Assembly: GCA_041690055.1 (NCBI GenBank)
Contig: JBDNFB010000227.1
Span: 2,974 to 66,973, forward strand
DNA from: Myxococcota bacterium
Lineage (GTDB): Bacteria > Myxococcota_A > UBA9160 > UBA4427
Reading direction: 5' to 3'
Length of the DNA: 64,000 bases
Shown: piece after piece, positions 1 to 64,000 of the stretch
Position numbering within the stretch: position 1 is the stretch's first letter
Layout of the letters: each line of letters opens with the position of its first letter
Translations under genes and position numbers: made by a program
Notes under the pieces: generated by a model
What the model was told of the DNA's origin: nothing
What the model saw: the letters and a program-made list of their open reading frames with translations, nothing else
Database searches by the model: none

Positions 1-918
1 TCGAAATCCGTTGTGCCTACGACAATCGAATTCGTGGACATCGCGGGTCTCGTGAAGGGCGCCTCTAAGGGCGAAGGCCTGGGCAATCAGTTTCTCGGCA
101 ATATCCGTGAAACAACGGCGACCATTCATGTGGTTCGCTGCTTCGATGATGAGAACGTTGTCCACGTCGACGGCAACACGGATCCCGCCCGCGATGCCGA
201 GACGATCGAGCTCGAACTCGGCCTCGCCGATCTCGACGCCGTAGAAAAGCGCGCCGACCGCGTCCGCCGTGTCGCGAAGTCTGGCGACAAACAAGCGCGC
301 GCGGAACTCGAATTCTTCGAAGCCCTGCGCGATCATCTCTCTAACGGTCAGCCCGCCCGCTCCTTTCAAGTCCCGGACGCAATGCTCGCCGCCTTCAACG
401 AGACCTGCCTCCTGACAGCAAAGCCTGTCCTCTACGTCGCCAACGTCGACGAAGACGGACTCGGCGATGGCAATGCGCACAGCGCGGCGCTCGAAGCCTA
501 TGCGGGCAGCCGCGGTGCCGAAGTCGTTCGCATCTGCGGCAAGGTCGAGGCCGAACTCTCGGAACTCGATGATGCGGATAAGCGCGAGTTCCTCGCGGAT
601 CTCGGGATCGAAGAGCCTGGTCTCAATCGACTCATCCGCGCCGCCTATGGTTTGCTCAAGCTGGTCACCTTCTTCACAGCGGGACCGAAAGAAATTCGCG
701 CCTGGACCATTCGCAGCGGCACACTCGCCCCCCAAGCTGCCGCCGAGATCCACTCCGACTTCGAAAAGCATTTCATTCGCGCCGAAGTCATTCCCTTCGA
801 CACCTATATTGAGTGTGCGGGGGAAGCCGGCGCGAAGGCGAAGGGCGTGATGCAGGTCGAAGGCAAGGAATACCTGGTCAACGACGGCGACGTCATTTTC
901 TTCAGGACGAGCGCTTAG
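1..918 (+). CDS. ychF: Redox-regulated ATPase YchF (5' end lies outside the window)
   Basis: Motifs [48 protein letters not shown] and the C-terminal [16 protein letters not shown]. Confidence 0.97.
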
Positions 919-1035
919 GCGCTCTGGCAATCGCAGGCGATTGACCGCTGAGGGCTCTATTTTGACGAGCGCTTAGGCGCTCTGGCAATCGCAGGCGATT
1001 GACCGCTGAGGGCTCATTCAACTAAGACGAGCGCT
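906..1035 (+). repeat. 52-bp direct repeat (2 exact copies plus a 10-bp third start) overlapping the ychF stop codon
   Basis: gacgagcgcttaggcgctctggcaatcgcaggcgattgaccgctgagggctc at 906-957 and 964-1015; gacgagcgct again at 1026. Each copy holds two hairpins (gagcgc/gcgctc and caatcg/cgattg). Confidence 0.92.
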
Positions 1036-1068
1036 GATGTGCTTGGGGGATTTGGTTTGTCGCGACGG

Positions 1069-1542
1069 ATGAGTCGGCAGATGACGCCGGAACAGGTGCT
1101 GGAGACGCAGTTCGGGGGACCGGACGATGGCGTGTTTACGGATGGATCGTGCGATCCGAATCCGGGACGGGGCGGCTGGGGTTGGGTCTGGGTCAACAAG
1201 GGTGAGATCGTCACCCAGGGACATGGGCGCGCGGCCGATACGACCAATAACCGGATGGAGCTGATGGCGCTGATCGAGGCCTTCAAGAAGCTTCCTGCCG
1301 ACCAAGACATCGTCGCGCATTCCGATAGCCAGCTCTGCGTGAATACGATTAATCAATGGGCGGCCGGCTGGGAGAAGCGCGGCTGGAAGCGCAAGGGCGG
1401 CCCGATCAAAAATCTCGATCTAGTGCAGGAACTCTACGCGCTCGCCCACGCGAAGCCACGCATCGAGCTCCGCTGGATTCGGGCGCATGACGGCGCGCGC
1501 TGGAACGAATACGCCGACGCGCTGGCTGCACTCGACGCCTGA
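1069..1542 (+). CDS. rnhA: Ribonuclease HI
   Basis: FTDGSC.PNPG.GGWG, TTNNRMEL.A, SDSQL, GPIKNLDL, WIRAH...NEYADALA. Start could be 1039, 1069 or 1081. Confidence 0.95.
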   Translation: MSRQMTPEQVLETQFGGPDDGVFTDGSCDPNPGRGGWGWVWVNKGEIVTQGHGRAADTTNNRMELMALIEAFKKLPADQDIVAHSDSQLCVNTINQWAAGWEKRGWKRKGGPIKNLDLVQELYALAHAKPRIELRWIRAHDGARWNEYADALAALDA

Positions 1543-1562
1543 TTGGCCCGGAACCGAACGAA

Positions 1563-2068
1563 CTAACGTCCGATTTCTTTGAGTCGGATGCGAAGTGCAT
1601 CCGGGCTCATGAGGCTGGGGTCGATCTCAACAAGCGCCTCGACTTTCGCGAGAAGCTGGTCGTGGATCGTCCGGAACAACGCGCGCACGTCTTCTTCTGA
1701 ACCACTTGCAGCCGCCGGATCCTCCACGCCCCAGTGAATTGTCATCGGATGTCCCGGCCAAACGGGACACACTTCGGCTGCCGCGTTCCCACACACCGTG
1801 AAAATCAAATCCAGCGGTGACGCATCCGCGCCCGCAAATTCATCCCAGCTCTTGCTGCGAAGCCCAGCCGTCTCGTACCCGAGTTCCTTGACGATCTCGA
1901 TCGTGACGGGATGCGGCGCAGGCTTTGGCTCGCTCCCCGCGCTGAACGCTCGGTAACGAGGCGGACCCAGTCGGGCCAAGGCCGCCTCCGCAAGAATACT
2001 CCGAGCCGAGTTGTGCCCGCGCAGGGGAAAATGACGTCCCAGGCACTGCCCGCGGAATCCGTGTTCAT
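1563..2068 (-). pseudogene. arsC: Arsenate reductase ArsC (LMW-PTP type), frameshifted inside the active-site loop
   Basis: Minus strand reads tgc gcg ggc [ac] aac tcg gct cgg agt att ctt gcg gag = C-A-G-(2 extra nt)-N-S-A-R-S-I-L-A-E. The downstream frame has AFSAGS.P, SKSWDEF, TVCGNAAAEVCPVWPGHP and HWGVEDP. Confidence 0.8.
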
Positions 2069-2086
2069 CGCCGCGCTTGCCTAACG

Positions 2087-2668
2087 TTACTCTTCGCTGG
2101 AAGCAGTTGCCGGCTCGAGCATCTCGCTCGAAAACCGAGTGCCGAACGTCTTCGCCAGACTGAGCACCTGGGCCAACGATGATTTAAGAAGCGCAGGCGA
2201 CAGCGACGAAATCGGATGTATAAACGCCGCGTAAACCACACCTTCTGAGGTGCTGTAGCGGGCGTCTCCGGTTCGGTGAAAATTCGCCTCGAGCATAATG
2301 TCGAGGAATCGGGGGTTGAGTTTGTTCGCCAGAGCGATCGGGGCGATAATCCGCATGCGGTCGTTCGCTGGGTCGCTGATCAGATAGACATTGATGCCGT
2401 CGATCTTAGTTTGAATCGCGCCCGAAGGACCCAGGATCGCATCCACTTCGCCCGCAAAAAGAAGCTCCATCGCCGATTGTGTCATCGGCGCAACCATTCG
2501 CCCTTCGTCTCCGCGCACAGCCTCATCGGCCGACGCCGAAAGACCGTTCGACGGCGAAGAACCCATCAACGCGCAGCCATTCGCGATCATGCAGAGCAAG
2601 ATCCAAGACGCCACACACATCCATCTGCGAACCGAACCGGTCCGCAGATGGGCCATTGTCATCTTCAT
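2087..2668 (-). CDS. Hypothetical lipoprotein with a YbjN/T3SS-chaperone-like domain
   Basis: Hydrophobic N-terminus with lipobox-like ANGC; C-terminal DRMRIIAPI...LEANF...ARY pattern; overlaps the EVE gene by 4 nt. Confidence 0.55.
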   Translation of the reverse strand: MKMTMAHLRTGSVRRWMCVASWILLCMIANGCALMGSSPSNGLSASADEAVRGDEGRMVAPMTQSAMELLFAGEVDAILGPSGAIQTKIDGINVYLISDPANDRMRIIAPIALANKLNPRFLDIMLEANFHRTGDARYSTSEGVVYAAFIHPISSLSPALLKSSLAQVLSLAKTFGTRFSSEMLEPATASSEE

Positions 2669-3138
2669 GAACGCTTTGCTTCCTTGGCAGCCTTGGCGGC
2701 TTTCCCCGCATTAGCGGCGGGTACTTTCGTTTTGCCGAGCTTCGCCACGTACCGAAACTCGTCCGGCGTAAGCGGCACAACCGAAAGACGGCCACGTTTA
2801 ACAAGCCCGATCTCGGACAGCTCAGGATCCGCCTTAATTTCCGCGAGCGTGACGGGACGGGTAAACGGCACAATGGGAGCGATATCAACGACACACCAGC
2901 GATCATCGTCCGTCGTCGGGTCGGGATAGCTCTCGCCTACGATCTCGGCGATGCCCACGATTTCCTTGCCTTCGTTCGAATGATAATAGAAGGCCAGATC
3001 GCCGAGCTTCATCGCGGCCATATTATTGCGCGCTTCGTAATTCCGAACGCCGTCCCAATAGGTCTTGCCGTCTTTGACGAGCTGGTCCCATGCGTATTTG
3101 AAGGGCTCCGACTTCATCAGCCAATAACCGCGCGCCAC
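2665..3138 (-). CDS. EVE domain protein
   Basis: YWLMKSEP, WDGVRNYEARN, GDLAFYYHS, RLSVVP; GTG start downstream of GGGAGG. Confidence 0.93.
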   Translation of the reverse strand: MARGYWLMKSEPFKYAWDQLVKDGKTYWDGVRNYEARNNMAAMKLGDLAFYYHSNEGKEIVGIAEIVGESYPDPTTDDDRWCVVDIAPIVPFTRPVTLAEIKADPELSEIGLVKRGRLSVVPLTPDEFRYVAKLGKTKVPAANAGKAAKAAKEAKRS

Positions 3139-3195
3139 CCTCAACCTCCCGAATCGATGAATTCGTAATCATCGCACAGCGCACAAATGCGCGCG

Positions 3196-4404
3196 CTAAC
3201 GAAGATCCTCTGGGACCTGACCCATCATGTGCACGTGCGCGGCATGTGCCGAAATTGGCCGCGTCAAAAACCGGCTGGTCACGTTGGCGCGGATCCAGTT
3301 GTACCAACCGACGATGACTGAAGGCTGTTGACCGAGCGCGGCAAGTCCACGGCGCGCCACATCTTCGGCGCGATGACCCGAATGGGGAATCTCGCCTGCG
3401 ACTTCTTGAAATTCAGTCTCCGTAGAGCCCGGCTCGAGCACGGCCACATCGATATTGCTCGCGCGAAGCTCTGCCCACAGCGCTTCGCCGAGAAAAAGAT
3501 CGAACGCCTTCGTCGCAGCATACGTCGCGTGCAGCGGAATCGGCTGACGACCCGCCACTGAACCGGTGAACAATACACCTCCGCGACCCCGTTCGCGCAT
3601 GCTCTGCACAAACGCATGCGTGAGCACGAGCGGCGCTTCGCAGTTCACCGTCACAAGCCGGCGCAAATCTTCGCGCGGCACCAGATCAAAGCGCCCCGCA
3701 CAGCCCAGCCCCGCATTATTAACGAGCAGTCCGACTTCCAGATCAGCGACCGCATCGATCACAGCCTGCGGGCCACCCGGCTCCGCCAAGTCCGCAACAA
3801 CGACGCGCGTCTCGACGCCATGATCGCGCTCGAGTTCCGTCGCCAGGCTCTGCAAACGGTCCTCGCGCCGCGCCGACAAGACGACCTTCATTCCGTCCGC
3901 CGCGATCTGTCGCGCGATGGCTGTGCCGATCCCTGAGGACGCGCCGGTCACCACGGCCCATTCGCCGTAGCGCGCGGTCAGAGAGAGACTGCGCTGCTCG
4001 AAATAACCACGCGCGTTCCAGAAGGCGTAGGCCAGGCCGAGAAAAGGCAGCGCGGGGATCAAACCGAGGACGAGTCCGCTCAGACCTTCGGTTTCGAAGG
4101 CGCTCCAGACATAAACGCTAAACGCGACCTGCACGGTATAAGCCGTGGCCCAAAAAGCCATCCAGGGTCGGCGGCGGCGAAAGCCGTACACCGCGGCGGC
4201 GTAGACATACCAATGCGGAATCGCGAAAACCTTGGCCCAAAAGCCTGTGAAGAGGATGCCGAACCAAACCTCTTCATCTTCGGCCATCGGCTTCGCCAGG
4301 AAATCCCAGGGCACGTAGATGAAAGCCATATAGGCACAGAAAATCATCGCCACGCTCATCCACCAGGGACGTTCGCGAAACACATCGTAAAGCCATTCGC
4401 GCAT
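3196..4404 (-). CDS. SDR oxidoreductase fused to an N-terminal ~4-TM membrane domain
   Basis: TGASSGIG, NNAG and YAATK motifs; ~135-aa hydrophobic N-terminus; AAGGAG upstream of the ATG at 4404. Confidence 0.85.
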   Translation of the reverse strand: MREWLYDVFRERPWWMSVAMIFCAYMAFIYVPWDFLAKPMAEDEEVWFGILFTGFWAKVFAIPHWYVYAAAVYGFRRRRPWMAFWATAYTVQVAFSVYVWSAFETEGLSGLVLGLIPALPFLGLAYAFWNARGYFEQRSLSLTARYGEWAVVTGASSGIGTAIARQIAADGMKVVLSARREDRLQSLATELERDHGVETRVVVADLAEPGGPQAVIDAVADLEVGLLVNNAGLGCAGRFDLVPREDLRRLVTVNCEAPLVLTHAFVQSMRERGRGGVLFTGSVAGRQPIPLHATYAATKAFDLFLGEALWAELRASNIDVAVLEPGSTETEFQEVAGEIPHSGHRAEDVARRGLAALGQQPSVIVGWYNWIRANVTSRFLTRPISAHAAHVHMMGQVPEDLR

Positions 4405-4517
4405 CGAAACTCCTTGGTTCAGAGGCCGCAACTCAGAAGCTAACCGATTGGGAGCGGCCGGAGCGGCGCAGGAACGAGGCTTTTCGATTTCTCGCCAGAC
4501 GCGAGTGTCGGGACCGT

Positions 4518-6035
4518 CTAGCGAGCGACCGGGAAGTAGAGATCGAAGGCCGTGCCTTCGCCTGGAGCGCTGTCGACCGCGATCGCTCCGCCCAGTTCCC
4601 GCATAATCTCGGCGCAGGTCGCCAAGCCGAGGCCCGTACCGCGTCCTTCGCCCTTCGTCGTAAAGAAAGGCTCAAACGCCTTATCCTGAATCGAAAGGTC
4701 CATTCCACATCCGTCATCCTCAACGCGCAAGCAGAGATACTCGTCCGCCGGAAGCTCGGCTGGGGGGGAGACAACGCGACCCTTCAACGTCGAATCAGGA
4801 TCTTCCCCGCGGCACTGGCCACCGATGTAAACGCTTCGCGCAGACAGCGCGAAAACGCCGGCGCACGACCGATTCTCGGGCTGGGCGTCACGGGCATTCG
4901 AAGCGAGATTGAGCAGGACGCGTTCGAAGCTTCCGGGATTGAGTTCGATACGCGGCAGATCGGCGCGGAGATCGACGATCACGTCCATGCCATTGCCTGC
5001 GACCCGGCGGGTGATGGCTTCGAGTCGAGAGACCACCTCCGCAAGGCTCACACGGCGAACGCCTTCCTCCCGAGTGCGACCGAAGGAAAGCACCTCTTCG
5101 ACCAGCTGGGCCGCGCGCGCGCTCGCTTCAGCAATCTCGCGCACCTCCGTCTGCTCCTTCGCGTCTTCCGGCAGCGCCATTTCAAGTAGCTCCGCGTTGC
5201 CGCCAATCGCGGTCAGCACATTATTGAAATCATGGGCGACCGACGACGCCACACGACCCAGCGTTTCAAGCCGATCGCTCTGGGCCCGACGCGCGCGCAA
5301 AGACTCCAGTTCCGTTTCAAGCCGACTGCGTTCAAGGAAGGAGGCGACCAGCGTCCCCAAAAGCGTCGCACTCGAAAGGACGGATTCCGAACCGCGCTGC
5401 GAAGCGAGCCCGCCATCCACACTAAACACACCAAGCAAACCCTGTGTCCCCAAACAAGGTATGAGCAGAAGCGCATGACTGAGGCGCGGAACGGATTCCC
5501 ATTGCGTCGGCCGGACCGCGCCGCGGGTTCGAGCCAGGCCGGCCATTTGCGGCCAGAAAACACGCCGTGCCTGGCCGGCAAGCAAGGCAGCGCCCTGATT
5601 GGGAAGGCGCTCAAGGTCGAGCTCCGCCGGCAGCGACGGACGGGATCCGCGGGGCCCGGCAACCGAATCGGCCGAATCATTGACCGGCCAGCTCTGCTGT
5701 CGCGTAAAGCCCACCTTCGAAAGGCCCGCCGCCAAACCAGACGGTCGCGGAATAGGGGCGGAGGTCGGCGTGTAGAAGGCGGCGGCCGTCGCGCCGAGGC
5801 CCGAAATCAGGACTTCCAGAGCGCGATCGACGCCGCCCGCTCGAAACCCTGCGGCTCCGGCCGCGAGCGCTTGGGCCAATGTGCTCACCTGGGTCTGGAA
5901 GGCGGCTTCTCGAGAAGAATCGTCCGGAACCGACCAAGGCCCGAGATTCCCCGTATTCGCGCGCGCTTCTCCGGAACGGTTCCCATGATCGACCGGTTCT
6001 GCCAGCATTCCCTTACCCTCACGGCTCCGTTCCAT
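4518..6035 (-). CDS. Sensor histidine kinase (GAF-like region + HisKA + HATPase)
   Basis: H-box VAHDFNNVL, N-box NLASNARDA, G1 DDGCG, F/G2 FEPFFTTK..G.GTGLGL; no receiver domain. Confidence 0.9.
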   Translation of the reverse strand: MERSREGKGMLAEPVDHGNRSGEARANTGNLGPWSVPDDSSREAAFQTQVSTLAQALAAGAAGFRAGGVDRALEVLISGLGATAAAFYTPTSAPIPRPSGLAAGLSKVGFTRQQSWPVNDSADSVAGPRGSRPSLPAELDLERLPNQGAALLAGQARRVFWPQMAGLARTRGAVRPTQWESVPRLSHALLLIPCLGTQGLLGVFSVDGGLASQRGSESVLSSATLLGTLVASFLERSRLETELESLRARRAQSDRLETLGRVASSVAHDFNNVLTAIGGNAELLEMALPEDAKEQTEVREIAEASARAAQLVEEVLSFGRTREEGVRRVSLAEVVSRLEAITRRVAGNGMDVIVDLRADLPRIELNPGSFERVLLNLASNARDAQPENRSCAGVFALSARSVYIGGQCRGEDPDSTLKGRVVSPPAELPADEYLCLRVEDDGCGMDLSIQDKAFEPFFTTKGEGRGTGLGLATCAEIMRELGGAIAVDSAPGEGTAFDLYFPVAR

Positions 6036-6263
6036 GGAGCCGTCCCCTGGTAAAACTTGTCGACGTTCTCCGTTCAGAGCTTGAGTATTGCTCTAGATTT
6101 CTACCCTCATGAGAATTCGAATGACCGGGGATCACCTGGGGTTCTCTGGGTGGAAATAGGGGGATTCACCCGAATTCGGCAGCCGACCTCACAAGGGGTA
6201 CTCTCCTGACCCTGATCGGGCCCCTTCTTCACCCCACCGATCGACCCGGAGCAAGGCAAAACC

Positions 6264-7361
6264 ATGGGCAGCGTCTACGGCCAGTTATTCCGAATCTCGA
6301 CCTTCGGCGAATCCCACGGCGGTGGTGTCGGCGTCGTGCTTGAAGGCTGCCCGCCGCGCCTCGAAATCGATGTCGCGGAGATCCAGCGCGACCTCGACCG
6401 ACGCAAGCCCGGCCAAAGCGTGCTGACCACGCCCCGCCAGGAAGCGGATCAGGCCGAGATTCTCTCCGGTGTTTTCGAAGGACGGACAATTGGCTCCCCT
6501 ATTGCGATCGCGGTCCGCAACAAGGACGCGCGCCCGAGTGCCTACGAGGATATGCGCGACCTTTACCGCCCCTCTCACGCGGACTTCACGACCGAAGCCA
6601 AATACGGCATCCGCAACTGGCAGGGTGGCGGCCGCGCGAGCGCGCGTGAAACCATCGGCCGCGTCGCCGCAGGCGCGATCGCGCGAAAGCTACTGCGCGA
6701 AGTCGCCGGCGTTGAAGTGCTGTGCTGGGTGCGACGCGTGCAAGACATCGATTCGCAGGTGGACCCGGAGACGGTGACCCTTGAAGAGATTGACGCGAAC
6801 GATGTGCGCTGTCCCGACGCAGATGCGGCAAAAAAAATGTATCAGCTAATTGACGATCTGCGTCGGCAAGGCGATTCGGTCGGCGGCGTCGTGGAATGCG
6901 TCGCTCGGAACGTTCCAGCCGGTCTCGGAGACCCAGTCTTCGACAAGCTTGAGGCGGACCTCGCCAAGGCCATGATGTCCTTGCCCGCCGCAAAGGGTTT
7001 CGAAATTGGTTCGGGCTTCGGCGGAACCGCGCTCACAGGGAGTCAGCATAACGATCCCTTCGTGACCGATGCCGAAGGCCGGACGCGCACCTCCTCGAAC
7101 CGCTCGGGCGGAATCCAGGGTGGCATAAGTAACGGCGAATCGATCAATCTGCGCGTCGCGTTCAAGCCCACGGCCACGATCCGTGCGGCCCAACAGACCG
7201 TCAACCGCGAGGGCAAAGCCGTCACGCTCGAAGCGGGCGGGCGACACGATCCTTGCGTGCTACCGCGCGCAGTGCCCATGGTTGAAGCCATGGTATGCCT
7301 CACGCTCGCGGACCATTGGCTGCGCCAGCGCGCGGTCGACGTGCTTCCCGCGGCCGATTAA
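6264..7361 (+). CDS. aroC: Chorismate synthase
   Basis: [43 protein letters not shown]. Confidence 0.98.
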
Positions 7362-7424
7362 TACCACTGACTAGTACCACGGACTAATGCCACGGGCGCC
7401 AGGCACTAACACGCCAGGCTAACG
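7359..7424 (+). repeat. Degenerate 13-bp tandem repeat starting at the aroC stop codon
   Basis: taataccactgac / tagtaccacggac / taatgccacgggc, followed by gccaggc(ac)taac twice. Confidence 0.6.
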
Positions 7425-7445
7425 CAGCCGAGGAACTCAGACAAT

Positions 7446-8038
7446 ATGTCGGACGAGACGGAGCCCCCTTCCCCTTCCGACCGTCCCGGAGCAGGCCGGG
7501 ACGTGCGATCCGCAGGAGCAGTCTCCCCTCCGCCATCCAGTGGCTCGAGCCTCTTTTTCAAGCTCTGCCTCTCGGCAGCATCACCCTGATCGGCAGCTGC
7601 GCCGCAATCCTCAGCCCAATCGGGCGCGAAGTGACTCGATCGAGCTTCGAGCTCATGACCTCAGTCGGCGGCGCTGCCGCTGCCCCCGGCACGAACGCGC
7701 TCCGTGAAATCGGCTGCGATTCGGCGCTCGTGATGCCCTTCGAGGCGCTCCTCGACCCGATGGAAATACTTTCTGCTGCCCTGGGCGAACCCGAAGAGAC
7801 CGGCGACGAACTCGACGGCGTTCTGTTCGTTCAATGCTCGCCCAATCTCCTTCGCGACGAAGACCTCACCTGCGAACAGATCGCACAAACCTATGGCGAG
7901 GCCGCTTCGGCCACCGAAGAGTTCGTTGTGATGCTCGAGCGCGCAGGCGCGACGGCCTGCATGGGATTCCACTTGCCAAACGGAACGCTGACCCGTCAAC
8001 TCGACGATTTCGAAGAAATCCCGGGCGACGTTTTCTAG
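7446..8038 (+). pseudogene. Hypothetical membrane-anchored protein, apparently frameshifted near 7570
   Basis: ATG at 7446 downstream of GAGGA gives MSDETEPP...SLFFKLC. Skipping 2 nt (tgc [ct] ctc ggc) continues as LGSITLIGSCAAILSPIGREV, in frame with ORF 7631..8038. Confidence 0.55.
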
Positions 8039-8095
8039 TCTTCGTCGTGCGGAATGCCTCGTGCGCGGCGCGCGCATGACCCGTTCAATTCGGCG

Positions 8096-8524
8096 TTAGG
8101 CGGAATGCGATTCGAGCCAAACCTGAATGTTCTGATCCGCGCCCTCTTCCATCGTATCGACCAGACGAATGATCCGGTCGCCGGAGAAGATCGCTTTTTC
8201 TCGGCCCCCGAAGACGAGATCCGGGTCGCCCGCGTTCTTGTAGGTCCCGCGCCAGTCGAATTCGATCGAGTCCTCACTGACCTTCGGCGCACCCACGATC
8301 TCGACGTCGCGCATCTCGAATCGTCGGTCAAGCTCGTTGACGATCTCATTGAGATGCTCCAGCACAGCCTCTCGCCCGGCCCATTCCCCGCCGAGCGGCG
8401 CCTCGCCCGTCACGGCGTACACAGCATCTTCCGTGAAATAGACCTCTAGACGAGACCAATCATCGTCTTCGTAGGTCTTCTCGAAATCGGTCGCGTATTC
8501 AAGAAATCGTCGCGCGTGTTCCAT
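8096..8524 (-). CDS. NTF2/SnoaL-like domain protein
   Basis: DDWSRLEVYFTEDAVY...GREAV pattern; ~142 aa from ATG 8524. Confidence 0.75.
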   Translation of the reverse strand: MEHARRFLEYATDFEKTYEDDDWSRLEVYFTEDAVYAVTGEAPLGGEWAGREAVLEHLNEIVNELDRRFEMRDVEIVGAPKVSEDSIEFDWRGTYKNAGDPDLVFGGREKAIFSGDRIIRLVDTMEEGADQNIQVWLESHSA

Positions 8525-8643
8525 TAGAGGGCTCCTGGGGCGACCGTGATGCGAGTCACCCGCTCCTTGCGGGCGCGGGTAGAAATAATGGCGCAGAACT
8601 ACTATCCCTATGCTTGAGCCAACGCCACGGAACCCTCCTATCG

Positions 8644-9588
8644 ATGTCTCGTCCTCCTTTGATCGATCGAACACCCAGTGCCGAAGTCGAGGTCAGCCCG
8701 GACCTCGTTCGCGGCATGCTCGAAGAGCAGCATCCGGATCTCGCCGAGCTTGTGATTGAGTTCGCGGATTCCGGATGGGACAATTTCATGTTCCGACTGG
8801 GTGAGGACCTCGCTCTGCGAATGCCGCGCAGGCAAGCGGGCGTTGCCCTGCTTCTTCATGAACAGCGTGTTCTACCCGCACTCGCACCCCGGCTACCCCT
8901 TCCGATTTCGGCGTCGCTTCGCGAGGGCAAGCCCGGCCGCGGCTATCCGTGGCCCTGGAGCATCATCCCCTGGCGGCCCGGTGATCCAGCCGACAAAGCG
9001 AGCCCAAACAAGAATCAGAGCATCGTCCTCGCCGACTTTCTTCGCGCGCTCCATCAGCCCGCCGATGCAAGCGCCCCGATCAATGCGTTTCGAGGCGTAC
9101 CTCTCATAGAACGGGACGCCCTCATCGCTCCGAGACTGGATCGCCTTAAAGAGCAATGCGATCTCATCACCCCCGCGATCGAAGCCGCATGGGGGGCCGC
9201 GGTCGAAGCGCCGCTTGCGGAAGCCGAATGTTGGCTGCACGGCGATCTGCATCCACGTAACGTGCTTGTTAAGGACGGGGCATTCTCTGCCATCGTCGAC
9301 TGGGGCGACGTGACCTCCGGAGACGTCGCAGTGGATCTAGCTTCAATCTGGATGCTCTTTGAAGATGCCGATGCGCGGTTCGCAGCACTCGATCGCTACG
9401 GCGCCCCCAACACAGGAGGGCCGAAAAGTGCCGAGCCGCTCAGCCAGGCGACGCGGGTGCGCGCAATCGGCAGCGCCGTCTCCTTTGGAGCCGCCCTGCT
9501 GGATATAGGTTTGGCGGATGATCCAAGGCATGCCGAAATCGGTCGCAGAACTCTACTGCGCGTCGCGGATGACCTCGCTTCGAGATAG
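8644..9588 (+). CDS. Aminoglycoside-phosphotransferase-like (APH/choline kinase family) protein
   Basis: SGWDN.MFRLG, RMPRR, HGDLHPRNVL, IVDWGD. Confidence 0.88.
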   Translation: MSRPPLIDRTPSAEVEVSPDLVRGMLEEQHPDLAELVIEFADSGWDNFMFRLGEDLALRMPRRQAGVALLLHEQRVLPALAPRLPLPISASLREGKPGRGYPWPWSIIPWRPGDPADKASPNKNQSIVLADFLRALHQPADASAPINAFRGVPLIERDALIAPRLDRLKEQCDLITPAIEAAWGAAVEAPLAEAECWLHGDLHPRNVLVKDGAFSAIVDWGDVTSGDVAVDLASIWMLFEDADARFAALDRYGAPNTGGPKSAEPLSQATRVRAIGSAVSFGAALLDIGLADDPRHAEIGRRTLLRVADDLASR

Positions 9589-9668
9589 AAGTGCTGCGCC
9601 TTGCGCCGGCTCACACTACCCGCCCAATTCACCTCACGCATCTGATGCGATTGAGGCGTTAATCCGCC

Positions 9669-10118
9669 CTAAGGCAGGAGCGCGAAGCCCGCGACAGCGG
9701 AGAGCATCGCGGCCCCGATACTGGCCGCCGCGCCGAGGCGATGGATCCCGCGCATTTCGGCATCCCCGCGCGAAAGGGCGCGCCCAGTCCAGCCCGTCCA
9801 GCTAAATAGGCCGAGCACGATGATCCCCAGAATGCTGTGGAAGCTGTCGAACCAGGCGCGATCGCGAAAGAGCACCATCGAGGCGGGGCCCATCGCAAAG
9901 CCCACCCAAATCAACACCATCGTGACGCGCCCAAACCGAAGATGCCGTTCGCGAAGCTCTTTGCCGACACGTTCGCCACGAGCGTGACGCCGGCGAATCT
10001 CGAGACCCAGCTTCGCCGTCATCAGCGCGACGACGAGACTCGTCACCATCCAGACCGGATGCACAAAGGCCCAGGCGGGGTACGAGACGGCCCCGGAAGG
10101 TTCTAAAAAGTCAGGCAC
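9669..10118 (-). CDS. DUF4079-like 4-TM membrane protein (possible heme-binding His residues)
   Basis: HP.W, RERH, FDSFH and RGIH His residues spaced across four hydrophobic segments. Confidence 0.6.
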   Translation of the reverse strand: MPDFLEPSGAVSYPAWAFVHPVWMVTSLVVALMTAKLGLEIRRRHARGERVGKELRERHLRFGRVTMVLIWVGFAMGPASMVLFRDRAWFDSFHSILGIIVLGLFSWTGWTGRALSRGDAEMRGIHRLGAAASIGAAMLSAVAGFALLP

Positions 10119-10121
10119 GTG

Positions 10122-10847
10122 TTATTCGATCTTGAAGATGGCGCCCTCAGGCAGGTCGCCGGTCAGGACATCTGTCGCGCGGGTCACGTAATCCTCGTCG
10201 CGCGACTCTAGCGTCAGCATCACCCGGTAGTCTTCCTCGTTGATCCTCGGATAGGAACCTAACATCAGCTCGGGGAATGCCTTGAGCAGCGCGTTCAGCG
10301 TATCCGCGATATCGCTCTCGTTTTCGCGCACGTAGATTTTTCGGAGATGAAAGGGTACACCGGCGAAACGATCCCGAATCGAATGGAATTTCTTTTCGAA
10401 GAGTTCGGGGATCCCCGGAAAAATGTGCACGTTCTCCACAACGACGACGGGGAACCAAAGCCCACCCACGTCGATCACTTCCGCGCCCGCCGGGATCAAC
10501 GCCATCTTCTTCATGGCATCGTTCACGGGCTTGTCCGAGTAGCGCTCCATGCGATCGACCATCGACTCGTTCAACACGATCTCTCGATCAAACGCGGCGG
10601 CGATGCCGTCCATCGTCAGGTCGTCGTGCGTTGGACCTATGCCCCCCGAGGTGAACACGAAATCGTAGTCCTCGGACATCGACCGAGTTTCCGCAGCGAT
10701 CGTTTCGATGATGTCGGGGATGGTCAGGATACGTTCGAGATCGACGCCGAGCTTGCGCAGCTCGACAGCCAAGAAGGGCGAGTTTGTGTCCTGGACCTTG
10801 CCAGAAAGAATCTCATTTCCGATCACGAGAAGCGCCGCTGTCGACAT
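10122..10847 (-). CDS. CinA-like molybdopterin-binding domain protein (probable pyrophosphatase)
   Basis: LLVIGNEILSG...DTNS, TSGGIGPTHDDLT, FPGIP, GSYP. True start is ATG 10847; the upstream extension in the ORF track overlaps two real + strand genes. Confidence 0.9.
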   Translation of the reverse strand: MSTAALLVIGNEILSGKVQDTNSPFLAVELRKLGVDLERILTIPDIIETIAAETRSMSEDYDFVFTSGGIGPTHDDLTMDGIAAAFDREIVLNESMVDRMERYSDKPVNDAMKKMALIPAGAEVIDVGGLWFPVVVVENVHIFPGIPELFEKKFHSIRDRFAGVPFHLRKIYVRENESDIADTLNALLKAFPELMLGSYPRINEEDYRVMLTLESRDEDYVTRATDVLTGDLPEGAIFKIE

Positions 10848-11048
10848 GGAATAGAACTTAACCCAGCCGCGAGCCCGGCCAAGGGAGAGCGCATTTCGTT
10901 CGCTGATCAACCGCAAGGGCGATGAGGGCCCGGATCGCCGGCTAAGAGCGCGCCGCACATGCAGCCCGGACGCAAATGGCGTTTGGCCGGCGAAGAATAC
11001 CCCCACAGGAACGCATGATCTCAATACGCCGCCTAGACTCCACAGATC

Positions 11049-11342
11049 ATGCGATGCGAAATTCGTTTCTTGCCCTCGGACCGCTCGATCGAGATCGAAG
11101 CGGATGAGATGAGCCTGCTCCAGGCCACCTTGGCTGCGGGACTCCCGGTGGCCAGCGCATGCAGCGAAAACGGAGCCTGTGCGAGGTGCGGACTCGAGAT
11201 CGTCGAAGGCGCCGATGCGCTCGAGCCGGAATCCGAGCGTGAAACCCGGATCAAGGCGCGCAATCGCATCGACCCCGAACTCCGACTCGCCTGCCGGGTG
11301 CGCCCGAAAGGCAATGTCACCGTCCGCGCACAGTATTGGTGA
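11049..11342 (+). CDS. 2Fe-2S ferredoxin
   Basis: SACSENGACARC ... RLAC. Confidence 0.9.
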   Translation: MRCEIRFLPSDRSIEIEADEMSLLQATLAAGLPVASACSENGACARCGLEIVEGADALEPESERETRIKARNRIDPELRLACRVRPKGNVTVRAQYW

Positions 11343-11365
11343 GCACACTATTGGGGAGCACACTT
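11328..11365 (+). repeat. 15-bp tandem duplication of the ferredoxin 3' end
   Basis: gcacagtattggtga / gcacactattgggga / gcacact. Confidence 0.75.
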
Positions 11366-11786
11366 GATAGATAAGGAGAAATCGATCTTGAATGCGTCTC
11401 ATCGCAAAGCTCTGCTGATCGTGGACCACGGCACCCGGAGCGAGAGCGCCAATCAGCGCTTCGCCGAGTTCGCGGACGGCGTCGCCACCAAACGACCCGA
11501 CTGGATCGTGACCCATGCGCATATGGAGCTCTCCGAGCCGAGCTTCGAAGTAGGTATCGACCTGCTCGCCAAGCAAGGCGTCCAGGAAATCCTCGTCCAT
11601 CTGCATTTTCTGGGCCACGGCTATCACATCCGCGAAACGATCCCCGAGCTTCTTGAAGAGGCCCGTGCGCGGCATCCCCAGATTTGCATCGCGACGACGC
11701 AGCCCCTCGGCGACGATCCACGCCTCGTCGACATCGTGCTCGACCGCATGCAGGACCACGAACGACTCAACGAAAACGCCGGCTAG
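11364..11786 (+). CDS. Short sirohydrochlorin chelatase (CbiX-S/SirB family)
   Basis: LLIVDHGTR, AHMELSEPS, GYHIRETIP, PLGDDPRL. Confidence 0.85.
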   Translation: MIDKEKSILNASHRKALLIVDHGTRSESANQRFAEFADGVATKRPDWIVTHAHMELSEPSFEVGIDLLAKQGVQEILVHLHFLGHGYHIRETIPELLEEARARHPQICIATTQPLGDDPRLVDIVLDRMQDHERLNENAG

Positions 11787-12377
11787 CTACTTCCTACCTC
11801 TGACTGCCTCCAACTGCGTCCGCCCGCTCGAACGCCAGCGCTCAAACGCATAGAGCGCCGCGTGGACCAGCGCGTGATCAATCTCGCCGCGCGATAACGC
11901 CCCAGAGAGCTCCGTCAGCGGCAAGAGTTCGACGGCGGTCTCCTCTGTCGGTCCGTTTTGGATCTCGGTCACTTCCTTGCAGTCGAGCGCAACCTGCATG
12001 AAGACGCGGTTCGCGAAGAGCGCAGGGTTGGGATTCACAGACCCCAGGCTCACAAGCCGGCCCGCCGCATAGCCCGTCTCTTCAAGTAGCTCCCGCGCCC
12101 CCGCGGCCTCAGGCGACTCACCGGGATCAACGAGGCCACCCGGAATCTCAAGCGTCACCTCGCGCGAGCCTTGCCGAAACTGGCGGACCATGACGAGATC
12201 CTCGCTCTCGGTCAGCGCCACGACATTCACCCATTCCGGCGATTCGATGCGGTAGAAGGAATGTTCGGTTCCAGCGGTCGGTGACCGCATCGTCGCGCGA
12301 TGTACGTCGAAGACCTTGCAGTGTTGGAGATGTTCGTCGGCAACGACGCGCCACGGCTTCGGATCAGAGCGATTCAT
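11787..12377 (-). CDS. NUDIX hydrolase (ADP-ribose pyrophosphatase-like)
   Basis: Nudix box PGGLVDPGESPEAAGARELLEETGY. Confidence 0.9.
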   Translation of the reverse strand: MNRSDPKPWRVVADEHLQHCKVFDVHRATMRSPTAGTEHSFYRIESPEWVNVVALTESEDLVMVRQFRQGSREVTLEIPGGLVDPGESPEAAGARELLEETGYAAGRLVSLGSVNPNPALFANRVFMQVALDCKEVTEIQNGPTEETAVELLPLTELSGALSRGEIDHALVHAALYAFERWRSSGRTQLEAVRGRK

Positions 12378-12482
12378 GTCGCCAGCCTACCACGAACTTC
12401 CGAGTGGAATGCTACGCTGCCGCCCCACGCGAAGGCGAGCCCCCTGAATTCCGATTCGGCCGACAACACCGCTGCCAACAGC

Positions 12483-14576
12483 ATGCTTGAACGCCGAAAG
12501 GAGCTCTTTGAGCGCGGCGGCCATCTATTCATGGTCGTGGCCGCGATCTTTGTCGGCCTGGCCGGCGCGATGGGTGCCGTGGTCTTCCGGCTGATGATTC
12601 GCCTTGTTCAGGGCTTCGCTTTCGAAGGCACGGAGGGCGTCGCCGCGGTCTTCGCGGAAGGGCTCGCCGCCGAAACCCATGACCCTCTCGAGGTCGCACG
12701 CACCCTCTCCTGGTATTGGCGCATCGCGATCCCCGCCGCGGGCGGCCTGTTGGTCGGTCCCCTGATCTATTTCTTCGCCCGAGAAGCCCGGGGCCACGGC
12801 GTTCCCGAAGTCATGAAGGCCATCGCGATCCGCGGGGGCGTGATTCGCGCCCGCATCGTCGGCGTCAAAGCCATCGCCTCCGCGATCTCGATCGGCACAG
12901 GCGGCTCGGTCGGCCGAGAAGGTCCGATCATCCAAATCGGCTCGGCCTTCGGTTCCACCCTCGGACAATGGCTCCACCTGAACACCGCCGGCGTCCGCAC
13001 CCTCGTCGCCTGCGGCGCCGCGGCCGGCATCTCCGCCACTTTTAACGCGCCGATCGCGGGTGCGATTTTCGCTGCTGAAATCATCGTCGGCGACTTCGCC
13101 GTCATGCAATTCACCCCGATCGTGATCAGCTCCGTCGTCGCCTCGGTCGTGACGCGATACGCGGTCGGCAATCATCCCGCGTTCATCGTCCCCGAATACG
13201 AAATCGTCAGCCCCTTCGAACTCCTGCCCTACATGATCGCCGGCATCGTCGCGGGACTCGTCGCGGTCGCCTTCATTCGCACCCTCAGCCTTTCCGAAGA
13301 TCTCTTCGCCAGGACGCCGCTCCCCGAATGGTCCCGCGCCGCGGTCGGCGGAGCGATGGTCGGGGTCATCGCCCTCTGGCTGCCGAACGTATACGGCGTC
13401 GGCTACACGACAATCGGCGGCGCGCTCGACGGCAGCTTGCCCCTCGCGTTGATGGCGATCCTCGTCCTCGCAAAAATTCTCGCGACTTCGATCACGATCG
13501 GTTCGGGCGGATCCGGTGGCGTCTTTGCGCCTTCGCTCTTCCTCGGCGCGATGGCGGGCGGTGTCGTCGGCACCCTCGTCGTAGACTATTTTCCCGGCGC
13601 AACGGGCAGCTCGGGCGCCTATGCCCTAGTGACGATGGGCGCCGTTGTCGCCGCCGCGACCCACGCGCCGATCTCCGCCATCATCATCATCTTCGAACTC
13701 ACGCAAACCATCGACATCATCCCGGCACTGATGACCGCCTGCGTGATCAGTACGCTCGTCTCGCAAATCCTGTATCGCGATTCCATTTACACAACGAAGC
13801 TTCGCCGCCAGGGCATAGATATCCACGAAGCCCTCGACCCGAATGTGCTGAAGGGTCTCTTTGTACGGGACGTGATGGTGCGCGATCCCGATGTAATTCC
13901 AGCCTCCGCGAATTTCCGAACCGTGCTCGATCTTGTGGTCACGAGCCCGCATAGCCAATTCTACGTCGAGAGCCCGAATGGTGATTTAATGGGCGCGATT
14001 TCGCTCGCCGAGCTTCGACGACTCATCTACGACCAAGACACGCTTCAGCATGTCGTCGTGGCGGGGGATCTCGTAGACATGAGTCATCCCACGATCACCG
14101 ATGAAGCAGACCTTTCGATCGTCATGCAAATTTTCAGCACGAGCGAAGTCGATGAGATCGCCGTCGTCGACGCCGACGATCGAAAACGTTTGGTGGGAAC
14201 CGTTCGCGAGAAGGACGTGATCGAAGCAAGCAATCGCGAGCAGAATCGACGCGACCTCGCCGGCGGTTTCCATACGGGCCTCGGCGCTGCGGGCGCGGGG
14301 CAAACGGTCGAGTTAGGCGACGGCTATCAGCTGCGCGAGATCATGGCGCCGCCGCATGTCACGGGCCGCACGCTTCGCCAGCTCACGCTCCGCGAACGCG
14401 TGGGCGTACAGGTGCTCCTGGTTCGGTCGAAGCACGCCGAAGGCGGATCGCGGTTACGCGTACCCCACGGCGAGGATGTGCTGGTCGAAGGCGATACCGT
14501 GATTGTGGCGGGCACGCGGGATGCGCTGGACATGCTCGATGCGCTGAGCCCTCAGCCGCCGCCGGCCGAGGCCTAG
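12483..14576 (+). CDS. ClC chloride channel/antiporter with a CBS pair and a C-terminal TrkA-C domain
   Basis: GHGVPEV, GREGP, FNAPIAG, GGSGGVFAP, SIYT; two CBS repeats; RCK-C-like tail. Confidence 0.92.
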   Translation: MLERRKELFERGGHLFMVVAAIFVGLAGAMGAVVFRLMIRLVQGFAFEGTEGVAAVFAEGLAAETHDPLEVARTLSWYWRIAIPAAGGLLVGPLIYFFAREARGHGVPEVMKAIAIRGGVIRARIVGVKAIASAISIGTGGSVGREGPIIQIGSAFGSTLGQWLHLNTAGVRTLVACGAAAGISATFNAPIAGAIFAAEIIVGDFAVMQFTPIVISSVVASVVTRYAVGNHPAFIVPEYEIVSPFELLPYMIAGIVAGLVAVAFIRTLSLSEDLFARTPLPEWSRAAVGGAMVGVIALWLPNVYGVGYTTIGGALDGSLPLALMAILVLAKILATSITIGSGGSGGVFAPSLFLGAMAGGVVGTLVVDYFPGATGSSGAYALVTMGAVVAAATHAPISAIIIIFELTQTIDIIPALMTACVISTLVSQILYRDSIYTTKLRRQGIDIHEALDPNVLKGLFVRDVMVRDPDVIPASANFRTVLDLVVTSPHSQFYVESPNGDLMGAISLAELRRLIYDQDTLQHVVVAGDLVDMSHPTITDEADLSIVMQIFSTSEVDEIAVVDADDRKRLVGTVREKDVIEASNREQNRRDLAGGFHTGLGAAGAGQTVELGDGYQLREIMAPPHVTGRTLRQLTLRERVGVQVLLVRSKHAEGGSRLRVPHGEDVLVEGDTVIVAGTRDALDMLDALSPQPPPAEA

Positions 14577-14630
14577 ATCAGGCCTGATGCAGGTCTAGGA
14601 AGGTTAGGTCAGGCGTAATAAGACCTCATG
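14569..14630 (+). repeat. Degenerate 10-11-bp tandem repeat starting at the ClC 3' end
   Basis: aggcctagatc / aggcctgatgc / aggtctagga / aggttaggtc / aggcgtaata. Confidence 0.55.
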
Positions 14631-14647
14631 AAAGTCACAGCACAGTC

Positions 14648-15343
14648 TTAGCTGCGCTCGGAGAGCGTCAGCTCGACTCCGGTCGCGCCGGGCGAAAGCG
14701 GCTCTTGCGTGTCGCTTGAAATATCGCCCGCGCCTCGGGTCATCGCATTGCCATCGGCATCGAGTCGCGCCGAAAGCGAGATCGCACCTTCGAAGCGCAT
14801 GCTCGGAATCATCACGTCCTCAGGGCCGATGGTGAAATCGAGCGGAAAGCTCGGGTTGAGGATACGAAGCACCGCAAGCGGCGGTCCGCCGCGCGCGCCC
14901 TGCGGTCGAGCGATCACAAAGAGCACGCCGCCATCGGGTCGCGCGTTCGCCAAATCGCTGGCCAAGAGGATCTGACCCGAAATCGGAGCTGCCCCTGCGG
15001 AGGCGGCCGCGGTCGCCGAGCCCTCTGCGCGGCTCGGCGGAAGCGCCGTTCGCGCAGGCGTTCCGTCGGCGTTGCCACGCATGCCGGCGGCTCCGGGCGG
15101 CGGCGCGGCAGAGCCGGGCCCATTCGGCGCATCCGGAAAGATCCGCGCCAGATCCGGCGGACTCGGTGCCTCCCCCGGCTGGTAGGGCTCGATATTGCGG
15201 TCACATCCTGCGATGGCGACCAGCAGGAGGCCGGCCAGCGCCAGAGTCGAGAATCGCCCGGCGAACAGCACCTGGCGAGATCGCTTAAGCAAAGAGGGAC
15301 GATCCGGGCGAGTAGAAGGCGACAATTCCGTCATGCCTCGCAC
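14648..15343 (-). CDS. Lipoprotein with a CcmI/CycH C-terminal-like domain
   Basis: Lipobox IAGC; Pro/Ala-rich linker; LFVIAR...PPLAV...FP..FT.G..D.M...LSARLD..GNA. Confidence 0.7.
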   Translation of the reverse strand: MRGMTELSPSTRPDRPSLLKRSRQVLFAGRFSTLALAGLLLVAIAGCDRNIEPYQPGEAPSPPDLARIFPDAPNGPGSAAPPPGAAGMRGNADGTPARTALPPSRAEGSATAAASAGAAPISGQILLASDLANARPDGGVLFVIARPQGARGGPPLAVLRILNPSFPLDFTIGPEDVMIPSMRFEGAISLSARLDADGNAMTRGAGDISSDTQEPLSPGATGVELTLSERS

Positions 15344-15354
15344 CCTAGCGCGGC

Positions 15355-16314
15355 ATGACGCCTGAACCCATCAAGCCAATCCGCCGATCAGCCGCTGAAT
15401 GTGACGTGCGTACGAAATTCCGATTTTCAGACTGGCTCCCTACAGCGCTCGCGCTCCTCTGCGCCTCCGCGTCTTGCCCTGCCCTCGCCGCGCCGCCCGC
15501 GGCAAGTTCGGCGCGCGCGATATCGACATCGACGACTCCACAAGTTGCCGAAGTCGCTGACCTTTCCTGTCCGGCAGGGATGATTCTCGGGACCGGTACT
15601 GCGGACCGAGACCTTTTGTCCGAGGAGGCCTCGGTCGGTGTCCGTGCTTTCTGGTGCGAGCGCTACGACGCATTCGGCAACACCCAGCGACTCGGCCCCT
15701 ACCGCGAGGTCTACCCGAACGGCCAGATCCGACTCGAAGCGATGTATATGAAGGCGGGAAAAACGACGCGCCTCGAAGGACCGGTGGAGATTCGCAACGA
15801 AGATGGCAGCCGCTTTCTGCGGGGTTTTCTAAAGGCGGGCGAATGGGCCGGGGATCTCGTGATGTTCCACGAGACGGGACAGCCCTGGTTCGAGGGGAAA
15901 TTCGAGCAAGGCCGACTCGTTGGCCCGCTTCGCACGCATCATGCGGACGGCGCACTCGAATCGGAGACTCGGTATTCAAGCGGGCAGGAGCAGGGCCTCG
16001 CGCGAAGCTTCTTCGCCACCGCTGCAGGCGGACGCCTCAAGAGCGAAGTCCGCGTCGAGAGAGATAAAATCGTCGGGGCACATCGCCTGCTCGATCGCGA
16101 AGGCGGACCACGTCGCGAAATCGATCAAGCCGCCGGCCGCACGGACTGGCAGACGGTCGGCGTGCCACAACCTACTCCCGCCCCGGAAACGCCCAGTGAA
16201 GTGACCCAACCACGCGGCCTCGATGCAGTCTGGCCGATCGGAGAAGCGGTACCCGTGGGACCCGCGGCCGCTTCGTCCGCTGCGACGCCCGAGGAACTCG
16301 ACGCCTCCAATTGA
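15355..16314 (+). CDS. Exported MORN-variant repeat protein (YwqK-like)
   Basis: Signal-like segment, then repeated Y..NG / FHETG...G.F..G.L.G / HADG...Y..G...G units. Confidence 0.7.
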   Translation: MTPEPIKPIRRSAAECDVRTKFRFSDWLPTALALLCASASCPALAAPPAASSARAISTSTTPQVAEVADLSCPAGMILGTGTADRDLLSEEASVGVRAFWCERYDAFGNTQRLGPYREVYPNGQIRLEAMYMKAGKTTRLEGPVEIRNEDGSRFLRGFLKAGEWAGDLVMFHETGQPWFEGKFEQGRLVGPLRTHHADGALESETRYSSGQEQGLARSFFATAAGGRLKSEVRVERDKIVGAHRLLDREGGPRREIDQAAGRTDWQTVGVPQPTPAPETPSEVTQPRGLDAVWPIGEAVPVGPAAASSAATPEELDASN

Positions 16315-16365
16315 GCCCTGCTCGAAGCGTGATACGCTCGCAGGTCAACACTGCTTGTTTCTTTT

Positions 16366-16522
16366 AGCCTAGGGGTGGTCGCGCGCGGGAACGTGCTGCG
16401 ACCTGAGAGCAGACCCTTCGAACCTGATCTCGTCTCTTGTGTTGCGGCGGCTAGCCTCCCTGTCGGTCTAGGATTTAGGCTGCTGGCTTTCGCAAACTCC
16501 AAGGGCCGCGCGTAGGGAAGGC
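16366..16522 (+). promoter_or_regulatory. TPP riboswitch (variant with an elongated P5)
   Basis: P1 gcct/aggc, AGGGG, CTGAGA (16403), ACCCTTCGAACCTGAT (to 16428), GCGTAGGGAAG (16510-16520); directly upstream of thiC, with the SD inside the aptamer 3' strand. Confidence 0.85.
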
Positions 16523-16529
16523 CCATAGC

Positions 16530-18395
<1,866 letters not shown>

Positions 18396-18428
18396 CTGAG
18401 GGCGTAGGGGAAGGACAAGGCGAAGGGA

Positions 18429-18905
18429 TTGCGTTCACAACTCGTTTTGCGGTTGGCACTGTGGCTATCGCTCGGCAGCTGGGTGGGCTCGTGGGCCTTC
18501 TTCGCCTTCGTGGTCTCGCGGATTGCGTTCCGCGTGCTGCCCGGGGACGTGGCGGGAGATCTCGCCGGCTCCCTGCTCACGACGCTCCACTATTGGGGCG
18601 CCGCGGCCGGGCTCATCGCGGCCGGCGCAGCGATCGGACTGGGCCGGCGCGGAATGCCGGTGATTGCCCCCGTCGGGCTCGCCTTGATCTGCATGGTCAG
18701 CGAACTTTGGCTTTCGCCCGAGGTCGCCGCAGTTCGACCCAGCACGCTCGGCGTCCAGAGCTCCGCCGAAATGCAACAGCGTTTTGGGATGTTGCACCGG
18801 CTCTCCCTAGGCCTCTTTATGGCCGTCCACTTCGTCTCGATCATCTTGGTCTTCGTGCATGCCAGATTCGATGCCCGCGAAGCCGCGAGCCACACAGAGA
18901 GCTAG
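18429..18905 (+). CDS. DUF4149-like membrane protein
   Basis: Four hydrophobic helices; F...V...AF...AG, and FGMLHRLS near the C-terminus. Confidence 0.7.
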   Translation: MRSQLVLRLALWLSLGSWVGSWAFFAFVVSRIAFRVLPGDVAGDLAGSLLTTLHYWGAAAGLIAAGAAIGLGRRGMPVIAPVGLALICMVSELWLSPEVAAVRPSTLGVQSSAEMQQRFGMLHRLSLGLFMAVHFVSIILVFVHARFDAREAASHTES

Positions 18906-19237
18906 ACACCAGTCCCCGCGATAGCCCGTAACGTGCTGAAATTGCGGCAAAAATGGATAGCCCCGCCTCGTGGCTTGGTGTATCCTACCGCCGCATTCGA
19001 AAAACCACTGCAATTTCAATGACTTGCGGCTGTGGGCGCGTGGACGGGGAGGCCAAATACCTCATCTCGGAGTCGCACTTAACACGCGCAGGCTTTGTTT
19101 TAGCCCCAGAGGCGTGGTCCGTGGTGCGGTGGAACTGAAGGTCGAGACGAGAGTCGAGCGACCGAAGAGACAGGAACGATCTAGCCTGAACAGACTTGGT
19201 GCCGGCGGAAGAACGGCTGGTCTGAGGAAAGAGAACG

Positions 19238-19456
19238 ATGAGCGACATCAAGATCAAGCTTTCCCTCGAATTCAATATCACGGAGAGCGACCTCGAAGAC
19301 GGACTCGCCGAATACGATGAGCTGAGCGTCGATAGCCTGATTTCACAGATCCTCGACAAGTCGATCGCCATCGATGAAGTCGATTGCAAGGTCGTCGAAG
19401 GCCCCAATACCCTCGAAGAAGTGGACGCTCAGCGAGCCGCTACGAGCACGGGCTAG
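19238..19456 (+). CDS. Small, highly acidic hypothetical protein (72 aa)
   Basis: ATG downstream of GAGGA; host-like codon usage; MSDIKIKLSLEFNITESDLEDGLAEYDEL... Confidence 0.75.
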   Translation: MSDIKIKLSLEFNITESDLEDGLAEYDELSVDSLISQILDKSIAIDEVDCKVVEGPNTLEEVDAQRAATSTG

Positions 19457-19663
19457 TCGGGCTTTTTTATGCCTGGCCCGGTCCTGCCGGAAGCCAGAGC
19501 CAGAGAGCCGGACGCCCCCTCTGCCACGAAGGCTCTCGGCGAGTCCCTCAACAGAGGGCACCCTCCCCTATTTGTATTCAGTGCGGCCATGCTTCCCAGG
19601 GGAGGCAGAGGCAGGGCTCCCTTGCGCGGTCAGGGTGCGGATGTGGATTCGGGGCGAACCGGC

Positions 19664-20239
19664 TTAGCCGAAGAGTTCGAGCTGAGAGGACGAACGAGGC
19701 TCGGCCTTCTTTTTGCGACGCTCCTTGGGCGTACGCAGCGTGCCTCTGCCCGCCTCGAACACCGGCAGTAACCGCTGAACGGGTCCCTCTTTTGCCTTCT
19801 TCGGCTCTCTCGTCTTCTTCGGCTCTCTCGTCTTCTTCGGCTCTCTCGTCTTCTTCGGCTCCCGCGCCTTATGCCTCGCCTTGTTCGGCTTGGCCTGCTG
19901 GGCGACTTCCTTCAGCGGCTTTTCAGCGGAAGCCGGAGGCCCCGGCCGGTAGATACCCTCTTGCCGGCACCATTCCAGAATCTGAGCGTAATATGCGCGG
20001 AAGCGCAGACCGTGATTGAAATGCTTGAGATGAGCGAGTTCGTGGCAGAGCGTGCTCACTAGGCTCGAGTACTTGAGCGGCTTGCCTGTCGTCACGTGCC
20101 GAAGCCGAAGCCGAATGGTGCCGTCGGAAAAACACACGCCGTACCGACTCTTGACGTTGGCGCGCTCAGGCTCAAGAACTCGGTAGAGGAGCCCGAATCG
20201 CGAACAAATCCGCTGCGCATCCCGCTCAAGGTGCGCCAT
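19664..20239 (-). CDS. YgjP/WLM-like zinc metallopeptidase-domain protein with a basic repeat tail
   Basis: SRYGVC...IRLRLR, LCHELAHLKHFNH..RF (HExxH). Confidence 0.8.
   Translation of the reverse strand: MAHLERDAQRICSRFGLLYRVLEPERANVKSRYGVCFSDGTIRLRLRHVTTGKPLKYSSLVSTLCHELAHLKHFNHGLRFRAYYAQILEWCRQEGIYRPGPPASAEKPLKEVAQQAKPNKARHKAREPKKTREPKKTREPKKTREPKKAKEGPVQRLLPVFEAGRGTLRTPKERRKKKAEPRSSSQLELFG
19796..19862. repeat. 18-bp tandem repeat (3.5 copies) encoding REPKKT
   Basis: cttcttcggctctctcgt repeated. Confidence 0.9.
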
Positions 20240-20351
20240 CAGTTCGTTTTTGGTGCGGCGGTCCAGCCTCTGATTCCCCCCAAAGGCGAGAGTTTGATCA
20301 GCATCGCCGCCTCAGTCAACGCGGGTCGCTCCATGCGGCTAAAGTAACGCG

Positions 20352-21029
20352 ATGGACGACATAGAATCGCTCCCGCTTTTCCCGCTCTCGGACGTCGTGC
20401 TTCTGCCCGAGGTCTCGGTACCTCTCTATATCTTCGAACCGCGCTACCGACAGATGATCAAGGACGCGCTCGCCGGAACACACCAGGTCGGCATGGTCAC
20501 CATCCGACCGGACAGCGTCGAAGACATGGCGGGCGACCCTCGGATCTTCGATATCGGCTGCATCGGACGCATCGCTCACTGGCAGGAGCGACCCGACGGC
20601 ACTTTTCAGCTCCTGCTCCTGGGTGAGCAGCGATTTCGAATCAAACAAGAAGAGCCCCGCACCGGCGATCGCCTTTACCGCTCGGCCCAAGTCGAGGTTC
20701 TTGAAGATCGCCAGCCGCAGACGCCGGAAGACTTCGCCGCGTTGGCGAAAGGCCGAGAAGATTTGTTCACTGAGCTCGAACGACTCATCCGACGCTCCGT
20801 CGCGGAAGGCCAAGACCCCCAGGAAGTGCTGAGTCATTTCGAACAACTTGAACCGGCGCGACTCGTGAATGCCCTAACACAGGCGATTTCGTTTCGACCG
20901 ATCGAGAGACAACAGCTAATCCAAGCCGATTCGATCCTCAATCGGTTCGAAATCATGCACGATTTGTTGCGCTTTCAGCTCGCAGAAATCGGCGGCGCTC
21001 CAGCCGACTCAAAACCGCTCCCCAACTAA
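20352..21029 (+). CDS. Stand-alone LON peptidase substrate-binding domain protein
   Basis: LPLFPL..VVLLP...PLYIFEPRYRQM, IGCIGRI, G..RFRI. Confidence 0.9.
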   Translation: MDDIESLPLFPLSDVVLLPEVSVPLYIFEPRYRQMIKDALAGTHQVGMVTIRPDSVEDMAGDPRIFDIGCIGRIAHWQERPDGTFQLLLLGEQRFRIKQEEPRTGDRLYRSAQVEVLEDRQPQTPEDFAALAKGREDLFTELERLIRRSVAEGQDPQEVLSHFEQLEPARLVNALTQAISFRPIERQQLIQADSILNRFEIMHDLLRFQLAEIGGAPADSKPLPN

Positions 21030-21622
21030 AGAGCACTGGTTTTCATTCTCTGCAATTTCGCCCATTTTCGAGATAAATCGCGATATATCGAGATTGCTTG
21101 AGATCCGGGTTTCGAAAACGTCGGTTCATTTCAGCACACTCGGCATTCAAGCAGTTCTTCGCAAGATCACCGAAGCCCCTTGATTCCCTTTGGAATTCCA
21201 AAGACAAACGCCGGTTAAATCCCGCTAGAAGGCAGTTTCGGGGGGTTTATCAAAAGTGTCACTTGATCGTCACGATCAAGAACGCACTTCGTTGCCTTCC
21301 CGTTGCACAAGTGGTTAACTCGGCCGTGTTCGGGAAGCACCTATTTTGAACCCATCGAGATCCGGCTGAATCACTTGAAATCGCCCCAAATCGGTCGCGT
21401 ACATCCAAGTGTTGAGGCATCTCCACCCCGCTCCGCAATGCCCTCGATTGATCGAAAATATAGATATCTAAGTCGATATCGATCGAATCGATTGAGTGTG
21501 TTGGCTGAGCGGATGCTTGAAATGGGTCCTTTCCGAAGCGCTGAACTGAGTTCTTCGCCTGCGGGCAACCAGCTTTCGTTTATCGCTTCGATCAACTTCA
21601 TAGCTTTCGTGGTTTCTGTCGA
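21030..21622. promoter_or_regulatory. Long, relatively AT-rich non-coding region upstream of the dnaA-like gene, with palindromes and phased repeats
   Basis: 10-bp phased tcgagat-like repeats at 21068-21107; perfect palindrome ctttggaattccaaag at 21188-21203; tagatatcta at 21461 and tcgatatcga at 21473. Confidence 0.55.
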
Positions 21623-23587
21623 ATGACCTTTTCGCCCAAGGTCTGGGGTGACGCTTTGCGCCGCCTTCAGAATGACATTCCCGACTTTGTATTCGATGCC
21701 TGGATTGCGCCGCTCCAGGTCAAGCTGGCAACGAATCGCATCGTGCTCGGCTGCCCGACGTCTTTTCATTGCGATCGCGTTCGCATGCATCACGCCGAAG
21801 CGATCAAGCAAAGCGTGCAAGAACTGACGGGAACCCGTCCGCAACTTGAGATCCTGCCCCTCTCGGAATTCGCCGCGGCCGCGGGCCTGACTTATGACAC
21901 GCTCAGCGGACACGCAGCCCAGCATCTGAACGAGGCAGCCGGACAAGAAGAAACCCTGCGAGAAGAGCTCCGGCAGCCACTCCGCGTCGCGTCCGGGGAA
22001 CACGTGCAGGCGCAGGCCCTGGCTGGCGGAGGCACGGGCAGCGCGCGCACCATGCCGCTCGCGCCTTCTGCCTTCGCATCCCCCTCTGCATCCCCCTCTG
22101 CATCCCCCTCTGCATCCCCCTCTGCATCTTCTTACGCGCCTTCGACCGCCGCGTTTTCATCGCAGTCTCCCGACTCGCCGCTCGCCTTTGCCTCTGCCTC
22201 GCTCTCCGCGCAGGAAAAAGCTGAGCGCGAAGCGAAGGGCCTGTATTCAGTGCCCTCATCCGTTTCCTCAACAATGCCCGCACAAAAGCCCTCTAAGGCG
22301 CGACGGGTCTCAGCAAGACCGGCAACCGCCAGCGTGGCCGGCAAGCGCGCGGGAGCCCCTTCCCGAACCGCTCACTCTGCCCCACGTACCCGTGAGGAAG
22401 ACCTCGCACTCTCGCTCGACGGCACGCCCGCTCAGGGCGAACTGCCCTTCAGCTTTGAGAGTTTCGTGGTCGGCCCCTGCAACTCGCTCGCTCGCGAAGC
22501 GGCGCTCGCTCTCGCCCGGCAGCGTCAGCGAAGCCTGAACCAGATTTATCTCGGCGGAGAAGCGGGCATGGGCAAGACCCACCTCGCTCGCGCCACCGCC
22601 ATCGAAGCGCGGCGACATCTCAATCTGAGCTCGTCGTTTTCGGGCGGCTCCTTTGCCCACACCAATGCCCGCGCCCATGCCAACGCGCGCGGTTCGGGCG
22701 GCGCACAGGGCGGCTCCGTCAGACCTGGCATCGTCTACACGTCAGCCGAGCAGTTCACAAGCGAGTTCGTCTCGGCCATGCGTCATGGTCGATCCGATGA
22801 GTTTAAGAAGCGATACCGAGGCCCCATAGGCCTCTTGATCGTCGAGGACGTGCAGTCCTTTCAGGGCCGCGCCAAGACTCAGCTTGAGCTGTTCAACACG
22901 ATCGAGCATGTGCTCGATGCCGGTGGTCGCGTCATGCTCACGGGCGATCGCTCGCCGCGTGATCTGGGCGCCCTTGATCCCCGCATGCGCGAACAGCTTG
23001 GCCGAGGCTTTGTCGCCGAACTCGAAGCCCCCGATGCGCTCGTGCGCCGACATCTTCTGCGCGCGAAAGCGGCGGCCGGCGGCGTTCACCTTCCCGACGA
23101 TTGCCTTGACCTCCTCGTCGAATCCACAAACGGCAGCGTTCGAGATATCGAAAGCGTGCTGATCCAGGTCGTCGCGACCTCCTCGCTCCTCGGTCGCGCG
23201 ATCGACCTCGACCTGACCCGCGAAGCCGTGGCGCTGAAATCCGGAGCCGGCTCGTCGCTCGCTCCGAAGACGATCGCCGTCAGCGAGATCGTCCGCATCG
23301 TCTCCGCTTTCTTCGGCAAGCGACCCGAGGCCCTCGCGTCGCGTTCCCGCCGGCGCGATGTACTCATCCCGCGGCAGCTCGCGATGTACCTCGCCCATCG
23401 ATACACGGACGCTTCGTTCACGGAAATCGGTAGAGGCCTCGGCCGTGATCACCCGGCCGTGCGCAACGCGATCCAGCGCATCGAGCGGCTTGTCCTCGAA
23501 AACGCTCCGCTTCGGTATCAGGTCGAAGCGCTCTCCGAGCGAATCGACCAGACGCTTAAGAACCAGGCCGCAGACAGCACGCGATAG
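21623..23587 (+). CDS. dnaA: DnaA-family protein (divergent paralog with a long linker)
   Basis: Domain I (FDAWIAPL), FESFVVGPCN, Walker A GEAGMGKTHL, YTSAEQF, SVRDIES, domain IV PRQLAMYL...EIGR.LGRDH. No dnaN, recF or gyrB nearby. Confidence 0.85.
   Translation: MTFSPKVWGDALRRLQNDIPDFVFDAWIAPLQVKLATNRIVLGCPTSFHCDRVRMHHAEAIKQSVQELTGTRPQLEILPLSEFAAAAGLTYDTLSGHAAQHLNEAAGQEETLREELRQPLRVASGEHVQAQALAGGGTGSARTMPLAPSAFASPSASPSASPSASPSASSYAPSTAAFSSQSPDSPLAFASASLSAQEKAEREAKGLYSVPSSVSSTMPAQKPSKARRVSARPATASVAGKRAGAPSRTAHSAPRTREEDLALSLDGTPAQGELPFSFESFVVGPCNSLAREAALALARQRQRSLNQIYLGGEAGMGKTHLARATAIEARRHLNLSSSFSGGSFAHTNARAHANARGSGGAQGGSVRPGIVYTSAEQFTSEFVSAMRHGRSDEFKKRYRGPIGLLIVEDVQSFQGRAKTQLELFNTIEHVLDAGGRVMLTGDRSPRDLGALDPRMREQLGRGFVAELEAPDALVRRHLLRAKAAAGGVHLPDDCLDLLVESTNGSVRDIESVLIQVVATSSLLGRAIDLDLTREAVALKSGAGSSLAPKTIAVSEIVRIVSAFFGKRPEALASRSRRRDVLIPRQLAMYLAHRYTDASFTEIGRGLGRDHPAVRNAIQRIERLVLENAPLRYQVEALSERIDQTLKNQAADSTR
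22076..22128 (+). repeat. 12-bp tandem repeat x4 (ASPS) in the DnaA linker
   Basis: gcatccccctct x4. Confidence 0.9.
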
Positions 23588-23610
23588 TTTTTCGCTAATC
23601 GCGGAAAAAG
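23588..23610. terminator. Possible bidirectional terminator between the convergent dnaA-like and cofH genes
   Basis: tttttcgc-taatc-gcggaaaaa hairpin with T/A flanks. Confidence 0.35.
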
Positions 23611-23695
23611 GCGAAGCGCTCTCGACTCTTCATCTGCACTAAGTCCGCCTTAGCTCGGCCTCGTGTCGCGAGTCGCGAAGTTGACTAGGCAATCG

Positions 23696-24955
23696 CTAAA
23701 CCACCGGAAGCGCAGCAGTCTCCGGCTGCGATTCGCGCGCCTTCTCCAACGATGTTCGCCAACGCGCCGGTCCCGATAGATCCACCACTGCCTCGGGTTC
23801 GAGGGAAGGCGGATCGAGCGCGGGGTCTTCGAATCGCTGCACAGTTTTGTAGAGCGTCGTCCGCTCCACGGGCACGCGGCCGAGTTCGCGAATCAGGCGG
23901 CGGAACTCTTCGGGCGGCGTATTCTCGCCATGGTCCGCGCCAGACTCGCGACTGATCGATTCCTCCATCAGTGTGCCGCCGAAATCATTCGCACCCGCAC
24001 TCAGCGCCATCTGACCCAGCTTATGTCCCATCTTGACCCACGAGACCTGGATATTCGTAAACCAGGGCCGCAAGAAGAGACGCGACACCGCGATGATCCG
24101 CAGATCCTCTTCCATCGAAGGGCCGGGCCTTGAGCCAAGCAGGTTGTAGAGCAGATTCCGCTCGTGGATAAAGCCAAGCGGCACGAATTCGGTGAAGCCG
24201 CCGGTCTCTTTTTGGATCTCGCGCAAGAGGTCGAGATGGCCCGCAATATGATGTGGCTTCTCGATATGACCGTACATGAGCGTCGAGGTAGACCGCAGGC
24301 CGATGCCATGCGCCGCCTTGATGATCTCGACCCAGCGATCGGTCTTCAGCTTGTTAGGCGAAAGGATGTCGCGGATCTCGTCGTCAAGAATCTCGGCCGC
24401 CGTTCCAGGCATGGTTCCGAGTCCCGCGTCGACGAGCCATTGCAGATAGTCCGAGAGCTCCATCCCGCTCTTTTTATGCGCGAAATCCATCTCTTCGGGC
24501 GAATAGGCGTGGATATGAAGGTCTGGATACTCGGCCTTTACCGCTTTGAGAATATCGCGGTAATGCTCGTGGTTTTTGTTGGGATGGATCCCGCCCTGGA
24601 TGCAGACTTCCGTGGCGCCTCGCTCAATGGCGTTCTGACATTTTTCGAGGATCTCTTCGTGGCTGCGGTCGAAGGCTTCTTCTTTGTCGTCCTTGTGCCG
24701 GGCGAAGCCGCAGAACGAACAACCGACATAACACACGTTCGTGAAGTTGATATTCCGACAAACGACGTAGGTCACGTCATCGCCGCAGTCTCGCTTCCGA
24801 GCGAGGTCGGCTGCAGCAATCAGAGCGTGGAAGTCGAGCCCTTGAACGGTAAGAAGCCGTTCGGCGTCCTTCGCCGAAAGCTCTTTGCCATCAAGCGCAC
24901 CTTCAAGAAGGCTGCGCACATCACTCGAAACAGCAGCGGTAAGTTGTTCAAACAT
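23696..24955 (-). CDS. cofH: FO synthase subunit CofH (radical SAM)
   Basis: VTYVVCRNINFTNVCYVGCSFC, EVCIQGGIHP, PGTAAEILDD, NIQVSWVK.G, GANDFGGTLMEESISR; adjacent to cofG. Confidence 0.9.
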   Translation of the reverse strand: MFEQLTAAVSSDVRSLLEGALDGKELSAKDAERLLTVQGLDFHALIAAADLARKRDCGDDVTYVVCRNINFTNVCYVGCSFCGFARHKDDKEEAFDRSHEEILEKCQNAIERGATEVCIQGGIHPNKNHEHYRDILKAVKAEYPDLHIHAYSPEEMDFAHKKSGMELSDYLQWLVDAGLGTMPGTAAEILDDEIRDILSPNKLKTDRWVEIIKAAHGIGLRSTSTLMYGHIEKPHHIAGHLDLLREIQKETGGFTEFVPLGFIHERNLLYNLLGSRPGPSMEEDLRIIAVSRLFLRPWFTNIQVSWVKMGHKLGQMALSAGANDFGGTLMEESISRESGADHGENTPPEEFRRLIRELGRVPVERTTLYKTVQRFEDPALDPPSLEPEAVVDLSGPARWRTSLEKARESQPETAALPVV

Positions 24956-24956
24956 C

Positions 24957-26348
24957 TCAAGCGGCCTCCTCGTCGGACTGGTTGTTCTTCCGCTGCGCGT
25001 AGCCCTCGTCGTTGGCGTATTTCGGCAGCAGTGCCCGCATCTGCGGGTCAAAGAATTCGGGACGTTCGAGGATCCAGTCCGGATAGACGGGACCTCGTTC
25101 AAAAAGTTCGAAGCCGGCGGCCTCAGTATCCTCGCGCAACTGGCGCAAAGCAGGCCAGGGCGCTTCGGGATTGATAAAATCGACGGTGATCGGCGAAACG
25201 CCGCCCCAGTCATCCACGCCCGCCTTCAGCAGACGCGGGAGCATGTCGGCTCCAAGGTTCGGCGGCGCCTGGACATGCACTTCGCGGGGCAAGATCAGCC
25301 GCGCAAGCGCGACCCAACCCACCACCTGGTCATCTTTGAGGGGCGAAGCTGCGCGCATCTTCGTGCCCGGCTTGGGATGGAAAGGCTGGATGATCGCTTC
25401 CTGGATATGGCCGTAGCGGAGCGCAAGATCGCGGATCACCCAGAGCGTATCGACGCGCTCCGCATTGTTCTCGCCGATCCCGAGCAGCATGCCGCTGGTG
25501 AACGGAATCTTCAGCTCGCCCGCCTCTTCATGCATTTTGATACGCGTCGCAGGCTCTTTATCCGGCGCGTGAAAATGCGGCATCCCCTTCTCACGCAAGC
25601 GCCTACTCGTAGTCTCGAGCATCAGCCCCATCGAGGCATTATACGGCCGCAGCCGCGCCATCTCTTCTTTCGTGAGGATGCCCGCGTTCGTATGCGGAAG
25701 CATGCCCTTCTCGATCGTCTTCTTGCAGGCCTCCACAATCAGATCCGTCGTACTTGTTAGGCCACGTTCCGTCAGCATCTCGCGGTAGCTGCCATAAGCC
25801 ACCTCAGGCTTATCGCCGAGGCACATCAAGGCCTCCACGCATCCCGTCGCGACACCGCCGCGAACGACCTCTGCCACTTCCTCAATGCTGTAGGTATGTG
25901 CTTCCGCGGAATCGGGCTGTTTCGCAAACGTGCAATAGGTGCAGCGATTGCGGCAGAGATTCGTCAGCGGGATAAAAATATTTCGTGAGACCGTCACGCG
26001 TTCGCCGGTCTGCGCGACTTTGATTGCGCGCGCGCCGCGGCAGAGCGCGTCGAGGATTTCCGCGTCCGCGAAATGTTCGGAAAGGATCTCGGCCTGCTCG
26101 CGTGAGAGCAACGCGACGCCTTGGACTACGTCTTCTACCCAGGCCTCCACCTCAGAAACGGCGGGGGGAACACCAGGGCGAGCCAACGCGTCGCGAGCGC
26201 CGAGCGGGGCGCCGGCTTTGCGGGTCGAGTTCTCTGGTTCTGGGTTTTGCGCGTTCGGCAAAAGGGGGACTCCGAGGGATCCGGTCGAGCTGATCAGAAT
26301 AGGGCGGGCGCACTCTAGAGCATCACACAGGCGCGCTGCCTTCCGCAA
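24957..26348 (-). CDS. cofG: FO synthase subunit CofG (radical SAM); start uncertain (~26150-26350)
   Basis: SRNIFIPLTNLCRNRCTYC, PHTNAG, SMGLMLE, PDKEP, FTSG.L.GIGE, QAPPNL, DDWGGVSP.T.DFINPE.PWP. Confidence 0.92.
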   Translation of the reverse strand: MRKAARLCDALECARPILISSTGSLGVPLLPNAQNPEPENSTRKAGAPLGARDALARPGVPPAVSEVEAWVEDVVQGVALLSREQAEILSEHFADAEILDALCRGARAIKVAQTGERVTVSRNIFIPLTNLCRNRCTYCTFAKQPDSAEAHTYSIEEVAEVVRGGVATGCVEALMCLGDKPEVAYGSYREMLTERGLTSTTDLIVEACKKTIEKGMLPHTNAGILTKEEMARLRPYNASMGLMLETTSRRLREKGMPHFHAPDKEPATRIKMHEEAGELKIPFTSGMLLGIGENNAERVDTLWVIRDLALRYGHIQEAIIQPFHPKPGTKMRAASPLKDDQVVGWVALARLILPREVHVQAPPNLGADMLPRLLKAGVDDWGGVSPITVDFINPEAPWPALRQLREDTEAAGFELFERGPVYPDWILERPEFFDPQMRALLPKYANDEGYAQRKNNQSDEEAA

Positions 26349-26427
26349 TCAAGACGGATTCGGCGACCCAGAGGCCCACGACCGTATCATAGCGAAGCCC
26401 GTAACTGTCCGGAATGCTGAGAGATTG

Positions 26428-27468
26428 CTACCCCTCTAGACGGTCGGGGTTCCCCCCGGGCGATACGAGTTCCCCCTTGGCCGGAGCTCCGTCCTCTTCT
26501 CGTGGCTGCGTCCGCCAGCGACGATGGGTCCAGATCCACTGACTCGGCTCCGCCCGAATCGCCGCTTCGATGGCCTCCGTGACGCGCTGCACATTGGCGC
26601 GAATCGCTTGCGCGGGATCGGCGGCGTTCGAAACGAGCGGAATCGCAGGACCGATCTCGACGCGATGCCCCTGGCCGTTCGCGCCGCGCCGGATGAAGGC
26701 GGGCACGATCGGAACGTTCCGGGCCATCGCCAATTCGACCGGCCCCGAGCGCGTACTCGCCAGACGCCCGAAGAACGAAACGAACACTCCCTCTTCGCGC
26801 TTCGCGTCTTGGTCGAGCAGCGTAATCACTTTCCTCCCCGACTCGAGCGCGCGCACAACCGGCAAACCCGCATGCCCCATCCGAATCTGCTGCACCGAAG
26901 AAGCGTCGCCCGCGCCCTTTTCCCCGATCGTGCGCCCTCGAAGATCCAAGAGGACCTGGTCGAGAGCGGGCTCTCGGAGACCGCGGTAGACGACGGAAAC
27001 CGGAATGCCCAGGGCCGCGACTTTCGCACAAGCCAGTTCCCAGTTGCCAAGATGTGCCGTCACGACCAAAACGCCACCGCGTTCGGTCTGCGCTTCCGCC
27101 GCGCGGAGATGTTCGAGTCCTTCTACTTCGACTTGATCCAGCAAGGCGGCTGCCCTTGCGCCTCTCAAGGCGAGCAGTTCGACGAGTCCCTGCGCGAGAT
27201 GTTCGAAGACACCGCGCGTCCAAGCCTCATGATCGCGCGGGGAATGCGTCGGAAACGCGGTCGCCAGCTGCGCTCGAACCCGTCCGGTGCGCGGCGCGGA
27301 GAGCGCAGCCCACCCGCGCCCGAACCCGCGCGCGAGTGCCGCGCTCGCCGAAAGCGGAATTCGCTCCACGATCCAGGTCAGCCCATCGATCAAGCCAGAA
27401 AGAAGTCGGCTCCGCAGCGAACGCTCGGACGCTTCGCGACCCGTCGACCCTGCGCCTGGAGCGCCCAC
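26428..27468 (-). CDS. Lysophospholipid / lipid A late acyltransferase (LpxL/HtrB family)
   Basis: TAHLGNWE, LDQD, V.FFG, PSQWIWTHRRW; starts 14 nt after the carboxylase stop. Confidence 0.88.
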   Translation of the reverse strand: MGAPGAGSTGREASERSLRSRLLSGLIDGLTWIVERIPLSASAALARGFGRGWAALSAPRTGRVRAQLATAFPTHSPRDHEAWTRGVFEHLAQGLVELLALRGARAAALLDQVEVEGLEHLRAAEAQTERGGVLVVTAHLGNWELACAKVAALGIPVSVVYRGLREPALDQVLLDLRGRTIGEKGAGDASSVQQIRMGHAGLPVVRALESGRKVITLLDQDAKREEGVFVSFFGRLASTRSGPVELAMARNVPIVPAFIRRGANGQGHRVEIGPAIPLVSNAADPAQAIRANVQRVTEAIEAAIRAEPSQWIWTHRRWRTQPREEDGAPAKGELVSPGGNPDRLEG

Positions 27469-27482
27469 GCTCCAGCCCCTCC

Positions 27483-30400
27483 TCAGCGACCTGAGAGAGA
27501 GGCTTCGAGCGAATGAATCACGGCCGCACGCAAATCCGATGGATCGAGAATCTCGGACAGCGATCCCACTTCCCGCGCGCGATTGACGTTATGCACGGCA
27601 TCAAACTCGGCCGCCACCGAAGCCTGCTTTTCGAGCGTGACTTCTGTCAGCACGTCTTCGAGCTCCGCGCGATGCTCTTCCGTCGGATGTCGCCGGGCCT
27701 GCTCGGTCTTGTCCTTCACCCGAGGATCATCGAGCGCCTGCGCCCGCACCTCGCGACTGAACACCACCGCCGCCGCCGGCCCGCCGCCGATCACCGAAGC
27801 GTAGGAACCCGAAAGGGCGACCGCCTTCATTTCATCGTTTAGCTCCTGGGAGAAGACCACGTAGGCCCCGCCGTGGTAGCGAGAGACGACCGCGAAATAG
27901 ATCGGCCCGGCAAAGTTCACGACCGCGCGCGCAATCTCCGCGCCGTTTTCAAGCTGAATCTTGCGCAGCGATTCCGGCGAGCCATCAAAGCCCGACAAGT
28001 TCGCGAGCACGACAACTGGCCGATTTCCGCTCGCCGAATTAATCGCGCGAGCGACTTTCTTCGAGGACTGCGGAAAGAGCGTGCCGCCGTTCCAGGACTC
28101 GGGCCCGTCCGCCGGGTGGTAGCCGTCGCGGGGCACGTTGCGGCTCTCGATGCCGATAAGCAAAACCGGCTGACCGCCGACATGCGCATCCCAGACAATC
28201 GCTGTCTCGGCACCTACCCAGGCATTCCATCGTTCAAGGTACCCGCCGTCCTGGTCAACGAGCGCGTTCATCACTGCGCGCATAGCGAAAGGCCGTTTGC
28301 GTCCCGGATTCGTTTCATCGTCGAAGAGTTCACCGACCGTCTTGAGACCATCCGCATCGGTCTCACCAATCGTCATCTCGCCAATCGAGCGCGCCCGTGG
28401 ATCTTCAGTCGCAAATGCCCGCGGCCCTGCCTCGCCCGGCACCACATACGTGAAGCGGTAGTGCTCGTACAAGATGCGGTAGGCATCAGCGAGGTTCCGC
28501 GCGTAGTACTGCGCCTCACCATTCGGCCCCATGATCCGCTCAAAGCCGCCGATGGCGATTTCGTCTTCTGCCGAAACAGCGCCCGAAGCTTCGAGCGCCG
28601 CGCGTCCAGTCAGGACCATCGACGCGTTCTGCGTCATGATCAGGACACCACGCGTATGCATGAGCATTGTCGAAAGAGCGTCGAAGTAACTTTGCGCTCC
28701 GACGTTGACGCCTTGAACGATGATATGAACGATGCCGCCGGTCTGTGTAAACGTTACTATGCGTCGGACGACCCGAGCCGTCGCATCGAGGTTCTCGGTG
28801 CCGCTATCCATCGCGATCTTCGCACCCGAAGAAACGGGCACCCACTCGAGCGGCACGCCTTCTTTCTCGGCGAGATCGAAAGCGGCCACAAGTCGATCGC
28901 ATTCCGGCGCCGACAAAGCGCCCATGCCCATCGTCGGATCTGACAGCACGAGTACGCGCTGCATGCCTTCCGGGACTTTTTCAGTCGGCGTACGAATCAG
29001 GCCAAACACAACCGCCGAAGTGTTCTGGCCTGGCGGCCTCGACGCAACGCTCATGGCGCGCGGCGTCTTGCTTTCCGGATCCAAGTCGAACTCTTCGAAA
29101 GAGCCTTCTGTGCGCTCTCCTTCCGAGGTTTCCCCCGTCAGCATCTTCACGATCTCATACGGATAGATCAGACGACGTCGGCGTGCGGCAACAACCTTCC
29201 GCTCGTATTCCTGCGCGGGGGCAAGAGGCGCGTGATGCGGATTTCGCCAAGTCGTCTCGAGCTGCTCGCCGGTATCTGAAATCACGAGTTCGCAGGCTTC
29301 CGCCGGTTCGTCTGGATTCTCGCGATCGAGTCGATTGAGTTTGACGATCACTTTCTCGAGGCCTAGATGACGGGTCGCGGGGGCAAGCCTGCGTGCCACG
29401 TCACTCGCTACTTCCGCGTCCACAAAAACCTCAGGCGCTACGAAGATCGCGATGCGATTCCATTGCAGCCGCCTTCGCGGATCGTTGGTTTGCAAGATCG
29501 TCCGAAGGCGGCGGGCCGCGCGGTTGAAGACGCGCTCGAAGGTCCCGAGATGATGAGAGAGCTCGCGACCCGGCTCTGGCGATCGATCGCGCGCATCAGC
29601 CAACACGAAAATGCGTTCGTCGCCGGGCGCATTGCGAGCGCGACCGTGGAAGGCGTAGATGCCTTCCTCGGACTGCAGGCGATCAAGATCGAAAGCCGCA
29701 TAGCGATCGAGCGCGATGCGTCCCGCGGTTTCCGGATGCAGATCATGATGTTCGTAGGCTCGCTCGATCTGTCCTTCGCGACGCACGAGCGTCCGGTAGA
29801 CGTCTCCTTCGCCGTCAGAGGTGAGCAATCCGACCGTGATCCGCCAACCGAAATCGACATCGGCATAAGCGGTTTCGATTTCGCCAAGCGTCTCGTCCCA
29901 GTCAAGACCCCCAGCGCGCTCCTCTTCGCTCGTCGCAGGAATCAAAAACTCAAGCGCTGTAATGGGCGTTCCCGGATCGCGCTCAAGGAGCGTTGCGGCG
30001 CCGCGCATAAGCCGGTCCATCCAAACCCCGAGTTCCGAGGCCTCTCCCGTCGCGGCCAACACAACACCCTTGCCTCGGTACTCCACGCAATGAATCGGTT
30101 CGTCATCCACACGAACTGCCCGATAGGCCTCAGGCGTACTCGGCGCATATCGTCTCTGAACATGGGCAGCGAGAGCAATCGCACGCCGATTCGAATCTTC
30201 TCCGCCGATCCAACGGCCCACCCGCTCAAAGACCATACGCGGCGAAGAAGCGACCTCGAGCAGCACGTCACCGGGCGGCGCCACAGCGTCCATCTCGGCT
30301 ACGGCCAACCATTCTTCGACCGTGCTCGAGGAACGCTTCGCGCGTTCTTCGATGCCCGGCTCCTGGAAAATGACGTACGAAGCTTCAAGCGCCGCATCCG

Positions 30401-33125
30401 CAATCGTATCCGTCACCTGAGGACGCATGCGTGCGATCCGGTTGAGGGCGCCGGCCAGCCGAGCATCATCGCCCATGAATATGCCGGTCTGCGCGAGTCG
30501 GGTAATCCGTCGCAGAACACCCAAGATCAAGGAAAGCCGCAGGCTCCGTCCCGGCTGACAAGCCAGAATCCGGAGCAGCGCCCGCCGCAGTGCATCCGAA
30601 GGCGAAAGATCCGTAATGCCGTAATGCGAGAGCGCCGCGCGAACCAAATCGAGGTACTCCTCGTCGATTCCCGCCCCCTCCGCTTCCACGCGCCGGATAT
30701 ACATACCGAGCCGAGCGTGATTCGAAGGTCCAGACTGGCCGGAAATCGAAGCGCTCGGTGCGCGAACGGAGAGGAGCTCTACGTCCGCGAAGGTTTCCAC
30801 TTCGTGCCGGATTTCAGCGAGTGCCCGCGTAAAGCTCTCCGAGAGATCCTCGGGCAGCGGCGCCTCAAGGAACGAAGCAAGCGCGTCCGCCCGATCGGGG
30901 TTCGCGTCGTAGCCGAGAAGCACCCGGCGAATCTCTTCGCGGGCAGCATCGATGGCGAGACGTCGATCACCCAGATCCGCATGATCCGCCGCGAGCAGAG
31001 CCGGCTCACCCAGCGGCCGCTCCTCGTTCGGTGAAAAGAGGAGCGCAATCGGATCCACTTGCTCCGGCAACCGCAGGCGCGTTCGAACCACGCTATCCGC
31101 GGCCTCTTCGCTCGACTCCTCGATCACAAGAATCATATCGCCGGCGGCAACCTGTTGACCCTTTTGGGCGATAACTTCCTTGATCGTCCCGCCCACGGGC
31201 GCCTGGAAGCCGATCTCCATTTTCATCGCTTCGAGCAGTCCCAGCGACTGCCCCGCCGTGACCGTATCGCCCTCGGCAACGTGAATCGCGACCACAACAG
31301 CGGGCGTGCTCGATCGGACCTGTCCCGCAGTTTGCGAGCTAAATCGGAGCGGATGGCCGTCGACTTCGAGACGCAAGCCGCGCTCGTTCGCGTCGTACTG
31401 AATCCGGCGCACGCGATCGTCGATGATCAAACGCGCGGCATGGTCGCCCTCTTCTCGCATCGTGGCGCCCACGGCGACACCTTCGAGATGTACGCGGTAG
31501 CGCCAGCTACCGATCGCGTAGACCTTGAGTCGATAACTCTCCGCCCCGAACGAGAGGTCGATTTGTTGACCTTTCGACGAGGGCGGTCGATCGCCGCTGG
31601 TATCCCCTCCGAAGATGCCTGTGCGCAGAGTCGCCCGGCTTCGCTGATAGGAGAGAATCGCCGCCGCGACGAGCGCGTCTCGTGCGAGCTCCGGATGGGT
31701 ATCCACGATGCTTGCGCGTTCGGCACTCCAGAAATCAAGCCAGCGTGTATCGACGCCGCCTCTCCGAAAATCGTCGCTCGCCAGGATATCGAGCAGATAC
31801 CCCTTATTCGTCGCTCCGCCCTCCACAATGAGTTCCAGATCCCGAAGTGCAGACGCGAGACGCGCGATCACATCACTCCGCTTCTCACCGTAGGTAATGA
31901 CTTTGGCGATCAGGGAATCAAAATCGGAAGAAATCACGGTGTTCGTCGTGACGCCGGAGTCGACGCGGGTATGTGGGCCTAATGCCGGCTCGAAGAGTGC
32001 GATGCGGCCTGGCGAGGGCAGAAAGCCTTCGTCCGGATCTTCGGCACAGACACGCGCTTCCATTGCGAAGCCGCGTCGCTCTACGGGGATCTCCGCGATC
32101 GACTCACCGCGCGCGATCCGAATCTGGATCTCGACCAGGTCGACACCGGCGATCAGCTCCGTGATGCCGTGCTCAACCTGAAGTCGCGGATTGACCTCAA
32201 GGAAGAAAAAATCCTCGCCCTTGATCAAGAACTCGACCGTTCCGACGCCGTAGTAGCCCACATGGCTCACGAGCTGGACCGCGGAATCTTCAAGGCGCGA
32301 AAGCAGCTCGTCGGAAAGACCGGGCGGCGGCGCCTCTTCGAGCACTTTTTGATGCCTTCTCTGCACGGAGCAGTCGCGGCAACCAAAGGACCGGGCAAAG
32401 CCATGCTGATCGGCGGCGACCTGCACTTCAATGTGGCGACCGCCCTGGACCATGGCTTCAATAAAGAGCGAGCCGTTACCAAAAGCCGCCATCGCCTCGG
32501 ATTCGGCGGACCGGAAGGCCTCGGCGATTTCGTCGCGCTTCTCGACCATTCGGATGCCGCGACCACCGCCACCCGCTGTCGCCTTGATCACGACGGGAAA
32601 ACCAATGCGTTCGGCATGCGCGAGTGCGTCGCGCTCATCCCGCAGCGCGCCGCCACTCCAGTCCGTCACGGGCACACCCGCGCGCTGCGCGAGTTCTTTC
32701 GATGTGATCTTGTCACCAAGCTGCCGCATGGCATCAGCCGGCGGGCCAAGAAAGAGGATGCCCTCGGCGTTCAGCCGGTCCACGAAGACGGGATCTTCTG
32801 CAACGAATCCCCAACCCGGCCACACCGCATCTGCCTTCGCTTCACGGAGCGCCGCCAGGACGCCATCATGATCGAGATAGGCGGCCACGGCGCCGTTCTC
32901 CGCCGAGAGTTCGACGGCGCGGTCCGCTTGCCGCACGTAGGGTGTGTTGCGATCGGGTGCTGTGAATAGGGCCACGACCTCGAGGCCGCCCCCTTCTCTT
33001 TCGCGGAGGCTCTTCGCCGTGCGAAGGCATCGGACGCCGGCCTCTCCCCGATTCACAATCGCCAGCCGCTCGATGCGGCGTGATTCGATTTGTCCCGGTC
33101 CGTTCGTGTCGCGCTCGTCACTCAT
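27483..33125 (-). CDS. Single-chain multidomain acyl-CoA carboxylase (BC-BT-BCCP-central-CT), ~1880 aa
   Basis: BC: NRGE, WPGWGF, GGGGRG, RDCSVQRRHQK, EVNPRLQVEH. Biotin site EAMKME. ~600-aa central region. CT: SSGAKI, LANLSGFDG, GGAYVV. Confidence 0.92.
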   Translation of the reverse strand: MSDERDTNGPGQIESRRIERLAIVNRGEAGVRCLRTAKSLREREGGGLEVVALFTAPDRNTPYVRQADRAVELSAENGAVAAYLDHDGVLAALREAKADAVWPGWGFVAEDPVFVDRLNAEGILFLGPPADAMRQLGDKITSKELAQRAGVPVTDWSGGALRDERDALAHAERIGFPVVIKATAGGGGRGIRMVEKRDEIAEAFRSAESEAMAAFGNGSLFIEAMVQGGRHIEVQVAADQHGFARSFGCRDCSVQRRHQKVLEEAPPPGLSDELLSRLEDSAVQLVSHVGYYGVGTVEFLIKGEDFFFLEVNPRLQVEHGITELIAGVDLVEIQIRIARGESIAEIPVERRGFAMEARVCAEDPDEGFLPSPGRIALFEPALGPHTRVDSGVTTNTVISSDFDSLIAKVITYGEKRSDVIARLASALRDLELIVEGGATNKGYLLDILASDDFRRGGVDTRWLDFWSAERASIVDTHPELARDALVAAAILSYQRSRATLRTGIFGGDTSGDRPPSSKGQQIDLSFGAESYRLKVYAIGSWRYRVHLEGVAVGATMREEGDHAARLIIDDRVRRIQYDANERGLRLEVDGHPLRFSSQTAGQVRSSTPAVVVAIHVAEGDTVTAGQSLGLLEAMKMEIGFQAPVGGTIKEVIAQKGQQVAAGDMILVIEESSEEAADSVVRTRLRLPEQVDPIALLFSPNEERPLGEPALLAADHADLGDRRLAIDAAREEIRRVLLGYDANPDRADALASFLEAPLPEDLSESFTRALAEIRHEVETFADVELLSVRAPSASISGQSGPSNHARLGMYIRRVEAEGAGIDEEYLDLVRAALSHYGITDLSPSDALRRALLRILACQPGRSLRLSLILGVLRRITRLAQTGIFMGDDARLAGALNRIARMRPQVTDTIADAALEASYVIFQEPGIEERAKRSSSTVEEWLAVAEMDAVAPPGDVLLEVASSPRMVFERVGRWIGGEDSNRRAIALAAHVQRRYAPSTPEAYRAVRVDDEPIHCVEYRGKGVVLAATGEASELGVWMDRLMRGAATLLERDPGTPITALEFLIPATSEEERAGGLDWDETLGEIETAYADVDFGWRITVGLLTSDGEGDVYRTLVRREGQIERAYEHHDLHPETAGRIALDRYAAFDLDRLQSEEGIYAFHGRARNAPGDERIFVLADARDRSPEPGRELSHHLGTFERVFNRAARRLRTILQTNDPRRRLQWNRIAIFVAPEVFVDAEVASDVARRLAPATRHLGLEKVIVKLNRLDRENPDEPAEACELVISDTGEQLETTWRNPHHAPLAPAQEYERKVVAARRRRLIYPYEIVKMLTGETSEGERTEGSFEEFDLDPESKTPRAMSVASRPPGQNTSAVVFGLIRTPTEKVPEGMQRVLVLSDPTMGMGALSAPECDRLVAAFDLAEKEGVPLEWVPVSSGAKIAMDSGTENLDATARVVRRIVTFTQTGGIVHIIVQGVNVGAQSYFDALSTMLMHTRGVLIMTQNASMVLTGRAALEASGAVSAEDEIAIGGFERIMGPNGEAQYYARNLADAYRILYEHYRFTYVVPGEAGPRAFATEDPRARSIGEMTIGETDADGLKTVGELFDDETNPGRKRPFAMRAVMNALVDQDGGYLERWNAWVGAETAIVWDAHVGGQPVLLIGIESRNVPRDGYHPADGPESWNGGTLFPQSSKKVARAINSASGNRPVVVLANLSGFDGSPESLRKIQLENGAEIARAVVNFAGPIYFAVVSRYHGGAYVVFSQELNDEMKAVALSGSYASVIGGGPAAAVVFSREVRAQALDDPRVKDKTEQARRHPTEEHRAELEDVLTEVTLEKQASVAAEFDAVHNVNRAREVGSLSEILDPSDLRAAVIHSLEASLSGR

Positions 33126-33133
33126 AGCCAGGT

Positions 33134-33964
33134 CTACTCCGCCGCTGCTTTGGGGCTGACTGAATCCATCACGTGATCCGTCAAGATCATTTCGCTTCCC
33201 GCATTCGTTTCGCTTCTCATATCCGTTCCTGTTCTCACACCCGCTCCTCTTCTCACATCCAAAGTCGGCGTCATTGCGAAGGCAACGAAGCGACCGTGAT
33301 GCGATAAAGAAAGAGACAGAGAAGTACATCCACCGTCGAGCTCGACAGTCGGAATCTTCCCGCACCGACCAATCGAGAGTCGATCGACCTCGACTCCCAG
33401 GTTCCGCCCGATCTCGCGCACAGCAAGTATGCGCACCGCAACACTCGGATCGGTGGAGGCGGGGGCAGGGGCAGGGGCAGGGGCAGGGGCGAAGTTGAAA
33501 GAGACGGGCGACCGCTCCTCGACCGAAAAGACAAGCGCATCCCAGTCAGAATCCACAGGCAGCGCAATCACATGCACCGATTGCGCCGACTCGTAGCTTC
33601 GAATTTCGAGCTCCCGCGCGTGAGGGGCAGGCAGGACCATCCGCCCGCGGCGCTCCACCCAACTCGTTTGCGCGGAAATCGCTGAGGACGCCGAAGCATG
33701 TATCGACCCTGAGACCATTTCCGCTGGTTCGAAACGCGCGGTGAGCTGAATCGGAGAGAACACGAAATGCGGATCGAGCTGCCGGGCCAGCTTGTAGGCC
33801 GCTTCTTTCGCGCCCCAATGCGCCCATCGGCAGGCCAGTGACGCCGCATCGCGGGCAATCACGCGCCGCTCTTCGGCGGAGAAAACGCGTTCGTCAAAGC
33901 GCGGTCGAAAGGTCTCGGGACGCGCGTCGATATCTTCGAGGTCGATGACATCATTGCCGAGCAT
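33134..33964 (-). CDS. 4'-phosphopantetheinyl transferase
   Basis: GNDVIDL, WGAKEAAYK, SLSLSHHGRFVA. Confidence 0.9.
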   Translation of the reverse strand: MLGNDVIDLEDIDARPETFRPRFDERVFSAEERRVIARDAASLACRWAHWGAKEAAYKLARQLDPHFVFSPIQLTARFEPAEMVSGSIHASASSAISAQTSWVERRGRMVLPAPHARELEIRSYESAQSVHVIALPVDSDWDALVFSVEERSPVSFNFAPAPAPAPAPASTDPSVAVRILAVREIGRNLGVEVDRLSIGRCGKIPTVELDGGCTSLSLSLSHHGRFVAFAMTPTLDVRRGAGVRTGTDMRSETNAGSEMILTDHVMDSVSPKAAAE

Positions 33965-34775
33965 CGAAATAATCTTCCTCCATCCGAATCAATTGACGAA
34001 CAATTTGCTGTGCCAGATCGCGCGAGCGGCGCACACCCTTCGCATCACTCTTGGGTTCAATCGCCGTCAGCGCGACTTCCACCGTGTCGCCCTTCGCCGG
34101 AAAGTCGCCCCAGGTTTCCTGGTTGCGGCCGCGCATATAGACGCAGAGCACGCGACAGCCCGGGATTGACCCGACGATACGCCCGACCCCCCAAGCCGCT
34201 GCCCGCTCTTCGACACGACCGCTTCGACTCCGACCGGCTTCCGGAAAAAGCAGCGCCGTCTCTCCTTTCGCAAGCAGAAACTTCACGCGCTCAAGCACAT
34301 CGCCCACATCTTCCCGCGCGCCGCCGCGCGTGATCGGGATGCATTTCGCGATGAAGAGCAGAAGACGCGCGAAGACGGTTTTCCCGAAATTCGTGCTCTC
34401 CGGGGTATTCCAAGGCAGCTCATCCGGATTCTTCAGCCAGTACGTGCCCGACCCAAGCGCCCATGCAATGATGAACGAATCCACCAGCGTGAGATGATTC
34501 GCACAGACCAGCAGAGGCCCATCCGATTGCGCACGGATCTGCTGATACTCACGGCGAATCCGCCGAACGTCTGCGATGCGATAGCGGAACCAGAGGCGCA
34601 TCACAACGACGCTCACGCCAACCCAAATCGGTCCAGCGATCATACTCACCGCACGCTGTCTCGCGTGGGCGCGCACCATCTCGGGATGCGAGTCGCTGGT
34701 TTTCTCGACCAGCTTCGCGCGTGCCCGGCCCGGATCAAGTTCTCCGGGATCATCGCTGGAAACGCTTTGGGTCAC
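33951..34775 (-). CDS. PlsC-like (1-acyl-glycerol-3-phosphate) acyltransferase
   Basis: NHLTLVD (HxxxxD) and LFPEAGRSR. Confidence 0.85.
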   Translation of the reverse strand: MTQSVSSDDPGELDPGRARAKLVEKTSDSHPEMVRAHARQRAVSMIAGPIWVGVSVVVMRLWFRYRIADVRRIRREYQQIRAQSDGPLLVCANHLTLVDSFIIAWALGSGTYWLKNPDELPWNTPESTNFGKTVFARLLLFIAKCIPITRGGAREDVGDVLERVKFLLAKGETALLFPEAGRSRSGRVEERAAAWGVGRIVGSIPGCRVLCVYMRGRNQETWGDFPAKGDTVEVALTAIEPKSDAKGVRRSRDLAQQIVRQLIRMEEDYFDARQ

Positions 34776-34812
34776 ACAGTTCCTCTGCCTACCGCTCTGC
34801 TTTCAGATCCGT

Positions 34813-35058
34813 TTAGAGCTTGCCCGAAATCAGATTGACAGCATCGCCCACGGTGTTCACCAGATCGACATCTTCGTCGGCGATTTCGATATCGAAATCA
34901 TCTTCGAAGGCGATGACCACATCCACGAGACGAGCCGAGTTCACCTTGAGGTCTTCGAGAATATTCGTCTCCATGCCCACCTTGCCGAGCGCGGCTTCGT
35001 CCTTGACCCAAGGCGTAAGAATCTTGACGACGCGCTCCATGACTTCCGATTGTTCCAT
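34813..35058 (-). CDS. Acyl carrier protein (atypical NSA motif)
   Basis: Acidic, 81 aa; EDLKVNSARLVDVVIAFEDDFDIEI...TVGDA; AAGGAG RBS. Confidence 0.9.
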   Translation of the reverse strand: MEQSEVMERVVKILTPWVKDEAALGKVGMETNILEDLKVNSARLVDVVIAFEDDFDIEIADEDVDLVNTVGDAVNLISGKL

Positions 35059-35081
35059 TTTTGCAGCTCCTTCTTTGGTCT

Positions 35082-35131
35082 GACCGTTTGACCCGACCGT
35101 TGACCCGACCGTTGACCCGACCGTTGACCCG
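35082..35131. repeat. 12-bp tandem repeat x4 between the KS and ACP genes
   Basis: gaccgttgaccc x3 plus one degenerate copy. Confidence 0.85.
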
Positions 35132-35219
35132 GCAGAGGGGTCCGACAGAGTGGTTCGAAAGAGCCGCTCTGACTAGACCCTAATCCATTCGCACGAATGC
35201 GAAGCCCATCTCGTTCGCG

Positions 35220-36512
35220 CTACGCCTTGTAGCGCTTGAATACCAGACAAGCATTGACGTCACCAAACCCAAAACCGGCTTTCACCAGCACATCGAGATC
35301 CGGCATTTCTCTCATCACATGCGGAATCGAAGCCGCATGCTTTTCAATCTCGGGATGCACATCTTCGCAGTTGATCGAGGGGTGCACGAAACCGCGCATG
35401 ACCATAAGCGCCGAGGCCACGGATTCGATTCCGCCAGCCGCGCCAAGGGCATGCCCAATCATGCTCTTTGTGGCCGTGATGGGTGGAAGCTCGCCCGGTC
35501 CGCGACCCAGCGCCCGTTCCCAGGAGCCCACTTCTTTGGGATCCGCTCCGGTTGCCGTCAGATGCCCGTTGATTGCGTCGACTTGATCCGGCGTGACGCC
35601 CGCGTCGGCCAGCGCTTCCGCGATGCATCGTTGAACGCTCGTCGGATTCGGCGAAGTCATGCTGCCACCCATACGGTGACCACCACAGTTGACGCCGCTA
35701 CCCGCGACCTCCACGTGAATGCGTGCGCCGCGCGCAAGCGCACTTTCGAGACTCTCGACCAGGACCACGCCCGCACCCGATCCAGGAATAAATCCGCCCG
35801 CCGAAGCGGAAAGCGGCCGCGACGCTTTTTCGGGATCGTCATTCGAACCACGGTTCAACACGCGCATGGCGTCAAAGCCGGCCCAGATATAGTGGCTCGC
35901 CGCCTCCGCCCCACCGCAGAGCATCCGGTCGGCAAGGCCCGCTCGGATCCGTTCCATTCCCATCGAGATCGCCTCGGTGCCCGTGCTGCAAGCGCTCGAG
36001 TTCGTGGTCACCTGATTACCGAGTGCGAGTTGGCCGGAGATGCGTGCGGAAATTCCGCTTGCCATCACCTGCTCCACCGCCGTCGAACCCATGCGACGCA
36101 CTTTGCCAGCGTTCGTCATCGGCACGACGCGTTCGGCGATCGTATCCATGCCGCCGATACCCGTGCCGAGAATCGCGCCGGATCGCCAATCGACTTCTTC
36201 CGAATCCGCGGCCGGGCGTTCGAGGCCTGCGTCTTCCCAGGCTTCGATCGCGGCGAGGCTCGCGTAGCGCTGATTCAGATTCATTCCGAGGAGTTCTTCC
36301 TGAGTGAACTTCTTCTCGCAGAGTGCGTCGACGCCTTCGGGTGTGCCCGCCACGGTGCAGCCGAACTTCGCCTCGGCCATCTTTTCCTGATGCCTCAGTC
36401 CGGACTTGCCCGCGCGCAGCGCTGCTTCGAATTCGCTAACGCCGACTCCGTTCGGAGCCACAACACCCAGCCCCGTAATGACCACGCGCTTCTTTTCACT
36501 CGCTCCGCTCAT
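35220..36512 (-). CDS. Beta-ketoacyl-ACP synthase (FabF/FabB family)
   Basis: RVVITGLGVV; catalytic triad SSACSTG / INGHLTAT / KSMIGH; GFGFGDVNA. Confidence 0.93.
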   Translation of the reverse strand: MSGASEKKRVVITGLGVVAPNGVGVSEFEAALRAGKSGLRHQEKMAEAKFGCTVAGTPEGVDALCEKKFTQEELLGMNLNQRYASLAAIEAWEDAGLERPAADSEEVDWRSGAILGTGIGGMDTIAERVVPMTNAGKVRRMGSTAVEQVMASGISARISGQLALGNQVTTNSSACSTGTEAISMGMERIRAGLADRMLCGGAEAASHYIWAGFDAMRVLNRGSNDDPEKASRPLSASAGGFIPGSGAGVVLVESLESALARGARIHVEVAGSGVNCGGHRMGGSMTSPNPTSVQRCIAEALADAGVTPDQVDAINGHLTATGADPKEVGSWERALGRGPGELPPITATKSMIGHALGAAGGIESVASALMVMRGFVHPSINCEDVHPEIEKHAASIPHVMREMPDLDVLVKAGFGFGDVNACLVFKRYKA

Positions 36513-37000
36513 TGCGGTACTCCCATCCCCGAAAGTTCTCCGGAACACACAACGGTTCCGTCATCGGTCTTCATCTCGAACGAAGCGCGCAATTTTTTGC
36601 GACGCCAGAATTTGATCCGCCCCGTCGTCGTCACACGATCGCCCGGCTTCACCGTGCCTGAAAAGTCGATATTGCAATCCGTGAAGATCGTCAGCAGCTT
36701 GCCGACCTCTTCACGCGAGGTGTCGCGGGCGTAGAGAAAAATCCCGAACGCAACCACCCCCGCCTGCGCCGCAGTCTCAATCAAAATCACGCCGGGCGTA
36801 ATCGGATTCCCCGGGAAATGGCCCCGATAGAAATCCGCTTCCGGCGAGAACGTATACCGCGCAACGATATGCTCCTCGTCGAGTTCCACAATCTCGTCGA
36901 TGAACCGAAATGGTTCCTGTTGCGGAACCATTCCCAGTACTTCTTCGGGGGAGAGGATGTCGCCTCCAGGAGCGGCTGCATCCGCGGCTTTATCCGCCAT
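36509..37000 (-). CDS. 3-hydroxyacyl-ACP dehydratase, FabZ-like
   Basis: PQQEPFRFIDEI and FYRGHFPGNPITPGVILIE (His...Glu). Confidence 0.9.
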   Translation of the reverse strand: MADKAADAAAPGGDILSPEEVLGMVPQQEPFRFIDEIVELDEEHIVARYTFSPEADFYRGHFPGNPITPGVILIETAAQAGVVAFGIFLYARDTSREEVGKLLTIFTDCNIDFSGTVKPGDRVTTTGRIKFWRRKKLRASFEMKTDDGTVVCSGELSGMGVPQ

Positions 37001-37748
37001 ACATGCCTCCGTTCACGTGGAGGACACTACCGTTGATATAGCTACCGCGCGTCGCAAGGAAACCCACCACGTCGGCGATCTCGTCTGCTCTACCCGTTCG
37101 TCCGATCGGAATCTTCGCCAGGATGGCTTCCTTGATTTCCTCGGGTAGTTCTTCGGTCATCTCCGTATCGACGAAGCCCGGCGCGATCGCGTTCACCAAG
37201 ATGTCCCGGCCCGCGAGTTCTTGTGAAAGCGATTTCGTAAAAGCGTCGAGTCCCGCCTTCACCATCGTGTACGGAATCTGTCCCGCATTGCCGGTATGCC
37301 CAACGACGCTTGAAATATTGATGATGCGACCCGTTCCCTTGCGCAGCATGAAGCGGCGCAGCACGAGCTTCGTGAGATACCACGTCCCTCTCGCCACCGC
37401 GGCCACCGAATCATATTGATCAAGATTCATAGCGAGCATCGGCGCGTTCACGTTGTAGCCCGCGTTATTCACAAGCACATCCACGCGACCCTCCGCACCC
37501 TTCAGTTCCTTGACCAGCGCATCAAGGCTCTCCGAATCCGTCAAATCCGCCTTGATCGTAAACGCACCACCACCCGTCGAGGCGAGTTCCGCCGCAAGTT
37601 TTTCCGCCGTCTCTTCGCTCGATCGGTAATGAATCCCGACGCGGAAGCCGTCCGCCGCCAGCTGCCGGCAACACGCGGAACCAATTCCCGTTCCGCCACC
37701 CGTTACGAGGGCGACGGGGGTTTCTTCGTTCGCAGCGCTCTCGCTCAT
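36990..37748 (-). CDS. fabG: 3-oxoacyl-ACP reductase, FabG-like
   Basis: TGGGTGIG, NNAG, NISSVVG..GNAGQ.PYTMVK, APGFVDTEMT, VNGGM. Confidence 0.88.
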   Translation of the reverse strand: MSESAANEETPVALVTGGGTGIGSACCRQLAADGFRVGIHYRSSEETAEKLAAELASTGGGAFTIKADLTDSESLDALVKELKGAEGRVDVLVNNAGYNVNAPMLAMNLDQYDSVAAVARGTWYLTKLVLRRFMLRKGTGRIINISSVVGHTGNAGQIPYTMVKAGLDAFTKSLSQELAGRDILVNAIAPGFVDTEMTEELPEEIKEAILAKIPIGRTGRADEIADVVGFLATRGSYINGSVLHVNGGMYGG

Positions 37749-38338
37749 CGCTCCATCCTTCCGCCCCGGGAATGCTCGCTCTCGTTCGGATAATCCGGAT
37801 AGTCGATGTCTTTAAAGAGCCCCACCCGTGCGCCCTTGACCGTATAGATCTCTACATCATCGATCAAAACCTGTGCGTCGCCGATCACCATCGCCGCACC
37901 GGCCTTCTTGAGTTCCGTGTACCGCTTGATCTGAAGCTCGTATCGCATGACGCCGTCGAAGGGCCGGATCTGACCGAAGAACTCCACTTCACCGCAACCG
38001 AGCGCACGGCCGGCACCTATGCCGCCGCGCCAATTGCAGTAGAAACCAAGCAGCTGCCAAACGCCGTCGAGTCCGAGGCATCCCGGCTGAACCGGATCGC
38101 CGATAAAATGACAGTGGAAGAACCAGTCATCGACGCGGACGTCACGGGAGGCACTCACTGTTCCACGACTCTTGTCGGCGGTAATCGATTCGACGCGGTC
38201 CACCATGAGCATAGGCGGCACGGGCAAGCGCGCGCAAAACCCTTCCGGCGGATCATCGATCAAACGACCGTATGCAAACGCGAGCAAATGCTGCTGCGTA
38301 AAAGAGTCGCGGGTGGTGAATTCAGCGTGAGACAGCAT
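37745..38338 (-). CDS. fabA: 3-hydroxyacyl-ACP dehydratase/isomerase FabA
   Basis: LP.PPMLMVDR, WFFHCHFIGDPVQPGCLGLDG (His...Asp), GRALG.GEVEF.GQI.P. Confidence 0.92.
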   Translation of the reverse strand: MLSHAEFTTRDSFTQQHLLAFAYGRLIDDPPEGFCARLPVPPMLMVDRVESITADKSRGTVSASRDVRVDDWFFHCHFIGDPVQPGCLGLDGVWQLLGFYCNWRGGIGAGRALGCGEVEFFGQIRPFDGVMRYELQIKRYTELKKAGAAMVIGDAQVLIDDVEIYTVKGARVGLFKDIDYPDYPNESEHSRGGRMER

Positions 38339-38370
38339 CGTCGATCGGTTTCCCTTGCCTAAGTATCAGT

Positions 38371-39363
38371 CTAAACATCATGAAATCGCATCAAATAACT
38401 TCCCCAGGTCAGACCAGAGCCGACGCCAACAACGCAAAGATCGTCGCGCGGCGTCCATTTATCCCAGCGCTGGGAAATCACACTTCCCGAGCTCGCGCCG
38501 GCTGTGTTTCCGAAGAGTTCGACATTCGAATGATGGAGATCGTCTGGCACATCGCATCGCCGACACACGGATTCGAGCATCCGCAGGTTTGCTTGATGAC
38601 CGATGAAATGAAAATTGCGCGTTTCCTCGAGATGTTGCTCGCGGCTCGCAAGCAGAAGATCAGAAGTCTTCCGAATCGCGAAGGTCTGGACCGTGCGGCC
38701 TTCCTGGCGGAAATGCCCGATCCGCGGCACGACCACCTTCTCATGACCGGCAGGGTCGGAAATTAGATTCGAGTGCACGATCTCGGCGACACCGCGCTGC
38801 TTGGTCGAGAACACCGCGGCCAGCGCACCATCGCCCCAAAGCACCGAAGCCGTCCGATCGCTGTAGTCCACCGTCTTCGTCATGGGCTCGGCGGTCACGA
38901 CCAATACAATATCGGGCAGCTTCGCTGGATCCATCATCGAAAGCATGTAGACCGCGGCAATAAAACTTGAACATGCCGAATTTACGTCGAGACTCGCCGA
39001 TTGCACTCCGAGCAACGCGCCCACATTGCACGCCTCCGCCGGCGATGTCGTATCAGGTGCACAGCCGCCGCCCAGCATGAGTCCCACATCGGAAGCATTC
39101 ACGCCCGCTCGTTCGAGTGCCATGTTCGCCGCGTACGCGCCCATCTGTGCATTCGAAATTTCGGCGGCTTCGATCGCGGCCGCCGGATCGGCGTTCCGAG
39201 TCGTCCGGATATAGTCGAGCGGCAGAGTCGTACGACGACTCCGAATCCCAGTCCGCTCAAGAATCCACTCGTCATTGGTCCCAATGTCGAGGTCCTCGAG
39301 GAACTGATTCGTGATCTCGTTCTCGGGATGGAAATGCCCAATCCCCAGCAGATTCAAGCTCAC
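38371..39363 (-). CDS. fabH: Beta-ketoacyl-ACP synthase III (FabH family)
   Basis: WILERTGI..RR; triad SACSSF / HQAN / GNTAGAS; GDGA; GSGLTWG. Confidence 0.9.
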   Translation of the reverse strand: MSLNLLGIGHFHPENEITNQFLEDLDIGTNDEWILERTGIRSRRTTLPLDYIRTTRNADPAAAIEAAEISNAQMGAYAANMALERAGVNASDVGLMLGGGCAPDTTSPAEACNVGALLGVQSASLDVNSACSSFIAAVYMLSMMDPAKLPDIVLVVTAEPMTKTVDYSDRTASVLWGDGALAAVFSTKQRGVAEIVHSNLISDPAGHEKVVVPRIGHFRQEGRTVQTFAIRKTSDLLLASREQHLEETRNFHFIGHQANLRMLESVCRRCDVPDDLHHSNVELFGNTAGASSGSVISQRWDKWTPRDDLCVVGVGSGLTWGSYLMRFHDV

Positions 39364-39385
39364 CTGCTTACCCTCGCCGTTCCGG

Positions 39386-40348
39386 CTATTTCGTCGAACC
39401 CGAGATGTGCTCGCCACCATCGACGCGGATCAACTCACCATTGATCCAGTTCGCCTCAGGTTGAGAGAGCAGAAAGATCACACCGGCCACATCTTCGGGG
39501 GTCGTGAGACGTCCTCCCGGATTGCGCAGCCGCGCTTGGCTCTTGAGCTGACCGCTGCCCGGAATGGCGCGCAGTGCGGGTGTATTAGTCACGCCCGCCT
39601 GAATCACATTGCAGCGAATTCCGTGGGGCCCAAACTCGAGCGCGATCGATCGCGCCAGCGCTTCGAGCGAAACCTTTGCAGCGGAGACCGCGGCGTATCC
39701 CTTCCAAGCGACCTCGTTGCCTTCACTCGTCAGGCCAAAGATCCGCGCGTCTTCCGCGAAGAGGCCGCGGGCGAAGAGTTCCTGCGTCCAGCCGAGGAGG
39801 CTCGTGCCCATCGCTAGAATCGTGCGGCTGAAATCCTCTTCGTCGAGGTAGGACGTGTCCGGATATTTCGGCTGACTCACAAGCGGATGCAGTCCGTCTT
39901 CGCCGGCTTCGAAGAGCTCGTCTGCGATCTCCGTCAGCTTCGCGGCATCGACGCCGAGGCGCTGCGCCAAGTTCGGCCCGGCGGTGCGCTCTTTGACTTT
40001 CTCGGGCGCGATCAGTTTAAGATTGCCGAACGCGATGGAATGCAGGAGCACGCGAACGCGGCCTTCGGCACCGATCGCTTCCACGATTTCGTCGAGGGTC
40101 TCGGTGCGCTTGTCGGATGCGATGGCGTCGGCGTTCCAAACGTGAAAGCCCACGCCCATGCCGGCCAGCTCATCAAAATGCGGTTGGATATCTTTCATCG
40201 CGCCGCGGCGATCGCGATGCACGATCAGGACATTCAATCCGCCGCGCGCAAGACGCTTCGCCGTGGCCAGGCCGAAGCCGCTCGACCCACCCAGGATCAG
40301 CGCCCATTCGTTCTTTGAAAATCCACTGCCGAAATCGTTCGTACCCAA
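39386..40348 (-). CDS. Enoyl-ACP reductase-like SDR (FabL/FabI-type)
   Basis: WALILGGSSGFG, TSEG, Y-x6-K (YAAVSAAK), NVIQAGVT.TPAL; probable TTG start downstream of GAGGGG. Confidence 0.8.
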   Translation of the reverse strand: MGTNDFGSGFSKNEWALILGGSSGFGLATAKRLARGGLNVLIVHRDRRGAMKDIQPHFDELAGMGVGFHVWNADAIASDKRTETLDEIVEAIGAEGRVRVLLHSIAFGNLKLIAPEKVKERTAGPNLAQRLGVDAAKLTEIADELFEAGEDGLHPLVSQPKYPDTSYLDEEDFSRTILAMGTSLLGWTQELFARGLFAEDARIFGLTSEGNEVAWKGYAAVSAAKVSLEALARSIALEFGPHGIRCNVIQAGVTNTPALRAIPGSGQLKSQARLRNPGGRLTTPEDVAGVIFLLSQPEANWINGELIRVDGGEHISGSTK

Positions 40349-40744
40349 CTCGTTCCCCTCTAATATGCACGCTGCCAATGGGCGTTTCTCTGCAAGGTCA
40401 ACTGCAGACATGCAGATGTGTCGCCTGAACGTCCGCATGGACGCCCTGAGCTCAGTTGCGCGTTCCGCTTAGTCCGAGCTCTTAATCTCGGCCCTCGATG
40501 AACGCCCCTACTGCTCCACTTGAAACGCAGCCTTGGGGGTGAAATCGGCCCATGAGTTGAGTCGAATCGCTGCGACGGGCAAACCGCTCGGCTGCATGGA
40601 GGCGCAATCAAGAGGTCTTCCGAGTGCTCAAAGTAGCGGCGAATCGCCTTTGGAAATGCAAATCTCTCGCAAATTCGTAGGACGGCGCCACCTTCTGCAC
40701 AGCGAGCATGACTCATAGTCAAAACCAGTCAATGGGCTCAAGCC

Positions 40745-40760
40745 CTTCCCTTCGGGGAAG
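40745..40760 (-). terminator. Stable hairpin immediately after the dinG stop
   Basis: cttccc-ttcg-gggaag (+ strand); no clear U-tract. Confidence 0.35.
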
Positions 40761-43700
40761 CTAATCGACATCCCCAAGCCCGAGCTCCGCCGCAATCTTC
40801 GGCAATGCTTCCCGGGGGGCAATCTCAATTTTCACTCCGTCTGGAAAGGCGTCCTGCAAGCGTCGGAAATAGCGGCGATCCTGGCGCGCATCGACGATGA
40901 CGACGATCCCGCGATCGGTCTCAGAGCGAATGAGTCGTCCCGACATCTGCTTCAGGTGCAGCAGCATGCGACCCAGCGAGGCCCGGGAAAAAGGATCTTC
41001 CCCCGCCGCGCGCATCCGGTCGTCTCGACGCCGTCGCAACTCCGTCGGTACATCAAAAGGCAGCTTCTCGATCACGACGGCCTGCAGATCATCTCCACGC
41101 ACGTCGATTCCCTGCCAAAAACGCCGCGCGCCCAGCAGAACCGCGCCGCCCTTTGCCTTTCGGAATCGCTCAACCAGCGCACCCGGATCATCACTCGCTC
41201 GGCGCGGCAAGAGAACCTCGATCCCCTCTCCGGCAAGAAGCGTGCTCAGGCGATCCGCCGTATCGCGCATCCGGGCCAGACTCGTAAAGAGTCCCAGCGT
41301 TCGTCCCTGAAGCGTCCTCGCCAGCGTCGCGAGCGTCTGCGCGGTCTCTTCGACCAGCTCGCACTGGCTATCGATCGCCACAACGCGCATCGCCCGCTCG
41401 TAGGGAAAAGGCGAACCGACCGCCCTGCTCCAACTCTCGGGCATCGACTCATTTGCGAGTCCAATCTCCCCGAGCGCAGCATGATCGTCCTTGCCCACAA
41501 AGAGCGTGGCCGAAACGACCGCCAGACTCGAAAGCTTCCCGAGAAACTGATCGCGAAACGCCTCGCCCGGCGAAACCGGACGCAACACAAGAGACCAACG
41601 ATCGTAGGGCGTATCCAGCCCTTCAAATGCACCCACGTAATCATCATTGTCCGGCGCAAACGCCGTCCGCAAACCTTCCGCCGCACCCAATAATGCCTCG
41701 ACATGCGACGAAATGGAGCGCTGCGTCTCCTCCTCCGCATCGAGATCCCGCTGTGGCGCCGTCGGCAGCCCATTCGAATCTTGCCCGGGAACGCGCCTCT
41801 GCGCCGGCCCTTCTCGCAGTGCGTGCGCACACAGATACTCAAGTCGAGCCGCCGCGATGTCCGCCAACTCTGCCGCCGCGGGCATCGCCGCCCCGGCGTT
41901 CACAGGAAGCTCCGCGCCCCCGAACGAATCCTTGCGCTCGGACATCGTGCGCCCAAGCCCCATCAACTCCAGCATCACGTCACGCCGGTTCTGCTTCAAT
42001 GCATCCGCTTCGCTACGCGATTCAGATTCCGCGACCAAGCCCGAGCTCGCATAACGTCGCTGCGCTCGGCGCACCGGCGCGCCGAAAAGTTCATCGAGTC
42101 GCTCCGCCACATCTTCTGGCCGCACGCGAATCGCAAAAACCTCCTCCGCGACACCGCCGACCTCATGCCCTTCGTCCATTATGACCTTTGAAAAGCTTGG
42201 ATAATCGGGCGGCCAGCGCAGTAAGAGGTCGTGGTTTGCGACAACGAGATGAGCCTTGGCGAGCGCACGTCGATGCTGGCCAAAGGGGCATCGGCGTTCG
42301 TGCGAACACTGCTCCCGGGAACACTGATCGGCCCGGGCTGCAACGCTCAACCGAAGTAGCTCTCGCAATTTTGGATGTCTGCGCAGAACCGCCGTCGGCA
42401 CGGTTCCCACCTCGCCGTGCGGTCGAATCCGCGCGCACGCTTCGAGCAGCGCGTAGTCCATCCTCAGCTCGTCGAGCAGCGCGGGATCATCCGCTTCACC
42501 GAGCGCTCCCGCCAAGCGCCGTTCACAGACATAATTGGCGCGCCCCTTGATCGAGAGCGCGCGAAGCTGCGGGTACCCCAGGAAACGCGCGGCCGCAGCA
42601 ATATCCTTACGAAGCAGCTGGTCTTGCAAAAGTTTCGTGCGCGTTGAAATAACGATGGGCTCCCGCGATCCCGCTTCGGACTGAGCGACGGCAAAGGGGA
42701 TCGCTGCCGCGAGGTAGGCCAAGGATTTGCCGACACCCGTTCCGCCTTCAAGCTTCGCAACGCCGCCGTCTGCAAGAACGTGAACGAACTCACGCGCGAG
42801 AATCAGCTGTTCCTCGCGGACGTGGTATCCCGGGAAATGCCGCCCCCCGCGCTCTGCATCCGCCAGCGCATCCACGATCGCATCCAGCTCGAAGGGCACA
42901 GGCTCTTCGTCGCTCTCTCCGATCGATAGAAAACGACCATCCGCGACGGGCTCTTCGAGCGCGCGCTCATCCGCATTGCCGTGCAAAAATGCATCGTCCA
43001 CATTCAGCGCCCGGGCCGAAGCCCCGCCCGATCCTGATCCCGACTCCGCGCACGTCGCCAGGCTCGCAAAATCGCCCGCTTCATCCTGGCCTGCGCCCTC
43101 ATCGCCCGAACCCTCCGCACCCACAAAGAGATTCTCAGGCGAGTCGCCATCAAATACGCGGCCTGTCCCGCGGACCGCGGCGCCTGCGTTTGACTCAAAT
43201 AGACCGAGCCACGGCGACGCGGGAAGATGTTCATTCAGAATGCGCCGCACCTTCAGGGCGCGAGCCGATCCCGACTGCGCCGCACGCGCAATTTCACCTA
43301 ACACGCAGGCAGCATCAAGCGCATCGCCGAACGCGCGATGCTGCTCTTCCCGATCGAGCAAAAGGCGCGCGAACGTCTCGAGCCGAAGGTCAGGGGCATC
43401 CGGATAAGTCAGAGACAAAATCTCCTGCGTATCCAGGTAACGCGCAGAGCCGAGTAGGGGATGGACTTCCCGGCCGAGAAAGCTCTTCTCGAAATCGGCC
43501 TGATGCGCCACAAGAAGCCGACCACTGAGCGCATCGAAGACTTCTTGGCGAATAGACGCGAGAGAGGGTGCCGACGATACGTCTTCGTCGAAGATTCCCG
43601 TGATCCGACTGATCAGACTGGGGATCGAGCGGGAGGGTCGAACTAACGTCGAGGCGACGCCGACCGTATCTTCGCCAGGATCGAGAAGGATAAGGCCGAT

Positions 43701-43910
43701 CTCAAGAATTTCTGTGGAGCGGCTATCGGGCAGGCCCGTGGTTTCGAGATCAACGATCGCGACGGGTCCCACGGAATCGATCCACGGCGAAAGCGCATTA
43801 AGCGGCAAGGCGATCGGGGTCGCCGAAACTTCTGCCTCGTCGCCCGCGGGCGCAGTCCCTCTGTATTCACCCAGCGAAGCGGGATCCCATCGTTCGACCA
43901 CAAAAGGCAA
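40761..43910 (-). CDS. dinG: DnaQ-like exonuclease / DinG helicase fusion
   Basis: Exonuclease motifs IVDLETTG, AHQADF, HRAFGDA; helicase motifs GTGVGKS, KGRANYVC, Fe-S Cys residues, DEGH, SATL, FWQGIDV.G, Q..GRLIRS..DRG. Confidence 0.9.
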   Translation of the reverse strand: MPFVVERWDPASLGEYRGTAPAGDEAEVSATPIALPLNALSPWIDSVGPVAIVDLETTGLPDSRSTEILEIGLILLDPGEDTVGVASTLVRPSRSIPSLISRITGIFDEDVSSAPSLASIRQEVFDALSGRLLVAHQADFEKSFLGREVHPLLGSARYLDTQEILSLTYPDAPDLRLETFARLLLDREEQHRAFGDALDAACVLGEIARAAQSGSARALKVRRILNEHLPASPWLGLFESNAGAAVRGTGRVFDGDSPENLFVGAEGSGDEGAGQDEAGDFASLATCAESGSGSGGASARALNVDDAFLHGNADERALEEPVADGRFLSIGESDEEPVPFELDAIVDALADAERGGRHFPGYHVREEQLILAREFVHVLADGGVAKLEGGTGVGKSLAYLAAAIPFAVAQSEAGSREPIVISTRTKLLQDQLLRKDIAAAARFLGYPQLRALSIKGRANYVCERRLAGALGEADDPALLDELRMDYALLEACARIRPHGEVGTVPTAVLRRHPKLRELLRLSVAARADQCSREQCSHERRCPFGQHRRALAKAHLVVANHDLLLRWPPDYPSFSKVIMDEGHEVGGVAEEVFAIRVRPEDVAERLDELFGAPVRRAQRRYASSGLVAESESRSEADALKQNRRDVMLELMGLGRTMSERKDSFGGAELPVNAGAAMPAAAELADIAAARLEYLCAHALREGPAQRRVPGQDSNGLPTAPQRDLDAEEETQRSISSHVEALLGAAEGLRTAFAPDNDDYVGAFEGLDTPYDRWSLVLRPVSPGEAFRDQFLGKLSSLAVVSATLFVGKDDHAALGEIGLANESMPESWSRAVGSPFPYERAMRVVAIDSQCELVEETAQTLATLARTLQGRTLGLFTSLARMRDTADRLSTLLAGEGIEVLLPRRASDDPGALVERFRKAKGGAVLLGARRFWQGIDVRGDDLQAVVIEKLPFDVPTELRRRRDDRMRAAGEDPFSRASLGRMLLHLKQMSGRLIRSETDRGIVVIVDARQDRRYFRRLQDAFPDGVKIEIAPREALPKIAAELGLGDVD

Positions 43911-43925
43911 AGTTATCGACCCACG

Positions 43926-45572
43926 CTAGACGTAGATTCCGCCGCTGTATTCGCGATCCTGTCGGATCTCGACGTTGATCAAAGCGGGAAGCCCCGAAGC
44001 CGCCGCACGCTCAAACGCGGGGCGCAGCTCGCCCGGCTCGGTCACATACTCGCCATGTCCGCCGAGGGCTTCCACGACCTTGTCGTACCGCGTGCGATTG
44101 AGCAGAACGCCTTCGAGGCGGTCCCACCCATACATCGCGCCCTGCGGCCGCATCATCTGCCCCCACGCGCCGTCGTTGCCGACGATGCCAATGATCGGCA
44201 AGCCGAAGCGCACGGCCGTATCAAACTCCATCCCGTTGAATCCGAAGGAACCATCTCCGTAGATGATCACCACCGGACGGTCCGGATGCGCCAGCTTCGC
44301 AGCAAGAGCAAAAGGCATTCCCACGCCAAGCGTGCCCAGCGGCCCCGGATCCATCCAGGCGCCTTCACCCTTCACGGGAATGATCTTCGCCGCAGTCGCG
44401 ACAATATCGCCGCCGTCCCCAATCACGATCGGTTTCTCGAGCGTGTCGAGCCAGTCCCGCACTTCGCGACACATCCTCTGCGGATCGATCGGCACTTCGT
44501 CGCTATTCAGCTTGGCCTGCACCTTCGCTTCAGCGGCATTCTCGATCTCGCGCAACTCGTCTCGCCATCCCGAAAAATCGAGCATCACATTTTGATTCTT
44601 CAACTCTGCCGAGAGCGCTTCAAAACTGCATGCAAGATTGCCCACGAGCGGAACGTCTGTTTGCCGATTCTGACCGATCAGTGTCGCATCCATATCAAGC
44701 TGAATAATCTTCGCATCCGCGGGAATCGTCTGCCCAAAGCGCATTCGGAAATCGAGCAGCGTGCCCGCCAGAATGATCAGGTCGATCTTCTCCAGCGCAT
44801 CTCGCCGCGACCGATTCAGAAACTCCGGCGAATCATGCGGAACAGACCCTCGCCCCATTCCGTTCGTAAAAGTCGGAATATGCGTCTCGCTAATGAAGCG
44901 ATTCATCTCAGGCGACGCGTAGGACCATTTCACGCTCGTCCCCGCCATCAACATCGGGCGCTCCGCTGCAAGGAGCAGCTCGACGGCCTTCGTAACTTCG
45001 CGACTATCCGGGGAAAGGCGCGGCGGGTGTGTGCGAATTTTGGGAATATGCACTTCTTCGTCGGGCACCTCGCCCATGAAGATGTCCATCGGAATTTCGA
45101 GATAGGCCGGCCCGGGGATACCCGAGACGGCATGCCGAATCGCCAGCTCGACGTATTCCGGGATGCGCTTCGTCTGATAGATCGCGTCGCAGAATTTCGT
45201 GATCGGGCGGACGACGCCGAGATGATCCATCTCCTGCAGCGATCCCCGTCGCAGGTTCTCGAAAGGACCCTGCCCACCGAAAACAAGAATCGGCGAGTTC
45301 GCTCGCCAGGCGTTCGCGATCCCCGTCACACCATCCGTGACGCCCGGGCCTGCCGTAATCGCGGCAACGCCGATTTTCCCGGGATTGCATCGCGCCCAGG
45401 AATCGGCCGCGTGCACGGCCGCTTGCTCATGCCGGACGTCCACGATCTTGATGCCTTCGTCAATGCAGCCATCGTAGAGCGGCATGATATGCCCGCCTGA
45501 AAGCGTGAATATGACCTCGACGCCGGCCTCTTTAAGCGCCTTCGCCGCAAGCTTTCCACCATGCAGGGACAT
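43926..45572 (-). CDS. ThDP-dependent enzyme (acetolactate synthase-like / 2-hydroxyacyl-CoA lyase family)
   Basis: LSGGHI, DVRHEQAA, TAGPG, PGPLGTLGVG, GDGSFG...GNDG. Confidence 0.88.
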   Translation of the reverse strand: MSLHGGKLAAKALKEAGVEVIFTLSGGHIMPLYDGCIDEGIKIVDVRHEQAAVHAADSWARCNPGKIGVAAITAGPGVTDGVTGIANAWRANSPILVFGGQGPFENLRRGSLQEMDHLGVVRPITKFCDAIYQTKRIPEYVELAIRHAVSGIPGPAYLEIPMDIFMGEVPDEEVHIPKIRTHPPRLSPDSREVTKAVELLLAAERPMLMAGTSVKWSYASPEMNRFISETHIPTFTNGMGRGSVPHDSPEFLNRSRRDALEKIDLIILAGTLLDFRMRFGQTIPADAKIIQLDMDATLIGQNRQTDVPLVGNLACSFEALSAELKNQNVMLDFSGWRDELREIENAAEAKVQAKLNSDEVPIDPQRMCREVRDWLDTLEKPIVIGDGGDIVATAAKIIPVKGEGAWMDPGPLGTLGVGMPFALAAKLAHPDRPVVIIYGDGSFGFNGMEFDTAVRFGLPIIGIVGNDGAWGQMMRPQGAMYGWDRLEGVLLNRTRYDKVVEALGGHGEYVTEPGELRPAFERAAASGLPALINVEIRQDREYSGGIYV

Positions 45573-45588
45573 AACCGTAGACTCCGTG

Positions 45589-45685
45589 CTGATTCGTTAC
45601 TGAGTGATTACTGATGATTGATTACGGATTACTGACTACTCACTGCTGACTGCTGACTGCTGATGCTTGATGCTTGATGCTTGAG
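45589..45685 (-). repeat. Graded heptamer tandem array upstream of the ThDP enzyme gene
   Basis: Minus strand: tcaagca x3, tcagcag x3, tgagtag, tcagtaa, tccgtaa, tcaatca, tcagtaa ... tcagcac. Confidence 0.85.
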
Positions 45686-45928
45686 CGGGGCTTGCCTGGG
45701 GCCCAGAACGTGCCCGCCTTCGCACGGTATCACTCGGCTCCGCTTCAATCGAGGTGAGGCCCTCTGTTCACTGCGCGTTGACGGCAGGACTCGCAGCTCG
45801 CTCACCCCCAAACGCGCGTGCGAACGGGGGCGGGCGGGCCTGCAGCTGTACGGGTCGCTAAAACTAAAGAAGCCGGCGAGATGCGAAGGCATCCACCGGC
45901 TTCTTCAATTTCGATTGGTCTCAGCGAA

Positions 45929-46468
45929 CTAGCGCACCTGGAACTCGGCGCGGCGATTCAGCTGCCACGCAGTTTCCCCGGAGCCGCTCACTGCAGGCTG
46001 GGCCTCGCCGTAGCTCACCGTGCTCATCTGCCCCATCGGGATACCTAGATTGTAGAGGTATCGGCGAACGGCAGTCGCGCGCCGTTCCCCGAGGGCCACG
46101 TTGTACTCCTCGGAGCCGCGCTCATCACAATGCCCTGCGATCACGATCGTCGCACCGCTCGCACGAACCGCCTGCGCAGCCGCTTCGAGGCCGGCCGCGT
46201 ACTCAGAGCTGATATCAGAGCGGTCGAGCGCGAAGTAGACCGGAGGAATCGCGAGAGCGCGCTCAACAACTGTGCTCGTGTCCGGCACAACCACTTCCGC
46301 AGGTCCGTCGGAGAACTCGCTGTCCATGCCGTCATCCATCGGCGGAGCCGGCTCCGGAGTCGAGGCGCAGCCCGCCATAAATGCCAGCGAGATCACCAAA
46401 AGAATAGATGCAATTCGTCGTTTCATCCCAGTCCCCGTTTCGGTCTGCTTGCTCATAAGCATTCCCAT
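45929..46468 (-). CDS. pal: Peptidoglycan-associated lipoprotein (OmpA/Pal family)
   Basis: Lipobox MAGC; VYF..D.S, GHCDERGSEEYNVALGERRA, VSYGE..P, NRRAEF. Confidence 0.9.
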   Translation of the reverse strand: MGMLMSKQTETGTGMKRRIASILLVISLAFMAGCASTPEPAPPMDDGMDSEFSDGPAEVVVPDTSTVVERALAIPPVYFALDRSDISSEYAAGLEAAAQAVRASGATIVIAGHCDERGSEEYNVALGERRATAVRRYLYNLGIPMGQMSTVSYGEAQPAVSGSGETAWQLNRRAEFQVR

Positions 46469-46780
46469 CTGAATTAGTTCCTCCTCATCCCGAACCCAGC
46501 TCCGCGAGTCGCGAATCCGTCGGGATGGTCAAATTTTTTCGTCGGCCTCGGAATCCCCGCCTGTGACGGGTCTGCCGAAAGAGCCTATTTGCTTATGACC
46601 CGACCGAATTTCTCCTTCGAAAACACGCCGGCAGGGTCTAGGGTCTATGCCGCGCGCAATGATGGAGGCTCAGCGCAGGTCCTGCAACTCAAAAATCGCT
46701 TCAATCAGCTCCAAGTCCCCGAATCAGCTGAACTTCCTGTGACCTGGATGACACTCTGGAGCCCGAATCCCCCCAAAACC

Positions 46781-47380
46781 CTATTCGAGCCGAGCCAGCG
46801 TCTCCTGCAATGCCTCCGGGGCGAGCCAGAAATGAAAGTTTTCGCGGACGTCGATAAAGCGGACTAAACCCTTCCGGTCGAGCAAAACTGTCGTCGGATG
46901 CGGCACACCGAGTTCGATCGGCTCCGCGCCCTCTTTCAAGATGCCGAGATCCCGGATCAGCTGACTCTTGGGATCGGCCAGGAAGAGCACGCGATTCGCG
47001 AGGCCGAACTCGTTGATAAAGGTCCGAGTCCGGTCATTAATCTGAGTATCGCTCATGACCCAGACGATCTTCAGGTCCGGGGTCGCGTCGAAGAATTCTC
47101 GCAGCTCCACGAGCCGCGCCTTGGTAAAGGGTCACCAATCCACACTGCGTTCGAAGGTCAGCAGGACGCGATGTCCCTCTAAGTCCTCGCGGGAATAGAT
47201 CTGACCGTCGAGCCCGACCAGCTCAAGCGGCGGCAGACGGTTCCCAATCGCCAGTTTCGCATCGAAATCCGTGCGGATCTGGGCATCTGAGCCCCGAGCG
47301 CTCACCTCAAGCGTCGGCAGCATCCAGTTCAACCCAAGCAAGCCGAACAGGACCAGCGTCGCCAAACTCCGCAAAATCAT
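46781..47380 (-). CDS. Selenocysteine-containing peroxiredoxin-like/AhpC-TSA redoxin (in-frame UGA at 47134-47132)
   Basis: ORFs 47132..47380 and 46781..47110 share a frame across a single TGA: LLTFERSVDW-U-PFTKARLVELRE ... LADP ... VPHPTTVLLDRKG.VRF. Confidence 0.85.
47100..47118 (-). promoter_or_regulatory. Putative bacterial SECIS hairpin
   Basis: cgcggctc-gtg-gagctgcg starting ~13 nt 3' of the UGA, with G in the apical loop. Confidence 0.7.
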
Positions 47381-47841
47381 GCTGTGCCTCCGGTCTTAGT
47401 AGCCTTCTCGACCATTTTGTCGGCGATCGGACCCGCCACAGTCTCGGCAACTGTGGGCCGCAGCCATACCAGGGCCACCGCAAGAAGAAGTAAGATAGTC
47501 GCCTCGGTCAGAGGCAGATCGCCAAGCCACGCCGTGTAGTCCCCGATGAACCACGCCACCATCCGAACAAACGCCATCAGGCCCAGCACGAAAACCGTCA
47601 TCGTTCCCACCGTACGCGAGCCCATGGGATCGCGCGCGGCACCCAACAAACCGCCTGACCAGCCGAGCAAAGCACAGCCGGTAAACGCGACGAAATAATG
47701 TCCGACGGGACCCGTCGGAATGCCCGGCACCGAGTTCGGCCGTTGATAGAGGAAGAACGAGACCACCATCGCTGCGCCGAAGACGAGGAGAGCGATGCCG
47801 AGCGTGCCCATCAGGAAGCGGTAGATTCGCAGACGATTCAT
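47377..47841 (-). CDS. 4-TM membrane protein, translationally coupled to the selenoprotein
   Basis: Four hydrophobic segments; ATGA overlap with the redoxin start. Confidence 0.75.
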   Translation of the reverse strand: MNRLRIYRFLMGTLGIALLVFGAAMVVSFFLYQRPNSVPGIPTGPVGHYFVAFTGCALLGWSGGLLGAARDPMGSRTVGTMTVFVLGLMAFVRMVAWFIGDYTAWLGDLPLTEATILLLLAVALVWLRPTVAETVAGPIADKMVEKATKTGGTA

Positions 47842-47878
47842 CGCTCGGTATGATGCCGCACTTTTCGCCCGATGGGTT

Positions 47879-49540
47879 TTGCTTCGGCGAACGGAGAGTT
47901 TCTTGAGCAGTTCAGAAAACCCATCGGGGGCTGAATCCGGCGCCGCAAGCGCCCAACAGCCGCCCCTACCGCCTAAGCCACCCGGTCACTTGCTCGTCCT
48001 GAGCCTGAGCGGGGACCTCACGACGAAAGCGGACATGACACGCCGGAAGATGGTCTCGCGCCTCGTCGAGAATCTCCGCACCTCGATTCGCCAGAGTGGC
48101 CGAACGGGCAAAGTCGTTCAGGCCCGCAACCGGCTCTTCGTGCATCTAAACCCTCCGGAAGACCCTCCGGAAGCGGGCGCTTCGGGAGCCGTTGAGAGTG
48201 AGGGCGGAGCCGCGAGCGAGAAGACCCTCGACGACCGGGCCATGGCCGAGCGACTCGCACGCGTATTCGGCGTGCAAAGCGTTTCGATCGCTGAAACGGT
48301 GCCGTGGTCCTCGGCGGAAGAAATCGCGCAGGCAGGCTTTCGATTCGGAGAGGCGCATGTCCGCGGTAAGACGTTTCGTGTGCGCGCGCGACGCGTTGGC
48401 AATCGCGAGCAAATTCCGATCCGCTCCGTTCCCCTTGAGCGCGAACTCGGTGCGCTCCTCTATCCCGGCTCCGCCGGCGTCGACCTTTCCAATCCGGAAG
48501 TCACGGTCCACGTCGAGGTCGACGTCGAGAAGGCCTATTTGTTCGCAGACAAGATCAAAGCCCAGGGCGGTCTTCCCCTCGGCACCGCGGGGCGCGCGGT
48601 CAGTCTGCTCTCCGGCGGATTCGATTCGCCGGTCGCTTCCTGGCGACTGCTCAGGCGCGGTGTCGATCTCGATTACGTGTTCTGCAATCTCGGCGGCCGC
48701 ACGCATCAGCTCGAGACGATCACCATCGCAAAATATCTCGCTGACCATTGGCAATGCGGATCGCGCCCTCGCTTTCACGCGCTCGACTTCGACCCCGTGA
48801 GTCGTGAGATTCAAGCGCGCGTGAAGACGCGCTACTGGCAGGTGGTCCTCAAGCGGATGATGATCCGCGCCGCCGAGCGGATCGCCATGCGACTAAACGC
48901 TTCTGCGATCGTCACGGGCGAAGCAATCGGCCAGGTCTCTTCCCAAACGCTGCAAAACCTCTCGGTGATCTCCGAAGGCGCAGCGTTCCCGATCCTCCGT
49001 CCGCTGATTGGGAATAACAAAGAAGAGATCATCGCCGAATCAAAGATCGTCGGAACTCATGATCTCTCCGCCAAGGTGGGCGAGTACTGCGCCATCGTCC
49101 CCAAGCGCCCCGCGACTCATGCCCTCGCCCGCGTGATCGAACGCGAAGAGGCTCGCCTCGACCCCGCCGTGCTCGAAGCCGCCCTCGCCGGCCGCAGTGA
49201 GTTCATGCTCACCGAGCTCAACCTCGAAGCTTTCTCCGCCGACGACCTTGTCGCGCACGAGGTCGACGCGGGCGAAATCGTGATCGACCTACGCAGCAAG
49301 GCCGCCTACGACGGCTGGCACTACCCAGATGCGCTCTACTTTGATTTTGCGCAAGCCATTCGCGCCTACCCAAGCTTCGACGCCAAGCAGAGCTATGTGC
49401 TCTACTGCGAATTCGGCCTCAAGAGCGCGCACCTCGCCGACCTGATGCGCCGCGAGGGACTCTCCGCGCGACATATCGCCGGCGGCCAGCGCGAAGCGCA
49501 GAGATGGGCCGGCGCCTCGGGAAAAGAAACGGCCGAATAG
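47879..49540 (+). CDS. thiI: tRNA 4-thiouridine synthase ThiI with a C-terminal rhodanese domain
   Basis: THUMP (TFRVRARR.G), GGLPLG, PP-loop SGGFDS, GEAIGQVSSQTL.NL, EYC, rhodanese YCEFGLKS. Confidence 0.93.
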   Translation: MLRRTESFLSSSENPSGAESGAASAQQPPLPPKPPGHLLVLSLSGDLTTKADMTRRKMVSRLVENLRTSIRQSGRTGKVVQARNRLFVHLNPPEDPPEAGASGAVESEGGAASEKTLDDRAMAERLARVFGVQSVSIAETVPWSSAEEIAQAGFRFGEAHVRGKTFRVRARRVGNREQIPIRSVPLERELGALLYPGSAGVDLSNPEVTVHVEVDVEKAYLFADKIKAQGGLPLGTAGRAVSLLSGGFDSPVASWRLLRRGVDLDYVFCNLGGRTHQLETITIAKYLADHWQCGSRPRFHALDFDPVSREIQARVKTRYWQVVLKRMMIRAAERIAMRLNASAIVTGEAIGQVSSQTLQNLSVISEGAAFPILRPLIGNNKEEIIAESKIVGTHDLSAKVGEYCAIVPKRPATHALARVIEREEARLDPAVLEAALAGRSEFMLTELNLEAFSADDLVAHEVDAGEIVIDLRSKAAYDGWHYPDALYFDFAQAIRAYPSFDAKQSYVLYCEFGLKSAHLADLMRREGLSARHIAGGQREAQRWAGASGKETAE

Positions 49541-49543
49541 CCG

Positions 49544-49840
49544 TCAGTCGACTCGACCTGCTTCCGCAGCACGCGTGAGACATCCCCGGCAGATACATCC
49601 CGCACCCTGATCGCGCACGGTCGCTTGCGCAAGAAGCCCGGGCGGAAAGGTCTTCCCAACGCACCAGCACGGCCCGTCCGCCTGCTGACCGCCGGTTTCG
49701 TCCTGCCCACCTGCCGGTTTCGCAAGCGCGCAGTGATTAGGGCCTCTGCATAACACGCATACGCTTGCATCCGATTCTTCAGACGTTCTCGCGGGTCGCT
49801 TTTCCGAGGGCTCTTCCGAGGATTCTTCAGAGACAGTCAC
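49544..49840 (-). CDS. Cysteine-rich CWC family protein
   Basis: CVLCRGPNHC, CWC, CICRGC. Confidence 0.8.
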   Translation of the reverse strand: MTVSEESSEEPSEKRPARTSEESDASVCVLCRGPNHCALAKPAGGQDETGGQQADGPCWCVGKTFPPGLLAQATVRDQGAGCICRGCLTRAAEAGRVD

Positions 49841-50196
49841 GTGCAGCTCGGATCGAAAGAAGTTCCCGTAATCCCGGACAGCACCAGGGCCGCGAAGACC
49901 CAGAGCAGCACGATGCGGAGGATATGCATCCTGCGCCAGAAGCTGGCCACCATTTCATCGTCAATCTCGCCACCCCGCAACCGAAGCTCAAACCGTCGCA
50001 GCCAGAGCAGCCCCACGGTCCCGAGCACGGGAAAGAACAGATTCGCCGCAACCATAAAACTTTGAATCTCGCCAATCGAACAGCGCACGTCCGGCTCGCC
50101 GAGTGCGATCAGAAAGGCCAAGCCGTTCACGACCGAAAAAGCCACGATCGCATCGCAGTAGGTCACGATGCGATCCGCGAGCACTTCGCGTTTCAT
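49837..50196 (-). CDS. Small membrane protein
   Basis: Three hydrophobic helices; GGAGGG upstream; overlaps the CWC gene by 4 nt. Confidence 0.6.
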   Translation of the reverse strand: MKREVLADRIVTYCDAIVAFSVVNGLAFLIALGEPDVRCSIGEIQSFMVAANLFFPVLGTVGLLWLRRFELRLRGGEIDDEMVASFWRRMHILRIVLLWVFAALVLSGITGTSFDPSCT

Positions 50197-50309
50197 GATG
50201 ATGCCGCCCTCCAGCGCGGATTACGCCCCGGATAAACATAGCGTGACTGACGGCTAGCCAACCCGGCACGACACGGAACACGGGGTTCCTGGGCAGCGGG
50301 CGCTTTCCC

Positions 50310-50882
50310 TCATCTCTTTCGCCTCTCTCGCCTCTCTCGACGTGATTCCCATTCCCCCAGCAGAACTCGGCGCTCTTCTTCTGACATCGATCGCAGCTTG
50401 CGCATCTGTTCTCGGTAGGTCTCGCGCTCTCGCTTGGACATCCCTTCCCAGCGGTCGAGGTTGCGCTCCATTCGCTCAACATCCTGCGACGCGTTCGTCA
50501 GAAGACCGCGCAACTGCGCGCGGAGGGCAGAACGGTCGGCCGGCGATAGGCTCTCGATCTTCCGCACCTGCTCCCGAATCGCCTTGCGCTCCGCTTCGGG
50601 CAATTCCCTCACCTCGCTAATCAGCACCCGCCGCTCGACCGCAGAAAACTCGGGCAGAGCCTCCCGCAACCGCGAAAGCAATTGCCGCATTCTCCGTTTT
50701 TGCTGCGGTGCCGCCAACTCCGCTCGCGCATCCCGATCCCGTGAGGACCGCATGGAGGATCCCTCTGCCGGCGGATCGCCGCCCTCCGCAAAGCCCACGT
50801 CCGCTATAGCGACCGCGACGAGCACCGAGGCTCCGATGATCGCGAGCCTGGGCGTGAGAAAGCGAAACTCTCGAAATTTCAT
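50310..50882 (-). CDS. DUF3106-like exported helical protein
   Basis: Signal-like N-terminus; repeated LS/P.E.R units; third gene of the ECF operon. Confidence 0.65.
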   Translation of the reverse strand: MKFREFRFLTPRLAIIGASVLVAVAIADVGFAEGGDPPAEGSSMRSSRDRDARAELAAPQQKRRMRQLLSRLREALPEFSAVERRVLISEVRELPEAERKAIREQVRKIESLSPADRSALRAQLRGLLTNASQDVERMERNLDRWEGMSKRERETYREQMRKLRSMSEEERRVLLGEWESRRERRERRKR

Positions 50883-51535
50883 CCCTGCCCCCCCGCTTCT
50901 CGTGCCGCTATAAAATCAAGCAGCTCCAGCTGCTCCACAATTTCTAGATCTTCCGGCGAGGCCAGGCCCAGTTCGGAAAGATCGCCCGCCCACTCCACGT
51001 ACCCGAGCGCGGTGACCATCGCCTCCTCCTCGGGTCCCGCCTGTGATTCGGCCCCTAGTCCCGCCTCCGATCTGGCCGCAACTCTGGAATAGGCCAAACC
51101 TTCTGCAAGCGATGCCGTCGCGCCGACCCGCTCTTCCACCTCTTCACCTCGCAATCGCGCGTCGTCGCCCGAGCCGACCGTGAAGAAAAACATTGCTGCC
51201 GCTGCGGCGGCCAACCCAAGCCCCAACCCGAAAGAGCTCGCAGACCTCGGCCATCCGGTCTGCGCGGTCTGCGCATCCGCAGGCGCCTCTTCCGCCCAGT
51301 CAAGCCGTTCGTGCAGCGTTTCGAGTGAGGCAGCGATCCGCGCCTGATCGGCCGGCTCTTCCGCCAAAGACCGAAGCGCTGCATCTACTTCGTCGAACGC
51401 CTCTGCCCTGGAAGCGACGGCATCTTGCACAAGCAGTCCATCCAGCTCGGCCCGCTCTGCCACCGAAAGCGCATCATCCATGCCTGCGGAAAGCAGCGCG
51501 TCCACCGAATCGTCTCTGTGTGATTCATCGCTCAT
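50879..51535 (-). CDS. Putative anti-sigma factor (single TM)
   Basis: LLSAGMDDALS..ER..L N-terminus, one TM helix, ATGA overlap with the sigma factor. Confidence 0.7.
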   Translation of the reverse strand: MSDESHRDDSVDALLSAGMDDALSVAERAELDGLLVQDAVASRAEAFDEVDAALRSLAEEPADQARIAASLETLHERLDWAEEAPADAQTAQTGWPRSASSFGLGLGLAAAAAAMFFFTVGSGDDARLRGEEVEERVGATASLAEGLAYSRVAARSEAGLGAESQAGPEEEAMVTALGYVEWAGDLSELGLASPEDLEIVEQLELLDFIAAREAGGQG

Positions 51536-52197
51536 GATTCTGCCTCCAAAGTCTTCCGCGTTTTCGCCGCAGCCACTGGAACGATCGACGTCTCGTCTTC
51601 GGCTTGGATCTGGTCTGCCAGCTGCGCACGCGCCCTGTGCACTAGAGATTTCACTGAAGCCGTCGAGGTTTCAAGCACAGTCGCAACCTCGGCGTACGAA
51701 TACCCTTCGACGATGGCGAGCCAGAGCGCGCTCCTCTGCCGCTCCGGCAACTCGCCTAACGCCTCATGAATGCGACTCTGGGATCGCCGCGCATCCACCT
51801 CCTCATCCTGAGAGGGGAGCGGCGAGACAAGCGACACAACCTTACGCGTGGCCGCGGAGGATGCGGAGGAGCTGTAGAGTGCGGAGCTCGCGGGGGCGTC
51901 CGTCGTAAAATGCGGACTTCGATTGCGCGCTCGATCCAGTTCATTGAGCGCGAGGTTCCGGCCGATCCGAAAGAGCCAGGTCGAGAAGCGAGCCTCGGCC
52001 GAGTAACGGTCGCGCGCGCCATGAACTCGGATAAAGGTGTCTTGCAAAAGTTCTTCCGCGGTCGCTCTATTTTTCACGATTCGCTCCAGGTAGCGGAGCA
52101 GAGGAGCAGCCCACCTCTCGTAGAGGGCTGACAACGCATCGCCGTCCCCCTCACGAAACGCGAGCATGAGCTGGATATCGGGGTCCACTGGCTGCAT
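51532..52197 (-). CDS. ECF RNA polymerase sigma factor
   Basis: AEELLQDTF, FSTWLFRIGRN, LPERQR, GYSYAEVA, VKSLVHRAR. Confidence 0.93.
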   Translation of the reverse strand: MQPVDPDIQLMLAFREGDGDALSALYERWAAPLLRYLERIVKNRATAEELLQDTFIRVHGARDRYSAEARFSTWLFRIGRNLALNELDRARNRSPHFTTDAPASSALYSSSASSAATRKVVSLVSPLPSQDEEVDARRSQSRIHEALGELPERQRSALWLAIVEGYSYAEVATVLETSTASVKSLVHRARAQLADQIQAEDETSIVPVAAAKTRKTLEAES

Positions 52198-52215
52198 TCC
52201 ACCTCCGCTGATGGG

Positions 52216-52243
52216 TTCAACCGGCGAGTCCCCAAGAAGTTGC
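52216..52243 (-). promoter_or_regulatory. Candidate ECF autoregulatory promoter
   Basis: Minus strand GCAACTT-N15-GTTGAA just upstream of the sigma gene RBS (GGAGG). Confidence 0.4.
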
Positions 52244-52269
52244 GCGGACAGGGGGGCGACTGAAGAGAG

Positions 52270-53094
52270 TTAGAGCGAATTTAGGAAACGAATGATCTCT
52301 TGATTGAACCGCTCGGTCTGGTCAAGGTTCACGATATGGCCCGCATCGGGGATCACGACATGCTCGGCCTGAGGCAACTTCGCCGCCATCACCTGGCCGG
52401 CGCGAAGAAAAGCCTTGTCGTGCTCGCCCACGATCACGATCGCCGGAACCGCCAGATCCGCAAGCGCATCGATCACCGAGGGCGCCGGACCCGAAACTTC
52501 GCGGCCGAACCGCGCCACGCCCGGAACACCCTGCGCGATGATCGCTCGAGCGGCCGCCTGGGCCGCCGGCTGTTCTGGCTTGAGGCCGACACAGGTTGTG
52601 CCGGCTCGCCCGTTCACGAAATCTTCGAAACCCCGTTTCTCGAGGAAGCTCGCCGTGCGCTCGACCTGCGAAGCCCAGCCCTCTGCGGCCTCCTTGTTCT
52701 TGAACCCCGGCCCCGAATCGATCAGTGCAAGCCCCGCAACCCGGTCCAGATGACGCACCGCGAAATGAAGAGAGGCAAGTCCGCCAAACGAAAGGCCGGC
52801 CGCCACAAAGGGCTTGTCCGGCGTCGTCGCCTCGGCAACCGCAAGCAGATCCGACACCACCAGTTCAATCGAATAGGACGCGTCTCCCTCCGGCGCTTCC
52901 GACAAACCGTGTCCGCGCAGATCCCAGAGCACAACGCCGTATCCGGCAGCCACAATCGGCTCGACCTGCGTGCGCCAATTTTCATGCGTCGTGCAGTAGG
53001 CGCAGGAAAATACGATCGTCGCCTTCGCCGAGCCTTCGGGCTCGTGATGTTCGTAGTAAAGCGACACCCCGTCCGTCGTTTCCAGATGCGCCAC
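52270..53094 (-). CDS. Alpha/beta hydrolase
   Basis: WDLRGHGLS, GLSFGG nucleophile elbow, GEHD, AGH. Confidence 0.9.
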   Translation of the reverse strand: MAHLETTDGVSLYYEHHEPEGSAKATIVFSCAYCTTHENWRTQVEPIVAAGYGVVLWDLRGHGLSEAPEGDASYSIELVVSDLLAVAEATTPDKPFVAAGLSFGGLASLHFAVRHLDRVAGLALIDSGPGFKNKEAAEGWASQVERTASFLEKRGFEDFVNGRAGTTCVGLKPEQPAAQAAARAIIAQGVPGVARFGREVSGPAPSVIDALADLAVPAIVIVGEHDKAFLRAGQVMAAKLPQAEHVVIPDAGHIVNLDQTERFNQEIIRFLNSL

Positions 53095-54827
53095 TAGCGA
53101 ATCTCCACAAGCATGGGCGGAATCAACAGCGGTGTGCCCGAGGGCAGAGCCTCCGCCCAAGACACGACCTTCGCAACCGGTTCAGGCAAAAAGCGGAGTG
53201 GGCTCGTCGCCTTCACGCTCGTCGACCGAAGCACACTGAAGACCTGTTCCGAGAATGTCTTCTGCTTCGGGAAAGGAATCAAGAACACATCGTCATCCGC
53301 AGTGAGGCCTACCTTCTCTTTTGCGTGGCGCACCGCCGTGTAGAGCCCCCCGAGTTCATCCACGAGCCCACGGTCGAGCGCCTGCTGCCCCGTCCACACG
53401 CGCCCCTGCCCCAGGCCATCCACTTCTTCTGTCGTCAGACCGCGACCGTTTGCAACGCGCGTGAGAAAAAGTTGATAGGTATCGAGCACCGAGGTTTGCA
53501 GCCGCGCCAGCGACGCCGGCGACATCTTCTCGCTCGAAAGCAGGAAATCCGCATGCTTGCCTCGCGTGAGCGAGTCGATCCCGATCTCCAACTTGTCGAG
53601 CAAACCGCCGACGGTGGGGCGAAGCGCGAAAACACCGATCGAACCCGTCAGCGTCCCCGGATCCGAGACAATCGAATCCGCCGCGGCCGCAACGTAGTAG
53701 CCGCCCGAAGCCGCCACGTCCGAAAACGACGCAATGACCGGCTTGCCCATTTCACGTGCGCGCATGATCGCACGCCAAATCAGTTCGGAAGCGAGGGCGG
53801 AGCCGCCGGGGCTATCGATGCGCAGGATGATCGCCGAGATCGAATCGTCTTCCGCCGCATCCAGGATCGCCCGCGAAACGGTATCGGAAGCAAAAGACGG
53901 ACCCGAGTCGACGGGGGAATTCCCGCTCTCGCCCTGAACGACAGTACCAGTGCCGTAGATGAGCGCGAATTCCGTCTGCGCATCGAAGCCTAACGTCGCC
54001 GGATCGGTCCCTGCGTATTCCGTATGCTGGACGACGTCTTCGCCGTAGCGATCGATGAGCTCGTCCAGATGCACCTCGCCGTCGATCAGACCGAGGGACT
54101 CGAGACGCTGATTACGAACCGCGCCGGTATCGATCGCATCCCGCACGGCTTGGGGTGTGAGGTTTCGACCCGTCGCAAGCCCAGACACGAAACGAGCATA
54201 GGCATCGTCGAGCAAGGAGTTGGCCATCTCGCGCGAAGCCTCGGACATGCCCCGAGCCGAATACGCCTCGACAGCACTCTTATACCGACCCGCCTTCGCC
54301 ACATCGAATTCGACGCCGATCTTTTCCATCAGACCGCCCAGGAAGAGATATTCCGCCGCCATGCCGACAAGCGGCACGGCGGCCCCGGGCGCCACGAAAA
54401 GCTCGTCCGCCGCGGTCCCGATATAGAGTTCCTTGTTCGCTGAAAAGTTCTGGATCTCAAGATGCGCAACGGTATGAATATCGTTCTCGCGCAAGCGCCC
54501 AATCGCGGCGCGCAACTCGTCAGCCTTGCCCCAGCCGATATCAAGAGCACGAATCCGCAGCACCACCGTTTTCAAACGTTCGTCCCGTTCTGCGAGCGAG
54601 AACATCGACAGCAGCCCCAAGAACGGCCGCGAAGAGTCGCCGGCCAGACGAGCCAGGGGCGACGCCGCCGGCCCTTCGATGTAGCTGCCGCCCATTTCGA
54701 TGACGAGCGTGCTGTCCTCGGCGACCAGGACGGGCGCTGGGCCACTCATTTGGCGCGATACGAAGAAAACGCCGAACGCGAATAGAAGAAGAAGGATCAG
54801 GATGCGGATCTTGCTGCCGGTGCTCAT
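53094..54827 (-). CDS. sppA: Signal peptide peptidase SppA (67K type)
   Basis: [44 protein letters not shown]. Confidence 0.93.
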
Positions 54828-54972
54828 CGGAATAGTCGCCTTCGCTTGGAGGGGGCCGCGGATCGGTGGCGGCGCACGGGTAGATCGTATCAGATGGTGC
54901 TCCGAGACCCCTCGGGCCACGGCTCTGGCGAGGGGGTAGGTCGAGTCGTCCAATTTCGGTTAGCCTGACAGA

Positions 54973-55815
54973 ATGAGTTCAGACAAGCCCTTCCGATTTT
55001 TGCCCCACCACCAGGCCCCTGACGAAGTCGGCGACGATCCGATCATCTTTGCCTGCCGGGGGCGAGAAATCCTGGTCACCGAGACGCTGCATCTCCCCAG
55101 CATGCAGGAGATCAACGAGCAGGGCTTCGAATCCATCCGCAACCAATACCTCGGCGAGCTCGATGGGCGTCACTGTTTCTCCGCGGAGCTGCCGGCGAAG
55201 GCGGAAGAAGACACGGGTTTCAAATTCGCCAGCCTGCACATGCTCTACGGCACGCTCGACGAGCTGACCCACGCGATTGCAGGCCGGGCGGTCCAGATTG
55301 TGGACTGGGACAAGACGCATCAATTCTGCGGCGCCTGTGCTTCGCCGACCGAACTCTCGGAGTCGGATCGCTCGCGCGCCTGCACCGATTGCAAGGTTCC
55401 TATGTACCCGCGCCTCTCTCCCGCGATGATCGTCGCCGTCGAAAAGGACGACCAGATCCTGCTCGGTCGCTCGCCGCATTTCCCGCCCGGCATCATGAGC
55501 GTGCTCGCTGGCTTCGTGGAGCCGGGCGAGAGTGCGGAAGAAGCCGTCCGGCGCGAGGTCTTCGAAGAGACTTCAATTCTCGTCAAGGACGTCGAGTATT
55601 TTTCGAGTCAGGCCTGGCCTTTCCCGAACTCGCTGATGTTGGGCTTCAAGGCCAAATACGAGTCGGGCGAAATTGAGGTCGACGGCGTCGAAGTCACGGA
55701 AGCGGAATGGTTTTCCGCAAGCGATATGCCGAGCTTCTTCCCCGGACGTGTGAGTATCTCGCAGTGGCTGATCCACGACTTCCTGAAGCGCAACGGGCAC
55801 GACGTACCGAGCTAG
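54973..55815 (+). CDS. nudC: NAD(+) diphosphatase NudC
   Basis: FCGAC...CTDC...YPR, AGFVEPGES.EEAVRREVFEET, SQAWPFPNSLM. Confidence 0.95.
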   Translation: MSSDKPFRFLPHHQAPDEVGDDPIIFACRGREILVTETLHLPSMQEINEQGFESIRNQYLGELDGRHCFSAELPAKAEEDTGFKFASLHMLYGTLDELTHAIAGRAVQIVDWDKTHQFCGACASPTELSESDRSRACTDCKVPMYPRLSPAMIVAVEKDDQILLGRSPHFPPGIMSVLAGFVEPGESAEEAVRREVFEETSILVKDVEYFSSQAWPFPNSLMLGFKAKYESGEIEVDGVEVTEAEWFSASDMPSFFPGRVSISQWLIHDFLKRNGHDVPS

Positions 55816-55861
55816 GCGAGCTAGGAGCCTGACCCAAGACGCTGAAGAACGCTCAGAGCCG

Positions 55862-56722
55862 CTAGAGATAGACACCCAGAATATTTCCGCGAGCCGGCGG
55901 GTCCTGGTCGTTTTCGATCGCGCGATGCCGCGCCTTGATCGCGTCCCGGAAATACTCATCGGTCTGGATCCAGAAGCGGCCTTCGACGATCGCAGCGAGC
56001 ACGAGTTCGGCGACTTCTGACGAAGGTTTCGCGTTTGCGTACATCTGGTCGAGGTAAGCCTTCATCTCCGGTGCGGGCGTCGCGTCTTCGATGCCGGCGT
56101 TCATCAGCTCTTTGGGTCGATTCCGTTCGGAATGAGTGATGTTCGTCGCGACCACGCCGGGACAGAGGCAATGCACGCCCACGTCGAGGCCCGCCTCCGC
56201 ATGTTCGCTGAACAGACCTTCCGCAATCGACACGACGGCATGCTTGGTCGCGTTGTAGGGTATCGAGCCTGGGAAGCTGGTCAGACCGGCGACCGAGGCC
56301 GTGATGACGATATGACCCGAGTTCCGCTCCCGCATCTGCGCGAGGAAGGTCCGCAGTCCATGGATGACACCGTAGAGGTTCACGTCGATGGCCCATTGCC
56401 AGTCCTTTGTCGAAAGCTGGTCCGTGGGACCGCCACCACCAGACACGCCCGCGTTCAGAATCAGCAGATCCGGCACGCCAAATCGCTCCCGGGTCGCCTC
56501 TGCGAGGTGATCCATTTCCGACTCGCTACTCACGTCGGTCGGCACGGCGAGGGTGCTCACGCCATGCGCCGCGATCTTCGCCTCCGCTTCGAGCAGGGCC
56601 CCCTTCTCGATATCCGACAAGACGATATTCATTCCCGCCTGGGCGAACGTCTCCGCCATAGCGAAGCCCATTCCGCTCGCCGCCCCCGTGATCAAAGCCG
56701 TTTTGCCTTCAAAATCCTGCAT
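55862..56722 (-). CDS. SDR oxidoreductase
   Basis: TGAASGMG, LNAGV, TASVAG, YNATK. Confidence 0.9.
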   Translation of the reverse strand: MQDFEGKTALITGAASGMGFAMAETFAQAGMNIVLSDIEKGALLEAEAKIAAHGVSTLAVPTDVSSESEMDHLAEATRERFGVPDLLILNAGVSGGGGPTDQLSTKDWQWAIDVNLYGVIHGLRTFLAQMRERNSGHIVITASVAGLTSFPGSIPYNATKHAVVSIAEGLFSEHAEAGLDVGVHCLCPGVVATNITHSERNRPKELMNAGIEDATPAPEMKAYLDQMYANAKPSSEVAELVLAAIVEGRFWIQTDEYFRDAIKARHRAIENDQDPPARGNILGVYL

Positions 56723-56779
56723 TCAGACCTCTCCTCTTCCTGGTTCTCTTTCGCCGTGCCGTCATGATAGAATCGCCGC

Positions 56780-59080
56780 ATGGTCGCCGAAACGCATCCC
56801 TCTATTTGTCGATTTTGTCACGCCAATTGCGGAATCCTCGTGGACGTCGAGGACGGTCGACCCGTTCGCGTTCAGGGCGATCCGGAGAACCCCGCGTATT
56901 TCGGGTTCACCTGCGCGAAGGGCCGCCGCCTCCCGGAACAGCATGCGCACGCGGATCGACTTCTTCACTCGCAGAAGCGCGGACCGGGTGGCGGCTATTC
57001 AACGATCGCAAGTGAGACGGCGATGGACGAAATTGCTGCGCGGATTCGCGAGATCGTGGACGAGCACGGACCACGCTCTGTCGCGCTCTATCCCGGTACC
57101 TACTCGGGTCCGCATCCCGCTTCGATTCCGGCGGGCGTGGGCTGGATGCTTGGGCTCGGCTCGAAGATGGTCTTCACCTCAGCGTCGATCGATCAGCCCG
57201 GAAAACATGTCGCCAATGCGATTCATGGTCGCTGGCTCGGCGGCTCCGACACGTTTGACGAATCGGATGTGTGGATGCTCGTGGGAAATAATCCGCTGAT
57301 CTCGATGTCGGGTGGAATTCCGCCGTCGAATCCGAGCAAGCGACTGCGCGACGCGAAGAAACGCGGTCTCAAGCTGATCGTGATCGATCCACGCAAGACC
57401 GAAGTCGCACGGTTTGCGGATGTCTATTTGCAGCCGCGAGCGGGCGAAGATCCGACGATTCTCGCGTCGATGCTCCACGTCGTGATTCGCGAAGGGCTCT
57501 ATGACAGCGCATTCGCGCTGGCGGAAGCCGAAGGATTCGACGCACTTTCTGACCACGTGGCGATGTTCCCGCCCGAATACGCCGCGGAGCGGGCCGGTGT
57601 CACTGTCGCCGAGATTGAGCTCGCCGCGCGCACCTTTGCCGGACAAGAGGCCGGACAAAAGGCCAGAAAAGTGGCCGGGCAAGCCCTCGCGGGTGGGGAG
57701 CACGCGCAGGGTGGAACGCGGATGGACGCGCGGGGCGCGAGCCGGGTTCGGGGATGCGCGATCGCAGGCACCGGACCTAACATGTCGCCTCATGGAAACT
57801 TGACCGAGTATCTGCTGCTTGCTCTGAATACGATCTGCGGACGCTGGCGCCGAGAGGGCGAGGTCGTATCGAACCCGGGGGCGCTGCTTCCGCGCGCAGT
57901 GCCCAAGGCGCAGGCTTTACCGCCGCGACCGGGCTGGGGACGTGGCGAGGCAATGCGATCGCGGGATCTCATGAACTCTGCAGCGGGTCTGCCCACGGGT
58001 GCCCTAGCGGACGAAATTCTCTACGAGGGTGAGGGACGCATTCGTGTACTCATCTGCATTGGCAGTAATCCCATCGCCGCCTGGCCCGATCAGCTGAAGA
58101 CGATTCGGGCGATGGAGAAGCTCGACCTGCTGATCACGCTCGATATGAAAATGTCGGCCACTTCAAAATTCGCCGGCTATGTCATCGCCCCCAAACTCTC
58201 CCTCGAAGTGCCGGGCCTCTCGGTCTCGAGCGAAAGCATAGAACAGACCTACGTCGGCCATGGCTACCCCGAACCCTACGCGCAGTACACGCCCGCGATC
58301 GTTACACCGCCGCCCGGCGCGGACGTGATCGAGGAGTGGGAGTTCTTCTACGGCCTCTCGAAACGAATGGGGTTCGGGCTGACCTGCTACCCGATCCGCG
58401 CAGAGACCGGAGCGCTCCGCGAGCGTCGCGAGGCCTACCCCCTCGACATGGAGAACAAACCCAGTACGGATGAAGTGCTTGAAGGCCTGATGAACGGCTC
58501 GCGGATTCCTCTCTCGGAAATTCGAACGCATCGCCACGGCCATATCTACGACGACGTCGAAATCCGCGTCGCCCCGGGTGATTCGGACTGCGCCGACCGG
58601 CTCGACGTCGGCAATATGGACATGATGCGTGAACTCGCCGAAGTCCGCGCCGCGGCTTCATCCGAAGACCGCGCCGATTCAGAGTCGAACCGTCCTTTCC
58701 GTCTAATTTCCCGCCGTATGCCGAACGTCTACAACTCAAGCGGCAGGGATATCGACAAGCTCCACCGCGGTCGCCCCTACAACCCCGCCTATCTTCATCC
58801 CGACGATCTCAGCGCCCTCGGCCTCCAGCGCGGCGACCTGATCGAGATCGCTTCCGACCACGGCTTGATTCTCGGCATCGCCGAACCCGCACCCGAAGTG
58901 CGCCCGGGCATTCTTTCGATGGCGCATTGCTTCGGCGAAGCGCCCAAGCACGATGCCGCCGTGCAGGAAATCGGAAGCAATACGGGGCGGCTCATCGACA
59001 ATACGCGCGACTTCGATCCGCATACGGGCATCCCGCGCATGAGCGCAATTCCGGTTTCGATCCAGCCGGCCGATCGCTAG
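56780..59080 (+). CDS. Molybdopterin (bis-MGD) oxidoreductase, DMSO-reductase family, probably cytoplasmic
   Basis: CRFCHANCG...CAKG 4Fe-4S motif, IVIDPR.T, C-terminal LISRR...NS...HPDD; no Tat signal. Confidence 0.9.
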   Translation: MVAETHPSICRFCHANCGILVDVEDGRPVRVQGDPENPAYFGFTCAKGRRLPEQHAHADRLLHSQKRGPGGGYSTIASETAMDEIAARIREIVDEHGPRSVALYPGTYSGPHPASIPAGVGWMLGLGSKMVFTSASIDQPGKHVANAIHGRWLGGSDTFDESDVWMLVGNNPLISMSGGIPPSNPSKRLRDAKKRGLKLIVIDPRKTEVARFADVYLQPRAGEDPTILASMLHVVIREGLYDSAFALAEAEGFDALSDHVAMFPPEYAAERAGVTVAEIELAARTFAGQEAGQKARKVAGQALAGGEHAQGGTRMDARGASRVRGCAIAGTGPNMSPHGNLTEYLLLALNTICGRWRREGEVVSNPGALLPRAVPKAQALPPRPGWGRGEAMRSRDLMNSAAGLPTGALADEILYEGEGRIRVLICIGSNPIAAWPDQLKTIRAMEKLDLLITLDMKMSATSKFAGYVIAPKLSLEVPGLSVSSESIEQTYVGHGYPEPYAQYTPAIVTPPPGADVIEEWEFFYGLSKRMGFGLTCYPIRAETGALRERREAYPLDMENKPSTDEVLEGLMNGSRIPLSEIRTHRHGHIYDDVEIRVAPGDSDCADRLDVGNMDMMRELAEVRAAASSEDRADSESNRPFRLISRRMPNVYNSSGRDIDKLHRGRPYNPAYLHPDDLSALGLQRGDLIEIASDHGLILGIAEPAPEVRPGILSMAHCFGEAPKHDAAVQEIGSNTGRLIDNTRDFDPHTGIPRMSAIPVSIQPADR

Positions 59081-59113
59081 GCCGCGGATTCCGGAGCGAA
59101 TGGCCCCGCCTAG

Positions 59114-60235
59114 TTAGGCTGCGGATTCCGCCATTAGCTTGCCGAGCCGGCGCATATGATGCGTCGAGCCGCCGAGCATAAGCTCGATATGACGCGCGTA
59201 GACGTAGTAGCGATGCACCGGGTACTCGCGGTCGACGCCCGTTCCGCCATGAATATGCTGCGCGGAAAAGGTCACGCGAAAGCCTCCCTCACTCGCGAAA
59301 TGTTTCGCGATCGCCACCTCTTCCCGCGCGTCGCGGCCCACCGAAATCATCCAAGCGACTTCGAGCGCGGAGAGCCGTACGACTTGCGTGTCGATATAAG
59401 CGTCGGCTTCGCGATGGGCGACCGATTGAAACATGGCGATGGGCTGATCGAATTGCTTGCGCGTCTTCGAGTATTCGGCCGTGAGTTCGAGCGCCGCCTC
59501 GCAGCAGCCCAGGGCGAGATTGCAAAGGGCGGCGTTTGCGCGGAGGTCTATGAACTCGATGATCTTGCGGCCTTCATGGAGTCCTCCGAGCATGGCTTCG
59601 TCTGCCACGGCGACGCCGTCGAAGGTCAATTTCGATTCGGGCATGCGGCTCGTCGTGGCGAGCGGTTCGACCGTGATGCCGGGCGCAGTGCGGTCGACGA
59701 TGAAGACGACGGGACCTTTGTCGGACATCGCTGATACCAGGATCTGATCAGCGATCTCCGCCGCGGGCACATAAGACTTCACGCCGTCCAGCCGCCAAGC
59801 GCCGGAGCTGCCCGAAGCGCGCAGAGTTGGCGCTTCGACTTCGGCTTCCGGCTCTATGATCGCGGCGGTCAGGATGCGTTTTCCGGCGGCGACCTCCGGC
59901 AGGATCGACCTCTTCTGCTCTTCGCTACCGAACTCGGCGATTGGAAGCGCGCCGAGTACGACTGTCTCGAAGAAAGGCACGGGCGCCGTTGTGCGCCCGA
60001 TATGCTCGATCACGCCTGCGATCTCGAGAAAGCCAAGACCGCCACCATCGTATTCCGCCGGCACGCCCAGTCCGATCAGCCCCGACTCGCCCAGCTTCGC
60101 CCAAAGCTCGGGATCAAAGCGGGGACCCTCCGCGCGTTCAAGCGCGAGTAAACGATCCTGCGGCGTGCCCTCTTTGAGAATCTGCCCAGCGAGATCGAAG
60201 ATGGACTGCTGTTCTTCGGAATAGGAAAAATTCAT
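59114..60235 (-). CDS. Acyl-CoA dehydrogenase, FadE27/ChsE5-like subunit
   Basis: RFDPELW, R.QFDQPI..FQ, HIHGGTGVDREYPVHRY...E..LGG. Confidence 0.85.
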   Translation of the reverse strand: MNFSYSEEQQSIFDLAGQILKEGTPQDRLLALERAEGPRFDPELWAKLGESGLIGLGVPAEYDGGGLGFLEIAGVIEHIGRTTAPVPFFETVVLGALPIAEFGSEEQKRSILPEVAAGKRILTAAIIEPEAEVEAPTLRASGSSGAWRLDGVKSYVPAAEIADQILVSAMSDKGPVVFIVDRTAPGITVEPLATTSRMPESKLTFDGVAVADEAMLGGLHEGRKIIEFIDLRANAALCNLALGCCEAALELTAEYSKTRKQFDQPIAMFQSVAHREADAYIDTQVVRLSALEVAWMISVGRDAREEVAIAKHFASEGGFRVTFSAQHIHGGTGVDREYPVHRYYVYARHIELMLGGSTHHMRRLGKLMAESAA

Positions 60236-60283
60236 GACGTTTCTTTCTACGAAAGACTACGGGAGACTAAGGAACGAAGAGGC

Positions 60284-61489
60284 TTACATGCGCGGGATGC
60301 GGGGCAGTCCGAGTCCGAAGAGCCCGATCAGGTCGCGTTGGATCTCATTCGTGCCGCCGCCGAAGGTGAGAATCAGCAGGCTTCGGTACAGTGTCTCGAC
60401 GATGCCGTGGGCGATCGCCTCATCGCTCTCGGATCGCAGATAGCCGCGCTGATCCATCACTTCCATCATCAGTCGGAAGGCTTCCAGGAAGAACTCTGTG
60501 CCGTAGACCTTGATCGTGGAAGCGTCCGCCACGTTGACGGCCATACCTTCGCTCGTCGCCCAGGCGACTTTCCAATTCATCAGGCGCAGGACGTGAATGC
60601 CGGCTTTCACTTTGGCGAGGTTGATCTGCGCCCATTCTTGATCGATCACCCGCGAACCGTCCGCGCGCTTCGTCTCCCGCGCCCATTCGACGACAGACTC
60701 GAAAGCACCTTCGATCATGCCCGGCGCGCAAAGAGAGACGCGCTCGTGATTAAGTTGGCTCGTGATCAGTTTCCAACCCTTATTAAGGCCGCCCACTAAC
60801 GCGCTCGCCGGCACACGCACATCGTCAAAGAAGACCGCGTTGATATCGTGGTCGGAGAGCAGCTCAAGCGGATCGACGCGGATGCCCGGCGTTTTCATGT
60901 CGACCAGAAACATGGAAAGGCCGCCATGCTTCGGCGCGTTCTGGTCCGTCCGCACAGCGAGCCAACAATAGTCGGCGTCGCTTGCGAGACTTGTCCAGAG
61001 CTTCTGGCCGTTGATGACGTACTCGTCGCCGCTCGATCCGCCCTTCGGATTAGAGACGAGATCGGCGCGCGTGGTCAAGGCGGCCAGATCGGTGCCGGCG
61101 CCGGGCTCGCTGTAGCCGATACAAAAATGGATCTCGCCCGCGAGGATCTTCGGCAGGAAGAACTTTTTCTGTTCTTCACTGCCGTTATGCATGAGCGTCG
61201 GGCCGACCGTGTTCACCGTCAGCATCGGCACAGGCGCGCGCGATCGCATAGATTCGTCGAAGAAGACGAACTGCTCAAGCTCACTTCGACCCTGGCCGCC
61301 GTACTCCTTCGGCCATCCGATGCCGAGCCAACCGTCCTTGCCCATTTGCCGCACTATTTCGCGGGTCCGCGGGCCAATACCATGCTCGCGCGCGAGGTCG
61401 GCGCGAATTTCCGGCGTCAGCAGCTCGTCGTAATAAGCGCGCAGCTCTTGGCGCAATGCTTCCTGGTTTTCGTCGTAGCCGATATACAT
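60284..61489 (-). CDS. Acyl-CoA dehydrogenase, FadE26/ChsE4-like subunit
   Basis: GWLGIGWPKEYGGQGRS, IGYSEPGAGTDLA, NGQKLWTS, LNHER, LILTFGGGTNEIQRD. Confidence 0.9.
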   Translation of the reverse strand: MYIGYDENQEALRQELRAYYDELLTPEIRADLAREHGIGPRTREIVRQMGKDGWLGIGWPKEYGGQGRSELEQFVFFDESMRSRAPVPMLTVNTVGPTLMHNGSEEQKKFFLPKILAGEIHFCIGYSEPGAGTDLAALTTRADLVSNPKGGSSGDEYVINGQKLWTSLASDADYCWLAVRTDQNAPKHGGLSMFLVDMKTPGIRVDPLELLSDHDINAVFFDDVRVPASALVGGLNKGWKLITSQLNHERVSLCAPGMIEGAFESVVEWARETKRADGSRVIDQEWAQINLAKVKAGIHVLRLMNWKVAWATSEGMAVNVADASTIKVYGTEFFLEAFRLMMEVMDQRGYLRSESDEAIAHGIVETLYRSLLILTFGGGTNEIQRDLIGLFGLGLPRIPRM

Positions 61490-61585
61490 AGGTTTTCTCC
61501 GAAGGAAGTCGAAGGATCCCAGAAGGGCGAACCGCCTGCCACCCAGGCCGCGTGGCTAAACGCCTCGCCTGCTCGCCCTCGCCTC

Positions 61586-62278
61586 TCAGAGGCGCACATC
61601 CGCATCGGGCAGCGGGCCGGTCAGCGACGCCCTCTGCGAAATTTCAAGCAGGTTGCCATCGGGATCACGCACCATGGCCATGCGGGCGACTTTGCCCAGC
61701 GTTCGCGGCGCGGCGGCGATCTTCGCCCCCAGCTTCTCAACGCGCTCGGTCTCCGCATCGCAGTCCCGCACCTGCACCGTCAGATAGAGCCAACCCCGCT
61801 CCGCCTGCCCGAAGTCACTCGGTGCGTCCGCCCGCTCTTCGAAAAGCAGGACCGAGTCGCCACAGCGTACCCGCGCAGACCCCTCCTCCGAAAAGCCGAG
61901 CACGTCCCTGTAATGCATCATGGTCCGTGCCAGATCGCGCACTGCGATACGGACGCCGACCTGGGTCACTCCCTCCGTACCCGGCGGCACGAAGCTCACG
62001 CGATTGCCGTCGGGGTCCGCCATTGCTTGAGGCGCCACGAGATCCTCTCGGACGATCAGCAGCTCCTCGATTCCCGAACGCGTTTCGCCAGCGAGCGATT
62101 CCCGCACGTTCACCTTGATCACCGACCCGCCTTCATCAAAGCGATGCTGATCGTGGCCCTTCATGATCGGCAAGACGTGATCGAAGACGAGCCCGGCCTC
62201 GTCGCGCCAGAAATCAACGATCGAAAGCGATGCAGAGAGAAGCCCGACATCCAGTTGGTTCTTCACGATCTCGATCAT
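61586..62278 (-). CDS. VOC/glyoxalase family protein
   Basis: Two VOC modules: DPDGNRV and RDPDGNLLEI. Confidence 0.8.
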   Translation of the reverse strand: MIEIVKNQLDVGLLSASLSIVDFWRDEAGLVFDHVLPIMKGHDQHRFDEGGSVIKVNVRESLAGETRSGIEELLIVREDLVAPQAMADPDGNRVSFVPPGTEGVTQVGVRIAVRDLARTMMHYRDVLGFSEEGSARVRCGDSVLLFEERADAPSDFGQAERGWLYLTVQVRDCDAETERVEKLGAKIAAAPRTLGKVARMAMVRDPDGNLLEISQRASLTGPLPDADVRL

Positions 62279-62508
62279 GACGGGCTCCCTTAATCCATCA
62301 ACCTGGCCGAAGCGATGGACAGACGGGGGGTTGAGCGCAATTTTGCGCGCATTCTGCAAGTCCAAGCGAACCCGCTGAATGGCCTTTCTGAGCATCGCAA
62401 ACCACGCTCTTACGCGCCGCTCGGCAACCGGGGAGAGCGCGCCTATTTTGCGCGGAACCGGTATGATGAGAGGCCCTGAAACAGAGAAAGCGCAGGAGAC
62501 ACAAGACC

Positions 62509-63375
62509 ATGGCCATGCCGAACGACATTGGAATCATCGATTGCATGATCGGATTCCCAGCGACCGATTTTTCGCAGTACGAGTTCATCCGCAAGCAGCT
62601 GAAAGACCCACAGTCGCGCGATGGCTTCGACTTCCCTGTCGAGTACATGTTCAAGAACGTGCCGAAGGAGCTCTACGGCAAAGAGAATCCCATCGACATC
62701 ACACTGCACGAAATGGACCGGCTCGGCGTCGAGCGTGGCCTCGTTGGCGTCGGCGGTGATGTCTCTGCCAAGGCACTCAAGGATCATCCCGACCGCTTCA
62801 TTCCTTCCGGCAATGTCGATCCGAATAACGGCATGGAAGGCATCCGACAGATGGTTCGGGAATACGAAGAGTTCGGCGTACGCGCATTCGGCGCCTTCCC
62901 CGCCGGCTGCAATCCCCAGGTCCCGATCAATGATCCGAAGTTCTATCCGATCTACGCGAAATGCGTCGAGCTCGGCGTACCGATCTTCGTCTGCGCCGGC
63001 GTGCCCGGCCCGCGTCTGCCGATGGCCTGTCAGCACGTGGAGTTGATCGATCAGGTGATGTTCGATTTCCCTGAACTCGTTTTCGTCACGCGCCATGGCT
63101 GTGAGCCTTGGGAGAAGCTCATGATGAAGCTGATGCTCAAATGGCCAAACCTGTACTACTCGACGTCCGCATTCGCCCCGAAGTTCTACCCGGAAGAGAT
63201 CGTAAACTACGCGAATACGCGCGGTTCAGACAAGATCATCTACGCCGGCTATTTTCCGATGGGCCTCTCGCTTGAACGCATCATGGAAGACATGCCGAAC
63301 GTGCCTTTCCGAGATCATGTCTGGCCGAAATTCCTTCGCGAGAATGCGATGAAGGTGCTGAAGCTCGACGAGTAG
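62509..63375 (+). CDS. Amidohydrolase family 2 protein
   Basis: EMDRLGV, HPDRF, YPIYAKCVELG.PI, FPEL..V.RHG, PNLY. Confidence 0.85.
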   Translation: MAMPNDIGIIDCMIGFPATDFSQYEFIRKQLKDPQSRDGFDFPVEYMFKNVPKELYGKENPIDITLHEMDRLGVERGLVGVGGDVSAKALKDHPDRFIPSGNVDPNNGMEGIRQMVREYEEFGVRAFGAFPAGCNPQVPINDPKFYPIYAKCVELGVPIFVCAGVPGPRLPMACQHVELIDQVMFDFPELVFVTRHGCEPWEKLMMKLMLKWPNLYYSTSAFAPKFYPEEIVNYANTRGSDKIIYAGYFPMGLSLERIMEDMPNVPFRDHVWPKFLRENAMKVLKLDE

Positions 63376-63513
63376 TCGAGGCAAGGCTCTTCTCTGGCTC
63401 TTCCCTGGCCAGTTCTCTGGCCCCTGCTTTAGCACCTTCTCTAGCCATTGCGTTATGCGGGAGGGGCTCGACGCCGCCTCGCTCTTCCCGCCCGTCGGCA
63501 CGCAGAAAGAATC

Positions 63514-64000
63514 ATGAGCAATCAAGAAGAAGCCGATTTCGAGTCGCTCTCGGGCGCCGTCGCGGAAGTGCGTCGCCTGATTTCCCACCTGCGAAAAACG
63601 CAGGCGGAACCGGAGATCTTGCGAGACGTCGAACGCCAGGCCCGCGAACTCGCGGATAAGCTCGCCCCCTTCGACCATCCCGGTCCATACGCACAGCGCC
63701 GCCTCGTGCTCCGTGAAGGCCTCGATCACAGTCGCGACTCGGACCTCCCCGAAGAGTATTTCCCTTACAGCCCGATCATCGGACCGCTCAACCCAATCGC
63801 TTCACCGGTTCATTTCAAGTTCGACGAGAAGACCCGCGAGATGAGGGCGTCGCATTCTTTCGATGCACCGTATAACGGACCGACGACGGCTGTCCACGGC
63901 GGCATTATCGCGCTTGTCTACGACGAGCTGCTGGGTGCACTCGGTGCGATGAGCGATATTGGCGGCTTCACTGGGACGCTCAAGGTCATATACCGATCGC
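63514..64000 (+). CDS. PaaI-family hotdog thioesterase (runs off the window end)
   Basis: Translated by hand from ATG 63514: SPIIGPLNPIA...YNGPTTAVHGGIIALVYDELLG...FTGTLKV.YR. Confidence 0.85.
   Translation, partial: MSNQEEADFESLSGAVAEVRRLISHLRKTQAEPEILRDVERQARELADKLAPFDHPGPYAQRRLVLREGLDHSRDSDLPEEYFPYSPIIGPLNPIASPVHFKFDEKTREMRASHSFDAPYNGPTTAVHGGIIALVYDELLGALGAMSDIGGFTGTLKVIYRS

Follow-up and report, generated by a model that had tools for sequence, protein, structure and literature searches.

The window, the 64,000-nucleotide stretch of a Myxococcota contig analysed here, carries an intact open reading frame for a 654-residue DnaA of the type we call ED-type (Table 1). Pfam matches to DnaA_N (PF11638, 37.6 bits), Bac_DnaA (PF00308, 121.9 bits) and Bac_DnaA_C (PF08299, 72.4 bits) all score above their cut-offs, and a low-complexity linker rich in Ser, Ala and Pro (SPSASPSASPSASPSAS) spans residues ~80-270. 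Linker length varies among the ED-type orthologs, whose frames span 464-685 aa. The Bac_DnaA match is split, with its best stretch at residues 370-465; such a split occurs solely in genomes of the window's genus, and the insert of 38 residues behind Walker A is bypassed by all PDB and Pfam alignments. In the AlphaFold model of the protein (mean pLDDT 89.4), residues ~339-359 of this insert fall below a pLDDT of 50, and the modelled domain III superposes on that of B. subtilis DnaA (8bv3_A) with a TM score of 0.91 and an rmsd of 1.8 Å. Self-association modelling of residues 270-545 as a pair, with ATP and Mg present, scored 0.00 against a mark of 0.42, which we take as neutral. The preliminary description of this DNA had listed four DnaA domains, a low-complexity linker of about 200 aa, an insert of about 35 aa after Walker A and flanks free of dnaN, recF, gyrB and rpmH, and each of these points is borne out: none of the four genes adjoins dnaA, which lies between a LON-domain gene and a radical-SAM gene. 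Throughout the class, ED-type dnaA has the LON-domain gene conserved upstream of it; tblastn matched this gene at 49 of the 57 dnaA loci searched.

Table 1. The dnaA gene, its encoded domains and motifs, and its neighbours (positions in the window).
Feature	Position	Strand	Basis or remark
LON substrate-binding-domain-only gene, 225 aa	20352..21029	+	Pfam PF02190, 124 bits
593-bp region upstream of dnaA	21030..21622	.	~56% GC, TCGA-type repeats; without TTGTCC-type box
dnaA (ED-type)	21623..23587	+	No other DnaA-family gene found in the genome
Domain I, DnaA_N, residues 6-66	21638..21820	+	Pfam PF11638, 37.6 bits; PDB 2e0g aligns to residues 6-75
Domain II linker, residues ~77-269	21851..22429	+	Translation; without family match
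Walker A GEAGMGKT, residues 312-319, Lys318 invariant	22556..22579	+	Translation and alignment
Low-complexity insert after Walker A helix, residues 332-369 (38 aa)	22616..22729	+	Genus-specific
Walker B acidic pair E408-D409	22844..22849	+	ED versus canonical DD
Box VII LDPRMREQLGRG, residues 451-462	22973..23008	+	HMMER alignments to solved DnaAs
Sensor II Arg507, kept	23141..23143	+	Alignment to B. subtilis
Domain IV helix-turn-helix, Bac_DnaA_C, residues 554-620	23282..23482	+	Pfam, 72.4 bits; aligns to 1J1V, 3PVP, 8BTG
Recognition-helix signature GRDHPAVRNA	23441..23470	+	Alignment to E. coli 1J1V, M. tuberculosis 3PVP, B. subtilis 8BTG
Radical-SAM CofH/MqnC-like gene, convergent, conserved neighbour	23696..25213	-	Downstream of dnaA

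Against TIGR00362 the protein scores 296 bits, under the curated equivalog cut-off of 343.9; a canonical DnaA from the same phylum reaches 558, and the two DnaA paralogs of the sister order reach 352 (paralog 1) and 240-267 bits (paralog 2). It shares the AAA+ domain of the DnaA family with the regulatory inactivator Hda/HdaA but, unlike Hda, has domains I and IV, and its score against TIGR03420 (70.6 bits) does not reach that model's cut-off of 194.8.

The arginine finger of DnaA (R285 in E. coli, R264 in B. subtilis) is described as invariant. It is Arg in all 40 DnaAs from outside the class that we compared, in a wider search that covered the best 150 of 20,515 matches. In the window protein the position is Gln458 (codon CAG, 22994-22996), as HMMER alignments to solved DnaAs place it. 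The segment PRMREQL aligns with DRLRSRF of B. subtilis and with DRLVSRF of both T. maritima and A. aeolicus, in an alignment to 8BTG, 2Z4R and 2HCB that is gap-free from residue 370 to ~530, and the finger position lies 16 residues from sensor I and 12 from the PD downstream of it, exactly as in B. subtilis. With no indel, a neighbouring Arg cannot shift into the finger position. The glutamine reported in the preliminary description thus holds, and the alignment does not show the neighbouring Arg at the finger position that it had named as refuting. Conservation of the change across orthologs, which the same description had suggested checking, is partial: 29 of the 37 orthologs from the order have Q, H, T, L or I as the finger residue, and the other 8 have Arg. 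This distribution needs at least five changes on the tree, and the identity of the residue, counting every state seen, at least ten on the gene tree. The same substitutions recur in more than 100 independent assemblies, so they are not sequencing or assembly errors.

A neighbouring arginine could nevertheless do the finger's work from where it stands, either R454 or, within the genus, R461, in which case the ATP switch would be intact and the substitution cosmetic. R454, which corresponds to E. coli R281, precedes Gln458 by one helical turn; in the AlphaFold model it shares a short helix (residues 453-459) with R456 and Q458. The two arginines are retained in complementary fashion: in the window's order, which has mostly lost the finger, 33 of 37 orthologs still have the R281-equivalent, and sister-order paralog 1 keeps the finger in 11/11 and the R281-equivalent in just 2/11; canonical DnaAs have both (24/24). 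R461 is Arg in 16/16 genus orthologs versus 0/21 other orthologs of the order, and in 93 of 109 parsable family-level proteins (12 of 121 could not be parsed by the box VII regular expression and were omitted). However, two genus members (L030 and L032, reading LDDALRAQVGRG) lack both the R281- and the R285-equivalent, the finger-less orthologs outside the genus lack R461, and in the AlphaFold monomer R461 lies off the helix in a Gly-Arg-Gly loop. B. subtilis DnaA also carries the R281- and R283-equivalents (DRLRSRF), yet trio-dependent strand separation is lost when the finger is changed to Ala in the DnaA of B. subtilis, S. elongatus, H. pylori or D. radiodurans (PMC8287927; PMC10721633). 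Origin opening is likewise abolished by R285A in E. coli (PMC6727663), as it is by a change of the finger in every other species tested. We therefore regard a takeover by a neighbouring arginine as rather unlikely.

The remaining nucleotide- and DNA-contacting motifs are a mixture of conserved and altered elements. The Walker A lysine is invariant in 82/82 aligned DnaAs. Walker B reads LLIVEDVQ, its acidic pair encoded by GAGGAC; ED is present in 35/37 orthologs of the order and 11/11 of the sister order versus DD in 24/24 DnaAs outside the class, and it also occurs in at least seven finger-bearing DnaA representatives outside the clade. R507 (GSVRDIES) aligns to the sensor II segment SNIRELEG of B. 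subtilis and is presumably the counterpart of E. coli R334; this arginine is found in 32 of the 37 order orthologs and is gone in 5, with Thr in four genus members. In the recognition helix, alignment to E. coli GRDHTTVLHA (1J1V) gives Thr to Pro, Thr to Ala and His to Asn, with the Asp-His and the PRQ arginine of domain IV kept. Both the Walker B variant and the altered signature had been described correctly before. T. maritima DnaA (2Z4R) reads RSHPVV at this point, so a His-Pro in the signature is not unique; unlike the window protein, it keeps the finger (DRLVSRF) and a DD Walker B. T. maritima DnaA recognises a non-canonical 12-mer box. Among the residues that contact the DnaA-trios, the equivalent of Glu228 is invariant in 82/82 aligned DnaAs, and that of the trio-reading Asn187 is Ser in the window protein.

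The preliminary description had concluded that this DnaA is not the main initiator. Copy number speaks otherwise. The window's genome (91.8% complete, 266 contigs) holds no second match to Bac_DnaA or Bac_DnaA_C and no Hda-like match. Exactly one Bac_DnaA_C match was found in 111 of 121 sampled genomes of the order, single-contig ones among them; the single-contig G019 and G025 and the two-contig G029 have one Bac_DnaA match each, single-contig G062 has one match to each of the two domains, and 30 of 31 relatives have one ortholog of the window DnaA. As the only DnaA in its lineage, the protein is most likely the chromosomal replication initiator.

The gene does not lie at the origin. Cumulative GC skew on the 177.6-kb contig (C227) has its minimum at ~105 kb, a single clear switch where dnaN-gyrB-gyrA face rpmH-rnpA-yidC, 83 kb from dnaA (dnaA 24596-26557, dnaN 109361-110479 on the contig). 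The distance from dnaA to dnaN is 79-127 kb within the genus and as much as 1.8 Mb in G019. What the preliminary description had named as telling against an accessory role was a sole dnaA seated at the GC-skew origin; the first half is what we found, the second is not. The canonical dnaA-dnaN locus it had proposed to look for elsewhere was not found: rpmH and dnaN are direct divergent neighbours, and the slot between them is assembled and empty. A search of 20 such spacers with 10 queries found no significant dnaA remnant (best tblastn E-value 0.012).

Immediately 5' of dnaN, all 20 genus genomes carry a box, CTACTACTAC and an AT-rich stretch. The genus module consists of the box TTGTCCGRT, a 10-nt spacer, (CTA)3 DnaA-trios and the AT-rich stretch, with the trios on the lower strand reading 3'-AGA GAT GAT GAT GAG AAA-5'. 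The exact 10-mer CTACTACTAC is present in 11 of the 20 spacers, with near variants in the others, and occurs six times in the 6.3-Mb genome. A comparable module was found in four of five relatives from the order (G029 being ambiguous) and at both sister-order loci examined, and a same-phylum relative with a canonical DnaA has TTATCCACATTATCCACA-GCCC-CTACTACTAC-AT-rich in the same orientation. The basal unwinding system (BUS) is a box, a spacer of 10-13 bp and at least three trios, 3'-GAT-5' being the commonest (PMC8287927, PMC10721633); the criterion we applied was at least three trios (NAN, preferably 3'-GAT-5') no more than 16 bp from a box, with AT-rich DNA adjoining (PMC8287927). By sequence, the dnaN-proximal layout of trios and AT-rich DNA fits this definition. 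Since finger-to-Ala mutants fail on trios, a finger-less protein at a trio-type origin is unexpected.

The box itself departs from the canonical one. That lying 10 nt upstream of the trios is TTGTCCGGT, four mismatches from TTATCCACA, where the limit for a sole box in the BUS paper is two. The trio-adjoining box is TTGTCCGRT in the genus versus TTATCCACA in the canonical relative from the same phylum, which makes the previously suggested difference in DNA specificity plausible. Box clusters were not seen on the 177-kb contig: allowing one mismatch, TTATCCACA occurs nine times and TTGTCCACA 17 times, neither clustered, and no 600-bp interval holds more than one of the former or two of the latter. 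Nor did the 20 rpmH-dnaN spacers contain repeated 8-10-mers, an exact and one-mismatch search returning single-copy conserved blocks only. YTGTCSR is enriched near dnaN, but this motif was derived from the very sequences of related genomes on which it was scored, so the enrichment is not an independent test. Separately, a TCGAAATCG-like motif, present in at least three copies (up to one mismatch) in 8 of 16 regions upstream of dnaA, was rejected as a DnaA box, since it reaches the same density between other genes of the contig.

The sister order offers a clue to how this arrangement arose. It carries two dnaA genes, a degenerate one at the origin slot (paralog 2, yidC-yidD|dnaA2-dnaN-gyrB, the position of classical rpmH|dnaA-dnaN-gyrB) and a distal ED-type one (paralog 1), of which the window gene is the ortholog. 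Paralog 1 and the genes of the window's order form an ED-type clade with support of 100, within which the window's order has support of 98, on a gene tree from a quick search that places both paralogs on long stems. DnaA2 (L084-L093) belongs to the same class, shares phylum-level ancestry with the window DnaA and is likewise eroded in box VII and sensor II; unlike the window protein, it has a DD Walker B, an HHTT signature and the rpmH|dnaA-dnaN slot, and three of three proteins scanned lack a Pfam DnaA_N match. The DnaA2 type was not found in the window's order. Judged from gene order and phylogeny, dnaA was duplicated long ago in this Myxococcota class; the window gene derives from the distal copy, and the origin-linked one later disappeared from the window's order.

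Replication in the order might instead be independent of DnaA, as reported for some cyanobacteria, with the protein surviving as a transcription factor; some bacteria do initiate without DnaA (PMC8287927). This would explain both the decay of the ATPase interface, visible in the repeated changes at the finger and the loss of the sensor II arginine from some orthologs, and the position of the gene far from dnaN, and it agrees with our failure to find a box array in the rpmH-dnaN spacers or the contig scan. Yet 115 of the order's 121 sampled genomes keep the gene as a single copy, domain I, Walker A and the single-stranded-DNA contact residues are conserved, and the contig has its one clear skew switch. 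Box, trios and AT-rich DNA are also retained 5' of dnaN across the class, where loss would be expected if DnaA were dispensable (PMC8287927). We consider DnaA-independence quite improbable. As for the view of the preliminary description, an accessory paralog that serves as transcription factor or filament cap while a canonical initiator is encoded elsewhere, the lack of an adjoining dnaN, rpmH or gyrB, the derivation from a duplicate located away from the origin and the capacity that a finger-less protein could in principle have to end a filament are outweighed by the absence of any second DnaA-family gene from the window's genome, the closed genomes of the order and the 111 single-match genomes, by a classical slot without remnant and by the missing Hda-like match; a cap or modulator requires a partner initiator and none was found, so that this very improbable reading is already largely refuted.

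The reading we favour, with a probability of roughly 70%, is that the window DnaA is a functional sole initiator of the ED type, with a rewired ATP-sensing interface, that acts at the dnaN-proximal module; it is probably a working initiator of different build and not a spare copy. An old duplication of dnaA in the class would have been followed, in the window's order, by loss of the origin-linked copy between rpmH and dnaN. The protein would bind the TTGTCCGRT box through its altered recognition helix (DHPAVRNA), and its oligomer would load on the trios and then open the AT-rich DNA. The residues that bind nucleotide are kept (the Walker A Lys, the acidic Walker B pair and the sensor II Arg), whereas the finger acting in trans is Gln; protomer contact, with any sensing of ATP, would have to rest on Gln458 and on R454, R456, R461 and the AAA+ interface at large. 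Stimulation of hydrolysis in trans would probably be weak, with initiation now controlled at the protein level or by other factors. Counting against the favoured reading are the failure of finger-to-Ala mutants in trio-dependent strand separation, the TIGR00362 score below cut-off, the lack of a box cluster, a genome that is 91.8% complete and the Ser at the Asn187-equivalent.

Compared with canonical DnaA (E. coli, B. subtilis; TIGR00362; 8BTG, 2HCB, 1J1V), the window protein has the same four domains, domain III fold, Walker A, sensor II and domain IV PRQ arginine, a single copy per genome and a trio-type module beside dnaN. It differs in its Gln finger, its ED Walker B, DHPAVRNA in place of DHTTVLHA and its sub-threshold TIGR00362 score, and in a gene placed 83 kb from the origin and a box TTGTCCGRT instead of TTATCCACA. 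A functional parallel comes from the work of Grimwade and Leonard (PMC6727663) with E. coli DnaA(R285A) and the synthetic origin oriC-allADP, where a finger-defective DnaA initiates without sites that require ATP-specific cooperative binding; in that paper, the lethality of DnaA(R285A) is suppressed by an origin whose sites bind DnaA irrespective of nucleotide. Unlike that system, an engineered mutant and origin with mistimed initiation (PMC6727663), the state described here is natural, order-wide and associated with a trio-type origin.

A bolder version of the favoured reading can be offered only tentatively, and we think it somewhat doubtful: that the whole order initiates with a DnaA that is truly finger-free, in some members also without sensor II, and still opens a DnaA-trio origin with a filament that does not read ATP in trans, after the distal duplicate replaced the origin-linked dnaA. 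The finger-less DnaAs in the literature we found are engineered finger mutants (PMC8287927), and among the papers listed by our search, whose coverage stopped short of subscription journals, none concerned arginine-finger-less DnaA or DnaA paralogs in this Myxococcota lineage.

In summary, a lineage with a finger-less sole DnaA and a trio-type origin offers a natural experiment on a matter of dispute, namely whether the ATP-dependent filament is mechanically required for DNA opening or serves timing only. The natural Gln, His, Thr, Leu, Ile and Arg variants at the finger position suit comparative biochemistry, and the lineage documents an initiator handover, in which duplication and loss of the origin-linked copy were followed by a change of box. 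If finger-free opening is true, the ATP switch would be a dispensable regulatory layer, outside the opening mechanism itself.

The preliminary description had taken the ED-type dnaA for a spare, non-initiating paralog, a view contradicted by our searches, in which it is the sole dnaA order-wide. It was the only match to Bac_DnaA and Bac_DnaA_C in whole-genome searches of its own assembly (6.34 Mb, 91.8% complete, 266 contigs), and Hda is therefore absent as well. A single ortholog was present in 30 of 31 relatives under a search stricter than usual, the exception being an 83% complete genome, and one Bac_DnaA match each was found in the relatives' genomes G019 (one contig), G025 (one contig) and G029 (two contigs). 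Across the order, Bac_DnaA_C matched in 115 of 121 sampled genomes, exactly once in 111, and was not found in six that are 79-93% complete; second matches occurred in four: two fall below the cut-off, a third lies at the end of a contig in a frame of 191 aa, and the fourth scores 35.9 bits. At class level, the sampled genomes of the window's order carry one Bac_DnaA gene (21/21) and those of the sister order two (20/20). Seven identical weak Bac_DnaA matches (27 bits) in 282-aa frames of genome G012 (contigs C4, C8, C15 and C18) would fit an insertion-element helper gene of the AAA+ family that is present in several copies.

The reading frame of the gene is open over 654 aa, and the top NCBIfam match is the DnaA equivalog TIGR00362, at 296 bits and under the cut-off of 343.9. 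HMMER alignments to the solved DnaAs of B. subtilis (8BTG), T. maritima (2Z4R) and A. aeolicus (2HCB) are gap-free from residue 370 to about 530 and place PRMREQL under DRLRSRF or DRLVSRF, so that Gln458 (codon CAG at 22994) occupies the position of the arginine finger (E. coli R285). Because its spacing to sensor I and the following Pro-Asp is that of B. subtilis, no register shift places a neighbouring Arg there. Walker B reads LLIVEDVQ, sensor II Arg507 is retained, and the domain IV signature GRDHPAVRNA aligns with E. coli GRDHTTVLHA. The linker (residues about 80-270) is Ser/Ala/Pro-rich, and residues 332-369 form an insert left out by all alignments and partly disordered in the AlphaFold model. 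That model (residues 270-650, 40 orthologs in the alignment) has a mean pLDDT of 89.4, and its domain III superimposes on that of B. subtilis DnaA with a TM of 0.91 and an rmsd of 1.8 A. Frame, Pfam, alignments and model thus confirmed every sequence observation previously made on this protein.

Coordinates of the dnaA gene, its Pfam domains and associated features (window positions unless a contig, locus or residue range is named)
Feature	Position	Strand	Remark
dnaA, ED-type	21623-23587	+	
DnaA_N	residues 6-66		Pfam, above cut-off
Bac_DnaA	residues 370-465		Pfam, above cut-off; split, best stretch given
Bac_DnaA_C	residues 554-620		Pfam, above cut-off
LON substrate-binding-domain-only protein	20352-21029	+	225 aa; directly upstream of dnaA
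dnaA upstream region	21030-21622		
WLM/YgjP-like metallopeptidase-domain protein	19664-20239	-	small; KKTREP repeat run at C-terminus
Radical-SAM gene	23696-25213	-	
Radical-SAM gene	24957-26348	-	
Biotin carboxylase, biotin-carrier domain and carboxyltransferase, fused	27483-33365	-	1960-aa single frame
dnaN	C227 109361-110479	-	
Paralog 2 (dnaA2), sister-order loci L084-L093	e.g. L084:3878-5224	-	
Paralog 2 (dnaA2), sister-order loci L084-L093	e.g. L085:3714-5057	+	

Among 37 distinct orthologs of the window's order, the finger position holds Gln in 22, Arg in 8, Leu, Ile and His in 2 each and Thr in 1, and it is Arg in the sister order's distal copy, paralog 1 (11/11 tree members), in other DnaAs of the phylum (30/30) and in outgroup representatives (10/10), counts that come from related sequences and hence are not independent. 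On the gene tree, where the order's deep nodes are poorly resolved, this requires at least five changes between Arg and non-Arg and at least ten for the full state set. The closest 120 database clusters plus the query, of which 109 could be parsed and 12 could not, gave Gln in 98, Leu in 6, Ile in 5 and Arg in none. The R281-equivalent (R454 in the window protein) follows the opposite pattern, with Arg in 33/37 proteins of the window's order but only 2/11 of paralog 1, and the further box VII arginine R461 is limited to the genus (16/16 orthologs). In four members of one genus subclade (loci L011, L030, L031 and L032 of genomes G016, G006, G009 and G014), sensor II reads SVTDLES or SVTEIES, with Thr replacing Arg, so that both classical ATP-sensing arginines are gone. 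The Walker A Lys is invariant in all aligned DnaAs.

GC skew is negative throughout the window, which covers positions 2974-66973 of contig C227, and on this 177.6-kb contig its cumulative value reaches a minimum at about 105 kb and rises afterwards. At this minimum, dnaN, gyrB and gyrA lie opposite rpmH, rnpA and yidC, separated from them by 745 bp in which GC falls to 0.48-0.50, 82.8 kb from dnaA. In all 20 genus genomes rpmH and dnaN are divergent, and the 449-745 bp that separate them hold no dnaA; dnaA and dnaN are 79-127 kb apart in the seven genus members with both genes on one contig, and 249 kb, 274 kb and 1.8 Mb apart in more distant order members.

An alignment of the 230 nt directly 5' of dnaN from 20 genus genomes revealed a conserved block, located in the window's genome at about 12494-12550 of L053, its rpmH/dnaN region. 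Toward dnaN it comprises TTGTCCGGT, a 10-nt spacer, the trios TCT CTA CTA CTA CTC TTT (3'-AGA GAT GAT GAT GAG AAA-5' on the other strand) and an AT-rich stretch of about 22 nt. Six copies of the 10-mer CTACTACTAC occur in the 6.3-Mb genome, the module site among them. In four of five more distant order members, TTTTGTCGG, TTCTGTCGC or a similar sequence precedes CTA repeats and an AT-rich stretch (G029 is ambiguous), and the two sister-order loci covered carry the module between dnaA2 and dnaN. A locus of the same phylum with a canonical DnaA (L119) carries the textbook TTATCCACATTATCCACA-GCCC-CTACTACTAC-GGTC-TTTATTTTAAAAAAAAG in the same orientation as the genus module. PMC8287927 and PMC10721633 describe a basal unwinding system of a DnaA box, a spacer peaking at 10-13 bp and at least three trios with the consensus 3'-GAT-5', present in 1755 of 2070 predicted origins; box aside, the dnaN-proximal module appears, on sequence, to fit this system. 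Its box agrees with the GC-type box over TTGTCC but ends in GRT, where the GC-type box has ACA. The domain IV recognition helix is altered in parallel at three positions, and we infer that the two changes are connected. An altered DNA specificity, as proposed earlier, is borne out as plausible. No array of repeated boxes was found, and an enrichment of YTGTCSR by a factor of about 14 close to dnaN is descriptive only, because the motif was derived from the same sequences. The 20 aligned genus rpmH-dnaN spacers also conserve CGTGTTACTCTGCCGACAG (L053 about 12650-12690, C227 about 110.65 kb), its core CGTGTTAC being present in 20/20, and a TTGACA-containing block; both may be promoter or regulator sites.

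The sister order retains two copies. Paralog 1 has the ED Walker B, an Arg finger (16/16), the signature RDHTSV-YA and DnaA_N, scores 352 bits against TIGR00362, and shares with the window gene a LON-domain gene upstream and a radical-SAM gene downstream. Located 38-93 kb away, paralog 2 occupies the classical slot (yidC-yidD | dnaA2-dnaN-gyrB), with a DD Walker B and the signature RHHTTALHS; Pfam DnaA_N was not found in the three proteins scanned, and among ten sequences the R281-equivalent is Pro in 8, the finger is Arg in 6, Gln in 2, Ser in 1 and Ala in 1, and sensor II Arg is kept in just 2. In all 20 sampled sister-order genomes, the copy in the classical slot is the second, very divergent dnaA, the other being better preserved. 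A quick IQ-TREE analysis (82 rows, 349 columns, LG+C20) united paralog 1 with the window's order (support 100) and recovered the window's order alone (98) and paralog 2 alone (100). The ED-type clade, paralog 2 and the DnaAs of two other phylum families form one clade (97) with an unresolved three-way fork. We read this as an old dnaA duplication in which both copies then evolved fast and the origin-linked copy was probably later lost in the window's order, although long-branch artefacts and gene transfer are possible; both stems are long (ED-type clade 1.22, paralog 2 1.64). No dnaA2 remnant was detectable in the rpmH-dnaN spacers. Descent of the window gene from the distal duplicate is borne out.

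That a single-copy, well-conserved, four-domain DnaA goes with a conserved trio-type module at the skew switch speaks for the window protein as the initiator. A finger-less initiator on such a module is problematic, because the DnaAs of four species fail in the trio-module reaction once the finger is replaced by Ala (PMC8287927 and PMC10721633). Of three readings, we favour a subunit interface that would have been reorganised around Gln458 and those arginines that remain. In E. coli, DnaA(R285A) is rescued by oriC-allADP (PMC6727663), which shows that finger-free initiation is possible if the origin permits. Possibly a neighbouring Arg takes over as finger, for which R454 and, in the genus, R461 are at hand. 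That DnaA no longer initiates in this lineage is a further possibility, against which its conservation as the only copy speaks. Given the absence of Hda and the erosion of the hydrolysis machinery, control probably acts on the level of DnaA.

At all three levels, genus, order and sister order, the LON-domain gene is found just upstream of ED-type dnaA (tblastn matches at 49 of 57 loci searched); from this conserved neighbourhood, its product is a candidate DnaA partner and could be a regulator or adaptor. The intervening upstream region contains dense TCGA-containing repeats (ATCGAGAT, GAATCGATT and TCGAAATCG-like), and motifs of this kind reach the same density in several further intergenic stretches of the contig. 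The two neighbouring radical-SAM genes, of which one has a CofH/MqnC C-terminal region, share 257 nt when the longest start codons are taken, and translation of the downstream gene probably begins later than listed.

Taken together, the finding is larger than the preliminary description claimed: the sequences point to an entire order whose sole DnaA is without the canonical arginine finger and whose origin-linked dnaA has probably been lost.

Follow-up and report, generated by a model that had tools for sequence, protein, structure and literature searches.

A vertically inherited operon that may encode a second type II fatty acid synthase with its own carrier protein in an uncultured Myxococcota order

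An uncultured order of Myxococcota carries an operon that we consider, with somewhat more confidence than doubt, to be a vertically inherited second type II fatty acid synthase (FAS), which would work on its own acyl carrier protein (ACP) and be off-loaded by an acyltransferase, without being insulated from housekeeping synthesis. In the window, by which we mean the whole 64,000-nucleotide stretch of DNA that was analysed, eleven co-oriented genes lie on the minus strand between positions 26428 and 40348, in the order enoyl-ACP reductase (ENR), FabH, FabA, FabG, FabZ, ketosynthase (KS), ACP, PlsC-family acyltransferase, phosphopantetheinyl transferase (PPTase), carboxylase and LpxL-type acyltransferase. 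A Pfam search found the expected families in all eleven open reading frames, and the junctions and motif alignments agree with the overlaps and intact catalytic residues described in the initial annotation. FabA and FabG share an ATGA overlap, FabG and FabZ overlap by 11 nt and the PlsC and PPTase genes by 14 nt; FabZ and the KS share a further ATGA provided that the KS starts at the ATG at 36512, its longest reading frame beginning at the GTG at 36548. A 14-nt gap separates the carboxylase from the LpxL-type gene, and the 161-nt spacer between the KS and the ACP holds a 12-bp tandem repeat of 4.1 copies (35082..35131; Tandem Repeats Finder). Pfam and profile searches found no FabD-like gene within the cluster, again as annotated.

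The first gene encodes an ENR (39386..40348), a short-chain dehydrogenase/reductase (SDR) of the FabL/FabI class that matches adh_short_C2 and, weakly, Enoyl_reductase in Pfam. Its start at 40348 gives a protein of 320 residues, in keeping with orthologues of 314–324 residues, and the active-site motif Y-x6-K is present as YAAVSAAK. The best sequence matches in the PDB are FabL (3oic) and FabI (1ulu), and Foldseek places FabI (2wyw) and FabL (3oid) at the top for an AF2 model with a pLDDT of 76. The FabH-type KAS III (38371..39363) contains the N and C domains of ACP_syn_III, probably starts at the GTG at 39363 (alternative 39420) and has an intact Cys-His-Asn triad when aligned to 8vd9. FabA, a 3-hydroxydecanoyl-ACP dehydratase/isomerase (37745..38338), scores 200.8 bits against NF003509 (cut-off 124) and conserves the catalytic His and Asp of E. 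coli FabA structures. The 3-oxoacyl-ACP reductase FabG (36990..37748) has a YTMVK motif and scores 223.9 bits against NF009466 (cut-off 222) and 253.5 bits against TIGR01830 (cut-off 297.75), while the FabZ-type dehydratase (36509..37000) carries the Pfam FabA-like domain and the motif GHFPGNP...E.

The elongating KS (35220..36512) has a Cys-His-His active site and the motif INGHLTAT, and the private ACP (34813..35058) carries Ser41 within NSA in place of DSL. The AcpS-type PPTase (33134..33964) matches Pfam ACPS over residues 2–60 and has a variable central insert; its motifs GNDVVDL, WxxKEAxYK and SLSHHG are conserved over 14 orthologues. Between ACP and PPTase lies a PlsC-family (LPLAT) acyltransferase (33951..34775; Pfam Acyltransferase, 43.7 bits), the proposed off-loading enzyme, in which the HX4D motif reads NHLTLVD and for which PDB sequences gave no match at E values up to 1.

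The penultimate gene encodes a multidomain acetyl/acyl-CoA carboxylase (ACC) of 1880 residues (27483..33125), most likely starting at the ATG at 33125, 6 nt past the PPTase stop; the longest reading frame starts at 33365, and homologues span 1862–1901 residues. Pfam finds BC, BCCP, central region and CT in order, the central region only as a weak ACC_central match (E 0.012), with PF08326 recorded on several relatives, and the protein carries the motif AMKM. It matches end-to-end in Pseudonocardia and other genomes, and full-length relatives also occur in records titled Binatia, Acidobacteriota, Ca. Uabimicrobium and others. The single-chain architecture of the initial annotation is thus confirmed, but the family has already been described: judged by its sequence, the carboxylase is a member of the eukaryote-style multidomain ACC family typified by SACE_4237. 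In that account (Livieri et al. 2019, PMC6491548), SACE_4237 is a multidomain homodimeric acetyl/propionyl-CoA carboxylase of Saccharopolyspora erythraea and the essential, housekeeping ACC of the single host studied, and the family is reported only from Actinobacteria, as a stand-alone essential gene. Common to both is one chain of about 1900 residues with BC, BCCP, central region and CT, and the gene studied here matches such Pseudonocardiaceae genes from end to end, SACE_4237 itself being compared by description. The gene studied here differs in that it lies in Myxococcota, as a member of a FAS operon.

Synteny argues that the gene arrangement is not due to chance. The large ACC is present in 23 of 24 genomes of the genus and in 13 of 16 from other families. 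Eleven loci of the order that lie outside this genus (L038–L047 and L120) extend 7 kb or more beyond the ACC on its upstream side, and in 10 of them FabZ-KS-ACP-PlsC lies directly upstream of it. The block kept is FabZ-KS-ACP-PlsC-(PPT)-ACC, in which the ACP always has the PlsC-family acyltransferase beside it; the surroundings of 68 more distant ACC genes lack this block. Its position near dnaA is also conserved, and L040 and L041 share the neighbourhood TPP enzyme/DinG/cluster/CofG/CofH/dnaA/LON. Outside the block the content varies: no match was found for the ENR in L039–L041, for FabG in L042 and L047, or for FabA in L043 and genome G035, and L045 has a different cluster arrangement. Vertical inheritance within this one order is the best reading of the distribution. 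The LpxL-type late acyltransferase (26428..27468; Pfam Lip_A_acyltrans, 135.6 bits; motif HLGNWE) follows the ACC in 10 of 11 same-genus loci, an adjacency restricted to this genus, and is the sole strong PF03279 match in the genome. Because of that restriction, and because it is the only good LpxL candidate, it may be an ordinary lipid A enzyme; of the two acyltransferases assigned to the pathway by the initial annotation, only the PlsC-family enzyme belongs to the block kept beyond this genus.

The core of the operon has relatives elsewhere. Beyond the order, the operon's KS has its nearest relatives in stand-alone KS clusters, at 44–52% identity, canonical FabF proteins in the PDB align to it at a lower 190–220 bits, and organism names could be read on 4 of the 10 nearest clusters, all of them Bacteroidota (Sphingobacteriales, Chitinophagales and Ekhidna). 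In a quick tree the window KS and three Myxococcota orthologues fall inside a 33-row clade (SH-aLRT 100) that leaves out both FabF and FabB of E. coli as well as the housekeeping FabF of this genome (G000), G030 and G035. We surveyed 45 low-GC metagenome loci of at least 9 kb that hold a KS of this type. An ACP lies downstream of the KS in 44 of them and a FabZ upstream in 43, an ENR is present in 24, and a PPTase is detectable in 5; a type III polyketide synthase (PKS) stands just upstream of (ENR-)FabZ-KS-ACP in 40, with a methyltransferase in 37 and an FAD monooxygenase in 36. Pfam confirmed these neighbours in L203 and L229. The data confirm the FAS module beside type III PKS genes in Bacteroidota to which the initial annotation pointed, and our literature search found no functional study of it.

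Cassette and cluster share the local order FabZ-KS-ACP and the motifs WALILGGSSG, YAAVSAAK, INGHLT, NSA (in four of five cassette ACPs read), GNDxVDL and SxSHHG, at identities of 43–54% for the KS, 39–49% for the ENR, 32–41% for FabZ, 28–42% for the ACP and 22–26% for the PPTase. At the level of sequence, this shows common descent of the ENR/FabZ/KS/ACP/PPTase core. The cluster ENR differs in an insert of about 60–80 residues (roughly residues 104–170) that the cassette ENR lacks. The cluster adds FabH, FabA, FabG, the multidomain ACC and, between ACP and PPTase, the PlsC-family acyltransferase, while the window has none of the cassette's type III PKS, methyltransferase, monooxygenase or MMPL genes. 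These partners, which suggest that the cassette feeds phenolic-lipid synthesis in Bacteroidota, raise the question of whether the long-chain acyl product of the Myxococcota FAS likewise serves as starter for an unlinked polyketide or other secondary-metabolite enzyme, for example for a phenolic lipid, rather than going into a membrane glycerolipid. Such a role would fit with the two type I PKS-like genes and the aryl-polyene cluster that lie at other sites in the genome, yet we regard it as improbable: as first annotated for this locus, the window holds no type III PKS, nor does the genome, where the best tblastn matches are FabH/OleA-like genes at 22–23% identity. Among related ACC loci (L026–L116) none adjoins the cluster, the only matches being in the distant ACC loci L052 and L072, and the place of the cassette's type III PKS would be taken by the acyltransferase that invariably neighbours the ACP.

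A more serious alternative, though one we hold to be rather unlikely, is that the cluster is simply the order's main housekeeping operon for FAS and ACC; there would then be one FAS only, completed by the unlinked fabD-acpP-fabF and fabH, and the additional ACP, KS and FabH would be redundant isozymes. Its conserved position and vertical inheritance would suit such a role. In this 91.8% complete genome the FabZ/FabA family is matched, apart from an aryl-polyene dehydratase, by the two genes of the cluster alone, and the cluster likewise holds the sole homologues found in G035, G012 and G002. No second ENR of the cluster type was found, none of the 19 other SDRs examined is a FabI, accA and accD do not reach cut-off in this genome or in any of nine genomes of the order searched, fabG is absent from the fabD-acpP(-fabF) locus, and fabZ from the lpxA locus. 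These absences, together with the essential ACC orthologue, fit a primary FAS equally well.

The initial annotation would have taken the cluster for a rearranged housekeeping FAS had the genome contained a normal fabD but no other FabF, ACP or FabG; contig C74 carries a second FabH (374 bits, cut-off 249) and a FabF, and fabD (324.5 bits, cut-off 260.9) adjoins AcpP (100.7 bits, cut-off 70.45) on C45, so that conclusion does not follow. While the unlinked AcpP, FabD and FabH pass NCBIfam equivalog cut-offs, the cluster's FabH (201.9 bits against NF006829, cut-off 249), KS (304.9 against TIGR03150, cut-off 493.75), FabZ (71.1 against TIGR01750, cut-off 155) and ACP (46–48 against TIGR00517, cut-off 70.45) do not, and the KS groups with the accessory cassette, apart from the order's FabF. 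Moreover, G030, G038 and G031, of the same order, have neither the large ACC nor any FabZ/FabA match, while G030 and G038 retain fabD and fabF above cut-offs and a stand-alone ENR paralogue. A FabZ match is missing in 38 of 81 genomes of the phylum, so an unrecognised dehydratase must exist there and may exist in this genome, and a BC and CT pair on C76 could be a housekeeping ACC.

A second FAS thus remains our preferred reading. In it, the carboxylase would make malonyl-CoA, the PPTase would activate the NSA-type ACP, and malonate would be loaded by the unlinked housekeeping FabD, a kind of borrowing known for type II PKS systems. FabH would prime the chain, the KS, FabG, FabZ and ENR would form the elongation cycle and, in this genus, FabA would add a cis-3-decenoyl branch leading to monounsaturated chains. 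The PlsC-family acyltransferase would take the completed chain off the ACP and transfer it to a lyso-lipid, and the LpxL-type enzyme that adjoins the cluster in this genus may draw on the acyl-ACP as well, for lipid A. Three strong PlsC-type genes (110–133 bits, among eleven further PF01553 matches) and a second PPTase lie outside the cluster. Since the genome showed no FabZ/FabA outside the operon that could stand in for it, and no FabI-type ENR among the 19 other SDRs examined, the canonical AcpP pathway probably depends on the operon too, which would lend it its dehydratases and reductase. As the cluster also needs the unlinked FabD, the earlier description as self-contained was too strong, and the earlier interpretation as a whole is partly supported.

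Our literature search found no characterised pathway matching the cluster, in line with the earlier proposal, but several share parts of it. The Mycobacterium tuberculosis FAS-II operon (fabD-acpM-kasA-kasB-accD6), which extends FAS-I products, likewise combines a second type II FAS and its dedicated ACP with a co-transcribed carboxylase component; unlike the cluster it has fabD and only a carboxyltransferase subunit, and the cluster ACP matches the AcpM profile weakly (39.9 bits, cut-off 146). The rhizobial acpXL-fabZXL-fabF2XL-fabF1XL-adhA2XL-lpxXL cluster, which provides lipid A with its very-long-chain fatty acid, also links a private ACP, FabZ and KS to an LpxL-type enzyme taking a special acyl-ACP, whereas here there is one KS, no alcohol dehydrogenase, an LpxL linked within this genus only, and an additional ACC, FabH, FabA, ENR and PlsC-type enzyme. 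Azotobacter vinelandii ArsABCD, in which a dedicated FAS supplies type III PKS in the synthesis of phenolic lipids, similarly hands its ACP-bound product directly to an off-loading enzyme, but ArsA and ArsD are type I synthases and the off-loading enzyme here would be an acyltransferase. The Myxococcota operon joins a nearly complete FAS, its own carrier protein and a eukaryote-style ACC around a core shared with a PKS-linked cassette.

The eleven genes at 26428–40348 of the window lie on the minus strand, and all 11 carry the Pfam domains expected of them. In order they encode an SDR-type enoyl reductase (ENR), FabH, FabA, FabG, FabZ, a ketosynthase (KS), an 81-aa ACP, a PlsC-family acyltransferase, a PPTase, a very large BC-BCCP-CT carboxylase (ACC) and an LpxL-type acyltransferase, with FabH-FabA-FabG standing between the ENR and FabZ and PlsC between the ACP and the PPTase. 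The tight packing described in the initial annotation was confirmed, with ATGA overlaps at FabA/FabG and FabZ/KS, an 11 nt overlap at FabG/FabZ and one of 14 nt at PlsC/PPTase. We revised the start of the KS to the ATG at 36512 and that of the carboxylase to the ATG at 33125, which gives a protein of 1880 aa with homologues of 1862–1901 aa; FabH probably starts at the GTG at 39363. The catalytic residues are intact, as had been claimed, in the KS (Cys-His-His), FabH (Cys-His-Asn), FabA (His/Asp) and ENR (Y-x6-K), and also in FabG, FabZ, PlsC, LpxL, the ACP and the biotinylation motifs. The 161 nt spacer between KS and ACP holds 4.1 copies of a 12-bp unit, GACCGTTGACCC on the plus strand, at 35082–35131, followed by a strong AAGGAG ribosome site; the repeats could form a regulator binding array. 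A scan for promoters and terminators gave counts inside the shuffle range (2 vs 3.3; 20 vs 14.6).

The flanks are unrelated to the cluster, with CofG, CofH and dnaA downstream and a DinG-type helicase and a TPP enzyme upstream, where a 120-aa ORF had no family match. The downstream radical-SAM genes were considered as pathway members and rejected, as they are CofG and CofH. These two genes, for FO synthase (23696–26348), adjoin a long dnaA of 654 aa (21623–23587), and the gene order is the same in L040 and L041, two loci from other genera or families of the order. The whole neighbourhood of TPP enzyme, DinG, cluster, CofG, CofH, dnaA and LON is common to these two loci and the window, which argues that the position near dnaA is old and that inheritance has been vertical.

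The cluster is real, conserved and abundant. Of the 24 genomes of the genus, 23 carry the large ACC, whole or in two pieces, as do 13 of the 16 from the order's other families; searches for it in G030, G031 and G038 were negative. For synteny we dropped matches covering less than half of the query, the ACC excepted, and counted the 11 loci from other genera or families with at least 7 kb upstream of the ACC (L038–L047 and L120). FabZ-KS-ACP-PlsC lies directly upstream of the ACC in 10 of these 11 loci, L045 being arranged differently. Matches were missing for ENR in L039–L041, for FabG in L042 and L047 and for PPTase in L047, and FabA had no match in L043 or in genome G035. The LpxL-type gene follows the ACC in 10 of 11 loci of the same genus, and in other families it is 1–4 kb off or absent. 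Where the ACC is more distant (≤55% identity), the cluster is absent from all 68 loci. Close homologues are named as Myxococcota, Deltaproteobacteria or Myxococcales MAGs, and a protein atlas returned only Myxococcota, Pseudomonadota and Acidobacteriota SDR and acyltransferase clusters; the ENR is matched at E ≤1e-20 by about 7900 of the 8000 candidates scored. Three MAG records titled Spirochaetaceae or Spirochaetales (L038, L045 and L047) have an ACC at 59–77% identity, L038 and L047 together with the cluster and L045 with only FabG beside the ACC; they are probably mislabelled Myxococcota bins.

Outside the order, relatives of the operon core are found in an accessory FAS cassette of low-GC, Bacteroidota-like contigs. 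A KS search of all 50%-identity representatives gave about 20 stand-alone KS clusters at 44–52% identity, and canonical FabF structures align to the window KS at lower scores (190–220 bits). Ten KS clusters were looked up, four of which had a readable organism name, and all four are Bacteroidota (Sphingobacteriales/Chitinophagales, “Bacteroidota bacterium”, Ekhidna). Scanning metagenomes with a KS alignment yielded 80 low-GC loci, and we tabulated the 45 of at least 9 kb. The KS is present in 45/45, at 43–54% identity to the window protein, with FabZ just upstream in 43/45 (32–41%) and an ACP just downstream in 44/45 (28–42%). An ENR occurs in 24/45 (39–49%) and a PPTase after the ACP in 5/45 (22–26%). 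A type III PKS stands immediately upstream in 40/45, and a methyltransferase and an FAD monooxygenase are present in 37/45 and 36/45 respectively, none of these three having a counterpart in the window. Five loci lack the type III PKS: two of them start at the KS and three are in other contexts.

The motif resemblance to this cassette that had been proposed held up in the loci themselves, where the ENR shows WALILGGSSG and YAAVSAAK, the KS has INGHLT and four of the five ACPs read have NSA. The cassette PPTases share GNDxVDL ... KEAxYK ... SxSHHG. The window in turn has the FabZ-KS-ACP adjacency, an NSA-type ACP, the WALILGGSSG/YAAVSAAK ENR, an AcpS-type PPTase and a KS of the clade marked by INGHLT[GA]T and FGFGDVN. 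In a quick maximum-likelihood tree the window KS and three Myxococcota orthologues fall inside a 33-row cassette-KS clade with an SH-aLRT of 100, apart from E. coli FabF and FabB, the housekeeping FabF of the order and the aryl-polyene KS. These sequence comparisons indicate a common origin of the operon core and the accessory FAS cassette, which in other settings feeds specialised lipid enzymes. No type III PKS was found in the window, as had been noted, or in the rest of its genome.

A Pfam run on 48 ORFs from four cassette loci (L173, L179, L203 and L229) confirmed the type III PKS in L203 and L229, where a PPTase of the ACPS family and an MMPL transporter come after it. In L173, L175 and L179, which lack a type III PKS, FabZ-KS-ACP stands behind an unannotated 376–380 aa protein that has a 24%-identical relative on contig C24 of the window's genome; the context is an aminotransferase and a reductase in L173 and a family-2 glycosyltransferase in L179. 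One low-GC lineage (L203, L206 and L248) carries fabH-accB-accC some 3–4 kb upstream of its type III PKS/FAS cassette, which parallels the linkage of FabH and carboxylase in the window. One accessory FAS cassette thus seems to be wired to differing off-loading contexts: a type III PKS, an aminotransferase, a glycosyltransferase and here an acyltransferase. In this order the cassette is rounded out by FabH, FabG and the multidomain ACC, joined in some lineages by FabA and ENR, and the PlsC-family acyltransferase is next to the ACP, where an off-loading enzyme would be expected to stand. Type III PKS clusters make up 9% of Flavobacteriaceae BGCs according to a genome survey (PMC7440613), and a full-text literature search turned up no functional work on the type III PKS/FAS cassette.

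The reading we favour, as somewhat the most probable, is that of a second FAS that works on its own private ACP, borrows FabD and has its product transferred to a lyso-lipid. It is favoured because the core shares descent with the accessory cassette and because a PlsC-family gene stands where the off-loading enzyme would be. Sharing of FabD is familiar from type II PKSs. The genome holding the window (C227, 2974–66973) comprises 6.34 Mb in 266 contigs and is 91.8% complete, and a genome-wide search for a second fab set and fabD succeeded in part of the pathway: a canonical fabD (324.5 bits) lies beside a canonical AcpP (100.7 bits) on contig C45, and FabH and FabF are on C74. A second PPTase is present, as are 11 further acyltransferase matches to PF01553, of which three are strong, and the window LpxL is the only strong PF03279 match. 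By curated equivalog cut-offs, FabA passes (NF003509) and FabG does so marginally (subfamily NF009466), and the KS, FabH, FabZ, ACP and ENR fall below.

On C74 of this genome the housekeeping-type FabH-FabF pair precedes a homologue of CarF-like plasmanylethanolamine desaturases (157 bits, below cut-off), and an OleA-like KAS III lies 7 kb away. The aryl-polyene-type cluster of C135 includes a gene of the tryptophan-halogenase family. C57 encodes a separate LCC-like single-chain carboxylase of 1106 aa (BC-BCCP-CT), and a BC and CT pair is on C76. A megasynthase on C37 was rejected as a type I FAS, since only KS-AT-DH were seen and KR, ER and ACP were not detected.

The cluster may instead be the primary FAS/ACC operon of the order, which we regard as possible but less probable. 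FabH, FabF, AcpP and FabD exist elsewhere in the genome, but the cluster holds the sole FabZ, FabA and ENR found: at 91.8% completeness, the only other FabZ/FabA homologue found is the aryl-polyene dehydratase, and 19 other SDRs examined include no FabI, the best being a FabG2-type gene. Neither accA nor accD scored above cut-off in this genome, and neither was found in any of 9 genomes of the order. Relatives have a fabD-acpP-fabF locus without fabG and an lpxA locus without fabZ. The primary-FAS reading is further favoured by the essential role reported for SACE_4237, the multidomain ACC of Saccharopolyspora erythraea (PMC6491548).

The argument from a sole FabZ is weakened by relatives that appear to manage without one. 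G030 and G038 have fabD and fabF over cut-offs and no FabZ/FabA match, and LpxA is present in G030 and G031. The latter, a one-contig genome of the same order, has no type II FabF and no FabZ/FabA that we could find, its only KS match being in a 2173-aa frame. Across the phylum, 43 of 81 sampled genomes have a FabZ match at 1e-10 and 8 of 81 have one above cut-off; the other 38, some of which are assembled into only one to five contigs, gave no FabZ/FabA match at 1e-10. FabZ matches at five loci in other families of the phylum were rejected as cluster orthologues and belong to other, non-orthologous clusters (≤38% identity). Many of these bacteria therefore seem to use an unrecognised 3-hydroxyacyl-ACP dehydratase, and the survey exposes a gap: a recognisable FabZ/FabA is lacking in many Myxococcota genomes, complete ones among them, that do have FabF/FabD and the genes for lipid A. 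G030, G038, G034 and G059 have an ENR paralogue that stands alone (about 258 aa, 39–40% identical), with no other cluster gene within 10 kb at any of the four loci examined, and the window's genome has no match of comparable strength. The second-FAS and primary-FAS readings overlap, because in this genus both carriers are probably served by the dehydratases and the reductase of the cluster.

Judged by layout and length, the carboxylase is of an already described kind, matching the multidomain ACC of S. erythraea. Pfam places BC at 98–544, BCCP at 683–748 and CT at 1466–1957 (longest-ORF numbering), the BC, BCCP, CT order of that family, with the biotinyl-lysine motif AMKM. The central region of the window protein matches PF08326 weakly (E 0.012, 14.3 bits, below the 23.2 cut-off), and this domain is recorded on several full-length relatives. 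End-to-end tblastn matches (residues 1–1863) were obtained to Pseudonocardia thermophila, P. terrae and others, at 38–49% in the best segment. The S. erythraea study lists the family in Actinobacteria only (PMC6491548). Our genome scan (L037–L116, grouped by record titles) found full-length relatives in Pseudonocardia, Solirubrobacter, Myxococcota, Binatia, Acidobacteriota, Ca. Uabimicrobium amorphum and a KSB1-labelled MAG. This extends the “actinobacterial” ACC to Myxococcota and several other phyla, a distribution relevant to ideas on how the eukaryotic enzyme arose. PDB bit scores do not place the Myxococcota ACC nearer to the eukaryotic one than that of Pseudonocardia, as they are alike (window 339.5 with yeast and 316.7 with human; Pseudonocardia 323.8 with human).

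We compared the operon with the mycobacterial FAS-II operon, the rhizobial acpXL-lpxXL cluster and Azotobacter ArsABCD. The rhizobial very-long-chain fatty acid cluster has two KS genes and an alcohol dehydrogenase with AcpXL and LpxXL; the window cluster, with one KS and no ADH, differs from it in gene content. Aryl-polyene clusters contain ApeI/ApeP dehydratases and a KS/CLF pair and lack an enoyl reductase, whereas the window cluster has an ENR and no ApeI/ApeP domains; an aryl-polyene or ladderane-type reading was rejected on domain content. That the cluster supplies a starter to an unlinked PKS is improbable. No match to a characterised pathway emerged when a full-text literature search was made for this operon in Myxococcota. 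As far as sequence can tell, the component families are all known, and it is their combination, the descent from the accessory cassette and the predicted product that are new.

A more speculative proposal extends the second-FAS reading to a complete second lipogenic system, with its own malonyl-CoA supply and carrier, that makes a lineage-specific membrane lipid and in which a PlsC-family enzyme replaced the type III PKS as off-loader of an ancient accessory cassette. If this is true, the product would form an acyl class of its own, such as chains of unusual length or unsaturated chains derived through FabA, destined for a glycerolipid and, in this genus, for lipid A as well. On this view the carrier might even be malonylated without FabD. 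The cluster offers a concrete target for lipid discovery that is widespread among as yet ungrown bacteria.

Follow-up and report, generated by a model that had tools for sequence, protein, structure and literature searches.

Whether a bacterium can make malonyl-CoA with a single-polypeptide acetyl-CoA carboxylase (ACC) of the eukaryotic kind is the question raised by one gene in the stretch of DNA analyzed here, a window of 64,000 nucleotides from an uncultured member of the Myxococcota (contig JBDNFB010000227.1, assembly GCA_041690055.1). A single open reading frame spans 27483..33365 on the minus strand, with 1960 codons starting at GTG, and an internal ATG at 33125 yields 1880 aa plus a stop codon. 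The ATG start was favored because the resulting length matches that of full-length relatives (mostly 1862-1901 aa), including the nearest one, which likewise has 1880 aa and shares 94% of its central-region residues; the next gene upstream stops at 33134.

Both the Pfam matches and the reading frame agree with a preliminary description of this DNA, which placed biotin carboxylase (BC), biotin carrier, a central region and both carboxyltransferase (CT) lobes in one chain of ~1880 aa (Table 1). By Pfam and the HMM envelope, these parts follow one another in the order found in eukaryotic ACC. The MCC alpha chains align unbroken from BC to carrier (8j4z_E over query residues 15-673 and 3u9s_A over 15-671), suggesting a BT-like linker between the two. 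The earlier size of ~600 aa for the central region was too small, as the Pfam carrier and transferase matches lie about 715 aa apart, a gap within which the central-domain envelope takes up ~670 aa. On these sequence grounds, the gene is confirmed to encode an intact one-piece carboxylase with the architecture of yeast and human ACC.

Table 1. Features of the carboxylase gene and of the adjoining operon (positions in the window; residues numbered from the ATG start)
Feature	Position	Strand	Evidence
Single-chain carboxylase gene	27483..33125	-	ORF, translation, Pfam domains, length as in relatives
Biotin carboxylase (BC) domain, residues 18-464	31734..33074	-	PF00289, PF02786, PF02785
Biotin_carb_N, residues 18-133			Pfam E 2e-29
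CPSase_L_D2, residues 138-345			Pfam E 9.3e-63
Biotin_carb_C, residues 356-464			Pfam E 8.7e-30
Putative BT-like linker between BC and carrier, residues 465-602	31320..31733	-	alignment to MCC alpha chains
Biotin carboxyl carrier domain (Biotin_lipoyl), residues 603-668	31122..31319	-	PF00364, E 4.7e-15
Biotin lysine K635 in EAMKME	31221-31223 (codon)	-	carrier domain
Central domain, residues about 680-1349	29079..31088	-	profile, PF08326 in relatives, fold; envelope by HMM
Carboxyltransferase (CT) domain, both lobes, residues 1386-1877	27495..28970	-	PF01039 (Carboxyl_trans), E 2.8e-35
LpxL/HtrB-type acyltransferase, 14 bases downstream of carboxylase	26428..27468	-	PF03279, E 2.6e-39
Phosphopantetheinyl transferase (PPTase), 8 bases upstream of carboxylase	33134..33964	-	PF01648, E 1.7e-8
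PlsC-type acyltransferase	33951..34775	-	PF01553, E 3e-11; synteny
Acyl carrier protein (ACP), 81 aa, second ACP of the genome	34813..35058	-	NCBIfam ACP models, best E 1.8e-14, under cut-offs
Beta-ketoacyl-ACP synthase I/II (KAS)	35220..36548	-	PF00109, PF02801; TIGR03150 304.9 bits, under cut-off
FabZ-like dehydratase	36509..37000	-	PF07977; best FabZ match of the genome, 70.9 bits, under cut-off
3-Oxoacyl-ACP reductase FabG	36990..37748	-	PF13561; NF009466 223.9 bits, above cut-off 222
FabA dehydratase/isomerase	37745..38338	-	NF003509 200.8 bits, above cut-off 124
FabH-like ketoacyl-ACP synthase III	38371..39420	-	PF08545, PF08541; NF006829 201.9 bits, under cut-off
SDR, candidate enoyl-ACP reductase (putatively FabL-like)	39386..40438	-	PF13561; FabL best NCBIfam match, 113.7 bits, far under cut-off

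The signature motifs WPGWGF (residues 102-107), EAMKME (632-637), LANLSGFDG (1707-1715) and QLENGAEI (1724-1731) are nearly all invariant in an alignment with 37 relatives, in which carrier residues E632, A633, M634, K635, and E637 show no variation. The eukaryotic character previously ascribed to the first and third of these was borne out by wider comparison: W-x-G-W-G is present in 14 of 14 eukaryotic ACCs, whereas the three other biotin carboxylases of the same genome all have HPGYGF, and ANWRGFSGG is likewise present in all 14, whereas the six other carboxyltransferases of the genome carry xxxPGF or PGV. The BC domain, with an HMM score (857.7) within the top group, keeps 58 of the 62 columns that are invariant in 17 other BCs; the changes are L to A, A to V, A to L, and L to I. 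Among the residues kept are the GGGG-x-G loop, K139, K181, H231, K260, E298, E310, N312, R314, E318, and R358. Judged by these residues, the ATP site is intact, unlike that of the dead-BC variants of the fused-ACC family.

The central region is the part that sets eukaryote-like ACC apart, and its homology is invisible to single-sequence methods: a Pfam scan of the whole 1880-aa protein returned no ACC_central at E<=0.01, and phmmer, run with residues 670-1880 on the PDB, found matches to the CT part alone and nothing in the central region. A profile was therefore needed. A full-length profile was dominated by the BC domain in the PDB and carried no information on the center. With a profile of 20 central-region sequences, 11 of the 12 PDB matches at E<=1 (best 3.5e-19) were to eukaryotic ACC, and these were all of the significant ones, the twelfth having an E value of 0.22. 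The ACC_central scan proposed in the preliminary description succeeded for the relatives and fell short for the query: Pfam ACC_central (PF08326) is matched by 18 of the 20 members of the central alignment (best 5.1e-24), and the window protein's own region scores 14.4 bits (E 0.012), under the gathering threshold of 23.2. The comparison with the yeast ACC1 structure, also proposed there, gave a clear outcome: with an AlphaFold (AF2) model of the central region (pLDDT 80.1, pTM 0.74), all 31 Foldseek matches at E<=0.001 were to yeast, Chaetomium, or human ACC (best 8.5e-19, TM 0.50). Taken together, profile and predicted fold indicate that this region is genuinely homologous to the central domain of eukaryotic ACC.

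The genomic surroundings suggest what the enzyme is for. A PPTase and an acyltransferase had already been seen on either side of the gene and taken as a tie to fatty-acid synthesis. Pfam identifies both, and the tie is stronger than was claimed, since a ten-gene order of FAS II type, SDR-FabH-FabA-FabG-FabZ-KAS-PlsC-PPT-ACC-LpxL, is maintained in 20 related loci, the closest of which belong to Myxococcota. In related loci that hold the carboxylase, the PPTase lies upstream in 24 of 25; the LpxL-type gene lies downstream in 23 of 25. A scan of positions 23000-41500 found 2 promoter-like sites against 3.6 expected and 24 terminator-like sites against 16.0, none of them clearly intergenic. Two assignments were tried and discarded. 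The two downstream radical-SAM genes, considered as lipid-modifying enzymes, are CofG and CofH, both above their NCBIfam cut-offs. Aryl-polyene-type clusters include an adenylating enzyme, an ammonia lyase, and an exporter among their parts; such a cluster was set aside, as the 17 proteins around the gene include none of these, and the operon has a candidate enoyl reductase, a misfit with a polyene product.

The remainder of the genome was considered alongside its relatives. Neither accA nor accD was found above cut-off in this genome, which is 91.8% complete (8% missing). It has six other CT-domain genes, to none of which NCBIfam gives a substrate name (all scores lie far under the cut-offs); one of them, on contig C76, has a stand-alone biotin carboxylase beside it, and malonyl-CoA could also be the product of that pair. 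The fused enzyme is present in all nine genomes of the same family and in 21 of 23 other genomes searched of the same class (orders f1-f8). Of 151 genomes surveyed in the phylum, 58 have the fused enzyme, 49 have accA, 4 have both, and 48 have neither, a pattern that overstates its own weight, as genomes drawn from a single phylum do not count as independent. Within one family of this sample (f28), the two of nine genomes without accA are exactly the two with the fused enzyme. The 48 genomes with neither imply that a third route to malonyl-CoA exists.

These observations are best explained if the gene encodes a functional, biotin-dependent, single-chain carboxylase of acetyl-CoA, and probably also of propionyl-CoA, belonging to the bacterial homodimeric multidomain ACC family and providing malonyl-CoA for fatty-acid synthesis, a reading that we consider probable. 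By analogy with the family, the N-terminal BC would use ATP and bicarbonate to carboxylate the biotin on K635 of the carrier, which would then swing to the C-terminal CT, where the transfer of CO2 to acetyl-CoA would yield malonyl-CoA. The central domain, of ~670 aa, may serve as a noncatalytic scaffold positioning both catalytic ends, as in yeast ACC. The enzyme is presumably dimeric and essential. Its context suggests co-transcription with the FAS II genes, ACP, PPTase, and two acyltransferases, and a malonyl-CoA supply for fatty-acid synthesis in a lineage without an AccA/AccD-type enzyme.

The same operon could be read more narrowly, with the carboxylase making malonyl units solely for the operon's ACP, synthases, and two acyltransferases and hence for a special lipid, such as the acyl chain of lipid A or of a membrane lipid, and with housekeeping malonyl-CoA coming from the BC and CT on C76. 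The operon has its own PPTase, LpxL-type and PlsC-type acyltransferases, and ACP, the last matching TIGR00517 more weakly (46.4 bits) than the canonical acpP on contig C45 (100.7 bits). FabD accompanies that acpP, and a second FabH-FabF pair is located on contig C74; the operon therefore falls short of a complete FAS II set and might be devoted to a special lipid. However, FabA (with no second copy in the genome by tblastn), the best FabZ match, and the sole FabG match above its curated cut-off all lie within the operon, on which general fatty-acid synthesis therefore seems to depend. The presence of the fused enzyme throughout the family and in nearly all of the other genomes searched in the class also speaks against so narrow a role, and its near mutual exclusion with accA fits replacement of a housekeeping enzyme and provides comparative evidence, within one phylum, for such a job. 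A dedicated function is thus unlikely, though it is the strongest of the alternatives.

More doubtful still is a main substrate of propionyl-CoA or another short acyl-CoA, by which methylmalonyl- or ethylmalonyl-CoA would be made for branched lipids or polyketides rather than for straight-chain fatty acids. The sequence itself does not dictate the substrate, and SACE_4237 of Saccharopolyspora erythraea uses propionyl-CoA and acetyl-CoA with similar efficiency (PMC6491548). The neighbors, however, are ordinary FAS II enzymes, including FabA, the operon lacks a methylmalonyl-specific acyltransferase or PKS, and other CT genes of the genome are better suited to propionyl-CoA.

Membership among the urea or long-chain acyl-CoA carboxylases, with catabolic substrates, is highly improbable. 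NCBIfam urea- and pyruvate-carboxylase models do score well, but solely over the shared BC (residues 16-471) and far under their cut-offs (TIGR02712, 463 vs 1304 bits; NF009554, 520 vs 965 bits), and Pfam found no C-terminal domain of a urea or pyruvate carboxylase on the protein. The long-chain acyl-CoA carboxylases (LCCs) likewise carry their BC, carrier, and CT on a single bacterial chain, but they measure ~1100 aa, lack the central domain, and form hexamers; this genome has an LCC-like gene of its own on contig C57, encoding 1122 aa. In a quick IQ-TREE phylogeny of 54 CT rows, with the genome's six other CTs, of acyl-CoA carboxylase beta type, as long-branched outgroups, 34 bacterial single-chain proteins and 14 eukaryotic ACCs split from those six with an SH-aLRT of 100, and the CT of the LCC-like chain fell with the outgroup, away from the window protein. 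A BC tree concurs (support 99); domains for both were cut by HMM, and locus L028 is not among the rows. Consistent with this, when the CT sequence is compared with the PDB, CTs of eukaryotic ACC take all of the first 20 places (5.5e-18 to 1.1e-11), ahead of PCC-beta/AccD5 at about 4e-9. The preliminary description had named two findings that would count against it, a central region foreign to ACC_central and a grouping with urea or long-chain carboxylases; the ACC-specific central domain, by profile and Foldseek, and the CT tree both point the other way.

A recent transfer from a eukaryote, which the eukaryote-like domain order and motifs might evoke, is the least credible account, since the 34 bacterial proteins group together as one clade, with long branches between them and the 14 eukaryotes, the family numbers 2475 representatives at 50% identity (E<=0.001, in a search of 1.84 billion representatives) and covers Myxococcota, Acidobacteriota, and Actinomycetota, and the G+C content of the gene region (0.61-0.62) equals that of its surroundings. 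The best 150 of that search were all of bacterial length, up to 1995 aa, with no eukaryotes among them; the eukaryotic sequences came from a separate search for longer proteins with a shortened query. The fused-ACC family also includes a biotin-ligase-fused group.

Fused bacterial carboxylases had been called poorly characterized at the outset, a statement that overlooks SACE_4237, which was purified, assayed, and found essential for fatty-acid synthesis (Livieri et al. 2019, PMC6491548); it is a homodimer that carboxylates acetyl- and propionyl-CoA. Going by its description, and by the CT tree, where an Actinomycetota homologue (L089, from a MAG) shares a bacterial clade with the window protein, the latter can be assigned to the multidomain ACCs of bacteria reported in 2019, a common family known since then. 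SACE_4237 and its actinobacterial orthologues are described in like terms: a single chain of ~200 kDa with BC, carrier, eukaryote-like central region, and CT, the last grouping with eukaryotic ACC, and a likely role as the malonyl-CoA source of fatty-acid synthesis where the genome lacks AccA/AccD. The window gene differs in coming from another phylum and in being fixed in a FAS II-type operon. PMC6491548 lists actinobacterial families alone for homodimeric multidomain ACC, and the literature searched, with most subscription journals outside its coverage, does not name this enzyme type in Myxococcota or Acidobacteriota.

With eukaryotic cytosolic ACC (yeast Acc1, 5csl/5csk; Chaetomium, 5i6h; human ACC1, 6g2d), the protein shares domain order, W-x-G-W-G in BC, ANxxGFxG in CT, and a central domain alike in predicted fold and detectably homologous by profile. 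It is, however, about 350-400 residues shorter (1880 vs 2129-2674 aa in the named eukaryotic matches), and its CT keeps just 46 of the 126 columns invariant among the 14 eukaryotic ACCs, in keeping with the long branches between the groups. Multi-subunit ACC shares the BC catalytic residues and, as expected, the overall reaction, but consists of four separate proteins (AccA, AccB, AccC, AccD), lacks the central domain, and has a split CT of another subfamily; AccA/AccD is the type that was not found in this genome and that, within the phylum, seldom occurs alongside the fused enzyme.

The finding places an intact eukaryote-style ACC in a phylum other than that from which the type was described; such a compact bacterial enzyme, equipped with a central domain, would lend itself well to studies of that domain's function. 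The suggestion that the gene may inform on the origin of eukaryotic ACC holds in part: it adds breadth, but the quick CT and BC trees place eukaryotes as the sister group of the entire bacterial family, with the branch of the window protein no nearer to them than other bacterial members. Lombard and Moreira (2011, PMC3199775) considered eukaryotic ACC too divergent to place, and their portion on ACC names no bacterial single-chain relative; a recent preprint (bioRxiv 10.64898/2026.05.08.723234) attributes many eukaryotic lipid genes to Myxococcota, with the word "carboxylase" absent from its main text. We tentatively propose, as a possibility held with less than even confidence, that fused ACC is an old and widespread bacterial enzyme rather than an actinobacterial invention, that it has displaced AccABCD many times and was welded into a FAS II operon in one large, uncultured Myxococcota lineage, and that eukaryotic ACC is sister to the whole family. 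The size of the family, its spread over at least three phyla, and the position of eukaryotes outside the bacterial clade in these quick trees weaken the case for Actinobacteria as the specific source of the eukaryotic enzyme. If the proposal is true, the actinobacterial-donor proposal of 2019 would need revision, and Myxococcota or Acidobacteriota would be equally good candidate donors of eukaryotic ACC.

The carboxylase gene lies in a single very long minus-strand open frame (27483..33365) in a window with a G+C content of about 0.61, and translation from the ATG at 33125 yields 1880 residues. This start was chosen because the upstream gene ends at 33134 and because the lengths of relatives agree, full-length ones being mostly 1862-1901 aa and the nearest (94% identical in the central region) likewise 1880 aa. 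Pfam models identified the biotin carboxylase (BC) domain, a biotinyl carrier and one two-lobed carboxyltransferase (CT), and no Pfam family matched at E<=0.01 in the roughly 715 residues between carrier and CT. The motifs quoted in the preliminary description are present and nearly invariant among 37 aligned relatives; together with the Pfam domains, they bear out its observation of a single-chain carboxylase.

Features of the carboxylase, its operon and related loci of the same genome (window positions unless stated otherwise)
Feature	Location	Strand	Remarks
SDR (FabL-like)	39386..40438	-	
FabH-like	38371..39420	-	
FabA	37745..38338	-	
FabG	36990..37748	-	
FabZ-like	36509..37000	-	
Ketoacyl synthase I/II	35220..36548	-	
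ACP	34813..35058	-	81 aa; below all ACP cut-offs
PlsC-type acyltransferase	33951..34775	-	
PPTase	33134..33964	-	upstream of carboxylase
Carboxylase	27483..33125	-	
BC domain	residues 18-464		Pfam, three models, E 2e-29 to 9e-63
Biotinyl carrier	residues 603-668		Pfam, E 4.7e-15
CT, one, two-lobed	residues 1386-1877		Pfam, E 2.8e-35
LpxL-type acyltransferase	26428..27468	-	downstream of carboxylase
CofG and CofH	23696-26348	-	409.5 bits (cut-off 213); 477.2 bits (cut-off 374)
dnaA	21623-23587	+	convergent to operon
Second FabH-FabF pair, followed by PF10520 desaturase	contig C74, locus L126 5865-9262	+	
1122-aa BC-CT chain	C57:21573-24941, locus L123	-	without central domain; LCC-like

The ATP site of the BC is intact. 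Of 62 BC columns that do not vary among three other BCs of the same genome and 14 eukaryotic acetyl-CoA carboxylases (ACCs), 58 are unchanged in the window protein. The glycine loop is among them, as are conserved Lys, His, Glu, Asn and Arg positions that presumably correspond to named catalytic residues of the E. coli enzyme; the four altered columns are conservative changes. The CT keeps 46 of 126 columns invariant among the 14 eukaryotes, and the motifs SGA(K/R)I and ANxxGFxG are common to it and the eukaryotes and absent from the other CTs of the genome. Nine full-length relatives (P0152, P0219, P0142, P0163, P0186, P0203, P0127, P0262 and P0134) combine normal CT scores with BC domains to which the family BC model gives just 46-284 bits, most other relatives reaching about 530-590 bits; they are possible dead-BC variants.

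Single-sequence searches against Pfam and PDB sequences did not reveal eukaryotic central-domain homology in the window protein, whose own central piece scored 14.4 bits against ACC_central (PF08326; E 0.012), below the 23.2-bit threshold. With one genome taken per species, loci coding for proteins related to the central region were collected (161 pattern matches, 105 encoding a relative, 78 distinct loci kept); relatives at 70-89% identity are labelled as Myxococcota or 'Deltaproteobacteria' metagenome-assembled genomes, and those at about 27-30% mostly as Acidobacteriota. A 20-row alignment limited to central regions was the base of the profile, Pfam and AlphaFold2 analyses. Of 12 matches to PDB sequences at E<=1, the profile found 11 in eukaryotic ACC (Chaetomium, yeast and human), the best of them (3.5e-19) aligning along two collinear segments, at profile positions 144-296 and 347-581; the remaining match, YopN (E 0.22), was dismissed as noise. 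Scanned singly against Pfam, 18 of the 20 members gave a PF08326 match with E<=1, the strongest at 5.1e-24. Modelled with AlphaFold2 (mean pLDDT 80.1, pTM 0.74), the window's central region has a helical first half followed by two alpha/beta halves. All 31 Foldseek matches of this model to the PDB at E<=0.001 were ACC from yeast, Chaetomium or human (top match 5csl_B, 8.5e-19, query TM 0.50), the next being armadillo repeats at E>=1.4e-3. Thus, the profile, the PF08326 matches of relatives and the fold all speak against a central region lacking ACC_central homology, part of the outcome that the preliminary description had named as contradicting its reading. The evidence as a whole marks the window gene as genuine and intact, coding for a single-chain acetyl-CoA carboxylase of eukaryotic type.

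The central-domain profile recovered 2475 representatives of 50% identity clusters at E<=0.001 (795 at E<=1e-30), and 607 of the 7999 candidates scored in a word-based search were relatives. Trees were inferred with quick IQ-TREE runs (LG+C20+F+G4; short searches with SH-aLRT support only and no bootstraps), using long outgroups drawn from the window's genome alone and eukaryotic ACCs found with a shortened query and restricted to proteins >2100 aa. The CT tree (54 rows, 540 columns) left out ten rows for speed (P0163, P0219, P0142, P0203, L054, L052, L058, P0353, P0340 and L013), the BC tree (45 rows, 460 columns) left out six more with poor BC scores (P0134, P0262, P0127, P0186, P0152 and L080), and L028 is absent from both. 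In the CT tree, 14 eukaryotes (SH-aLRT 99) and 34 bacterial single-chain proteins (SH-aLRT 100) each form one group, and the two together split from six other CTs of the genome (SH-aLRT 100), among them that of the chain resembling a carboxylase of long-chain acyl-CoA (LCC). The window protein belongs to a five-member Myxococcota clade (SH-aLRT 100) deep within the bacterial group. In the BC tree, three other BCs split off in the same way (SH-aLRT 99), with no clear branching order among eukaryotes, the group fused to biotin ligase and the main set of bacterial proteins. Within the limits of these trees, the window's branch has no closer tie to eukaryotes than the other bacterial proteins do.

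Some family members carry further domains. P0277, P0278 and P0280 (2361-2381 aa) also have, in precomputed annotation, a biotin protein ligase domain (PF03099), so that the carboxylase is fused to its own biotinylating enzyme; P0277, P0278 and P0282, the last without PF03099, form a clade of their own in both trees. P0272 (2238 aa) and P0275 (2780 aa) have extra N-terminal reductase-type domains (PF03060/PF00478 and KR/adh_short plus PF21089, respectively) and resemble fusions of an ACC with domains that tailor fatty acids or polyketides.

The operon genes share the carboxylase strand and either overlap slightly or stand no more than 161 bases apart. Where synthase and ACP are separated by 161 bases, a short plus-strand frame (35061-35183) with four RPLT repeats is probably a small DNA repeat and no gene. 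The operon ACP reads LKVNSARL, hence N-S, at the expected phosphopantetheine site; the usual site reads D-S. In tblastn searches with window proteins, 27 nearest loci (L013-L039) were compared, and 25 of them contain the carboxylase over at least half its length. In 24 of these 25, the genes for the PPTase, the PlsC-type acyltransferase and the synthase lie upstream of it, the exception being a locus that begins inside the carboxylase gene; the LpxL-type gene lies downstream in 23, and the full ten-gene order is kept in 20. That order occurred in none of 50 more distant loci (L041-L090), mostly from Acidobacteriota. CofG and CofH, the radical-SAM proteins that form the two halves of FO synthase, follow the lipid operon here and in most related loci; a role for them as lipid enzymes was rejected, both scoring above their cut-offs as FO synthase halves. 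The dnaA-operon neighborhood is likewise kept in most related Myxococcota loci, and the replication origin may therefore be close to the fatty-acid synthesis (FAS)/ACC operon. Over the whole window, cumulative GC skew declines at a steady rate, with no turning point.

Elsewhere in the window's genome (6.34 Mb, 266 contigs, 91.8% complete), no AccA or AccD scored above cut-off, the only matches being weak, partial ones on other CT genes. Six such genes were found, one adjoining a separate BC on contig C76, and NCBIfam gave none of them a substrate name. One FabD adjoins a canonical acpP on contig C45, and the window's operon alone contains FabA and the best FabZ match. Next after the second FabH-FabF pair comes a lipid desaturase of PF10520 (E 9.7e-48), a family that includes plasmalogen desaturases.

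Across 151 phylum genomes, this one included, searches for the central domain (E<=1e-10) and accA (E<=1e-30) found the former in 58 and the latter in 49 (48 of these above cut-off); the fused enzyme occurred alone in 54, accA alone in 45, both in four (G044, G110, G120 and G130) and neither in 48, these being counts over related, not independent, genomes. The 48 genomes with neither imply that a third malonyl-CoA route exists in the phylum. Among the 27 other genomes of the window's class (families f1-f8), accA is absent from all and the fused enzyme present in 25; in family f28, accA occurs in seven of nine genomes, the remaining two being exactly those with the fused enzyme. This near-exclusion supports, but does not prove, functional replacement of the classical enzyme.

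SACE_4237 of Saccharopolyspora erythraea was presented as the first prokaryotic multidomain ACC, a homodimer of about 200 kDa with a eukaryote-like central region that takes acetyl- and propionyl-CoA as substrates and is indispensable for making fatty acids (Livieri et al. 2019, PMC6491548). The same study places its CT with those of eukaryotes, lists orthologues in actinobacterial families only and proposes an actinobacterial origin of eukaryotic ACC. Compared with this published description, the window protein appears to show every sequence-level feature of the SACE_4237 family. A literature search covering few subscription journals returned no paper naming a multidomain ACC in Myxococcota or Acidobacteriota. 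The interpretation in the preliminary description stands, but its novelty was over-rated, since the enzyme type was described in 2019 (PMC6491548): the window protein is a further member of an already described kind of enzyme. Most likely, it supplies malonyl-CoA to its own FAS operon in a lineage without AccABCD.
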